Notes: generated by a model from the sequence alone, not told the origin. Positions 1-41,094 are shown, counted from the first letter of the stretch. The stretch: 41,094 nucleotides of DNA from Firmicutes bacterium UBA5301 (GCA_002408345.1 DHRX01000101.1:1-41094), one strand, 5' to 3'. Translations and numbers: made by a program.

Positions 1-137
1 ACATTAATATAAGGGTCAAACTTTAGCACCGAAACTGAATAACCTCGGCTTTTCAACAATCTACCAATAGATGCAGCGGTTATTCCCTTACCTAAAGACG
101 AAACCACTCCACCGGTAACAAAGATATACTTGGCCAT
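1..137 (-). CDS. pyrG: CTP synthase, N-terminal fragment (the gene runs off the left edge)
   Basis: This ORF is not in the ORF track. The reverse complement starts at ATG 137 and reads [46 protein letters not shown]. That matches the near-invariant PyrG N-terminus ([16 protein letters not shown]...KFDPYINV). Confidence 0.9.
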
Positions 138-162
138 AAATGAACTCCTCTCGTTCTAGCTC

Positions 163-819
163 TTACTGATAATTCAAGCGTATAATCTTGGGTTCGTTAC
201 TTGCTACTAATTCTGAACCAACAATAGTTATTTCAGACCCTGAAACCTCTTCTGCCTGAGGAAATAACCGGGTAAACTCCGTTACCTTAGCCAACTCAAA
301 CTTGAGCACAGGGGTATGGTAATGCATCGGAATAACTACTTTGGGTCGCAAAGTTTGTACTACTTCGTATGCACCCTGAGCATCCAAAGTATAAGTCCCT
401 CCTACCGGGACCAATAAAATATCAACCGAACCAATCTCTTCTACTAAAGATTCAGATAAGTCCTCACCTAAGTCTCCTAAGTGTACTACCACTAAATTGT
501 GGTGGGTAAAACGGAAAATAGTATTGGCTCCCCGTAATGTTCCTTGCTCTGGGTCATGAAAAGAAGGAAACCCGGTAACCCGCAAACCAATCTTACTTAA
601 TTCGGCATGGGTCTGCTCCCCTGGGCCCCTAAAAACTGTGGGTTCACCTGGAACACCAGCAGTATGGTTATGATCGTAATGTTCGTGACTGACCGTAATA
701 AAATCTACTTGTTCCGAGGGTAGAGGGTAGCCTACCGTTTGGTCGAAAGGGTCCGTTAGCACCTGCACTTCACCCCAGTCCAACAAAAAACAGGCATGGC
801 CATACCACTTAATCCTCAT
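163..819 (-). CDS. MBL-fold metal-dependent hydrolase (UPF0173-like)
   Basis: The track ORF is 163..870. I place the start at the internal ATG 819 (MRIKWYGHACFLL) because GGAGG lies 7 nt upstream. The metallo-beta-lactamase motif HEHYDH is present, and the ~218 aa size is typical. Confidence 0.8.
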   Translation of the reverse strand: MRIKWYGHACFLLDWGEVQVLTDPFDQTVGYPLPSEQVDFITVSHEHYDHNHTAGVPGEPTVFRGPGEQTHAELSKIGLRVTGFPSFHDPEQGTLRGANTIFRFTHHNLVVVHLGDLGEDLSESLVEEIGSVDILLVPVGGTYTLDAQGAYEVVQTLRPKVVIPMHYHTPVLKFELAKVTEFTRLFPQAEEVSGSEITIVGSELVASNEPKIIRLNYQ

Positions 820-835
820 TATCGAACCTCCTCTA

Positions 836-2560
836 TTACATGCGCTCAGGTGCGCTAATTCCCAATACATCTAAAGCAGTACGCAGCACAATTCCCACCG
901 TATCTACCAGAGATAAACGAGCCATAGTTAAAGCGCTATCTGCAGAAATAACCCGTGATGCATTATAGAAAGAGTGAAAAGCTCCTGCTAATTCATGGGC
1001 GTAGCGAGCAATACGGTGAGGCTCCATAGTAAGAGCTGCTACCTTAACCTCTTCTGGCCAGAAAGCGATTTTCTTCAGAAGGGCTAACTCACTATCGTTG
1101 GTTAACAAGCTTACATCTACTGTCGCTAAGTTAATAACATCACCTAATGATTGACCTACAGCCAGTTGAGGGAGGTGCCCTAAATCTGCAGCTTGACGTA
1201 AAATTGAAGCAATTCGGGCATGGGCATACTGAATATAAAAAACCGGATTTTCTTCTGTATGCGCTGCAGCTAAACTAAGATCAAAATCTAGCTGGCTGTC
1301 GGCGCTACGCATAATAAAGAAATAACGGGCAGCGTCAACCCCAACCTCTTCAATTACCTCGGCTAAAGTTACTAACTTACCGGTCCGCTTAGACATAGCT
1401 ACCGGTTCCCCATCCCGGAGCAAAGTAACTAACTGTACTATCTTAACGATTAGGCTCTCCGGATCAAAGCCAAGAGCTGCTACCCCCGCCTTCATCCGTG
1501 AAATATACCCGTGATGGTCGGCACCCCAAATATTAATTACCTTACTAAAACCACGTTCAAATTTATTTTTATGGTAAGCTAAATCGGCTGCTAAGTAAGT
1601 AGGAATACCGTTTTCTCTGATAACTACCCGGTCTTTGTCATCTCCATACTGAGTTGACCGTAACCATAAGGCCCCTCCGTCGTCATAAATACTCCCATTA
1701 GCCTGCAATTCCCGCACGGTATCTTCTATGGCGCCTTCCTGATGTAATTGGGACTCGCTAAACCAGTTATCAAAATAAACCCGAAATTCCCTTAAATCCC
1801 GTTCAATATCGGCTAACTTTCGTTTCAAAGCAAATTTTGTTAAAATTGTACGACGTTCCTCCGGCTCTAAATCTAAGTATTTATCGCCTACTTCAGCTAC
1901 TACCTCGGCCATCAAAATTTTGAGATCTTCACCGTGATAGCCATCTTCAGGGACAGATACATCTTGACCTAAAGCTTGAAAATAGCGGGCTTCTAAAGAA
2001 AGACCAAAATTATAAATCTGATTACCAGCGTCGTTAATGTAGTATTCGCGTTGAACCTGGTAACCGGCCTTTCCTAACAGGTTAGCCAAAACGCTGCCAA
2101 CTACCGCCCCCCGGCCATGACCAACATGGAGCGGACCGGTAGGGTTAGCGCTAACAAACTCTACCTGCACCGCTTCCCCCTCTCCTATCTCTAGCTGACC
2201 GTATTGACTACCGGCCGTTTGCACCTCACCAATTACCTGATTTAACCACGTCGGATTGAGGTGAAAATTAATAAAACCGGGCCCCGCTACCTCTACTTTT
2301 TCTACTGAGGAATTAGTCAAATCCATGTAACTAGCTAAAATTTCGGCGATTTTACGAGGAGCCATTCGGGCCGCCCGAGCTGAAATCATTGCTAAATTAG
2401 TCGCCCAATCTCCGTGTGTTTCTTCACGGGGAACTTCTAGGGCAATCATTCCACTATTATCAAGGATCTCCGCTGGTAAAGCTCCTTGGGCTACCGCCCT
2501 TTCCAGTGCCCTCTGAATAATAGCGGTAATTTGGTTCTTCACCTGGTCCAGAAGATACAT
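836..2560 (-). CDS. argS: Arginine--tRNA ligase
   Basis: The 574-aa product has the class I HIGH region (ANPTGPLHVGHGRG) and an MSKRTG (KMSKS-like) motif. The C-terminal half resembles the DALR anticodon-binding region. A GGAG ribosome-binding site sits inside the end of the upstream ORF. Confidence 0.95.
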   Translation of the reverse strand: MYLLDQVKNQITAIIQRALERAVAQGALPAEILDNSGMIALEVPREETHGDWATNLAMISARAARMAPRKIAEILASYMDLTNSSVEKVEVAGPGFINFHLNPTWLNQVIGEVQTAGSQYGQLEIGEGEAVQVEFVSANPTGPLHVGHGRGAVVGSVLANLLGKAGYQVQREYYINDAGNQIYNFGLSLEARYFQALGQDVSVPEDGYHGEDLKILMAEVVAEVGDKYLDLEPEERRTILTKFALKRKLADIERDLREFRVYFDNWFSESQLHQEGAIEDTVRELQANGSIYDDGGALWLRSTQYGDDKDRVVIRENGIPTYLAADLAYHKNKFERGFSKVINIWGADHHGYISRMKAGVAALGFDPESLIVKIVQLVTLLRDGEPVAMSKRTGKLVTLAEVIEEVGVDAARYFFIMRSADSQLDFDLSLAAAHTEENPVFYIQYAHARIASILRQAADLGHLPQLAVGQSLGDVINLATVDVSLLTNDSELALLKKIAFWPEEVKVAALTMEPHRIARYAHELAGAFHSFYNASRVISADSALTMARLSLVDTVGIVLRTALDVLGISAPERM

Positions 2561-2567
2561 CTGCTAG

Positions 2568-2978
2568 TTACTCCTTTTCACCAAAACGTTTTTGGTATTC
2601 TGTTAACATTTCCACGCTGTTTTTCGCTAATACTTGCAGATACTCTTGGGTTTGGTTAAAATTTTGCTCCAAACCTCCATACCTGGTTTCACACTTAATT
2701 CTGTTCTCCTGCAAAAAGCTAGCCAAATCTAACTGATAAGTATAAGCCAACTTAACGGCAAAAGTCACTAAATCTGCAAGCTCTTCCCCTAGCTGGTTAC
2801 GCCAGTCCTCTTTTTCCGCTGGAGTACTTGGCCGGTAACCATGCAAAACCAAAATACATCTAGTAACCTCGCCTAATTCTTCGACTAAATGGGCTAAGCT
2901 ATCTGTAGCTGGACAAAGGTCCCATCCACGAGCACGGTCAAACTCTTCCACCCATTGCTGGTAAGCTCGTAAATCCAT
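2568..2978 (-). CDS. MazG-like nucleotide pyrophosphohydrolase domain protein
   Basis: Two EExxE-type helices typical of the MazG/all-alpha NTP-PPase fold are present (LVEELGEV and LGEELADL). The start is set at ATG 2978 (MDLRAYQQW) because GGGAGGA lies 8 nt upstream. The track start at 2999 is a TTG with no SD. Confidence 0.7.
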   Translation of the reverse strand: MDLRAYQQWVEEFDRARGWDLCPATDSLAHLVEELGEVTRCILVLHGYRPSTPAEKEDWRNQLGEELADLVTFAVKLAYTYQLDLASFLQENRIKCETRYGGLEQNFNQTQEYLQVLAKNSVEMLTEYQKRFGEKE

Positions 2979-3069
2979 ACAGACCATCCTCCCTGGCAAC
3001 TTTTAGTTCAGTTCTACATCGAAAGGCTTCTTCCTCTCAGTTTCTCCCGGGATAACCCCAGCAAACCTT

Positions 3070-3100
3070 AAAGAAAAAGTGCCCCCTTTACAGAGGGCAC
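3070..3100 (-). terminator. Rho-independent terminator downstream of the 3129..3776 gene
   Basis: The minus strand reads GTGCCCTC-TGTAAA-GGGGGCAC, an 8-bp stem including one G-U pair. TTTTTCTTT follows directly. Confidence 0.65.
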
Positions 3101-3128
3101 GCTACTAGTCAGAAGCTTAGGGTCAGCC

Positions 3129-3776
3129 TTAAAACCAGCCATTAATGCTTAGACCAATAACCCCTTCTTGTAAATCATGATAGGCTAAATGGAGAGTGAT
3201 GTTAGGTGTGAAACGGATCTGAGCACCTACACTAAGATCACTACCATGTACTTCACCTAGGAGGATAGTCTGGAGAATTAGACCCTTTTCCCCTGGCCGG
3301 TTAACCGATACGGTGTTTAACACTTTACTGACCCCGGCGAAAAGGGGATCGCCAGGTGTTTCTATGCCTAGGTGTGCACGTACCCCTAAATCCGGCATAT
3401 TCTTACTCAGTACTACATACATTTTGCGTTGCAAAGAATCAGCTATATCCAACGCTCCTACAGCAATCCCTGGAAAATCTCTGGTTTCTGGGATCACCTG
3501 GAGTTTGGCGTTAAGATAGCCTGGAGAATCCCCCTGCTCCCGAACGCCTATACCCATCTCCAAAGAAGGGATAGGCGCACCGTTAATTGCAACAATATAG
3601 TTCTCTCCCGCCATAAATCCAGCAACATTAAACTGTCCAGGCTGAATTACATCGGCTGTAGGAATAGTAATCAATCCTGTCGGGCCGAATAGGCTCGGTG
3701 CTGCTAAAACCCCTGTACCTGGTAGCAACAAAGCCGCCATAATAATCAGAGTTGTTAACTTCAATCGCAAAGACAT
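3129..3776 (-). CDS. Secreted beta-rich protein of unknown function (YjbH-like N-terminal motif, OMP-like C-terminus)
   Basis: AGGAGGA lies 8 nt before ATG 3776. The signal peptide is MSLRLKLTTLIIMAALLLPGTGVLAA. The mature part has alternating hydrophobic beta-strand patterns and ends ...GLSINGWF (terminal Phe). The family call is weak. Confidence 0.55.
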   Translation of the reverse strand: MSLRLKLTTLIIMAALLLPGTGVLAAPSLFGPTGLITIPTADVIQPGQFNVAGFMAGENYIVAINGAPIPSLEMGIGVREQGDSPGYLNAKLQVIPETRDFPGIAVGALDIADSLQRKMYVVLSKNMPDLGVRAHLGIETPGDPLFAGVSKVLNTVSVNRPGEKGLILQTILLGEVHGSDLSVGAQIRFTPNITLHLAYHDLQEGVIGLSINGWF

Positions 3777-3878
3777 CAAAATAATCCTCCTGTTTTCCGG
3801 TCAATCTGGTTTATCAGAGAGAGATTTCCACTATTGCTTTTTTAATCCCTGCTTTAACCGCTGGGAATTTCGGGTAAA

Positions 3879-4754
3879 TTAAAGTAAAAGCAGCTCCCTT
3901 AGGAGCTTAGCTCCTAGAAAAGGGGTCCGTCTACTTAAATCATAATCAGGAGCAATTTCAACAATATCTACACCTACTAAATTTGTCCCTTGTAACAAAT
4001 GGATAGCTTGTAGTAGTTCTGAACTACTAACACCCCCTGGCTCAGGGGTACCGGTTCCAGGAGCAAAAGCTGGGTCAGCAACGTCGATATCAAGGGTTAG
4101 GTAAATAGGTGCATCTTTGATTTGGCTTAGAACACTATGTAGCGGTTCGTAAACCTCAAAGGGGAAGAGTTTTGTGCGTTGAGCCGCAAAAGCAAACTCC
4201 TCTTTCTCCCCAGATCTAATTCCAAACTGATAAATATCTATAGCCGGCTCCAGTTCACAAGCCCGCCTAATTACACTAGCATGAGACAAAGTTTCCCCGT
4301 GGTAAGACTCCCGAAGATCTGTATGGGCATCGAAATGCAGCAGTACTAAATTAGGGTACATAGCATGGGTTGCCGCAATAGCCGGCCAAGAAACTAAGTG
4401 TTCACCGCCTAATAAATACGGTTTTTTCCCATCAGCAAGAATAGCGGTTACCGCTTTTTTAATTAACTCTAAGGAGGTAGCTGCATTGCCAAAAGGCAGT
4501 TCCAAATTACCGGCGTCATAATAGGCTATATCAGCTAACGACTTATCTAGATAAGGGCTATATAACTCTAAACCCGGTGAAACATCACGAATAGAGTTAG
4601 GACCAAAACGAGAACCAGGGCGGAAACTAACCGTCCAGTCCATAGGTGCTCCAATAATAACCTTTTCTGCAGCGATATAATCTGCAGAGGCCCCTATAAA
4701 AGGAGCCTCTTTCGATATATACTCGTTAACTAAGGATGAGAAATGGCTAGACAA
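3879..4754 (-). CDS. speB: Agmatinase
   Basis: Ureohydrolase Mn-binding motifs are present (HFDAHTDL, DIDVADPAFAPGTGTPEPGG), as is MDWTVSFRPGSRFGP. I place the start at TTG 4754 (LSSHFSSLVNEY) with GGAGGG 9 nt upstream and 4 nt after the speE stop. The longer track ORF (to 4841) would overlap speE by 83 nt. Confidence 0.9.
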   Translation of the reverse strand: MSSHFSSLVNEYISKEAPFIGASADYIAAEKVIIGAPMDWTVSFRPGSRFGPNSIRDVSPGLELYSPYLDKSLADIAYYDAGNLELPFGNAATSLELIKKAVTAILADGKKPYLLGGEHLVSWPAIAATHAMYPNLVLLHFDAHTDLRESYHGETLSHASVIRRACELEPAIDIYQFGIRSGEKEEFAFAAQRTKLFPFEVYEPLHSVLSQIKDAPIYLTLDIDVADPAFAPGTGTPEPGGVSSSELLQAIHLLQGTNLVGVDIVEIAPDYDLSRRTPFLGAKLLRELLLL

Positions 4755-4758
4755 TAGC

Positions 4759-5583
4759 TTATCCCTCCAATAACTCCTGGACAAAGCGGGGTAATGTAAA
4801 GGCCGCTTTATGTATCTCCGGAGTATAGTATCTCGTAGCAAACCCTACTTTATCCGGTGCTTGAGCTGGATCAGCTATCTTAGATCCGCACGTAAAAGTC
4901 CAGAGTCCTGAGGGATAAGTTGGTACATCGCCAAGATAAACCTTAGTAATAGGAAAGACCTGTCCAATATTTTTATAGGTCTTAGCCACCAACTCAGCGT
5001 TAGCAAAAGGCGACTCCGTCTGAGCCACTAGTATGCCGTCTTTCCTTAAAGCACGATGACAGTTCGTATAGAAGGGCACTTCAAACAACTGTACACCTGG
5101 CCCTACCGGATCAGAGGAATCGATAATAATTATATCATACTCGTTATCAGCCTGGCGAATATGCTCAATCCCGTCAGTTATGTAAGTTTTAACTCGAGAA
5201 TCAGCCAGCCCTGAGCTAATAGTAGGGAACCATTTTTTACAGGTCTCTACCACCGCCCCATCGATCTCTATATGGATTATCTCCTTGACCGAAGGGTGCT
5301 TGAGAACCTCACGAACCGTTCCACCGTCCCCGCCACCAATGACGCAAACCCGTTCTGGATTGGGGTGAGCAAATAAAGGGATATGGGCAATAAGCTCATG
5401 ATAAACAAACTCATCCCGTTCAGTGGTTTGAATTGCTCCATCCAAAACCAGCATCCGACCATACTCAAAAGTGTCGACCACGAGAATTTCCTGAAACTCG
5501 GTCTGCTCGTGATGTAGAACTTCCTTAATCCTTAGGGACAATCTAAGGTTTTCGGTTTGGTTTTCAGTCACCCATACTTCCAA
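4759..5583 (-). CDS. speE: Spermidine synthase (aminopropyltransferase)
   Basis: The motifs GGGDGGTVREVLKH and DSSDPVGP are present. The 274-aa product is collinear with SpeE throughout. Confidence 0.95.
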   Translation of the reverse strand: MEVWVTENQTENLRLSLRIKEVLHHEQTEFQEILVVDTFEYGRMLVLDGAIQTTERDEFVYHELIAHIPLFAHPNPERVCVIGGGDGGTVREVLKHPSVKEIIHIEIDGAVVETCKKWFPTISSGLADSRVKTYITDGIEHIRQADNEYDIIIIDSSDPVGPGVQLFEVPFYTNCHRALRKDGILVAQTESPFANAELVAKTYKNIGQVFPITKVYLGDVPTYPSGLWTFTCGSKIADPAQAPDKVGFATRYYTPEIHKAAFTLPRFVQELLEG

Positions 5584-5609
5584 TTTAGTACCTCCACTTA
5601 ACTCTTATT

Positions 5610-6068
5610 TTAATACCACAACGCAACCGCTGCAAAAGCACAGCCGCACTTATCAACAACAATGTCTATGCCCTTAGCTTCTACCCGGACTAAGTGGCGA
5701 CCCCGGACCCGAAAGGCTTCTTCAGCCATTTTGGTGACCATAGCTTCAGCTTCTTCTTTGGAACATTCTCCTGAATACTCCATAATCACACCGTAGTCAT
5801 CCTCACCAAAACCAATAGCAACAGCAGCTGCCACCTTTTGTCCAGGGGTTTCGCTAACTATACTGCCATAGGCGGTAGGGGTTAAAGAACCAGGGGGAAT
5901 ATCTAGCTTCGCAACTTCTTGACAGTTAGGGGGCAGAATGCTGCTGACCCGCAGCAAGTTCAAGTTCCCGATGCCCGCAGCTAATAAAGCGTTGTCAAAG
6001 GCATTAAGCCTGGTTGCCCCCTCAGCGGCACCAGCAACCATCGTAAATTTTTTCGGGGTTGGCAACAT
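5610..6068 (-). CDS. pdaD: Pyruvoyl-dependent arginine decarboxylase
   Basis: The 152-aa product aligns by eye with archaeal PdaD. Shared segments are LNAFDNALLAAGIGNLNLLRVSSILPP (Ser-Ser self-cleavage site), PTAYG, IMEY.G.CSKEEAE and CGCAFAAVALWY. Confidence 0.9.
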   Translation of the reverse strand: MLPTPKKFTMVAGAAEGATRLNAFDNALLAAGIGNLNLLRVSSILPPNCQEVAKLDIPPGSLTPTAYGSIVSETPGQKVAAAVAIGFGEDDYGVIMEYSGECSKEEAEAMVTKMAEEAFRVRGRHLVRVEAKGIDIVVDKCGCAFAAVALWY

Positions 6069-6112
6069 GGCAACGTCCTCCTTATAAAGTTTTTTCTTTT
6101 ACAAACAGAGAT

Positions 6113-6141
6113 AGTATACCAGACCAGATATGGAAAATAAA
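6113..6141 (-). promoter_or_regulatory. Possible extended -10 promoter for pdaD-speE-speB
   Basis: The minus strand reads TTTATT-N15-TGG-TATACT about 45 nt upstream of the pdaD ATG. The -35 element is weak, but the extended -10 (TGnTATACT) is good. Confidence 0.3.
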
Positions 6142-6144
6142 TAT

Positions 6145-6540
6145 CTATTTGCATTCTTTTTGCTTTATCTTAGAAGGAGAGTTTCTAGCCTCTAACGCTT
6201 TTTCAATAAGAACTTGTACATCATTAATATCAAAGGGTTTCATGATACACGCAAAGACCCTAGTGGCAACCTCATTGGCTATTTCATTGCGGGCGGTCAT
6301 TGCAATTACTGGTATCTCGGTTAATTCCGGATCAGTCTGTAACTCCTGGATTATTTCGGAACCACTTTTACCTGGCAGGATTAAATCCAGTAAAATAACG
6401 TCTGGCATTTGGTTCCGAACTAAACCTAGTACTTCTTCACCGTTGCCACAAGTGCTAACAGTATATCCCTGTAATTCTAAGAACATCTTTAGAACATCAA
6501 GGATACTAGACCGATCATCAACTACCAGTACACTCGGCAT
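6145..6540 (-). CDS. Single-domain response regulator (CheY-like receiver)
   Basis: The 131-aa product has an acidic pocket (VLVVDD) and a phospho-acceptor region (DVILLDLILPGKSG). It has no output domain. GGGGAGGA lies 6 nt before the ATG, and the gene overlaps the kinase gene by 23 nt. Confidence 0.9.
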   Translation of the reverse strand: MPSVLVVDDRSSILDVLKMFLELQGYTVSTCGNGEEVLGLVRNQMPDVILLDLILPGKSGSEIIQELQTDPELTEIPVIAMTARNEIANEVATRVFACIMKPFDINDVQVLIEKALEARNSPSKIKQKECK

Positions 6541-8563
6541 TACAGTTCCTCCCCTTCGACGGTAATGTCACCTTAAATCGATTGCCTCCTAGCTCTCCCT
6601 CTTCTACTATCATCCTGCCCCCATGCTGAGCAATAATATGCTTGACTATAAATAAGCCTAGCCCACTTCCAGGTACACCATTATAAGCCGCCCCTTCTCC
6701 GCGATAGAACTGCTCAAAAATCTTCTCCCGTTCCCCTACCGGTATCCGCTCACCTGCATCTTCAATTTCTAGTTGTCCTATATCTAAACCCTGACTAAGT
6801 CGAACTTTAATCAGGCTCCTTTGACGGGAAAATTTGACTGCATTATCTATTAAATTATATAAAACCTCTTGAATGCCCCAAACATCACCCCAAATCCAAA
6901 CATCAGTATCAGTTTGCTCCTCCAAAACTAAGCAGATATTTTTAGTTTCAGCCATCCCCTTAAATAATTGGAGATTCCGCTTTACTAGCTCCGTTAAATT
7001 CAACTGTTCTAACCGGGTTCGGTATTTATATAGTTGAAATCGATTAAACGTTACAACCTTTTCTATTAGCCCCGAAAGAATTTGAACTTCACTACGTAAA
7101 CTACTCAGGCAATCTTTCTCCAACAAAGATAACGCCCCAACCGGTACTATTTCTAGCAGATCTAAATAGCCCTTGATTGCAGTAATTGGTGTCCGTAACT
7201 CATGAGAGATAGTAGCTAGTATTTCGGCTTTAGCTTTTTCAAGCTGGTACTGCTCGGTAATATCCGTTATGATAAAAATACTACCATCTAACTTGTCCTT
7301 AACAATAATCGGTTCTACCCGAATTCGAAAATAGCGCTCTTTAGCATGTTGAGAAACAAATTCCTGAATCACCGGTTCTTCTTGGGTCATTGCTTGAAAA
7401 TAAATATGCTGTAGGGTAGTTCCAACAGACTCCACATTAGCTAACTGCCAATCAGTAACCGCACTTATCTTTTGCCCAACTACCAAGCCTAAGTAAGCAA
7501 ACCAACTTTGAAAGGCTTCATTATACTCTTGTATAAAGCCCTGATTATCTAGAAGCAGTAGGGCTACAGCATCAATCTGATCCATAATTTGAGTTAAACG
7601 ATTATGCTCCCGAAGAGCCTGATCATGCAACTTTCGGTTTTCGATAATCTGGCCGACCAACCCCGCAGCTGCTTCAAACATAGCTACTGTCACTTGACTA
7701 AAGGCATGGGGTTCGGTCTGGTAAACACCAATAACCCCCTGAACCTGACCTTGAACAATCATCGGGGTCGCCATAATAGCCTCATATCCATTATGAACAA
7801 TAGTCCTTTTTTGTAGGTAAGCGCTAGTTAGCGGGGAATCTGCCCCTTCTAGTGGCAACGAAAAATGAGGAGAATCATAGGTATTTAGAGCAATAGCGGT
7901 TAATTCTCGACCGTTTACGGTGGGAACAAGAATAATCGCGGATCGGACACCGCCAATACCAGCTAATTTTTCAATTAAATTCTCTAGAGTACTCTGATAA
8001 TCAGTACCTGCGGCCGAGTAGCGGGATATTTCAGCAATAGCGGCTAGGTAGGTGTTAGCCGCTGCTAATTCTGCATAGGCCTTGTTAATAGCCAATTCCT
8101 GTTGGATTTCCTTAGCTACATATTTTAAAAAGCGAAAAAGGAATTTATATTCCTCACCATTTTCTAACCAAATCCCTAAAACAGCACGAAGCCGCCCCTC
8201 AACCTGAATAGGGACGGCCATACTAACTTCTCGGGAGGTCCGAAAAGTACACTCTTGAGAACAAATTTTAATATTAGCGGTGCCGGTAGCCAAAACATGG
8301 GTAAAAGCATTCCAACCACAGTTTATGGCCCAATTACGCCCACTATATACACCAGCCTGAGTACCTTCTGCTTGTAAGACATAGCCATCTGCATCAGTTA
8401 GAATAACTAAAGATTCTCCCTGAGTAAAGCAGACTAAATCCAACATTGCCGGTCGTGCTGTTGCTAATAGCGCAGCCAATTTCTGTTGCCGGTCAGTTAC
8501 TTCATTTAAATTTAGTTTCGACCCTAGATTTAACCGGGTGATCTTTTTACAAGTCTCTCCCAT
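6518..8563 (-). CDS. Soluble sensor histidine kinase (GAF/PAS sensory region, HisKA, HATPase_c)
   Basis: The H-box SHELRTPITAIKGY, the N-box NLIDNAVKF and the G-box GSGLGLFIVKHI are present. I see no hydrophobic TM segments. The long N-terminal region has GAF- and PAS-like spacing. Confidence 0.85.
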   Translation of the reverse strand: MGETCKKITRLNLGSKLNLNEVTDRQQKLAALLATARPAMLDLVCFTQGESLVILTDADGYVLQAEGTQAGVYSGRNWAINCGWNAFTHVLATGTANIKICSQECTFRTSREVSMAVPIQVEGRLRAVLGIWLENGEEYKFLFRFLKYVAKEIQQELAINKAYAELAAANTYLAAIAEISRYSAAGTDYQSTLENLIEKLAGIGGVRSAIILVPTVNGRELTAIALNTYDSPHFSLPLEGADSPLTSAYLQKRTIVHNGYEAIMATPMIVQGQVQGVIGVYQTEPHAFSQVTVAMFEAAAGLVGQIIENRKLHDQALREHNRLTQIMDQIDAVALLLLDNQGFIQEYNEAFQSWFAYLGLVVGQKISAVTDWQLANVESVGTTLQHIYFQAMTQEEPVIQEFVSQHAKERYFRIRVEPIIVKDKLDGSIFIITDITEQYQLEKAKAEILATISHELRTPITAIKGYLDLLEIVPVGALSLLEKDCLSSLRSEVQILSGLIEKVVTFNRFQLYKYRTRLEQLNLTELVKRNLQLFKGMAETKNICLVLEEQTDTDVWIWGDVWGIQEVLYNLIDNAVKFSRQRSLIKVRLSQGLDIGQLEIEDAGERIPVGEREKIFEQFYRGEGAAYNGVPGSGLGLFIVKHIIAQHGGRMIVEEGELGGNRFKVTLPSKGRNCNAECTGS

Positions 8564-8682
8564 CGCAATCGCCTACTTAATTATTACATTACCAATAACC
8601 CCCTATTTCTTTCGCGATGGAAGTTCATCTTCCTACCAACAAATGGCACAAGTGTAAGATATTTACGATATGTAACTAAAAA

Positions 8683-9798
8683 TTAACTAACTAATACTTT
8701 CTCTACAGCCTGATGCGGTAAATCAAAGGCCGCAGCCACACCTAGATGGGTAACGCTACCCCGATATAGATTTAACCCCCGAGCCAACGCAGCATCTTCC
8801 CGTAACGCAACTAACCCTTTATTAGCTATTTTAAGAGCATACGGCATCGTAGCATTAGTTAAAGCAAAAGTAGAGGTTCGGGGATACGCACCAGGCATAT
8901 TTGACACCGCATAATGTAAAATTCCGTCCACATAGTAAACCGGATCTTCATGAGTTGATGGCCTTGTAGTTTCGAAACAACCGCCTTGGTCTACGGCAAC
9001 ATCAACCATCACCGCCCGTTCTTTCATAGTACTAAGCATTTCTCTGGTAACCAGCTTAGGGGCTTTTGAGCCAGGAATTAGCACCGCCCCAATTAATAAG
9101 TCACAACGGGAAACAGTTTTTTCGATAGTGTATTGGTTGGACTGTAGAACTTTAACATTTTTCGGCATGGTTTCAAAAAGATACCGTACTCTGGCGGGAG
9201 CAATCTCCAAGACCGTTACCTGGGCACCCAGTCCGGCAGCCATCATAGCTGCTCGAGTTCCAACATGCCCACCACCGAGTACCACTACATTAGCTGGTTC
9301 TACCCCAGCAACACCGCCCATAAGAATACCACGTCCGCCTTGGGTCCTTGCTAAATAATAGGCCCCAATCTGCGGAGCCATAGATCCGGCTACCTCACTC
9401 ATAGGAGCTAGTAAAGGCAAAGTACCATCAGCTAACTGCACCGTTTCATAAGCTATCCCAATAACTTCCCGCTCTAACAAGGCTTTAGTTAACTCTTCGC
9501 TAGCTGCTAAGTGCAAATAAGCAAAAAGTATCTGTCCCGGTCGTAGCAGCTCCAATTCGTAATCCACCGGCTCCTTAACCTTCAAAATTAGCTCAGCCGG
9601 TTTATAGACCTCTTCTGGCGTTGGAACTAAGGTGGCTCCGGCTTTAAGATATTCCTCATCAACAATCCCGCTGCCTAACCCTGCTCCTGCCTGAATTATT
9701 ACCTGATGTCCTGAACGGATAAAGTCGGTAACCCCGGCAGGGGTAATAGCCACCCGATTCTCAAAATTCTTTATTTCAGTAGGAACACCAATTATCAT
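8683..9798 (-). CDS. ald: Alanine dehydrogenase
   Basis: The N-terminus MIIGVPTEIKNFENRVAITPAGV is characteristic of Ald. The NAD fold VVLGGGHVGTRAAMMAAGLGAQVTVLE is present. ATG 9798 has GGAGG 7 nt upstream. Confidence 0.95.
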   Translation of the reverse strand: MIIGVPTEIKNFENRVAITPAGVTDFIRSGHQVIIQAGAGLGSGIVDEEYLKAGATLVPTPEEVYKPAELILKVKEPVDYELELLRPGQILFAYLHLAASEELTKALLEREVIGIAYETVQLADGTLPLLAPMSEVAGSMAPQIGAYYLARTQGGRGILMGGVAGVEPANVVVLGGGHVGTRAAMMAAGLGAQVTVLEIAPARVRYLFETMPKNVKVLQSNQYTIEKTVSRCDLLIGAVLIPGSKAPKLVTREMLSTMKERAVMVDVAVDQGGCFETTRPSTHEDPVYYVDGILHYAVSNMPGAYPRTSTFALTNATMPYALKIANKGLVALREDAALARGLNLYRGSVTHLGVAAAFDLPHQAVEKVLVS

Positions 9799-10011
9799 CA
9801 CTAGACCTCCTCAAAGTCCCCATCCTTCTACCGTATGTAGGAAATTAATGTTACATTCAACTTCTCTAGTCGCTCTCCTGCTAGGACTTTTTCTCTACAG
9901 GATTTACCGGGGGAAAAAGCAAAATATTACGTTACCTGAAAAGGTGTTTTAAGGAAATTTTCAGAATATAGCATAATAATTGCTTGTTATTACAAAAGGA
10001 GGGTTTTAATT

Positions 10012-11709
10012 ATGCGTCTCCGAATCAGCGTCCTCCACTTAAAGATCAACGGCTTAATCATCGCCTTGCTCCTACTTAGCAATATTTTTGCCGCTATAAT
10101 GGCCTACAACTTAACAGTAGGCCTTTTTGAGCAGAGCATTTTAGAAAAAGCCAAGTCCGATCTAGCTCTGGGGGAAGCGTTAATTGATTCCTGGCTCCCT
10201 GGTAATTGGCGTATTACCGCAGGACAGCTCTATAAGGGGGATACCCTTATCAATAATAACTTCGGGATAATCGACCGTGTTGCCGAAATGACCGGCGGAA
10301 CCGCCACTATCTTTCAAGGCGATACCCGAGTCTCCACTAACGTAATTCGTGATGGGAAAAGAGCTGTCGGCACCCAAGTTGCACCTAACGTCGCTGAAGA
10401 AGTCCTTAAAAAAGGTAACATTTATATTGGTACCGCCAATGTGGTTGGTGTTAATTACCAAACCGCCTATAAACCCCTCCGTGATGAAACAGGGCAAGTA
10501 ATCGGTATGTGGTATATCGGCATTTCCAAAGAGTTACTAGATGCCGCTAGCCGCAATTTCGTAACCCAAATGGCCCTGTTTACCCTGATCGGTATTATCT
10601 TATCTTCATTGATTGCTTGGGTTTTAGCTCAACGTATGATTAACCCCCTTTTAGCCCTTAAAGACAGGATGCAGGAAGCTAACTCTGGTGATTTAACGGT
10701 CTCCGTCGATGCCCGGGGCAAGGATGAGATTTTTGCTGTTATCGCCAGTTTTAATACTATGTTAGCCAACATGGCCGGAGTAATCCGAAAAATCATCAAC
10801 TCTGTAGAACAAGTAGCACAGACCGCCCAAGGCCTTTCGGCCAAAGCTAGTCAAGTCACAGCTACCAATCAACAGATTGCTGATAGTATTGGAGCGGTAG
10901 CTGCTGGTTCTGATCAACAGGCCCATGCCATCACCGAAGCCGCTTCCATTACTACCGCCGTAAGTACAGAAATTAAAGCCGTTAATACCCACGTCCAAGA
11001 AGCAACTAAGATTGGTCAGGAAGCTGCGGCAACAGCATCGAGGGGTAATGAAACTAACACCCAAGCCATCGCACAAATGAACCAAATTGGTCAATCGATG
11101 CAGGCCTTCTCTCAATCTGTAAAAGGTCTGGGCACCCGTTCTCAGGAAATTGGTAAAATTGTTGATCTGATTACTGGTATTGCTGAGCAAACTAATCTTT
11201 TAGCGTTAAATGCAGCTATTGAAGCAGCCCGGGCTGGTGAGCAAGGTCGAGGGTTTGCTGTAGTTGCCGAAGAAGTACGTAAACTAGCAGAGCAATCAGG
11301 TGCAGCAGCCCATCAGATCGCCAACCTAATTAGAGAAATCCAAAAAGATACTGATAATACAGTCTCTCAAGCGGTCAAGCAAGCTGAAGAGGTAGACCAA
11401 GGTATCGCTATCGTCAATGATGCCGGAACCGCTTTTGCTAATTTAGCCCAATTTATTAGCGAACTTCAAGATAAACTAGCCTACATTGCCGAGGTTACTG
11501 AAAATACAGTAGAACGTACCAACCAAACTATGGACGCAATGCAGGAAATCTCCGCGGTTGCTCAAGAAAACACAGCTAGTTCTGAGGAGGTCAATTCCGC
11601 TACTGAAGAACAACTAGCTACTGTAGAAGAAATGGCTCAAGCTGCAAAAGACTTAGCCACCATGGCCGCAGAACTAGAAGCAGCAGTCCGTCAGTTTAAA
11701 ACTGACTAA
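10012..11709 (+). CDS. Methyl-accepting chemotaxis protein with periplasmic Cache-like sensor and HAMP
   Basis: Two TM segments flank a ~150-aa extracytoplasmic domain. The invariant signalling hairpin [38 protein letters not shown] is present. AAGGAGGG lies 8 nt before the ATG. Confidence 0.9.
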
Positions 11710-12182
11710 CGATGGTAAGGTTCATTACGATTAATCTTTAGTGAACGATAGAGCTGTTCCAAAAGGAGAACTCGAAAGAGCTGGTGGGGAAAGGTAAGAC
11801 GGGAAAAGGAGATAATCTCCTGGCATTGGTTTAGTAAACTAACAGCTAACCCAGCCCCACCTCCGACGATAAAACAAATATGGCTCTGGCCCTGTAAACC
11901 ATACTGGGCCAGTTTCAGTGCCAACTCAGGAGAAGAGAGCTCTACTCCATCTGGATCTAAAGCAATTTTGACACTATTAACAGGCCAAGCCGCCCGAATT
12001 CGGGCGGCTTCTATTTCTTTCGCTATTTCTTCCTGACTTGACCCAGGAAGCGGCAGCGGCTCATCTTTTACTTCTATTATTCGTAACTTAGCTAAAGACT
12101 GAATTCTTTTCACATACTCCTGAACCGCTTGAACTAGGTATCTCTCTTTTAATTTCCCCACAGCAACAATAGTAAACTGCAC
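11706..12182 (-). CDS. rlmH: 23S rRNA (pseudouridine1915-N3)-methyltransferase
   Basis: The 158-aa SPOUT-family product has the N-terminus [15 protein letters not shown] and a C-terminal FPHQL.R..L.EQLYR motif. It sits in the conserved position after htrA/walJ. Confidence 0.9.
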
Positions 12183-12208
12183 CTTTTCCCACGCCCCACT
12201 ATCCCCAA

Positions 12209-13336
12209 CTATTCTAATCTAGTATCCAATTGTAGTTTACGCTGACCACGATAGATAACTAGCCTAATCCGTTCTCGGTATTTCAGTTGTTGAACAATAG
12301 CCATTAGCTCTTCTCGCCTACTCACTTTTCGACCATTAATCTCTACAATAACATCACCAGGACGTAAACCAGCTTTAGTAGCAGCGGTACCATTCTGAAC
12401 CCCTAAAATAACTACTCCGCCATCACGCTTGGATAAATCAACACCTACAGCCTGTTGGATCCGCTGGGCCACTTCTGGAGAGAGAGTTTCTGCAAAGACC
12501 CCTAACCTTAACACCTTACCATGGTTAACTAGGTTCTGAACTACAGCGGTCGCTAAGTGGATAGGGATAGCAAACCCGATCCCCTGAGCCTGCTGAATAA
12601 TTGCGGTATTAACTCCGATAACCTGTCCGAGGGCGTTAAGTAGAGGGCCACCACTATTACCCGGGTTAATTGAAGCATCAGTTTGAATAAGCCCTTCCAG
12701 CCAAACCCCTTGCTCTAAAGGAAGGCTACGATTTAAAGCGCTAATAACTCCTGTTGTTACCGTATTATCAAAACCAAAAGGGTTACCAATCGCTACTACC
12801 GGCTGTCCCACCTTGAGATTCTGGGAATCACCAATTTGCACTGCCGCTAAATTAGTAGCTTTAATTTTTATTACAGCCAAATCCGTCTGGGGATCAGCCC
12901 CGATTAATTCAGCTGCTACCGGAGATCGACCGGGTAAAGTTACTTCAATTGATGTAGCATTAGCAACTACGTGGTTATTAGTTAAAATATAACCGTTTGG
13001 TTCGATAACTACCCCAGAACCAACCCCTTCATTACGGCTTAAGTAAGGCTGTCGATAGTAATCAAAAAGCATTTGTTCTGTCTTAGTATTAATAAGGGCT
13101 ACCGACGGCCCAACCTGCTCAACGACCTTAGTAACATCAAAGCCAGAAACCCCTGGAACAATAGGCAACTGCCGCTCTAGCCCGATCTGAGCCGTATTAA
13201 ATTGCAAATTCTGCGGTGAACCCTTACCACCTTGAGTACTAAAGCGGAACAAAAAAGCGCCCAATGCTACTAAAATTAAGGAAATTACGATATAAACCCA
13301 TGCCCGAATGTTGGAAAATGAGGAACGTGACGACAA
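12209..13336 (-). CDS. HtrA/DegP-family serine protease with one PDZ domain, membrane-anchored
   Basis: An N-terminal TM segment is present. The catalytic triad contexts are TNNHV, DLAVIK and GNSGGPL. The C-terminal PDZ contains GLRPGDVIVEINGRKV. The start is TTG with GGGGAG upstream. Confidence 0.9.
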   Translation of the reverse strand: MSSRSSFSNIRAWVYIVISLILVALGAFLFRFSTQGGKGSPQNLQFNTAQIGLERQLPIVPGVSGFDVTKVVEQVGPSVALINTKTEQMLFDYYRQPYLSRNEGVGSGVVIEPNGYILTNNHVVANATSIEVTLPGRSPVAAELIGADPQTDLAVIKIKATNLAAVQIGDSQNLKVGQPVVAIGNPFGFDNTVTTGVISALNRSLPLEQGVWLEGLIQTDASINPGNSGGPLLNALGQVIGVNTAIIQQAQGIGFAIPIHLATAVVQNLVNHGKVLRLGVFAETLSPEVAQRIQQAVGVDLSKRDGGVVILGVQNGTAATKAGLRPGDVIVEINGRKVSRREELMAIVQQLKYRERIRLVIYRGQRKLQLDTRLE

Positions 13337-13381
13337 AAGGATCTCCCCTCTGCTCTAAATTTCCCCCACTTCCCCTTAGCC

Positions 13382-14185
13382 CTATCCTGCTTGAAACAAT
13401 GCTGTTCGCCGGTCTCGCCGTGCTAATCCGACCTTTACATCCCGTCCAGGAATAATTCCTGCCTGAGTTAACCGGGAACAAACGGTATCGAGAGCTAACT
13501 CTGGCCGGTTATTTTCCTGACTTAAGTGCCCCAAGGCTACTCCGCCTTGGCAAACTTTGCCGTGCCTTACTAGAAATTCTACTACAGCAGCAGATGCTGC
13601 ATTAGAAAGATGGCCCTGATCACTCATAATCCGTTTCTTTAGAGGCCAAGGATAACGTCCCCCTTGTAACATAGCCAAATCATGGTTCGCCTCTAAAATC
13701 AGATACTCCGCTTCTTTGAGCTCCGTTAACATCTGACTAGTCATTACCCCTGTATCGGTAGCAACCGCCAGCTTCTTTTGGCCATTATCAATTAAAAAGC
13801 CTACCGGTTCCCGACTATCATGGGAGGTCCGAAAAGCCGTCACCTGTAGATCTCCGATTACAAAAGAGTTACTACTGGCAAAGACCTTCTGTTGCTTTTC
13901 TGGAATACGCCCTACATAAGGCTTCATCCCCTCCCAAGTAGGAGTGTTGGCCCAAACATCTAGGCCAAACTTACGTGCTAGTACCCCGACACCAGATACG
14001 TGATCATGATGTTCATGAGTAACCAAAATTGCTTGCAGATCGCGTTCAGGTGTACAGGCTAACTCCTGTAGGTTGGACACTATCCTTTTCCCGGTAATCC
14101 CTGCATCAATTAATATCCCTGTACCACCACTAGATACATATATACAATTCCCAGAACTACCACTTGCTATAGCGGAAATTTCCAA
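13382..14185 (-). CDS. MBL-fold hydrolase, YycJ/WalJ-like
   Basis: The motif THEHHDH is present. The 267-aa product is encoded directly upstream of htrA and rlmH, as in the Firmicute yycJ-yyxA-rlmH arrangement. The start is TTG with AAAGGAG upstream. Confidence 0.8.
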   Translation of the reverse strand: MEISAIASGSSGNCIYVSSGGTGILIDAGITGKRIVSNLQELACTPERDLQAILVTHEHHDHVSGVGVLARKFGLDVWANTPTWEGMKPYVGRIPEKQQKVFASSNSFVIGDLQVTAFRTSHDSREPVGFLIDNGQKKLAVATDTGVMTSQMLTELKEAEYLILEANHDLAMLQGGRYPWPLKKRIMSDQGHLSNAASAAVVEFLVRHGKVCQGGVALGHLSQENNRPELALDTVCSRLTQAGIIPGRDVKVGLARRDRRTALFQAG

Positions 14186-14190
14186 AAATA

Positions 14191-15444
14191 TTACTCCTTT
14201 GCTGCTAATCGGGGTAAAACTTCTGCCTCTGACTGAACTAACTGGGCCCCTGCTTCCACTAGTTCATTCCACAACGCTACCCCTTGACCCCCGGTGAAAT
14301 CCCTATCTTTAATTGCAGTACTATTAATAAGTATCACTTTCTTACCAGCCCTAACCAATACTAAGAGATCCTCTAAATTACCTAAGTTACCTGGACCAAA
14401 AGGTAGGTTAGCTACTATAATAACGTCTGCTTTCGCCATTATCCGCCGGTTCCCCTGGCGAACCCTTGGTGAAAGAGGAGCAAAGGGGATCTCTTCAACC
14501 AACGTTAAGCCCAATCTTACAGCCGCTTCCCAATCAGCATCTTCCCGATTAATTGCACCTAACGTCACCGGAAATCCAGCAGCAACTAACTTCCTTAGTA
14601 GTTGAGTTGCACTGCCTCCGCCTCCAATTACATGCACCTTTGTACTTTTGGAGCTTTTCTGTCCAATTCCAACTCGGCGAGGCTTAAGATCCAATTTTCC
14701 ATCAGAATCCAGTCGCACATCCATCTTAACCCCGAAGACTTCTTCAATAATTTCTGAGGTTAATACCTTTGCAGGTGAACCAAAAGCCCGTATCTTTCCG
14801 GCAGATAAGAGCATTAAATGAGTACAAAACTCAGCTGCTAATTCTAATTCGTGAAGAACAGCGACAACTGTTAGACCAGAATCTCTATGTAAGGCCTGTA
14901 CCTTTTCGAGAATCTCCAGTTTATAGCGAATATCAAGATGGGTAGTAACCTCATCAAGTAACAAAATCTGTGGTTCTTGGATCAAAGCCCTGGCAATAAG
15001 TACTCGCTGCCATTCTCCCCCGCTTAAAGTGGTAATCGGACGATCGGCTAGTTTGTGCAAATCCAATTCAGCTAAAACCTGAGCGACTTTAGCTTCTTGA
15101 TCCCGACGGCTCCGATGTAATCCGGTTTTTGTAGCAGCATACCCCCCCATCGCTACAGCTTCTGCTACACTAAAAGCAAAAACTCGGCTACTATTCTGGG
15201 GAACAACACCAAGTAGCCCCGCCAGTTCTATCGGTGTATATTGACTAATAGGCCGACCATCAACTTGGACCCCTCCTTGAGCAGGGGGTAATAACCCAGC
15301 TAAAGTTTTTAAGAGGCTAGTTTTCCCGCTACCATTAGGGCCAATAATCCCTACAAATTGTCCAGGTTTAATCTCAAATGTTAGTTGGGAAAGGATCGGA
15401 ACCGAAGCATATTCAATAGTAACATCTTGACATTTTATCTGCAT
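14191..15444 (-). CDS. FecE/BtuD-type ABC importer ATPase fused to an extra ~150-aa C-terminal Rossmann-like domain
   Basis: The motifs are Walker A GPNGSGKT, signature LSGGEWQRV and Walker B LLLDE. After about residue 265 comes a second domain (KVHVIGGGGSATQLLRKLVAAGFPV...DVIIVANLPFGPGNLG...KKVILINS) with no ABC motifs. Confidence 0.85.
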   Translation of the reverse strand: MQIKCQDVTIEYASVPILSQLTFEIKPGQFVGIIGPNGSGKTSLLKTLAGLLPPAQGGVQVDGRPISQYTPIELAGLLGVVPQNSSRVFAFSVAEAVAMGGYAATKTGLHRSRRDQEAKVAQVLAELDLHKLADRPITTLSGGEWQRVLIARALIQEPQILLLDEVTTHLDIRYKLEILEKVQALHRDSGLTVVAVLHELELAAEFCTHLMLLSAGKIRAFGSPAKVLTSEIIEEVFGVKMDVRLDSDGKLDLKPRRVGIGQKSSKSTKVHVIGGGGSATQLLRKLVAAGFPVTLGAINREDADWEAAVRLGLTLVEEIPFAPLSPRVRQGNRRIMAKADVIIVANLPFGPGNLGNLEDLLVLVRAGKKVILINSTAIKDRDFTGGQGVALWNELVEAGAQLVQSEAEVLPRLAAKE

Positions 15445-15451
15445 GTTAACC

Positions 15452-16471
15452 TCACTGTTCTTGTTTGGCCTGTACTAATAAGTAGAGAAAAAAAGGTCCC
15501 CCACAAAGAGATGTAATAGCACCAACTGGTAGTTCCAGAGGAGCCGCAACGGTTCGAGCTACTAAATCGGCTAGTACTAACAAAATGGAACCAAATAAAA
15601 GGGAACCTGGTAGAAGATAACGATGATCCGGGCCTAGTATCAGCCGCACCAGATGAGGAACAATCAATCCAACAAAACCGATTAGTCCACTTACAGAAAC
15701 CGCAGCCGCAGCTAATAAACTACCTAGAGCCAAAACCTTCCTTCGAGTACTCTGAACATCGAGGCCTAAACTCTGAGCCTCTTCTGTAGAAAGAAGTAGT
15801 AAATTCAACTCTTTAGATAATTTCCAAAGAGCAAGGAAACCAATTGTTACTAGAGGAAAAGCAAGCCCTACTTCCCGCCACCCTCGGCCAGCTAACCCCC
15901 CCATTAACCAGAAAACAGTTTCAGATAAGTTCTTACTTTTAATAACCATTAACAAAGAAATTACTGCAGAAAGAAACGCGCTTACTGCCATACCGGCTAA
16001 AAGCAAAACTAAACTAGAAAAGCCAGCCCGCCGCTGAGCGATCCAGTAAACTAAATAACTAACCGCAACCGCTCCTGTAAATGAAGAAACGGTAACCGCC
16101 ACAGCCTGGGAACCAAAAATAGCTAGCTGAAAACCTAAAACGATAGTTGCCCCTAAAGCCGCGCCAGCACTAACCCCAACAATATAAGGATCAGCCAGTG
16201 GGTTGCAAAAAAAGGCTTGGAATGCAGTACCAGCTGCAGCAAGAGCGGCTCCAACCAATGCGGCTAAAAGCACCCTTGGTAAGCGCAGATTAAGGAGAAT
16301 AGTACTGCCCGCTCCAAACTGAGTCAAGTCGCTACCTGATAAAGCAGACCAGATAATCTGCACCGTTTGTCTAGGTGGGATGGTTATCGTACCAACGCCT
16401 ACCGCTAAAAGCATACAAACAACTAAGATAGCTAAAAACAGCAACAAAAGCCGTCGCTTTTGCTGAATCAC
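15452..16471 (-). CDS. FecCD/BtuC-family ABC importer permease
   Basis: The 339-aa product is highly hydrophobic, with roughly 9-10 predicted TM segments. The pattern is typical of iron-siderophore/cobalamin permeases (LLLAGMAVSAFLSA, GLIGFVGLIVPH). The start is GTG with GGAGGG upstream. Confidence 0.9.
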   Translation of the reverse strand: MIQQKRRLLLLFLAILVVCMLLAVGVGTITIPPRQTVQIIWSALSGSDLTQFGAGSTILLNLRLPRVLLAALVGAALAAAGTAFQAFFCNPLADPYIVGVSAGAALGATIVLGFQLAIFGSQAVAVTVSSFTGAVAVSYLVYWIAQRRAGFSSLVLLLAGMAVSAFLSAVISLLMVIKSKNLSETVFWLMGGLAGRGWREVGLAFPLVTIGFLALWKLSKELNLLLLSTEEAQSLGLDVQSTRRKVLALGSLLAAAAVSVSGLIGFVGLIVPHLVRLILGPDHRYLLPGSLLFGSILLVLADLVARTVAAPLELPVGAITSLCGGPFFLYLLVQAKQEQ

Positions 16472-16474
16472 TAT

Positions 16475-17305
16475 TTAGCCCTCCTTCCGCACCTGCAGAA
16501 AAAGGTTCTGTATGTTTGCTATCCCCTTAATTAAACGGGGGGTTGGCCGATTATATTGGTCTGGATCTAAAGAAAATATATTATTATTACGAACCGCTTT
16601 AATCTGCCGCCACTTGCTTTTATTAAGAAAATCAGCTGGATCTCCGAAAGTAAGTAAAATAATTTCTGGGTCCCTAGCCAAAATATACTCTTCGCTTAAC
16701 TGCGGCCACTGCCCCCGGGCACCAGCAGCAATATTATCTCCTCCAGCCCGTCTAATAACTTCGTCTAAATAGGTACCATTACCGGCGCTATATAGTTGAT
16801 CAGTTCCAAAAAGCAATAATGTTGTAACAGGCTGAGCTTGCAGTGGGCTGCTAGCTATTGCTTTTCTGTAAGTACGCAAATCTTCAACTAGTTCAATTAC
16901 TAAAGTCTGTGCTATGTCAAGGTTTCCAGTAACTCGACCCAATAATTCTAGCGAGTCTAAAATTCCGGTGATATTTAACGCCTGTATCAAAAAAACCGGG
17001 AAGCCCAAAGATTCTAGACGCTCTGCTGTTGCCGGTTGCAGAGAGGCGTCGCCGATAATCAAATCTGGAAGAAGTGCCGCTACTATTTCAAAGTTAACAT
17101 TCATATCTCCAACCTTTGGTAGAGATAATACTTGTTCGGGGTAGTTGCACCAAGAAGTTGCCCCTATCACTTGCTCCCCAGCACCAATAGCAAAAAGCAT
17201 TTCCGTTGTCCCTGGTGAAAGAGACACAATTCGGTTCGGGGGTTTACTGATTTCTACTATCCGCTTTGCACCATCGACAATTACCACTGGTAAACCTCCC
17301 TGCAT
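16475..17305 (-). CDS. BtuF/FhuD-type (class III) substrate-binding protein, without a recognisable signal peptide
   Basis: The motif RIVSLSPGTTEMLFAIG and its position in an operon with the FecCD permease and ATPase support the call. The ORF begins MQGGLPVVIVDG, and an in-frame stop lies 5 codons upstream of the ATG. Confidence 0.8.
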   Translation of the reverse strand: MQGGLPVVIVDGAKRIVEISKPPNRIVSLSPGTTEMLFAIGAGEQVIGATSWCNYPEQVLSLPKVGDMNVNFEIVAALLPDLIIGDASLQPATAERLESLGFPVFLIQALNITGILDSLELLGRVTGNLDIAQTLVIELVEDLRTYRKAIASSPLQAQPVTTLLLFGTDQLYSAGNGTYLDEVIRRAGGDNIAAGARGQWPQLSEEYILARDPEIILLTFGDPADFLNKSKWRQIKAVRNNNIFSLDPDQYNRPTPRLIKGIANIQNLFLQVRKEG

Positions 17306-17368
17306 AGTCAGGACAAGCTAAACATATGCTACTACAAATACAATGAACGAGTGGAGCGTGGAATAGCT

Positions 17369-18103
17369 ATGCAATCTTATCGGCACTTTTTTATCCTGAA
17401 CTTGTCTTTGGTCTTCTTGTTGGCCATAACGACAGTTTGTACCGCCACAGAAGCATTAACTATCGGATTAGACTGTGGTGGAGCCGATCAGTTTATCCAA
17501 TTAGCTAGGGAAAATTTCTATACCCTGCCTGCCACTACAGTTAACTACAGCACTTATCCATTAATGATTCGCCTACGATCTGGTTTCACCACGGTTCAGC
17601 CCCATATTGAAGCGGTTTTCACCACACCCTTTCAGAGCGAGACCGACCGTCCTCTGCCAAATGCTCACTTAGATTGGGTTTTCGGAACGTGGATTTGGGA
17701 AGGCCGTGAAGATGAAGGGCCCGCTCCGGGAATCCAGTTCAACGCTATAGTTCCTATTCTTTCTTATCCTGGACGATACACAGCTCAAGTCCAAATTAAT
17801 GTCTACGCTGATACAGAATTGGCTACTTCTTTCCCCGTTCTCATTGGGCTAACTGTACCACGTTGGGCTACTTGCTTTCCTTGGCCAGAAATATACCAAA
17901 TTAGAGAGCATAGGGAAATTCAGTTTCACATAGCAGCCAATACTAACTGGTCTCTCTGGTTATCTACCCCTGAATCTGGTACAGCTCAATTAGTTAGTAC
18001 TGGGAGTGCCACCCTTAACCCCCTTACCGGCTATACTACTCGAACCTACCAAATTACCCCACCCTATACAGACCGGAACTTTAAAGTAGTATTAAAACAT
18101 TAG
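17369..18103 (+). CDS. Hypothetical secreted protein
   Basis: The track ORF starts at GTG 17351. ATG 17369 gives MQSYRHFFILNLSLVFLLAITTVCTA, a signal-peptide-like N-terminus. I recognise no family. Confidence 0.6.
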   Translation: MQSYRHFFILNLSLVFLLAITTVCTATEALTIGLDCGGADQFIQLARENFYTLPATTVNYSTYPLMIRLRSGFTTVQPHIEAVFTTPFQSETDRPLPNAHLDWVFGTWIWEGREDEGPAPGIQFNAIVPILSYPGRYTAQVQINVYADTELATSFPVLIGLTVPRWATCFPWPEIYQIREHREIQFHIAANTNWSLWLSTPESGTAQLVSTGSATLNPLTGYTTRTYQITPPYTDRNFKVVLKH

Positions 18104-18106
18104 CGC

Positions 18107-18658
18107 TTAGCGGCAGCTAAGGTAGGCTTGTCGTCCTTGACTATATAGATCCCCACCATAAATATCGTTAATTACAATTAAAGGGAGCTCGTCTACCTCC
18201 AAACGAAAAATCGCCTCTGGACCTAGCTCAGGATAAGCAATAACCTCTGCCGCCTTAACCCGCTGAGCTAAAAGAGCCCCAGCCCCTCCGGTAGCCCCCA
18301 AATAAACGGCTTGATAAGCCCTTATAGCTTGGCGCACCTCTTGATTACGGGCTCCTTTGCCGATCATACCTTTTAAACCTCGCCGGAGTAATTCCGGGGT
18401 ATATGAATCCATTCTCCCGCTAGTAGTTGGTCCTGCAGAACCAATTACTTTTCCTGGCCTTGCTGGGGTAGGTCCTACATAATAAAGAACCGCCCCCTCA
18501 ATTGGAAAAGGCAGTTCTCCGCCGGCAAGCACCGTCTTAACTAGCCGAGCGTGAGCTGCGTCTCTAGCGGTATAGACCGTCCCCGACAATAAAACTTGGT
18601 CTCCACTACGCAGCTCCATAATAACCTCAGGCGTTAATGGTGTTTGCAGCCTCTGCAT
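18107..18658 (-). CDS. Class I Fe-S hydro-lyase, beta subunit (fumarate hydratase/tartrate dehydratase family)
   Basis: The 183-aa product carries the GPTTSGRMD motif. It is encoded immediately after the alpha subunit gene, with a 2-nt gap. Confidence 0.9.
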   Translation of the reverse strand: MQRLQTPLTPEVIMELRSGDQVLLSGTVYTARDAAHARLVKTVLAGGELPFPIEGAVLYYVGPTPARPGKVIGSAGPTTSGRMDSYTPELLRRGLKGMIGKGARNQEVRQAIRAYQAVYLGATGGAGALLAQRVKAAEVIAYPELGPEAIFRLEVDELPLIVINDIYGGDLYSQGRQAYLSCR

Positions 18659-18660
18659 TC

Positions 18661-19503
18661 TTAAACCTCCAAAACCTCATGACGAAGTACATGACAGCTA
18701 AGGTTAACCGCTACCGGTAAACAAGCAATATGAGTAGGTGCAGTTTCAATATGAACAGCTAAAGCTGTTTGGCTCCCACCGAAGCCCTGTGGGCCAATGC
18801 CTAAACCATTAATAGCTGTTAGAAGCTCTCCTTCCAGCATGGCTATATGCTGAGCCGAATTAGCTTCTCCTACCGGACGAAGCAATGCGCGCTTAGCTAG
18901 ATAAGCACAACCATCAAAAGTCCCACCAATTCCGATACCAACTACATAAGGCGGACACGCGTTACCCCCGGCTAGTTCCATAGTTTCTAAGACAAAATCT
19001 TTAATTCCTTCAACCCCTTGGGCTGGTTTAAGCATGGCTAAGCGGCTAACGTTTTCACTACCGCTCCCTTTAGGTAAAAGGTGAATTCGGACTTTATCTC
19101 CCGGAACAATCTCCACCCTAATAAATGCCGGCGTATTATCACCTGTATTCCGCCGTAAGATCGGATCTCCAACTATAGAATTGCGCAAATATCCTTCCTC
19201 ATAGCCTTGGCGTACCCCTTCATCAACAGCTAAATAAAGAGAACCCCCGGTAATTTGAACCTCTTGTCCTAATTCTATTATTACTATAGCCATTCCAGTA
19301 TCTTGGCAAATCGGTTGCGATTCAGCCCAAGCAATCTCAGCATTGGCCTGAAGTTCTTTAATTATTTCCTTTGCCATAGGAAAGTTCTCAGACTGAGCTG
19401 CCTCTGCCATAACTTCCGGCATTCCCAAAGCCAAACGATAGTTAGCCTCTAGGCACAGTTCTCTTACTACAGCCGTAATTTTCTCAGCAGGAACCTGGCG
19501 AAT
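18661..19503 (-). CDS. Class I Fe-S hydro-lyase, alpha subunit (fumarate hydratase/tartrate dehydratase family)
   Basis: The CQDTGMAIV cluster-ligand region is present. Homologues start at M-R-x-(I/V), which corresponds here to IRQVPAEKITAVVRELCLEANY. That codon is ATT (19501..19503) with GGGAGGGGAG upstream. The alternative start is GTG 19530, which has no SD. The track start at 19629 would overlap lemA by 92 nt. Confidence 0.85.
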   Translation of the reverse strand: MRQVPAEKITAVVRELCLEANYRLALGMPEVMAEAAQSENFPMAKEIIKELQANAEIAWAESQPICQDTGMAIVIIELGQEVQITGGSLYLAVDEGVRQGYEEGYLRNSIVGDPILRRNTGDNTPAFIRVEIVPGDKVRIHLLPKGSGSENVSRLAMLKPAQGVEGIKDFVLETMELAGGNACPPYVVGIGIGGTFDGCAYLAKRALLRPVGEANSAQHIAMLEGELLTAINGLGIGPQGFGGSQTALAVHIETAPTHIACLPVAVNLSCHVLRHEVLEV

Positions 19504-19537
19504 GGCTCTCCCCTCCCATTGGAATTTCACACCGCAA

Positions 19538-20104
19538 CTAAAATTTAACTTCCGGTACTTGAGCCGCCCCTGGAGCCGCCTCGAAATAATCCCGAATAGA
19601 AAAGCCAAATAATGATGCGTAAAGAGCATAAGGCACCCTACGAATTTTAGCGTTATAGGCCTTAACCTGCTCGTTGTAGCGCATCCGAGCCACTGCTATA
19701 CGATTTTCCGTACCAGCTAATTCATCCTGCAAACGGGTAAACTGGGTATCAGCTTTTAGTTGTGGATAATTTTCCACAATCACCATTAGCCTGCTTAAAG
19801 CGGTATCTAGCTCCCCTGATGCTATCGCTTTTTCTCCGACAGAACTGGCCCCTGCATACCTAGTCCGAGCCTCAGCAATAGCACCTAAAACCTCTTGTTC
19901 GTGAGTAGTATAACCCTTGACCGTCTCTACTAAGTTGGGAATAAGGTCAAAACGACGCTGCAGCTGATTTTCCACTTGGGCCCAAGCGCCATTAATCTCT
20001 TCATCTAAAGCAACTAAAGTGTTAAATCCACTCCATGGAAGAAAAATTAATAGGAGAACAATAGCTATCCACCAATATTTACGAACATTCTGCATAGTTT
20101 CCAC
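19538..20104 (-). CDS. lemA: LemA family protein
   Basis: The 188-aa product has an N-terminal TM segment. Conserved LemA segments are present (LIPNLVETVKGY, NRIAVARMRYNEQVKAYN). Confidence 0.9.
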   Translation of the reverse strand: METMQNVRKYWWIAIVLLLIFLPWSGFNTLVALDEEINGAWAQVENQLQRRFDLIPNLVETVKGYTTHEQEVLGAIAEARTRYAGASSVGEKAIASGELDTALSRLMVIVENYPQLKADTQFTRLQDELAGTENRIAVARMRYNEQVKAYNAKIRRVPYALYASLFGFSIRDYFEAAPGAAQVPEVKF

Positions 20105-20115
20105 CCCCTAAAAAA

Positions 20116-21072
20116 TTACCAGCTACGGCCAGAACCGCCACCGCCGGACCGCCCACCGCCAAAACCACCAAATCCGCCGCCACCCCAACCAGATCCGCCA
20201 CCTGAACCGCCTTTAGGTCCTGGCCCAAACCAAATCCCACCGCCACCACGTCTATTGGCGATCTCTTGGGTTACTAAAGCCGGGATGACCATGGTTACTG
20301 TTCGAGAATAAGTACAATTCATGCACTTGTAATCAATGAGCTGAGAGCCGTCTGTTTTTTCCGTTGGTTCCTGCACGACAGTCCGTGTTACCTGTAATCT
20401 ATGTTTACATTGAGGGCATTTAGCTCCCGTCCCCTTGGCTAAGCGATACATAGCTACAAATATAGCCACAATAATAGCCACAACCAGCAACGCTAGCCAA
20501 TACCAAATGCCATCCTCATTTTGTCTAGCTGACGCTCGGGTAACCGGGCCGTTAGGGTCTGATCCACCTAATTCCTGCTCCAGTTCCCTTAAAAAAGCTA
20601 ATATCCCTTGACCAAATCGACCCTGTTTAGCTTCAGGAAGAAAACGTCGATCCAGCAAAGCCCCAATCTTACCGTCGGGAAGGACCCCCTCTAACCCATA
20701 ACCTGTTTCTACCTCAATACGTCTTTCCTCTAAGGACAATAGAATTAATAAACCATTATCCGTACCGGCTTTTCCTATCCCCCAGCGAGAAAAAAGTTCT
20801 ACCGCATACTCTTTTGGAGTATACTGGCCGCTAGACTCAATGGTAACTACAGCTATCTCAGTACCGGTCCGTTGGTTCAAACTTGAGATTATCCGCTCCA
20901 TATTCTCATATTCTGCTGGTGTAAATACCCGAGCATAATCATTGACCCATCCGGTTGCTACCGGCCATTTTGTTCCGGCCACAACCGGCAAAGAGACTAA
21001 GGTTACTAGCCATATTATCACTAAGCTAAGAAACCGCTTCTGGACCTTTCTGCTCATGCTCATTTTCACCAC
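20116..21072 (-). CDS. TPM-domain (YgcG-like) membrane protein with zinc-ribbon insert and Gly-rich tail
   Basis: The product has a signal/TM segment, a TPM domain (VNDYARVFTPAEYENMERI...IAVVTI), a second TM segment, CPQC...CMNC and a GGGSGWGGGGFGGFGGG tail. It shows the usual pairing with lemA. Confidence 0.8.
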   Translation of the reverse strand: MVKMSMSRKVQKRFLSLVIIWLVTLVSLPVVAGTKWPVATGWVNDYARVFTPAEYENMERIISSLNQRTGTEIAVVTIESSGQYTPKEYAVELFSRWGIGKAGTDNGLLILLSLEERRIEVETGYGLEGVLPDGKIGALLDRRFLPEAKQGRFGQGILAFLRELEQELGGSDPNGPVTRASARQNEDGIWYWLALLVVAIIVAIFVAMYRLAKGTGAKCPQCKHRLQVTRTVVQEPTEKTDGSQLIDYKCMNCTYSRTVTMVIPALVTQEIANRRGGGGIWFGPGPKGGSGGGSGWGGGGFGGFGGGRSGGGGSGRSW

Positions 21073-21074
21073 TC

Positions 21075-21434
21075 TTAGTTTACATCCTTATCTGTATTAG
21101 GCTCTATAAGTTTTAAATGTTCAGCCAAAATTTGTTGAACTTCTACCAATACGCTACCCAACCCTACTTCAGCCATCACCAGTTCACGAATATCTTCATT
21201 AAACATAATTAATTCTTGCTTTTCCCGTAGTTCTTCCTGCTTCTGTTGGGGGACCGACTCCCCGGTAAGTAGCATCTGTTCTAAATCCCGCCGCATAGCC
21301 TGAAAATCAGAATACATGATTTGGGCTGCCGTATTCTGAGCCAACTTAGCCTTGGCCTCTCGAAACCGGAGATATTCGGCGCTACCCTCAATAACTTTGG
21401 CCAGCTCTATAGCCTTTTCAGCGATTTCCGACAA
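21075..21434 (-). CDS. YlbF/YmcA-like (UPF0342) protein
   Basis: The 119-aa helical product has an N-terminal pattern (A.ELA..I..S.EY..F..AK) as in YlbF-family proteins. The start is TTG with AAGGGGG 8 nt upstream. Confidence 0.65.
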   Translation of the reverse strand: MSEIAEKAIELAKVIEGSAEYLRFREAKAKLAQNTAAQIMYSDFQAMRRDLEQMLLTGESVPQQKQEELREKQELIMFNEDIRELVMAEVGLGSVLVEVQQILAEHLKLIEPNTDKDVN

Positions 21435-21571
21435 GGTTATTGCCCCCTTAATTTTCTATCCTCTTATTTTATACTATCCTCCCTGCCGTCAAATTTCAAG
21501 GTAAAGGACTAGGAACCCCCTGGGACTTTAGCCCATATACTATAGGTGTAAACGGTTAGGAGGGAAATTTA

Positions 21572-22003
21572 GTGCGTTATCGTTTAGCTAATGTCCATCG
21601 GTACCCAACAGTCGAGTATATTCCTTTGACACCAAGAATAATAAAGGAAGCGCCCGTTTGGACTAACCTCAATTACGGCAACCTTAGTCTGATTATCCAA
21701 GATGGCCTCAATGGTTGGGGCCCAGTCGCCGATAGCCTTCCCAGAGACTTTCAGGTTAAGTTACCCCCACTTCAACCTGACGAAGCTGGTCTGGTCACCC
21801 TCAACTTTACCATACTTGAGGTTATGTACCGCGCTAATACCGTCCTCGTAACCGCTGAAGAAAAATCGGATTTTACTGGTGTCTATATTATTACTAAGCG
21901 TTTTTTCTATAAGCCTAAACTGATTTTCGAAGTTTATAATTTAAAAGAAAAGAAATTGGCCTGGTCCAACTTTTTGGTGCACCTCTCAGGCAGACAAACA
22001 TAA
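21572..22003 (+). CDS. Hypothetical protein
   Basis: This 143-aa ORF has a GTG start with TAGGAGGG 8 nt upstream. I recognise no motif. Confidence 0.5.
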   Translation: MRYRLANVHRYPTVEYIPLTPRIIKEAPVWTNLNYGNLSLIIQDGLNGWGPVADSLPRDFQVKLPPLQPDEAGLVTLNFTILEVMYRANTVLVTAEEKSDFTGVYIITKRFFYKPKLIFEVYNLKEKKLAWSNFLVHLSGRQT

Positions 22004-22180
22004 ACTAATACTAGGAAAACAGAAAGGGGGTCAAACTTAATTAAATCATAGTCCCAACCCCCAAGCCTATATTCGTGTCGCCACCATCCCCCGACAGGTA
22101 TCTAAAGAGCGCACGTTTCAAAGGCAAGAAGAGGACTAACGTTACGCACTAATATTTTCATCCTAATGCTCCTCCCAATC

Positions 22181-22207
22181 GAGGCAGGTCACCCATAGAC
22201 CTGCCTC
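22181..22207 (-). terminator. Stem-loop directly after the GT4 stop (possible bidirectional terminator)
   Basis: The sequence GAGGCAGGTC-ACCCATA-GACCTGCCTC forms a perfect 10-bp stem. Neither side has a clear U-tract. Confidence 0.45.
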
Positions 22208-22209
22208 TC

Positions 22210-23235
22210 TTAGTCATTCAATATTTGGTGATATGCGGTTAAGGTCAGGTCTCCTACACGACCCCAAGTATATTCCTGAGCAATTTTGGTTCGCAAACCT
22301 TTAGGTACAGAAGACCCATACGCTTGTACTACCGCCGTTCCAATACTTTCAAGATTATTAGGATCACAATAGAACGCCTCACTACCCAAATACTCTTGGG
22401 CTGTTCCACGATTGGTAGTAACTAACCGGCAGCCGGCTAAACCTGCTTCTAAATTAGCTAATCCTGGTGTATCGTACCAGCTAACTAAAGCATGAACCCG
22501 GGCTGCCGCATAGGCATCCGCTAAGTCACTAGGCTTTAATGGCCCTAAATAGTGATTCTTCTCCCCCAAGCTGGCCTTAAATCTACGGAAATAAGCGGCA
22601 TCCCCAGGTGTTCCTGCAAAAACCAGCTGAAAGCTAGTTCCTGCTAAAGCCTGGATTAACGCTAACTGATTCTTCCGGGGGTCAACCCTAGCTGAGCAGA
22701 AGATAAAGTCTCCGTAAATCTTGTAGCGTCGCCGGAATCTTGCTGCAGAACCGCTAGCAAAGGCTGGTTCAGTAGCATTGGGAACTACCTGGTACTTTAC
22801 CTGTAATCCGGGAAAATCTTTTTGGATTTGCTTCGCCTCTAAATAAGCGTTAGGTAACAACAACTCTGCTCCGGTGAATACTTCTCGCCGCTGGTATTGG
22901 GTTGCCTCCCACCAAGCCAAACGTTTCAGTTCTCCTGGTTCAGCCGCAATCTCCTGAACCCAACCGGCTGCATCCCAATAAATTGGAGAAACCACTATGG
23001 GCAACCCCGAATCTTTGGCCCAAAGATAGGCTGGATAGATATCTTGGATAGGGATTGTGTTGAAGATGTGGATTAAATCATAACTCTTGGACCAACGGTT
23101 AGGTTGCAACTCGAGCTTAACACTAACGCCAAGACGTTCCAGGGCTTTCTTAGTATTGAGGACCTGTACCGTATCTCCTGCTGGCACCGTAGTTAATGTT
23201 GACCTACTTAAAAAAAGTACTTTTAGGGTAGACAC
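22210..23235 (-). CDS. Glycosyltransferase, GT4 (GT-B fold) family
   Basis: The N-terminus KVLFLS is typical. The C-terminal Rossmann domain has the conserved Glu region (PGLANLEAGLAGCRLVTT). The start is ambiguous. GTG 23235 has AGGGTG 6 nt upstream. The alternatives are ATG 23253 and the track start at 23268. Confidence 0.8.
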   Translation of the reverse strand: MSTLKVLFLSRSTLTTVPAGDTVQVLNTKKALERLGVSVKLELQPNRWSKSYDLIHIFNTIPIQDIYPAYLWAKDSGLPIVVSPIYWDAAGWVQEIAAEPGELKRLAWWEATQYQRREVFTGAELLLPNAYLEAKQIQKDFPGLQVKYQVVPNATEPAFASGSAARFRRRYKIYGDFIFCSARVDPRKNQLALIQALAGTSFQLVFAGTPGDAAYFRRFKASLGEKNHYLGPLKPSDLADAYAAARVHALVSWYDTPGLANLEAGLAGCRLVTTNRGTAQEYLGSEAFYCDPNNLESIGTAVVQAYGSSVPKGLRTKIAQEYTWGRVGDLTLTAYHQILND

Positions 23236-24029
23236 GGAATACACCCTGCCCATTTTTGGACAAAACACCGCTGACTTTTCTGAAAGTAAACTAAACGTTT
23301 GTTATGATCTTCACCACTACTACCTCCTACCTCATGGTAAACAACGCTTAGGGGGTTAAATATAACTTTATAGCCTTTGAGCACAGCATTTATTGAGTAG
23401 TCTGTCTCTTCAAAATATAAGAAATATCTTTCATCAAAGCAACCTAGGACCGGAAGTAAAGCCCGCTTTATTAAGTAACAGGCTCCACCAACCGTAATAC
23501 ATTCCTCTGGTTTATTAAGCCGCCCTGGTCGGTCTGGTTGTAACCAAAATCGCGGTCGAGTTAACTCATCCCAGTTAGTCACGCCAGCTCCTACCAGTAG
23601 CCCCTGAGAATTAATCATTTTGGGCCCAACAACTGCAACCTCACTAGGCCGCGCCGTCGCTAACAGCGGTTCCAACCAGCCCTTAGTTACCTTAACATCT
23701 GGGTTTAGGAGGACAATATAAGGGTTTACCCCTCGGCGGATACCTTGGTTACAGGCAGCAGCATAACCACGGTTTTCTAAGTTAAAGATAGTTTCGATAT
23801 CGCCACGACCTTGGAGGTAACTAACACTCCCATCGCTACTGGCATTATCAACTACAATAATCTGGTACGGTTGTGGTGTATAACGGTGTAACGCTGTAAG
23901 GCAATCTGACAAATAGTGCAGAGAGTTATAGTTAACAATTACTAAGTCTACCCCCTTGGTATTAAGTTCGGTTTCCAGTTGCGGATTTTGAACACGAAAA
24001 TCACCTGGATGGTAAGCTGTAGGTACCAT
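23223..24029 (-). CDS. Glycosyltransferase, GT2 family
   Basis: The motifs DLVIVNYNS, VVDNASSDGS and FEETDY are typical of GT-A/GT2 enzymes. I predict no TM segment. Confidence 0.85.
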   Translation of the reverse strand: MVPTAYHPGDFRVQNPQLETELNTKGVDLVIVNYNSLHYLSDCLTALHRYTPQPYQIIVVDNASSDGSVSYLQGRGDIETIFNLENRGYAAACNQGIRRGVNPYIVLLNPDVKVTKGWLEPLLATARPSEVAVVGPKMINSQGLLVGAGVTNWDELTRPRFWLQPDRPGRLNKPEECITVGGACYLIKRALLPVLGCFDERYFLYFEETDYSINAVLKGYKVIFNPLSVVYHEVGGSSGEDHNKRLVYFQKSQRCFVQKWAGCIPCLP

Positions 24030-25585
24030 CTGTTCCGCATCCCCTTTCGTTTTCTTTTTTTGCCTACTCCCTGCTCTAATATACTGGCCTGGGCCGGTTG
24101 ACCGGATACTAACTCTACATCTGCTCCCGGAGGAAAATGCCAGAAGGATAGTGACGTTGCAACCTGTTCGGTTAATCCTTTTTTATTACAAACCCAAGCT
24201 TGCACCCATAAAGAACCTTGAATTTCTCCGTTTATCCCAGCCTCCGTTATTCCTGGAGTTACGACTACCTTAACTATCTTGGTAAAACCGCGGGGTAAAG
24301 CTAAATCCAACCGATATTCTGCTGCTGTGGTTACCTCATCCTCAGTGTATATTGGTCCAAACACTGGTGGCGCTGGCTCCCAGGTCTCCCGGTAAATAGC
24401 TTTAACCTCAAAAGAAACCTGCCCTAAAACAGACAAGTAATTGCGAGGCAAAATTTCTAATCGGAGATAGTCGGTTTTAGGAATTAAATAATAATCGGTT
24501 TCCGGCGGTAGTCCATTACTAGAAATTACTTTTTGTACCGGTGCCGTAAATACCAACTCTTTAACTTCATCAAAAGGGGTCACTCCAGTTACCCAGAGGA
24601 TCATCTCGGCTGTAAGTAAGAGAAAATCCTGTTTAATAATAACCTGTACCCGCTGCCAAGTTAATTGATAATCTCGGATTTTCCGGAATTCCTCACCGAT
24701 AGCAAAGGTCTCCTTGAACTCTACCAATGTTTGGGTTTCCTCAATCAAACGGTCTATTCTCAGAGGACTGTAAACTACCCCTTTAGGTATTGATATGGTT
24801 TTTTTAGCACTTATGAGCCAGTCCAAGACGAGAAATATTCTGAGGACACTGCGGCTAACGATAACTTCCCAGCAATAATTAGTTTGCACATTTACACCAG
24901 GCTCAATATTAGGATGAGAAATTAGATAAGTAAAATCTTTTTCAATAGAAACATAGCGCTCGGTTCCATTAGGGGCCGCATAATAAATACCCCCGGCTAT
25001 TTGACCGGAAATTATCGTTTCTCCGTTGAAAATAGTTGTTTCTACTGTAGTCGCGCTTATATCGGCCCGCAAAAACCCAGCCGCAACAGCTAAAGACACC
25101 GGGATATGTAGGCACTGCCGTTCCGCTCCAGAAGCTAGTAGTATATCGGCTAATACTAAACCGTTATCAGGGGTTGCCTCTGGATCTGGGTGGTGACAAT
25201 AAGGTTCCTCTTCTGTACACCATAGGTCAACATGGCAGGGTACAATTACTATAAGCTTATTACCGGCAAGGACTTCTTGCGGTTTCTTTACTAAACATCG
25301 GCTTTCCCACTGGCTTTCTGCCGGACTATAGATACTATAAAAAAAGCCTTCTTTAGCCTCGCCTTCTTGATAGATATAACCGCTCCCGCCACAGGATACT
25401 ACCAGTTGAACCAGTACAATTATCTGGACAATTATACCGCCGCCTACCGGGTGGATAATATGACTTGCCTTGGCCTCAATTTTGACAATACTACAGTTAT
25501 CCGCAGGTAACTGAAAAGTGACAGTTAGAAGCTCTTCCCCGTGGTGCTCTGATATCAGCTTTTGTAGCAGTACCTGCTCCTCCAA
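23948..25585 (-). CDS. Hypothetical protein, divergent relative of the two repeat proteins upstream; Cys/His-rich segment
   Basis: The start is TTG with GGAGG 10 nt upstream. Several segments repeat the pattern seen in the neighbouring genes: a strand, then G.I...IYY or similar, then loops (for example TIISGQIAGGIYYAAPNGTERYVSIEKDF). The Cys/His segment is CHVDLWCTEEEPYCHH. The K/R-rich tail overlaps the next gene by 82 nt. Confidence 0.6.
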   Translation of the reverse strand: MEEQVLLQKLISEHHGEELLTVTFQLPADNCSIVKIEAKASHIIHPVGGGIIVQIIVLVQLVVSCGGSGYIYQEGEAKEGFFYSIYSPAESQWESRCLVKKPQEVLAGNKLIVIVPCHVDLWCTEEEPYCHHPDPEATPDNGLVLADILLASGAERQCLHIPVSLAVAAGFLRADISATTVETTIFNGETIISGQIAGGIYYAAPNGTERYVSIEKDFTYLISHPNIEPGVNVQTNYCWEVIVSRSVLRIFLVLDWLISAKKTISIPKGVVYSPLRIDRLIEETQTLVEFKETFAIGEEFRKIRDYQLTWQRVQVIIKQDFLLLTAEMILWVTGVTPFDEVKELVFTAPVQKVISSNGLPPETDYYLIPKTDYLRLEILPRNYLSVLGQVSFEVKAIYRETWEPAPPVFGPIYTEDEVTTAAEYRLDLALPRGFTKIVKVVVTPGITEAGINGEIQGSLWVQAWVCNKKGLTEQVATSLSFWHFPPGADVELVSGQPAQASILEQGVGKKRKRKGMRNRWYLQLTIQVIFVFKIRNWKPNLIPRG

Positions 25586-25649
25586 CGGAGACTAGCCTCC
25601 TCTCGTCCTATACTACCTCAAGAAATGTATATGCTTCATAATTGCAGAC

Positions 25650-25693
25650 CATAAAAAAGATTACAGGCATTCGTTAGGAATGCCTGTAATCTT
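25650..25693 (-). terminator. Strong rho-independent terminator after the 435-aa repeat-protein gene
   Basis: The minus strand reads AAGATTACAGGCATTC-CTAAC-GAATGCCTGTAATCTT, a perfect 16-bp stem. TTTTTAT follows. Confidence 0.85.
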
Positions 25694-25716
25694 TCGTAAC
25701 CTATTTCCCTGTTGAT

Positions 25717-27024
25717 TTAGAAGAAATTGCTTAGTTGCGAATTATCGATAGTATAAGGTGGAACATAGGGCCCAACAATAACTTCTTCAACCAGAATCTG
25801 AACGGTTTCGGTAACCTTAACGAAAATCTCAATTACAACCTTCTGCTGTAACTCTGTCTCAGTAAGAAGGTTAAAACCAACAAATTCAATACGAGAGATT
25901 ACTTCCACATTAAAGCACTCTTCAGCACCAGGTACATCTACGAAGGTACTAAAGGGAACTAACTCCGTAAACTCACGTTCCACATTATCTAGATCAATAA
26001 AGTAAATTTGCTTGTGAATAATCCCCTGAATAATCACTTTGTTCTGAAGAATCTCTGTAGTTACATTTTCAATGCGGGCGTCAATTTCCCGGACTTTAAT
26101 TGCTGGAACCGGAAGAATAGCAATGGTTTCGCTAAGAAACTGAGTCGTATTTTCCCCACGAACAGCTTCAACTTTAACTAATGGCCCAGTACCTAAAGCT
26201 GCTTGAAGCTGTACCCGCTCCGTTACCTTCACAAATATCTCCAAAACGACCTTCTGACGTAATGTAGTCGGGCCTTCCAACGTAAAGGCTACAAACTCTA
26301 CTGTCGGATGGACCTGGACATCCATGCCATCTGTTGCTCCAGGAATATCTAGAAAGACGCTAAACGACACATCTTCAGCTTGGTGATGTTCAATATTATC
26401 GGTGCAAATGAAAAATATCTGTTTGTGGATTATCCCCTGAACAATAACTTTGTCCTCGATAAGCTCGAAAGTAATATCGCGAACAGTAGCTTCAATCGCG
26501 TCAACCTTGATGGCTGGACAATTCAAAGTAACAACTGTTTCTTCTAAAGTTTGGACCGTACCTTCGCCAACAACCTCATTAACCCTAATTAGTGGGCCAT
26601 CACCTAAAGCAATATTAATCTGCCGCTTTTCAGTAACTTTAATGAAAATTTCCAGAACAATCTTCTGTAATAATGTTGTGGGGTTAAGCAGGATCGGAAT
26701 TACAGCTTCAATTGTCGGGTGCACCTGAACATCCATACCCGGTAAGGCGCCGGGTATGTCCAGAAAAGTACTGAAAGAAACATCTTCCGCAATATGCCGA
26801 ACTACATTATCAGTACCAACAAAGAAAATCTGCTTATGGATGACCCCCTGAACAATAACCTTGTTTTCGATAACCTCTGTAGTAATATCCTGAACCCGAG
26901 CGACAATATCCCTAATTTTAATCGCTGGGACAGGCAAGACTAAAGTTGTTTCCGACAGGATTTGCCTGGTGTTTTCCCCGATAACCACGTCAATCTTAAC
27001 CAACGGATTCGTTACGACACTCAT
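25717..27024 (-). CDS. Repeat protein: 3 x 137-aa beta-rich module (DUF3794/SipL-SPOCS-like), no signal peptide
   Basis: The start is set at ATG 27024 (MSVVTNPLVKIDVV) with GAAGGAGGAAG upstream. Module boundaries fall at residues 7, 144 and 281. The conserved core is PAIKV..I.A.V.D.T.E.I..KVI.QG.IHKQIFF...DN...H.AEDV.FS.F.DIPGA..G.DVQVHP..E......L.QKVVLEIFVKVTE. Confidence 0.85.
   Translation of the reverse strand: MSVVTNPLVKIDVVIGENTRQILSETTLVLPVPAIKIRDIVARVQDITTEVIENKVIVQGVIHKQIFFVGTDNVVRHIAEDVSFSTFLDIPGALPGMDVQVHPTIEAVIPILLNPTTLLQKIVLEIFIKVTEKRQINIALGDGPLIRVNEVVGEGTVQTLEETVVTLNCPAIKVDAIEATVRDITFELIEDKVIVQGIIHKQIFFICTDNIEHHQAEDVSFSVFLDIPGATDGMDVQVHPTVEFVAFTLEGPTTLRQKVVLEIFVKVTERVQLQAALGTGPLVKVEAVRGENTTQFLSETIAILPVPAIKVREIDARIENVTTEILQNKVIIQGIIHKQIYFIDLDNVEREFTELVPFSTFVDVPGAEECFNVEVISRIEFVGFNLLTETELQQKVVIEIFVKVTETVQILVEEVIVGPYVPPYTIDNSQLSNFF
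25786..27006 (-). repeat. Three tandem 411-nt coding repeats
   Basis: Related nucleotide blocks recur at about 26001, 26411 and 26821 (example from the 26821 copy: aaagaaaatctgcttatggatgaccccctgaacaataacc). The protein period is exactly 137 aa. Confidence 0.85.
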
Positions 27025-27111
27025 CTTGCTTCCTCCTTCAAGTCCTAACTTAATGCTTCTCCCCCAAAGCGGTTCCAACTAAACCCCCTCTAGCTGGGGT
27101 TGGACTAATTC

Positions 27112-27141
27112 ATTATATGTGCCACCGGCACTATGTGTTAA
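27112..27141 (-). promoter_or_regulatory. Candidate sigma-A-type promoter for the 435-aa repeat-protein gene
   Basis: The minus strand reads TTAACA-N18-TATAAT about 88 nt upstream of ATG 27024. Confidence 0.35.
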
Positions 27142-27158
27142 TGGGTTTTGCAGTATAA

Positions 27159-27185
27159 GGGAGGAGATGGAAAGAGCCACCTCCC
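27159..27185 (-). other. Stem-loop 8 nt after the stop of the 744-aa gene (weak or leaky terminator)
   Basis: The minus strand reads GGGAGG-TGG-CTCTTT-CCA-(TCT)-CCTCCC, giving 6+3 bp with a 3-nt bulge. Only a poor U-tract (CTTATACT) follows. Confidence 0.4.
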
Positions 27186-27193
27186 CCCTATAA

Positions 27194-29428
27194 TTAAGTA
27201 GTAAAACGAACATCGGTAACTACCGTGACCGGTACGGGGTTAGGGTTACCGTCTCCAACTACATCTAAGAGCAGGGTTTCTTTAATAACTTCAACAATAC
27301 CGGGGCCGCTAACATCGGTAACAACCTGAATGGTTTGCAGTTCGGTACCATTGGTAACTACTTCAGCCCGTACGGTAACTTTATTGGTGGTAATACCCGG
27401 TCCAGTTACATCGGTAACTACTGCTACCTGACGACCGGTATCAGGTGCGGTTATAGAAGCTACAGCCTCTAGGACAATTAATTGATTGACAGTAGTTCCA
27501 TCTTCACTAAGGGTTAACGTAATATTTTCGATAACGATCTCTACTTCCACATTAGAGGTAGGGGTAATGCCTGGTACGCTTAGTAGTAAACTAAACGGTA
27601 CCGTTTCAGAAATATCACGCACAACGTTATCTGTCCCGACGAATCGAACCTGCTTAATAACGTCACCTTGCACAATTATGCCACCTGGTACCACTGTAGC
27701 GGTTAAATTCTGGATAGTAGCCGTTACCCCGGCAACTTTGATCGCCTGAATTGGTAATTCCACCACATTTTCGACAATAATTTGTTTAGAGACAATCTCT
27801 CCGACAACAGGAACTTGAATTAATACTTTTTCAATGGTAATAGGGCTAACTACTATTGGTCGCCGTGGTCTTTCTACCAGAATCTGCTTGCTATTTTCGC
27901 CGATAACCTGTTCCACTTTGACCAATGGACCATTACCTAAAGCTACTTGAATTTGTACCGGTTCCGTTACTTTTACGAAGAACTGCATAACCACTTTTTG
28001 ATTGAGCTGATCGGGTTCAGTAAAGTTAAAACCGATAAATTCAATGATCGGGTGTACTTGAACATCTAAACCAGATAGCGCTACTGGTATGTCGATAAAG
28101 GTGCTAAAAGCTACATCTTCTGCTTGATGTACTTCAATATTATTGGTGTTAATAAAGAAAATTTGCTTGTGTAAAACCCCCTGAATTACAACCTTATCTG
28201 CTAAAACATGGGTCGTGAGATTTCTGATTTCTGCTATGATTTCTCGAACTTTGATCGCTGACTGGTTAAGGGTAACCACTGTATCGCTGAGCAGCTGAGT
28301 TGTCCCTTCTCCTACGACTTCACCAAGAGCTAAAAGTGGCCCCATACCTGGTTGGACTTGAATTTGAATAGTTTCTGTGATTTTGACAAATATCTCGAGA
28401 ACTACTTTTTGCCGCAAAGTAACCTGATCTTCCAAGATAAACCCGACAAATTCTACACTAGGATGTACTTGCACATTCTGTCCTTCTGCAGCTCCTGGTA
28501 TATCAATAAAGGTACTAAAGGGGACGTCTTCCGCTAAATGACGGCTAATTCCATTCAAATCTACAAAAAAGATTTGCTTGTGAATAATCCCCTGAATAAT
28601 AACCTTGTCCGCAATTATCTCTGTAGTTACATCCTGGACTTTGGCCACAATTTCGGCGACTTTAATGGCTGGATTGGGTAAGGTTACTACTGTTTCGGAA
28701 AGATGCTGGGTGCTACCCTCCCCAATAACAGATTCGGTCTTAAATAAGGGGCCGGTTCCTACCGCTAACTGTAGCTGAACAGTCTCAGTTACTTTGACAA
28801 AAATCTGGAGTACTACTTTTTCCACTAGCACCCGACTTGGTGGGTTGACCAACCGGAAAATAATATCTTCAATTACCGGGTTTACCAACACATTCATCCC
28901 TGGTAGCGCTCCAGGAACATCAATAAAGGTGCTAAAGTTGATATCCTCTGCTTGATGCCGGACAAAACCATCGACATCCACATAAAATATTTGCTTATGG
29001 ATTACCCCTTGGATTATGACCTTGTTTTCAATCACTGTTACTTCAATATCCCGTACCTCACCCCGAATCTCCCGAACCTTACGGGCAGGGAAATCCAGCA
29101 AAGTTTGTCCCGCCAATACCTCCGGCTCTGGTGTAACAATTATATCTTGCATAGGAATAACCGCAATTTGATTACTGCCTACCGCTGTTTCCTGGGTATT
29201 GTTTTGAGCCACAGCTACCGCTACAGCATTGAGATCGTCCCGGTTTTGGGATAAGGTTACTGTTTGTTGTTTTTGAAAATTAGAAATCGCATCGGCCACC
29301 GCTGCTTTGTTTTCAGCAATATGAGCTTTGATGACTTTACTGTTAGTGCTTTGAACCGAAACTCTACTGGTTCCAAACTTGCCTGTATAGCCTAGCGGGC
29401 CTCCCGAACCCGGCTTCTTCGTCACCAT
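27194..29428 (-). CDS. Repeat protein: low-complexity N-terminus, 4 x 137-aa module (the last degenerate), C-terminal VVTDVxGPGI mini-repeats; no signal peptide
   Basis: The start is set at ATG 29428 (MVTKKPGSGGPLGY) with AAGGGGG upstream. The track's 51-aa extension (to 29581) overlaps the preceding gene. Module boundaries fall at residues 90, 227, 364 and 501. The core motif is the same as in the 435-aa paralog. Confidence 0.85.
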   Translation of the reverse strand: MVTKKPGSGGPLGYTGKFGTSRVSVQSTNSKVIKAHIAENKAAVADAISNFQKQQTVTLSQNRDDLNAVAVAVAQNNTQETAVGSNQIAVIPMQDIIVTPEPEVLAGQTLLDFPARKVREIRGEVRDIEVTVIENKVIIQGVIHKQIFYVDVDGFVRHQAEDINFSTFIDVPGALPGMNVLVNPVIEDIIFRLVNPPSRVLVEKVVLQIFVKVTETVQLQLAVGTGPLFKTESVIGEGSTQHLSETVVTLPNPAIKVAEIVAKVQDVTTEIIADKVIIQGIIHKQIFFVDLNGISRHLAEDVPFSTFIDIPGAAEGQNVQVHPSVEFVGFILEDQVTLRQKVVLEIFVKITETIQIQVQPGMGPLLALGEVVGEGTTQLLSDTVVTLNQSAIKVREIIAEIRNLTTHVLADKVVIQGVLHKQIFFINTNNIEVHQAEDVAFSTFIDIPVALSGLDVQVHPIIEFIGFNFTEPDQLNQKVVMQFFVKVTEPVQIQVALGNGPLVKVEQVIGENSKQILVERPRRPIVVSPITIEKVLIQVPVVGEIVSKQIIVENVVELPIQAIKVAGVTATIQNLTATVVPGGIIVQGDVIKQVRFVGTDNVVRDISETVPFSLLLSVPGITPTSNVEVEIVIENITLTLSEDGTTVNQLIVLEAVASITAPDTGRQVAVVTDVTGPGITTNKVTVRAEVVTNGTELQTIQVVTDVSGPGIVEVIKETLLLDVVGDGNPNPVPVTVVTDVRFTT
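27206..27427 (-). repeat. Short C-terminal coding repeats (VVTDVTGPGI / VVTDVSGPGI / VVTDV)
   Basis: The motif occurs three times, at protein residues 669, 702 and 736. Each copy is followed by a short beta-like stretch. Confidence 0.7.
27449..29161 (-). repeat. Four tandem coding repeats (3 x 411 nt plus one degenerate unit with a ~23-codon insertion)
   Basis: Related nucleotide blocks recur at about 28151, 28561 and 28981, and in degenerate form near 27645. Protein module boundaries are exactly 137 aa apart. Confidence 0.85.
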
Positions 29429-29433
29429 GAAAA

Positions 29434-29480
29434 AACCCCCTTTTGTCCACGTTTCAATACATGATATGCAAAAGGGGGTT
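29434..29480 (-). promoter_or_regulatory. 12-bp perfect hairpin burying the SD of the 744-aa gene, with a terminator-like U-tract ending at the ATG
   Basis: The minus strand reads AACCCCCTTTTG-(23-nt loop)-CAAAAGGGGGTT-TTTTC-ATG. The 3' arm contains the only SD (AAGGGGG). Confidence 0.6.
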
Positions 29481-29505
29481 AATGTGCTTATAGCCTGTTT
29501 AATTT

Positions 29506-30468
29506 CTATTGAACTAACTCGTCTCGCCAGTAGCCAAGCAAATCGGCGAGGCTTTGCTCTAACGGAATTTCCGGCTGCCAACCTGTCTGTTTTTCTAATT
29601 TTTTATAGCTACCTAAAAGTAGCGGAACATCAGAAGGACGCATCCGTTTAGGATCTTGCTTTACTTCTACCTTAACCCCGGAGAGCTCAATTAAAAAGTC
29701 TAACACCCGATAAATCGGCCAAGCCCGGCCAGAACAGATCTGGTAAATCTCACCGGGTTTTCCCTTAGTTACCGCTAACCAGTAACCCCGCACAACATCC
29801 CGGACATCAGTAAAATCCCGTTGCGCTTCTAAATTACCAACGTAAATAATCGGCTCCTTAAGGCCCAGTTGGATTTCACTAATTTGCTTGGCAAAGTTTG
29901 ATGTCACAAAGACTTCTCCACGGCGTGGTCCTGTATGGTTAAATGCACGGGTTCGGATCGTCTGCAACCCGTAACTTTGAAAATATTGATATGCCATAAG
30001 ATCCTGAGCAACCTTACTGACCGCATAGGGGCTGAGAGGGCGTAGCGGACTTTCTTCAGTTATCGGTACCTCATCTGGATAAACCAGCCCATATTCTTCG
30101 CTAGAACAAGCGATTTGAATGATTGCTGATGGTGCAAACTCTCTTACCGCCTCAAATAGGTTGAGTTGTCCGATAATATTATTAATAAAGGTATCTGAAG
30201 GTGAATTCCATGAAGTCGGCACATAGCTCTGAGCTGCCAAGTGGAAGATGTAGTCCGGTTTAATTTGGGCAATTATCTCACTAACCGAATTGGCATCTTT
30301 TAGCTCACACTCAACAAGCCGGACTTTATTTTGGAGGTGTCCAATATTCTGGCGCTTGCTCCGCCACCGAAAGGTTCCATATACTGTACAATCGGTATTA
30401 GCTAAAAGATATTCTGCTAAATGACTGCCGGCAAAACCGGTAATACCTGTGATTAAAGCTTTTGGCAT
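29506..30468 (-). CDS. SDR-family NDP-sugar dehydratase/reductase (GDP-mannose 4,6-dehydratase / Rmd-like)
   Basis: The motifs GITGFAGSHL (NAD fold), SSEEYG, YAVSK (catalytic YxxxK) and RAFNHTGPRRG are characteristic of the Gmd/Rmd branch. Confidence 0.8.
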   Translation of the reverse strand: MPKALITGITGFAGSHLAEYLLANTDCTVYGTFRWRSKRQNIGHLQNKVRLVECELKDANSVSEIIAQIKPDYIFHLAAQSYVPTSWNSPSDTFINNIIGQLNLFEAVREFAPSAIIQIACSSEEYGLVYPDEVPITEESPLRPLSPYAVSKVAQDLMAYQYFQSYGLQTIRTRAFNHTGPRRGEVFVTSNFAKQISEIQLGLKEPIIYVGNLEAQRDFTDVRDVVRGYWLAVTKGKPGEIYQICSGRAWPIYRVLDFLIELSGVKVEVKQDPKRMRPSDVPLLLGSYKKLEKQTGWQPEIPLEQSLADLLGYWRDELVQ

Positions 30469-30475
30469 TAATAAT

Positions 30476-30519
30476 ACCTCCTACATACACTTGTCCTGTG
30501 ACCAGTGTATGTAGGAGGT
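30476..30519 (-). promoter_or_regulatory. 15/16-bp perfect hairpin burying the SD of the SDR gene
   Basis: The minus strand reads (A)CCTCCTACATACACT-GGTCACAGGACA-AGTGTATGTAGGAGG(T)-ATTATTA-ATG. The GGAGG of the 3' arm is the gene's SD, and the 5' arm is a perfect anti-SD. Confidence 0.6.
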
Positions 30520-30534
30520 TAACTGGATGTCCCT

Positions 30535-31236
30535 TTAGCGATGGGTATAGACAGTAGCTGTATTCCGAGCCCAGCCTCCATTTTCGGCTATGCTCTGCAA
30601 AAAGCTCTCTATAGCTCCAGCTCCTGTTGCTTGTGAACCTTCTGGAAAACAACCTTTTTCTTGAATTAAGTCCCGAGAACAAAGAAAACAACCTGCACTA
30701 GAAGTAGCAATACGTTGACTACCATACCTCCGGGCTAACCCGGTAGCAAAAGTATCAAAACTGCCATTGTATGCTTGGTTTAAATCCGCTTCGCTACTAA
30801 AAGCACCGCTGGAGATCCCCCGCACAGCTTCTGCATAACGGCCAAACACCGACGCATACTTTAACACCGTCTGGCGATCAATACTACGAATTAAGCCGGT
30901 TTTTCTTTTAGCATGCCATAGCTTCAATAAGTTTGAAAGCCAATCTGTTGGTAAAACACAGCCGGTCTGTACTATAGCTACCGCTTCCCCACTTGCCGTA
31001 CGTAAGCCCCAATTCCAAGCTGTCGTTAACCCCATTTCCACGGGAAAACGAATTAGCTTACGATTTGGTAACTCCTTCAAATAGGTTCCAGAGCCATCGG
31101 TAGTACCATTATCTACTACAATTAACTCATCCAACCGGCTAGTTTCCCGCAATAACCGCTGGAAAAAGAACAAATTTTCGCTCAACCCATTACCAACCGC
31201 TACAATAACGGAACAGGTCGCTAACACTACTAACAC
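30535..31236 (-). CDS. Glycosyltransferase, GT2 family
   Basis: The motif LIVVDNGTTDGSGTYL is present within a GT-A-like N-terminal half. The start is GTG (31236, or 31227 with GGGGTG upstream). I predict no TM segment. Confidence 0.7.
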   Translation of the reverse strand: MLVVLATCSVIVAVGNGLSENLFFFQRLLRETSRLDELIVVDNGTTDGSGTYLKELPNRKLIRFPVEMGLTTAWNWGLRTASGEAVAIVQTGCVLPTDWLSNLLKLWHAKRKTGLIRSIDRQTVLKYASVFGRYAEAVRGISSGAFSSEADLNQAYNGSFDTFATGLARRYGSQRIATSSAGCFLCSRDLIQEKGCFPEGSQATGAGAIESFLQSIAENGGWARNTATVYTHR

Positions 31237-31276
31237 CCCGGTATAGTATATAGCTACCGGCTATACCGGGTGTTAG
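31230..31276 (-). promoter_or_regulatory. 16-bp hairpin (one bulged C) spanning from the stop of the upstream gene to the GTG start of the GT2 gene
   Basis: The minus strand reads TAA-CTAACACCCGGTATAG-(14-nt loop)-CTATACCGGGGTGTTAG. The 3' arm covers the GTG at 31234..31236. Confidence 0.55.
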
Positions 31277-31906
31277 TTATAGTTCAATTATTTCTTTCAT
31301 TGCCGTCATCATCTGCTCCTGCGGCAGATCTAAAGTTACCCAAACTAATTGGCTGCCTCGCTGATAAAAGAAATGCATTAAACCATTGCCGATAGTCTGG
31401 TAATAAAGTCTTTTTCTAATCGGCATAGGCATTGGCGTTGAATAGATATCGTTGGTCTTCATCTTCTCAATCATCTGGCTTAATAATTGGCTAGCCTCTT
31501 CTACTGAAGGTGAAGTAGAAAACCAAAACTCTAAACTATTGCCTTTTTGCCCATAACGCGCAACTATACCGTCGCTAACTGTAATCCCCTTGCCATGTAA
31601 AGTATTAATAGCTTCTAGCGCTTCTGATCCTTGAGTTACCTGGGCCAAATCTAAGGCTAAAATTTCTTTAGGTAGTGTTGCAACAGTTAAGGGAAGCACC
31701 GCTGACTCATAATCAACATCTACAACAACTGGAATCTCTACATTGCCCATATTGGCTGACCCCATACTGCTTAAACCATCCATAGGTCCTGGCATGGTAG
31801 ATGGAGGCGTAGAGCTCTGCCGTGTCTGAATAAGGCCTACCCCAATAACAGCAACCATCACAACAATTACGCCACCAATAACTAGGTTTCGTGCTGACAT
31901 TTTCAT
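31277..31906 (-). CDS. Hypothetical membrane-anchored, Met-rich, Cys-free protein at the tail of the ccm operon
   Basis: AGGGGGA lies 5 nt before the ATG, which is 28 nt after ccmD. One N-terminal TM segment is present (LVIGGVIVVMVAVIGVGLI). Met-rich stretches follow (MPGPMDGLSSMGSANMGN, TPMPMPI). Confidence 0.6.
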   Translation of the reverse strand: MKMSARNLVIGGVIVVMVAVIGVGLIQTRQSSTPPSTMPGPMDGLSSMGSANMGNVEIPVVVDVDYESAVLPLTVATLPKEILALDLAQVTQGSEALEAINTLHGKGITVSDGIVARYGQKGNSLEFWFSTSPSVEEASQLLSQMIEKMKTNDIYSTPMPMPIRKRLYYQTIGNGLMHFFYQRGSQLVWVTLDLPQEQMMTAMKEIIEL

Positions 31907-31934
31907 ATTAATCCCCCTAGCGCCTCAATTTCAA

Positions 31935-32063
31935 TTACTTATTGACAGCCTTTTTTAATAAACGTAGCTCTTCAACAATTTCTCGCTGTTTCCGCCACAG
32001 ATAAACGGTATATAAAAAGATAACACCCCAAATAATGCTATACGCAGCAAACAAGTAAATCAT
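31935..32063 (-). CDS. ccmD: CcmD-like small heme-exporter subunit (not in the ORF track)
   Basis: GGAGGAGG lies 5 nt before ATG 32063 and overlaps the ccmC stop. The 42-aa product is MIYLFAAYSIIWGVIFLYTVYLWRKQREIVEELRLLKKAVNK. It has one TM helix and a basic tail, as in CcmD, and it sits in the canonical position after ccmC. Confidence 0.7.
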   Translation of the reverse strand: MIYLFAAYSIIWGVIFLYTVYLWRKQREIVEELRLLKKAVNK

Positions 32064-32075
32064 AGTAACCTCCTC

Positions 32076-32777
32076 CTATAATTCAGCCCGTAACTCTTCT
32101 TTAACCTGGGTTACTTCTAACCTTAGTTTGGCGATATTTAGCCGGATAACCAGAAAGTAAAAGTATAATAAGGTAAATGCAGCTATACTCACCAACAATG
32201 TAGCTGTCATTTTCGGTGATAGACCAACATTACCGCCTTCAAAAATTAACGGATGGATCGTCCGCCACCAGCGGATCGCCATAAATACAATAGGTACATC
32301 CACAAAACCAATTATACCGAATACCGCAGCAAACCGAGCCCGTTTTTCATCCTCTTCAGCAGAATTACGGATTAATAAATAAGCTACATAGATAAACCAG
32401 AGAATCAGGGTAGTTGTTAGCCGAGGATCCCAGGTCCACCAAACATTCCAGGCGGCTTTAGCCCAGACAGGACCGGTTAATAACACCAGCGAACAGTAAA
32501 CAATCCCAATCTCTGCCGAGGCAGCTGCCAGTACATCCCAGCGCCGTGAACGGGTTTTTAGGTATGCAATACTACCTACAAAAACTACAAAGAAAGCCAA
32601 GAATTCAATCCAGGCCACCGAAACATGGAAATAAAGAATCTTTTGTACCTCTGGAAAATCAGAAACATTAGCCGGCAAAGGAGCAAATATAAAAACCATA
32701 TATAACGCTACTAGTAACGCTACAAATGTTGCTCCCCCTAAAACAGTTCTTGCCCCGTTTACACTCACACTAATCAC
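32076..32777 (-). CDS. ccmC: Heme exporter protein CcmC
   Basis: The Trp-rich WWD motif (WNVWWTWDPRL) is present. The product is a polytopic membrane protein of 233 aa. Confidence 0.9.
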   Translation of the reverse strand: MISVSVNGARTVLGGATFVALLVALYMVFIFAPLPANVSDFPEVQKILYFHVSVAWIEFLAFFVVFVGSIAYLKTRSRRWDVLAAASAEIGIVYCSLVLLTGPVWAKAAWNVWWTWDPRLTTTLILWFIYVAYLLIRNSAEEDEKRARFAAVFGIIGFVDVPIVFMAIRWWRTIHPLIFEGGNVGLSPKMTATLLVSIAAFTLLYFYFLVIRLNIAKLRLEVTQVKEELRAEL

Positions 32778-32784
32778 CTCGTCT

Positions 32785-33465
32785 TTACGCTTCTAACAAA
32801 TACTCAAATAACAAGAAAGGAATGACCAAAAATACTACATCAAAGACTGCAATCACCCTTAGCCAAGTAGCAATCTCAGCCAACCCGCCTCCGGCAAAGA
32901 GCAGTTTGGTCATTTCCACCGAACCGATTACCACAGGGATAATAATCGGAAATAAAATTATTGGTAGTAAAACCTCACTAGAGCGTGTGTTACTAGCTAG
33001 CGCCGCTAAGAAGGTACCTACGGCAACAAAGCCAAAAGTGCCGGAAACAACTACTACCGTTAGCCAAAACCAAGATGCGGAATAATTAAAATCAAAGAGA
33101 ATCAGAAATATCGGTAGAGATACCGCTTCGATTAAGGTAGTTAAGCAAAAATTGCTGACCACTTTACCAAAATAAATAGCACTACGGTCTACCGGCGCCA
33201 ACATCAAACCTTGAATCGACTCATTATTATGTTCCGACAGAAAGGAGCGATTCAGCCCTAAAATCCCGGAAAAAAGAAAGGCGACCCAAATAATGCCCGG
33301 TAAAATTTGCTTAATACTTTCTAGCGTTGGGTTAAAAGCAAAACTAAACGTAACAATCACCAGGAACGCAAAGATTAGCATAGAGCTAAGCATCTCTTTA
33401 GTCCGAAATTCAGCCTTCAAATCCTTCCAGACAATTGCTTTAACCGAAGCTAAAAACTGGTTCAC
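32785..33465 (-). CDS. ccmB: Heme exporter permease CcmB
   Basis: The 226-aa product has about six predicted TM segments. The N-terminal pattern is typical of CcmB (WKDLKAEFRTKEML). An ATGA overlap couples it to ccmA. Confidence 0.85.
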   Translation of the reverse strand: MNQFLASVKAIVWKDLKAEFRTKEMLSSMLIFAFLVIVTFSFAFNPTLESIKQILPGIIWVAFLFSGILGLNRSFLSEHNNESIQGLMLAPVDRSAIYFGKVVSNFCLTTLIEAVSLPIFLILFDFNYSASWFWLTVVVVSGTFGFVAVGTFLAALASNTRSSEVLLPIILFPIIIPVVIGSVEMTKLLFAGGGLAEIATWLRVIAVFDVVFLVIPFLLFEYLLEA

Positions 33466-34169
33466 TTTCGGCCACCTACCTTCTCCAGGTAGAGTTCTCT
33501 TAATTCCGCTAGTCCCCCTATTTCTGAGCTAGGTCCATAGTAGCGCACTAAACCCTTACTGAGAATCAGTATCTCATCACTCATAGTTAAACCCACATCC
33601 AAATCATGGGTAATCATAACCACAGTTCTTCGTTGGTCCTTTAAACCTTTAAGCACCGAGTTCAACAAGCCAATAGCCTGTTGATCTAGACCGGTATGAG
33701 GCTCGTCCAAAAAAAGAATCCGTGGGTTATGAAGTATTGCCCGGGCAATAGCTAAACGCTGTTGCATTCCCCGAGAAAAGACGCGAACAGGATCGTTAAA
33801 AAACAAGTTTAACCCAACCTCAGCAATAACTTCATCAACCCGTTCCTCTAAGTTTGGAATCTGGTATAGTCGTCCATAAAAAAGAAGGTTCTCCCGAGCG
33901 GTCAAATTACCATAAAGGTAGGAATGATGGGAGATAACCCCAATCATTCCCCTTAATTGGGTCGTATTATCCTCAACTTTTTCCCCAGCAATATATAGCT
34001 CACCGCTAGATGGTAGGGTTAACAGGGCTAATATTTTCAGTAAGGTGGTTTTACCTGCCCCATTGGGCCCGAAAATAGTCAGAAACCGACCTTCCTCTAA
34101 TGTGAGATCAACTCCGTGAAGAATCTCCTTACTACCTATCTTTTTCTTCAGCTGTACCGCTTTAATAAT
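33462..34169 (-). CDS. ccmA: Heme exporter ATPase CcmA (probable ATT start)
   Basis: The track shows only the C-terminal 161 aa. The same frame continues upstream through Walker A (IFGPNGAGKTTLLKIL) to ATT-ATT at 34169/34166, just after an in-frame TGA. GGTGGGAAGG lies 10 nt upstream of the first ATT (34169). There is no in-frame ATG, GTG or TTG upstream of Walker A. Confidence 0.8.
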   Translation of the reverse strand: MIKAVQLKKKIGSKEILHGVDLTLEEGRFLTIFGPNGAGKTTLLKILALLTLPSSGELYIAGEKVEDNTTQLRGMIGVISHHSYLYGNLTARENLLFYGRLYQIPNLEERVDEVIAEVGLNLFFNDPVRVFSRGMQQRLAIARAILHNPRILFLDEPHTGLDQQAIGLLNSVLKGLKDQRRTVVMITHDLDVGLTMSDEILILSKGLVRYYGPSSEIGGLAELRELYLEKVGGRK

Positions 34170-34188
34170 AGGTCTTCATCCTTCCCAC

Positions 34189-36186
34189 CTACTTTTGGAG
34201 GCTAGTTCCCGCCTCTACAGCCAAACTTCTTTTGGCAGGCCACAAGGCAACAACCGTACCTACTATCAACAGGTACATTCCAATCCAAATCCAGTACACT
34301 AAATAGTTCACCATTACCTTAAATGTTGCTATTTCTCCCCCACGTTCCCAACCAGCCAAAATAATATATAAGTCTTCACTTAAGTTCCCTCGAACAGCAA
34401 CCTCACTCCGCTGTCGTTCTGGCTCTTGAGGGTTGAGGTAATTAGGGTGAAACTGCAATTCAGGTTTCATAATACCTTTGTTTTTACCATTCTTGGCAAC
34501 CTCTAAAGTCGCATATACACTGGAGTGGCCGTAGACAAATTCTTCATTAAGGCCGCGGTAAGTCAGCTGATAGTCACCAACTGTCCACGTTTCCCCTAAC
34601 TTTACCGCCTGGGACTTCTCAATATCAAAGGGCGCCCCAGCAAAACCGATCATACACAGGGCTACCGATAAGTGGACAATGTAGGCACCAAAGCGACGGC
34701 GATTACCCACTAGTGATTTCCAAAAACTAGTTAATCCCCCTTCGCCCGTCTTTTCACTGCGAACAACAGCGGTACTATTTACCTCTAGAATAAGGTTAAG
34801 AATTACGAAGAAGGCGCTACCGATAGCTAGAGCTGAACCAATATGGCGTACACCAATTAGGTATAAAACCAAAGATAAAACTAGAGTAGCTCCTAGTGAA
34901 TAATAGAAATCAACCGGAAAGAGGGGAGCCCCTTCCTTACGTTTCCAGGATATACGGATACAAGCACCCATGAGAAAGACTAAGGCTATACCTAACGGTA
35001 CATTAACCAAGTTATAATAATTCTGATCTAAGCTGACTTCGGCACCCATAAAGTTTCGGGAAATAACCGGGAAAAGACTACCGATCAAAACCGCTAGGGT
35101 AATTGTAACTAAAATATAGTTAGTTAATACGACGCTACCTTCCTTAGAGAAAAAGGTATTAATTTGACCAGAGTCGGCTACAACATCACGCCGTTTGTAC
35201 AATAAAATGAGGGGCACACCAACTATAATGGCCATAAAGACATGGAATAGCGTATTTAGTAATGGAATCCCTGGGAAACCGTGAACCGACTGGACAATTC
35301 CGCTCCGAGTGAGGTAGGTTCCAAAGATACACAAGCCATAGGAAAGGATAACCAACAGTAAGCTAGTAGCATTCAGAGCTCTATTCCGCTCATGGAGCAG
35401 CGCTGAGTGTAGAAAGGCTGTAGCTACCAACCACGGAAAAACAGAGGCGTTCTCAACAGGGTCCCACGCCCAATAACCGCCCCAACCAAGCTCAACATAA
35501 GCCCACTGTGCTCCGTAAAGAATACCGATTGATAGAAAACCCCACGCTATTAACGACCATAACCGGGTATACTTAACCCAGTTAAAATCTATTTTCTTTT
35601 TAAATAAAGTTGCTACCCCCAAAGAAAAGGGAACAGCAAAAGCTACATAACCTAAATATAAAGTAACCGGGTGAATAACCATCCCTATGTTTTGGAGTAA
35701 TGGGTTTAATCCAACACCATCAGGATAAGTCATGTCCAAACGAGCAAAGGGGTTCATCATAAACGCAGTTACACCAAAGAAAAAGATGGCAATAAAGGTC
35801 ATAATAGCCGAAGCCGTCGGCCTTAGCTCTGCAGTTTCGGTGTTTTCAGAAAAAGCTAACAAAGTTCCGAAGATTGTATGGAACCAAAGCCAGAGCAAGA
35901 GTGAACCTTCTTGTCCCGCCCAAAAAGCTGAAATTTTATACATCGGTGGTAACGCCCGGTTAGTATGTTGAACCACATACTGAACCGAAAAGTCACCGGT
36001 TAAGAGTAAGTAAACTAAAATCGCTGAAGCAACGGTCGATAGAAAAGCCATAACCGCCATTCCACCGTTAGCTGTTTTCACTAAACGCTCATTTTTACCT
36101 ACCAAAGCCATTACATATGTAACTATTGTGTAGATAGAAACCAAAAAACCCGAAACCAGTGCTAAATACCCTAAATCTGCCATCAT
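34189..36186 (-). CDS. ccmF: Cytochrome c-type biogenesis protein CcmF (heme lyase component)
   Basis: The 665-aa polytopic product carries the WWD motif (GGYWAWDPVENAS). Confidence 0.9.
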   Translation of the reverse strand: MMADLGYLALVSGFLVSIYTIVTYVMALVGKNERLVKTANGGMAVMAFLSTVASAILVYLLLTGDFSVQYVVQHTNRALPPMYKISAFWAGQEGSLLLWLWFHTIFGTLLAFSENTETAELRPTASAIMTFIAIFFFGVTAFMMNPFARLDMTYPDGVGLNPLLQNIGMVIHPVTLYLGYVAFAVPFSLGVATLFKKKIDFNWVKYTRLWSLIAWGFLSIGILYGAQWAYVELGWGGYWAWDPVENASVFPWLVATAFLHSALLHERNRALNATSLLLVILSYGLCIFGTYLTRSGIVQSVHGFPGIPLLNTLFHVFMAIIVGVPLILLYKRRDVVADSGQINTFFSKEGSVVLTNYILVTITLAVLIGSLFPVISRNFMGAEVSLDQNYYNLVNVPLGIALVFLMGACIRISWKRKEGAPLFPVDFYYSLGATLVLSLVLYLIGVRHIGSALAIGSAFFVILNLILEVNSTAVVRSEKTGEGGLTSFWKSLVGNRRRFGAYIVHLSVALCMIGFAGAPFDIEKSQAVKLGETWTVGDYQLTYRGLNEEFVYGHSSVYATLEVAKNGKNKGIMKPELQFHPNYLNPQEPERQRSEVAVRGNLSEDLYIILAGWERGGEIATFKVMVNYLVYWIWIGMYLLIVGTVVALWPAKRSLAVEAGTSLQK

Positions 36187-36209
36187 CAGAATGTCCTCCT
36201 AACGCGGTT

Positions 36210-36626
36210 TTACTCCGCACTTCCTTCTTCATATTTTGAAGGGCACTTGACCATTAATTTATCGGCGGTTAATACACCGTTGGCGTCTAGCTTTCCTTCA
36301 ACTATGGCTTCATTGCCGTGCTCAAAATTATTGGGCTTAATACCATGGTAAATTACAGGCAGATAATTTCCGCTGGAATCATCCGGTCTGGGCGCCAAAG
36401 CAAACTTCAAGAGCACATTTTCCCCATCCCAGTCGATTTCATCCCCAACTAAATACCCGCTAACCCGTAGAGGTTTATCAAGTAACTCCGAACCATTGTT
36501 CAGAACCTCTTCCACAGTCTGATAATACGCTGAAGACTTGGAAAACCCAAAGTACATCAAAAAAAGGATTGCAGCAAAAACAACCCCTATTCCGGCAAAA
36601 ATTCTTCCCTTCCTGGATAACGGCAT
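36210..36626 (-). CDS. ccmE: Heme chaperone CcmE, Cys-type (CxxxY) variant
   Basis: The product has an N-terminal TM anchor and an OB-fold-like body (LRVSGYLVGDEIDWDGENVLLKF). The heme-attachment region reads KCPSKY where canonical CcmE has HxxxY. Confidence 0.85.
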   Translation of the reverse strand: MPLSRKGRIFAGIGVVFAAILFLMYFGFSKSSAYYQTVEEVLNNGSELLDKPLRVSGYLVGDEIDWDGENVLLKFALAPRPDDSSGNYLPVIYHGIKPNNFEHGNEAIVEGKLDANGVLTADKLMVKCPSKYEEGSAE

Positions 36627-36719
36627 TTTTTTCCCTCCAGTATAAATTCCTTAAAGCCTAACTCGCTCTCCATTAAATAAACGTCTCTGTTCTATTCTTA
36701 GTTCCATTTTAACCTGATT

Positions 36720-37487
36720 TTATCTGACTTCACCTAACCTCGACCAAGCACAAATTCTTGCTTCTAAAACCTCTATAACCGAATAAAGCACTAACCCCAA
36801 CAAGCTCATAGCAACTATAGCAGCCATCATCAATGCGTAATCAAATTGCCCCCAAGAATCCATAATCAAATAGCCCAAACCGGTTGAAGTGGCGAATGAC
36901 TCTGCAAAAAACAATACCGAACTAGCGGTTCCAACACTAATCCGTAGAGCCGTAAAAACTTTAGGCAAACAATATGGAAATAAAACGTGGCGGTAGAAAG
37001 CCAATCTACCTCCACCTAGGGAACGAATACTGTATACCGCTTCTAAGGGCAAGGAACGAGCTGCGTCCCTAGTAGTCACTAAAATTTGGAAGAAAACCGT
37101 CATGGTAATTAGTAGAACCCGGGAGGAATCGCCTAACCCGAGTAAAACAAAAACCAACGGTAAGAAAACCAGCTTCGGTACCGGGTAGGTCAAGTAGATA
37201 AACGGGCCAACAACCCTATCCACCTCTAAATTTCGGCCTAAATACATGCCAAGGGGCACCGCTAAAACTAAGGCTATCCCTAAACTAACCAGTATCCGGC
37301 GGGCGCTGATTAGACCATGAAACCATAAAGCATTACCTGGTTCAAATAAAAGTGAAACGATTTCCCTAGCAGAAGGTAATTCAATTCCGGATACGATCAG
37401 TGTTAGTAGCTGCCATAGCCCAACTATAACCAGAGCTGCCAGTAGCTTACCGCTAAAACCCCCTAGAGACCTACGTTGTTTAAGCAC
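36720..37487 (-). CDS. ABC importer permease, NitT/TauT (nitrate/sulfonate/bicarbonate-like) family
   Basis: The 255-aa product has about six predicted TM segments and an EAA-loop-like region (DAARSLPLEAVYSIRSLGGGRLAFYRHVLFP). It overlaps the ATPase gene by 8 nt. Confidence 0.85.
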   Translation of the reverse strand: MLKQRRSLGGFSGKLLAALVIVGLWQLLTLIVSGIELPSAREIVSLLFEPGNALWFHGLISARRILVSLGIALVLAVPLGMYLGRNLEVDRVVGPFIYLTYPVPKLVFLPLVFVLLGLGDSSRVLLITMTVFFQILVTTRDAARSLPLEAVYSIRSLGGGRLAFYRHVLFPYCLPKVFTALRISVGTASSVLFFAESFATSTGLGYLIMDSWGQFDYALMMAAIVAMSLLGLVLYSVIEVLEARICAWSRLGEVR

Positions 37488-38232
37488 TTTTACTCTCCTC
37501 CAACCGTCTACGCAAATAAGTAGTTAATTGGAGATACTCGGTAGTAGACCGATACCCCGTACTACCCATACCTGGGTTATCGACTACCTCCACAAGACGA
37601 CCGGGAAGAGATGAGAAAATCATAATTTTGCGCCCCAAAATAACTGCTTCTTCAATATTATGGGTCACCAACATCGTCACTAAAGACCGCTGGTTCCAGA
37701 TCTTTAGTAGCAGTTCCTGCATCTTCTCCCGAGTCAAAGCGTCAAGGGCTGAAAATGGTTCATCCATTAAAAGCAGACGGGGGTTTAAAACTAATGATCT
37801 AGCAATTGCTACCCGCTGTTTCTGCCCACCACTAAGTTGCGCTGGATATGCATCCGCTAGATCCTCAATCCCTAATTCCACCATAATCTCTTCTGCTAAA
37901 AGCTTAGCTTCTTTCAGAGGAACCTTCCGCACCCGCAACCCTAAGGTGACATTAGCCAGCACCGTTTTCCATGGAAACAGCCCATAACCCTGTAGGATTA
38001 GGGCGATCTCGTGGTCACAATCCGCCGGAGGTCGCCCATTAAAGCTTATTTTTCCCTGTGTCGGTTCCATCAAACCAGCTAGTAAGTATAAAAGTGTACT
38101 CTTACCGCAACCTGAAGGGCCAATTATCGCCCAACTCTCTCCCGGGGCAGCTGTAAAGTTCACTTTTTCCAAGGCCAAAACAGAGCGTTGGCGTTGGTTA
38201 TAACGGTAAGCGACATCACTGACTTCTAGCAA
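37480..38232 (-). CDS. ABC importer ATPase, NitT/TauT family
   Basis: The motifs are Walker A GPSGCGKST, signature LSGGQKQRVAIARSL and Walker B LLMDEPFSALD. Confidence 0.9.
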   Translation of the reverse strand: MLEVSDVAYRYNQRQRSVLALEKVNFTAAPGESWAIIGPSGCGKSTLLYLLAGLMEPTQGKISFNGRPPADCDHEIALILQGYGLFPWKTVLANVTLGLRVRKVPLKEAKLLAEEIMVELGIEDLADAYPAQLSGGQKQRVAIARSLVLNPRLLLMDEPFSALDALTREKMQELLLKIWNQRSLVTMLVTHNIEEAVILGRKIMIFSSLPGRLVEVVDNPGMGSTGYRSTTEYLQLTTYLRRRLEESKSA

Positions 38233-38249
38233 TACCGGGTCCTCCGTCT

Positions 38250-39233
38250 CTACTTAGTAACGTAGGTAGTCGTTACATACTGGGCATAAGGCAGGGGCTT
38301 TTTCAAAATTCCTTTTCTCGTCATCCAATCCATAACCAAATCCCACTCCGACTCTGTTGGTACTGTTGGTAAGGGAAAAGCGGGAACTGGGTAGATTTCT
38401 TCGATTCCTTTAGGAATACGACAGTATTCTAGCATCACATTACGAAAGCTCTCAGAATCCGCATTAATATCCTGAACAATCTGGCTGTAGGTAGCATAAA
38501 AACGCTGGAGCGTTTCTGCTTTCTTTTCTAACGCTTGCGTAGTAAAAACATAGACAATCGGTGAAAGATTAACAGTAGCATCGGTGTCGCTAGCAATCAC
38601 TTTAGCCCCCCGGGCCTCCGCTAAAGCCGCAAAAGGATCGGGTAAAGTTGCCGCTGCTACCTGCCCATTAATTAGCATCTCTAGACGAACCGGAACCTTA
38701 GGTATCTCTAATGTCTTAATTTCGTTATCTTTAAGCCCGCCACTAATTAAGAGCTGATAAGTTACAAACTCAATAATCGAGTTGTTAGAGATCGCCACCG
38801 GAACATCTTTTAAATCAGGGACCCCCTTTATTCCTGATTTCGGACCGGCTAGCAGAGCAAATCGCCCTTCACTAGGTTTAGCTCCTAAAGTAATCGAGCT
38901 CATTTTTACCGGCATCTTACCTTTACCGAATAACCCTACCGCCACTAAATCAGTGACAATACCATCTAGCTGTCCAGCTCTAAAAGCGGTATCCCGTTCA
39001 ATCGCACTAGCAAAAGTAATTAGCTGCAAGTCCACCCCTGCTCGCGCAAAGTCCCCACGCTGCAGGCCAACAAAAAGCGGTAATTCATCTTCAGCGGGAA
39101 GAAACCCGATTTTTAGAGTATTCGGTGCTTCTTTCCCTATAGTAACTAAGCTAAACAGACCCACTAGTAGTAGTGTTACCGTTAGGACCTTAAACCCTAA
39201 TCTCAGCTTCGGTAGTACTGACGTTTCAACCAC
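38250..39233 (-). CDS. ABC importer substrate-binding protein (NMT1/THI5-like, NitT/TauT family)
   Basis: The product has an N-terminal TM/signal anchor (VLTVTLLLVGLFSLV) and a two-lobed SBP-like sequence. The gene is in an operon with the cognate ATPase and permease. Confidence 0.75.
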   Translation of the reverse strand: MVETSVLPKLRLGFKVLTVTLLLVGLFSLVTIGKEAPNTLKIGFLPAEDELPLFVGLQRGDFARAGVDLQLITFASAIERDTAFRAGQLDGIVTDLVAVGLFGKGKMPVKMSSITLGAKPSEGRFALLAGPKSGIKGVPDLKDVPVAISNNSIIEFVTYQLLISGGLKDNEIKTLEIPKVPVRLEMLINGQVAAATLPDPFAALAEARGAKVIASDTDATVNLSPIVYVFTTQALEKKAETLQRFYATYSQIVQDINADSESFRNVMLEYCRIPKGIEEIYPVPAFPLPTVPTESEWDLVMDWMTRKGILKKPLPYAQYVTTTYVTK

Positions 39234-39244
39234 TCCCTCTCATT

Positions 39245-39838
39245 TTATTCAATCGTAGCTCCCCACTGTTGAACCACAGAGTTTTCTACCCCCATAACAG
39301 TCAATACTCGGCCGACTACAAAATCCACCAAATCCTCGACTGTAGTAGGGTTATGGTAAAATCCTGGGGAAGCTGGCATAATAACCGCACCAGCTTGTGC
39401 CAGTTTGGTCATGTTCTCTAAGTGAATTAGGTTCAACGGCATCTCCCTAACAACCAGGATTAACTTTCGCCGTTCCTTTAAACAAACATCGGCACATCGC
39501 TCAATTAATGAAGTAGAAATACCAGCAGCAATCCGCCCTAAAGTCCCCATAGAGCAAGGTAAAATTACCAGTCCGGCAAATTGAGCTGAACCGCTGGCAA
39601 CAGGGGCAGACCAGTCATTATTGGCATATAGTTTTATATTAGTGCCATAACATTGGTTAACCCACTGCTGCCGCTCTGAAGACGGTAACTCTGGACAACC
39701 CAGCTCTTGTTGTAAAACTGACCACGCCGGTTCTGATACCATTAAGTTTACAGGAAGCTCTTCTTGCACTAAAAAACGGAGGAGCCTGTCCGCATAAAGC
39801 ATACCGCTGGCTCCAGTAATAGCAACATTATACACCAT
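39245..39838 (-). CDS. ubiX: UbiX-family flavin prenyltransferase
   Basis: The motifs VAITGASG and PCSMGTLGRIAAGIS are present. ATG 39838 has GAGGTGG 8 nt upstream. The track start at 39850 is a GTG. Confidence 0.9.
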   Translation of the reverse strand: MVYNVAITGASGMLYADRLLRFLVQEELPVNLMVSEPAWSVLQQELGCPELPSSERQQWVNQCYGTNIKLYANNDWSAPVASGSAQFAGLVILPCSMGTLGRIAAGISTSLIERCADVCLKERRKLILVVREMPLNLIHLENMTKLAQAGAVIMPASPGFYHNPTTVEDLVDFVVGRVLTVMGVENSVVQQWGATIE

Positions 39839-39852
39839 ACACCCGACCACCT

Positions 39853-40743
39853 CTAAAGTATAATTGAAAGCCAGGTAAAGATGAAAAAGGCAATGGAAAC
39901 GATACCGTTTACCTTGAAATAAGCAAAATTAAGACGGCTCAAGTCTAGAGAAGCGATAGCCGCTTGTTCAACTACTAAAAGCAGGGTAACCAGCGTAAAA
40001 CCTATCCAGTAATAGAAGTTAGCGTTAATAGCAACACCTGTAAGGGCAAAAAAGGTTATCGCCGCTAAATGCAAACCCCGTGACCACCATAAAGATTGGG
40101 CCAAACCAAAGCGAACCGGAATAGAATAGAGACCTTCCGCTCTATCTGCTTCCATATCTTGCAAGGCAAAAATAATATCAAACCCGGCGACCCAACAGGC
40201 TACCGCCGCCCCTAGGAACCAAGCTGGCAAAGGTACCGTACCGGTTAAGGCCAGCCAAGCAGCTATCGGTACTTGTCCTAAAGCAATACCTAAAATTAAG
40301 TGGGTAGTCCAAGTAAACCGCTTCGTATAAGAATAAAAGGTCATAATAAAAATAGCCACCGGTGCCAACATTAGAGCCAAACGATTAAACTGAGCTGCTG
40401 CATAGATAAAGATAGCTGCGCAGACCAGAATAGACCCCATTACTTCCTTACGGGAAAGCAAACCCTTAGGCATAATATGATCGGCCGTCCGGGGGTTACG
40501 AGCATCAAATTCCACGTCAATCATCCGGTTAAAAGCCATCGCTAGGCTACGACCACTAACCATAGCTACCAGAAGCCAAGCAGCTTGTGTCCAGGTTAGC
40601 TTAGCATTAGTTGCCAACATAGCGCTAACATAAGCAAACGGTAAAGCAAAAACCGTTTCATGAAAGTCAATCATCTTGAAAAAAAGCTTGGTTTTTTGTG
40701 CTAATGAAACTGCAGTACTCAATCTATTTTGTACTCCTTCCAC
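39853..40743 (-). CDS. UbiA-family aromatic prenyltransferase (MqnP/4-hydroxybenzoate polyprenyltransferase-like)
   Basis: The Asp-rich motifs NRMIDVEFDARNPRT and DMEADRAEG are present in a polytopic product. An alternative start at TTG 40722 overlaps the ubiD stop as TTGA and has GGAAGGAG upstream. Confidence 0.85.
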   Translation of the reverse strand: MEGVQNRLSTAVSLAQKTKLFFKMIDFHETVFALPFAYVSAMLATNAKLTWTQAAWLLVAMVSGRSLAMAFNRMIDVEFDARNPRTADHIMPKGLLSRKEVMGSILVCAAIFIYAAAQFNRLALMLAPVAIFIMTFYSYTKRFTWTTHLILGIALGQVPIAAWLALTGTVPLPAWFLGAAVACWVAGFDIIFALQDMEADRAEGLYSIPVRFGLAQSLWWSRGLHLAAITFFALTGVAINANFYYWIGFTLVTLLLVVEQAAIASLDLSRLNFAYFKVNGIVSIAFFIFTWLSIIL

Positions 40744-41094
40744 CTTTGGTCCACCAAGACTTTAATCGCCTCATCCATCCTAGCCTCATCTGGCCATTCT
40801 CGCTGAAACCCTTCCTCTTTCCATTTACGGGTCGCATCGATCCCCATTTTAGTACCATACCGTGGTAAGGATGAGGCGTGATCTAAGGTTTCTACCGGCC
40901 CTTTAACAATAGTAATATCCCGACCTGGATCTACATTGTTTAAAGTCTTCCAGACCACGTCCGAATAATTGTGTACATCCACATCTTCATCAACAACAAC
41001 TACAACTTTAGTATACATCATCTGCCCCATACCCCAGACAGCATGCATTACCTTTTGGGCATGGCCTGGGTAACTCTTTTTTATTGAAATAATC
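40719..41094 (-). CDS. UbiD-family (prFMN-dependent) decarboxylase, C-terminal fragment (the gene runs off the right edge)
   Basis: The frame is open to the window edge (IISIKKSYPGHAQKVMHAVWGMGQMMYTKVVVVVDEDVDVH...). This matches the conserved UbiD C-terminal half. Confidence 0.85.
   Translation of the reverse strand, partial: IISIKKSYPGHAQKVMHAVWGMGQMMYTKVVVVVDEDVDVHNYSDVVWKTLNNVDPGRDITIVKGPVETLDHASSLPRYGTKMGIDATRKWKEEGFQREWPDEARMDEAIKVLVDQRWKEYKID

Follow-up and report, generated by a model that had tools for sequence, protein, structure and literature searches.

The window analysed here, a stretch of 41,094 nucleotides from Firmicutes bacterium UBA5301, carries eight genes that probably form a sporulation cluster, which would be switched on late in the mother cell and build a protein layer, decorated with carbohydrate, in the endospore envelope. 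This reading draws on predicted domain content, on gene order in related genomes and on promoter-like motifs. An initial annotation had listed seven of the genes, three for multi-module proteins interleaved with four for sugar-modifying enzymes, and had raised the possibility of assembly in the mother cell; all seven open reading frames were found where it placed them, all on the minus strand. It had also named outcomes that would be fatal to its idea, such as a lack of PF12673 homology or of a conserved neighbourhood, and those that were checked all favoured its reading.

Proteins built from SPOCS modules

Proteins A and B are, as predicted from their sequences, cytoplasmic all-beta proteins of four and three tandem SPOCS (DUF3794) modules, respectively. 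Pfam family PF12673 matches protein A (27194..29428, minus strand; 744 aa, no cysteine) in four stretches (E = 3e-49) and protein B (25717..27024, minus strand; 435 aa, three cysteines) in three (E = 4.5e-38). These highly significant matches bear out the earlier assignment of the module as DUF3794/SPOCS-like, and the core consensus given for it agrees with our module alignment. The modules measure about 139 aa, those of A being 49-59% identical to those of B (repeat BLAST), and are far more regular than those of SipL.

In A, three canonical modules (28748..29170, 28343..28747 and 27929..28342, minus strand; module alignment and repeat BLAST) are joined by a diverged fourth (27389..27838, minus strand). 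They are flanked by a low-complexity N-terminus of 94 aa (residues 1-94) and by a 65-aa C-terminal domain (27197..27388, minus strand), distinct from the SPOCS modules, which contains VVTDVxGPGI repeats and LLDVVGDGNPNPVPV and is conserved in A-like orthologues. B consists of three tandem modules (26602..27018, 26191..26601 and 25774..26190, minus strand) and a short, conserved tail, VGPYxPxY. The description of these proteins as almost entirely one module therefore suits B (about 96%) better than A, with its extra terminal parts. RNA folding reveals a stem-loop lacking a clear U-run directly 3' of the A stop codon (27154..27192, minus strand; dG -23.9 kcal/mol, z -4.3) and an intrinsic terminator 3' of B, with a stem of 12-18 bp and a U-run (25655..25695, minus strand; dG -26.8 kcal/mol, z -7.0). 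The AF2 model of B (pLDDT 90.7, pTM 0.66) has 18 long strands, that is, three times six; a Foldseek search gave no solved structure on which the SPOCS fold assignment could rest. At E <= 1e-5 B has 642 homologues, the top ones mostly of 416-419 aa and about 60% identical.

Protein C (23948..25585, minus strand; 545 aa, TTG start, nine cysteines) had been thought to be made of the same module. Its PF12673 match (E = 0.0023, 18.6 bits) lies below the Pfam cutoff of 23.6 bits, and BLASTP aligns it with A at 28% identity (E = 5e-7). By hhalign, the module profile gives four weak matches about 130 aa apart (best E = 4e-5), and the C family aligns with the C-like family, whose genes lie between B-like and GT4 genes, at a probability of 96.8% (E = 2e-10). 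The AF2 model of C is poor (pLDDT 47) and all-beta, with 24 strands, or about four times six, and close homologues number only four to five. We regard C as a strongly diverged, lineage-specific relative in which the SPOCS-like modules, about four in number, are degenerate; this repeat content is modestly supported.

Neither a LysM, SLH or other anchoring domain (Pfam) nor an N-terminal hydrophobic segment (hydropathy scan) was detected in A, B or C, in agreement with the signal peptides, TM segments and anchors reported missing at the outset. The lack of signal peptides and wall-binding domains fits assembly from the mother-cell cytoplasm. A single TM helix is carried by, or encoded just before, 39 of 47 B-like genes, the B of the window having none; in those lineages the helix points to a membrane-proximal layer, not necessarily the outermost crust.

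Sugar-modifying enzymes and gene order

The first gene of the cluster, placed after a hairpin ending the upstream ccm/p209 genes, encodes the family-2 glycosyltransferase GT2a (30535..31236, minus strand; 233 aa, GTG start; PF00535, E = 1.2e-14), whose hydrophobic N-terminus falls on the opening strand of the GT2 fold. Homologues occur in 15 of the 75 sources compared (the window and 74 fetched loci) and are confined to the closest relatives, and the window's own gene order is common to loci L004-L006. GT2a is followed by an NDP-sugar SDR (29506..30468, minus strand; 320 aa; PF16363, E = 3e-82), for which only the second half of the previous label, Gmd/Rmd-like, survives. Its best solved relative is Rmd of Aneurinibacillus thermoaerophilus (PDB 2pk3), a GDP-6-deoxy-D-lyxo-4-hexulose reductase, similar over the full length (E = 9e-91); a Gmd-like identity was rejected, the score against TIGR01472 (gmd) being only 185 bits for a cutoff of 415. 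The window's enzyme is probably a GDP-4-keto-6-deoxy-D-mannose reductase making GDP-D-rhamnose or a related 6-deoxyhexose. In Aneurinibacillus, the D-rhamnose made through Rmd enters the glycan of a surface-layer glycoprotein. The activity and sugar of the SDR described here are putative, and the window contains no Gmd gene to supply its substrate.

GT2b (23223..24029, minus strand; PF00535, E = 2.6e-22) is a family-2 enzyme of 268 aa when read from the ATG at 24029 (a TTG at 23912 is the sole other candidate start), and the last enzyme is a GT4-type glycosyltransferase (22210..23235, minus strand; 341 aa; PF00534, E = 4e-12 for the ORF 22210..23268, and PF13692), so that the original count of two GT2 and one GT4 is upheld. 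No solved relative of GT4 was found by sequence, and all the enzymes in the window fall short of the NCBIfam equivalog cutoffs. No convincing TM segment was seen in any of the four, which had been taken as soluble. The stretch encoding the conserved C-terminal tail of C shares 82 nt with the start of GT2b, and GT2b in turn overlaps GT4, an arrangement suggestive of translational coupling. In 19 sources a GT2b homologue adjoins a B-like gene, in several cases with a sigma-K-like motif.

Across 71 genome loci from Hydrogenispora, Capillibacterium, Halanaerobiales and further Bacillota MAGs, the core order is A-like, B-like, C-like, GT4 and a convergent ORF of about 140 aa. Two carriers of the family, Hydrogenispora ethanolica and Anoxybacter fermentans, are described spore formers. 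The neighbourhood is conserved: GT4, the enzyme that accompanies the SPOCS genes most regularly, has a homologue in 49 of the 75 sources, directly 3' of a B-like or C-like gene in nearly all mapped loci, and A-like genes at separate loci often have a homologous SDR after them. The convergent ORF of the window, p143 (21572..22003, plus strand; 143 aa), faces GT4 and contains no domain known to Pfam or NCBIfam. Its homologues, in 28 loci, occupy this convergent position every time, including in Halanaerobiales loci without GT4; p143 belongs to the cluster as an eighth conserved member, which the first gene list had overlooked.

The accessory glycosyltransferases vary by lineage. Upstream of the SPOCS genes, Hydrogenispora carries another four, PF13524 among them, together with sugar-modifying enzymes and a 3D-domain protein. 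GT4 is missing from the Halanaerobiales loci, which means that the protein module does not require glycosylation; in these loci a true SipL gene (SPOCS plus LysM) comes after the cluster, and SipL is adjacent in four loci.

Promoter-like motifs

We searched for the sigma-K-type pattern AC-N17-CATAnnnT, a consensus from PMC3789822 that is presumed to hold for sigma-K in these lineages. It occurs upstream of the SDR as ACATCCAGTTAACCTCCTACATACACT (AC-N17-CATACACT; 30504..30530, minus strand), likewise before the SDR homologues of L006, L018 and L053, and upstream of p143 as ACCCCCTGGGACTTTAGCCCATATACT (21515..21541, plus strand). The motif upstream of A, AGCACATTAACCCCCTTTTGCATATCAT (29461..29488, minus strand), combines AGCAC at -35 with CATATCAT at -10, an architecture that recurs before A-like genes in over 25 loci. 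Upstream of B lies AACACATAGTGCCGGTGGCACATATAAT (27112..27139, minus strand), with a -10 box and an AC 17 nt upstream of it, kept before B-like genes in L005, L020, L027, L029 and others; this -10 box agrees letter for letter with CATATAAT in the sigK P2 promoter of C. difficile (PMC3789822). No recognisable sigma-K motif of its own was seen upstream of C.

The literature pattern is found upstream of 20/26 p143 orthologues versus 21/578 other genes, an enrichment of about 20-fold (Fisher p = 4e-21). A strict A/B consensus, T.AGCAC-N15-CATATA.TGTA.TAG, which was derived post hoc from the window and a few loci, precedes 41/89 A/B-like genes versus 15/578 others (p = 4e-28). Neighbouring glycosyltransferase genes also carry the motif, and among the other genes it becomes rarer the farther they lie from the SPOCS genes (8.4%, 3.8%, 1.6%). 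The conserved positions, GCAC at -35 and CATA at -10, are the ones important for sigma-K, and these conserved motifs are independent evidence for the mother-cell expression that had been suggested.

Known systems and alternative readings

Like SipL of Clostridioides difficile, B belongs to the PF12673 family and has three tandem SPOCS domains per chain. Three tandem DUF3794 domains are already predicted for SipL (bioRxiv 10.64898/2026.09.03.749163), so a tandem SPOCS arrangement is in itself no novelty. We consider it rather unlikely that A and B are coat morphogenetic adaptors, analogues of SipL or SpoVID forming a basement layer on the outer forespore membrane, with the glycosyltransferases making a separate, co-regulated spore polysaccharide. 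All three modules of B do align with an Anoxybacter SipL-type protein (SPOCS plus LysM; E = 3e-16) and the TM helix of most B-like genes suggests a membrane-proximal position; A and B, without signal peptides as in SipL, are also cysteine-poor, like the "morphogenetic" SPOCS class (bioRxiv 10.64898/2026.09.03.749163). However, that alignment reaches just 22% identity, Halanaerobiales have a SipL gene in its own right besides the cluster, and the promoters have a sigma-K-type AC at -35, not the sigma-E-type ATA expected of an early morphogenetic gene. The C-terminal LysM, the part of SipL reported to bind SpoIVA, is absent from A and B (Pfam). Their genes, unlike that of SipL, are linked to GT4, the Rmd-like SDR, a C-like protein and p143, and the close linkage of B, C and GT4 speaks for a direct functional connection with the enzyme.

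CsxA and CsxC of Clostridium sporogenes, CdeC and CsA/CsB also have the SPOCS fold and are thought to self-assemble, from the mother-cell side, into ordered spore-envelope layers. Proteins of the CsxA/CsxC type, which form exosporium or parasporal lattices, are cysteine-rich, single-unit and predicted trimers, their lattices being thought to be disulphide-cross-linked (bioRxiv 10.64898/2026.09.03.749163). In contrast, A and B have zero and three cysteines and three or four modules per chain, and B matches NCBIfam CsxC_fam weakly (E = 2.9e-4, 20.9 bits; cutoff 135 bits). Being cysteine-poor and devoid of LysM, A and B were rejected both as SipL and as CsxA/CsxC-type proteins.

A cluster with no spore role is improbable. 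The repeat proteins would then be a vegetative scaffold, cytoplasmic or membrane-associated, for example lining the inner membrane of these possibly two-membraned Bacillota, and the product of the enzymes would be an ordinary glycan of the cell envelope. The B motif is indeed also a near-perfect sigma-A promoter (TTAACA-18-TATAAT, 11/12 match), TM-anchored variants exist, only housekeeping genes flank the cluster in the window, and the family occurs mainly in Hydrogenispora/Capillibacterium-type MAGs and Halanaerobiales. Yet the GCAC/CATA positions fit sigma-K, with a -35 that is poor for sigma-A in most loci, the sigma-K pattern is enriched upstream of p143 orthologues, a SipL gene adjoins the cluster in four loci, and characterised SPOCS-fold proteins (SpoVID, CotE, SipL, CsxA and CsxC) all belong to the spore envelope (literature including bioRxiv 10.64898/2026.09.03.749163). 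It is very improbable that a polysaccharide locus merely lies beside a spore protein family, as the narrow range of GT2a, the lineage-dependent accessory set and the Halanaerobiales loci without GT4 might suggest, since most lineages keep a GT4 homologue behind the B-like or C-like gene though B is just 50-60% identical, C, GT2b and GT4 overlap, A-like and SDR pairs recur at separate loci, and neighbouring glycosyltransferase genes share the promoter motif.

For the sporulation cluster that we favour, the working analogy is the sps operon and cgeAB/cgeCDE of B. subtilis together with BclA of the B. cereus group, where the outermost spore proteins receive their sugars through soluble glycosyltransferases and nucleotide-sugar enzymes for 6-deoxyhexose (rhamnose), all made in the mother cell. 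Glycosyltransferases of PF13524, a family of which CgeB is presumably a member, are likewise encoded beside the SPOCS genes in Hydrogenispora. The scaffolds are nonetheless unrelated (CotVWXYZ/CgeA and collagen-like BclA versus SPOCS repeats), and the window's sugar route appears to be GDP-based and Rmd-like, not of the dTDP-L-rhamnose type.

In the mechanism that we propose, sigma-K RNA polymerase would transcribe A, B, the SDR and p143, A and B each with a promoter and downstream hairpin of their own, and C-GT2b-GT4 would be a translationally coupled unit. Three-module units may fold as pseudo-threefold bodies resembling SipL and assemble by themselves on the surface of the forespore; since A and B are poor in cysteine, no disulphide cross-links would be involved. 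A GDP-6-deoxyhexose would come from the Rmd-like enzyme, and the GT2 and GT4 enzymes would put sugars on the SPOCS proteins, perhaps on the low-complexity N-terminus of A, in analogy to sps/cge crust glycosylation in B. subtilis; alternatively, they would build a glycan held by the SPOCS proteins. In most related lineages, one N-terminal helix would tether the B-type protein to a membrane, presumably the outer forespore membrane, with its SPOCS part facing the cytoplasm on the mother-cell side; B in the window's lineage has no such helix. We infer both the glycosylation of the SPOCS proteins and the layer that they form. Tandem SPOCS repeats as such were known; on our best reading, what is new would be such repeats without LysM, with sugar enzymes alongside, serving as a late mother-cell scaffold of the spore envelope. 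The sugar-decorated layer that this cluster would build is most likely one that has not been described before.

SPOCS modules in A, B and, probably, C

The open reading frames named in the initial annotation were all recovered on the minus strand at the same positions. Three of them, which we call A (27194..29428, 744 aa), B (25717..27024, 435 aa) and C (23948..25585, 545 aa), had been proposed to encode SPOCS (DUF3794) repeat proteins. For A and B this homology is clear: the Pfam model PF12673 ("SipL, SPOCS domain") matches A in four stretches (E 3e-49, 165.6 bits) and B in three (E 4.5e-38, 129.8 bits), far above its gathering score of 23.6, which places both in the SPOCS/DUF3794 superfamily. 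Self-comparison delimits modules of ~139 aa, which share 49-59% identity across A and B, and their alignment reproduces the module consensus read earlier from the sequence. B holds exactly three tandem DUF3794 modules and A four. The description of these proteins as made almost entirely of one module fits A less well: its 94 N-terminal residues are of low complexity, and at the C-terminus follows a distinct domain of 65 residues, marked by VVTDVxGPGI repeats and the motif LLDVV(N/G)DGNPNPVPV and kept in the A-like proteins of other genomes. LysM (PF01476), SLH or other anchoring domains were found by Pfam in none of A, B and C, nor did a hydropathy scan find an N-terminal hydrophobic segment in any of them, in line with the earlier view that they carry no anchor or signal peptide.

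An AlphaFold2 (AF2) model of B, built from a 37-sequence alignment, reached a pLDDT of 90.7 and a pTM of 0.66 and contains 18 long beta strands, six per module, plus a disordered tail (by strand count). The SPOCS domain is described as a barrel of two three-stranded sheets, and SipL is predicted to hold three tandem DUF3794 domains (bioRxiv 10.64898/2026.09.03.749163). The predicted six-strand unit of B agrees in strand count with the published barrel, its three modules would mirror SipL, and we infer a pseudo-threefold arrangement of the modules. Foldseek searches with the B model against the PDB and against the BFVD predicted viral proteins returned nothing meaningful (TM ≤ 0.13) and matched no solved SPOCS structure, and the B-family profile found no solved relative among PDB sequences. 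Among the candidates scored, 642 proteins are homologous to B at E ≤ 1e-5, the best of them mostly 416-419 aa long and ~60% identical. The JGI name given to four B-type proteins (P0024, P0027, P0048 and P0098), "ribosome biogenesis SPOUT family RNA methylase Rps3", is clearly a misannotation.

C matches PF12673 with E 0.0023 and 18.6 bits, under the gathering score. Libraries of 5.8 billion and 1.8 billion proteins hold only four or five close relatives, and a whole-library search with the C-family profile returned 4 close cluster representatives together with weak multi-stretch matches to SPOCS proteins; as judged by these searches, C is lineage-specific. The C-family profile aligns (hhalign probability 96.8%, E 2e-10) with that of a C-like family of 660-745 aa, which in other genomes sits between the B-like gene and GT4. 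When compared with the SPOCS module profile, the C family matches four times at intervals of ~130 residues (best E 4e-5), and the C-like family five times. The AF2 model of C (4-sequence alignment, pLDDT 47) was not good enough to search for similar folds; it is all-beta, its 24 strands falling into four groups of six. C is probably a diverged multi-module SPOCS relative, so that its earlier classification as a SPOCS-repeat protein is favoured by the four spaced matches and the 24 strands, against a Pfam score below the gathering threshold. Of its nine cysteines, only one is kept in all C homologues.

The 3' end of C overlaps the start of the glycosyltransferase gene GT2b by 82 nt (23948..24029). 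This overlap is real, since homologues with only 40% identity to C retain its basic C-terminal tail at the protein level, and we reject an artefactual overlap on the same ground. GT2b has no alternative start before codon 40 and itself overlaps the GT4 open reading frame. Metagenome gene callers either started GT2b at TTG 23912 or left it uncalled. In GB_MAG18_067 (locus L006), two extra open reading frames of 246 and 705 aa lie between B and C (11493..14416). The 705-aa frame has the size of the C-like family in other lineages, which suggests that the 545-aa C of the window is a paralogue, one that took the place of the longer C-like form or outlasted it.

Sugar enzymes, p143 and the gene neighbourhood

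Four minus-strand genes for sugar-modifying enzymes flank A, B and C: GT2a (30535..31236, 233 aa, PF00535), a short-chain dehydrogenase/reductase gene (SDR; 29506..30468, 320 aa, PF16363, E 3e-82), GT2b (23223..24029, 268 aa, PF00535) and GT4 (22210..23235 or 23268, 341 or 352 aa, PF00534/PF13692). None of the enzymes has a convincing membrane segment, as expected if all four are soluble. The best solved relative of SDR, over its full length, is Rmd, a GDP-6-deoxy-D-lyxo-4-hexulose reductase (2pk3, E 9e-91); GDP-mannose 4,6-dehydratases match at E 8e-44 or weaker, and the protein falls well under the cutoff of the gmd equivalog model TIGR01472. Of the earlier label "Gmd/Rmd-like", the Rmd half therefore stands and the Gmd half does not. 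No Gmd gene was found in the window. This assignment points to a GDP-linked 6-deoxyhexose such as D-rhamnose as the likely sugar. By sequence, no solved relative of GT4 was found, and the protein stays below every NCBIfam equivalog cutoff; it looks like a dedicated family.

To these genes we add p143 (21572..22003, plus strand), a 143-aa open reading frame convergent with GT4 that was missing from the initial annotation. It has no known domain, and a direct homologue search found only five word-sharing relatives. Iterated HMM searches of the fetched loci recovered it in 28 loci and every time at that convergent position, Halanaerobiales loci without GT4 included. It is probably a further structural or assembly component.

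Scanning one genome per species gave 71 distinct genome loci, on all of which homologues of the window proteins were mapped (75 sources, made up of 74 fetched loci, here given L numbers, and the window). The neighbourhood proved to be conserved. The recurrent order is an A-like gene (750-890 aa), a B-like gene (416-650 aa), a C-like gene (660-745 aa, no Pfam match), GT4 (~335 aa) and the convergent open reading frame of ~140 aa. Of the 75 sources, 49 have a GT4 homologue, which in nearly every mapped locus comes directly after a B-like or C-like gene. A-like genes placed elsewhere in the genome are often followed by an SDR homologue (L053, L058, L064, L066, L068 and L069). The closest relatives (L004, L005 and L006) have the same gene order as the window. 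Named carriers of the B family are Hydrogenispora ethanolica, Capillibacterium sp., Anoxybacter fermentans and Halanaerobiales, the remainder being Bacillota MAGs. In Hydrogenispora, the B-like gene is preceded by four more glycosyltransferases (PF13524, GT-D-like), a 3D-domain protein, two DegT aminotransferases, an epimerase and a PglD-like acetyltransferase. The loci of Anoxybacter and other Halanaerobiales have no GT4 and carry a true SipL-type gene (SPOCS plus LysM) after the cluster. Three cluster-bearing MAGs (L008, L029 and L037) bear Bacteroidota or Patescibacteria labels, probably the result of mis-binning or mislabelling.

Housekeeping genes flank the cluster in the window, namely those for arginyl-tRNA synthetase, polyamine synthesis, an iron-type ABC transporter, fumarase, LemA/TPM, YlbF and cytochrome c maturation system I. 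We rejected a prophage or mobile-element origin, the GC content being flat across the region and phage-like folds absent. Between the cytochrome c maturation genes and GT2a lies a 209-aa protein with one N-terminal transmembrane helix (31277..31906, minus strand) and no Pfam or NCBIfam match; its position is kept in L005 and L006, and a hairpin at ~31237..31270 parts the gene from GT2a. Also encoded in the window are a YjbH-like protein (PF06082; 3129..3779, minus strand) and the full CcmA, B, C, E and F set for system I cytochrome c maturation (32076..36626, minus strand). Both are more typical of outer-membrane bacteria, which fits the placement of the relatives among Hydrogenispora/Halanaerobiales-type Bacillota.

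Putative promoters and transcription units

A and B are separate transcription units. RNA folding finds a strong stem-loop 3' of A (dG -23.9 kcal/mol, z -4.3) and a textbook terminator 3' of B (dG -26.8 kcal/mol, z -7.0), the latter missed by a terminator scan. Upstream of B we found the motif AACACATAGTGCCGGTGGCACATATAAT and upstream of A AGCACATTAACCCCCTTTTGCATATCAT. A pattern joining the two has only two matches in 41 kb, with 0.11 expected, a count that is no test because the pattern was derived from these motifs themselves.

In C. difficile, sigma-E and sigma-K promoters share a CATA-type -10 and differ at the -35, which is ATA in the sigma-E promoters and AC in those of sigma-K; the sigK P2 promoter combines the -10 CATATAAT with a -35 AC, and in the sigma-K promoters listed, AC lies ~17 nt upstream of CATA (PMC3789822). 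As a sigma-K yardstick we used AC-N17-CATAnnnT, a C. difficile consensus that may not be these lineages' own. It matches the window four times, with five matches expected, and is thus not over-represented; three of the four matches lie just upstream of B, SDR and p143. The signal lies in the placement of the matches and in the comparison across loci, and the window proves nothing by itself. Within the cluster, the sigma-K-type motif is clearest upstream of p143 (21515..21541, plus strand): the yardstick is found upstream of 20 of 26 p143 orthologues against 21 of 578 other genes (Fisher p 4e-21). A reads AGCAC-N15-CATATCAT, with GC for AC at the -35 position, and a related pattern that allows this GC occurs at 41 of 89 A/B-like genes against 15 of 578 others (Fisher p 4e-28). 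For the A/B-like genes the consensus reads T.AGCAC-N15-CATATA.TGTA.TAG.

In the rest of the genes, AC-N17-CATAnnnT becomes rarer with distance from the SPOCS genes, from 8.4% one or two genes away to 3.8% at three to five and 1.6% beyond. Its carriers among these genes include neighbouring GT2 genes, the 3D-domain gene, a conserved divergent gene of ~210 aa and a SipL-type gene. The divergent gene (~210-220 aa), conserved in one lineage beside the B-like gene (L007, L009, L013, L014, L016 and L048), carries a sigma-K-type motif that hardly varies, ACAYTCATTGGGCTTAAATCATATAAT, and may likewise belong to the regulon. A sigma-E-type pattern, ATA-N16-18-CATA[CT]A.T, is essentially absent across the loci, and the window motifs show the sigma-K-typical AC at -35 in place of sigma-E's ATA. 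The B motif also matches a sigma-A promoter at 11 of 12 positions. No sigma-K-type motif of C's own was found.

Relation to known spore proteins and a possible spore layer

A chain of three tandem DUF3794 modules is common to SipL and B, whereas A has four. The C-terminal LysM of SipL is reported to bind SpoIVA; A, B and C have no such domain, unlike the true SipL that neighbours the cluster in Anoxybacter. SipL is further marked by early mother-cell (sigma-E) expression and by being needed for coat attachment; the promoter-like motifs of the cluster carry the sigma-K-like AC. Lacking LysM, and with a separate SipL beside the cluster in Halanaerobiales, A, B and C are thus not SipL. CsxA and CsxC have 14-24 cysteines per subunit, allowing disulphide cross-linking, whereas A has none, B three and C nine (0-5 in A-like orthologues). 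B scores 20.9 bits against the CsxC_fam model (NF045794), whose cutoff is 135, and A and C do not match it. Their paucity of cysteines and the low CsxC_fam score argue that A and B are not lattice proteins of the CsxA/CsxC type. Judged by sequence, A and B, and probably C, belong to the SPOCS superfamily but combine its features in a new way, and are not a categorically new system. Within the searchable literature, no account of this cluster came up, just as the initial annotation knew of no published poly-module SPOCS proteins in a glycosylation locus.

The reading that we favour, and hold to be somewhat better than even, is that a late mother-cell programme would lay a layer of SPOCS-repeat proteins on the developing spore, which would then be decorated with sugars. 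It is in essence the spore-layer proposal of the initial annotation. The family relationship and the lack of export signals argue for it, as do the sigma-K-like promoters conserved on the SPOCS genes, p143, SDR and neighbouring glycosyltransferases, the tight linkage to a specific GT4 and an Rmd-like enzyme, and the adjacency of SipL in one lineage.

Relatives of B add a transmembrane helix. In 15 of 47 B-type genes, an N-terminal hydrophobic helix and linker precede the conserved MDPL(I/V)RAEVV start of the SPOCS part (L044 9323..11257, L021, L027, L030-L032, L045, L046 and L049 among them). In another 24, a homologous helix (motif ...LTxWLxKYH) is encoded by a separate small upstream open reading frame, as in L002 (9704..9907) and the equivalent small frames of L007-L018; the other eight, including the window and its closest relatives, have neither. 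Basic residues follow the helix, which by the positive-inside rule places the SPOCS part in the cytoplasm. The fused genes conserve a strong ribosome-binding site and ATG just before the SPOCS part, so that a long tethered and a short free product may both be made.

A bolder extension, which we consider improbable, builds on this single conserved helix (39 of 47 B-type genes). It would make the module of A, B, C-like, GT4 and p143 the main endospore envelope-building system of two-membraned Bacillota (Hydrogenispora/Limnochordia-like, Halanaerobiales), with a SPOCS lattice helix-tethered to the outer forespore membrane and glycosylated in the mother cell. If true, such a lattice would be a solution to coat anchoring unlike the SpoVM-SpoIVA-SipL/SpoVID route, and possibly one adapted to spores that keep their outer membrane.

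Under the favoured reading of a sugar-decorated SPOCS layer, the recent proposal of the SPOCS fold as a general building block of spore envelopes would extend to a cysteine-poor, multi-module and probably glycosylated form. The regular, soluble and self-similar beta modules might also find use as self-assembling materials. The A/B-like promoter consensus could serve to predict the late mother-cell regulon in these lineages. To our knowledge, what is known of spore envelopes comes almost entirely from Bacillus and a few Clostridium species. For barely studied spore formers, mostly known from MAGs, the cluster provides candidate envelope genes as a defined set that is conserved widely: two SPOCS-repeat proteins of regular build and a third that evolves fast, together with a dedicated GT4, an Rmd-like enzyme and the small p143.
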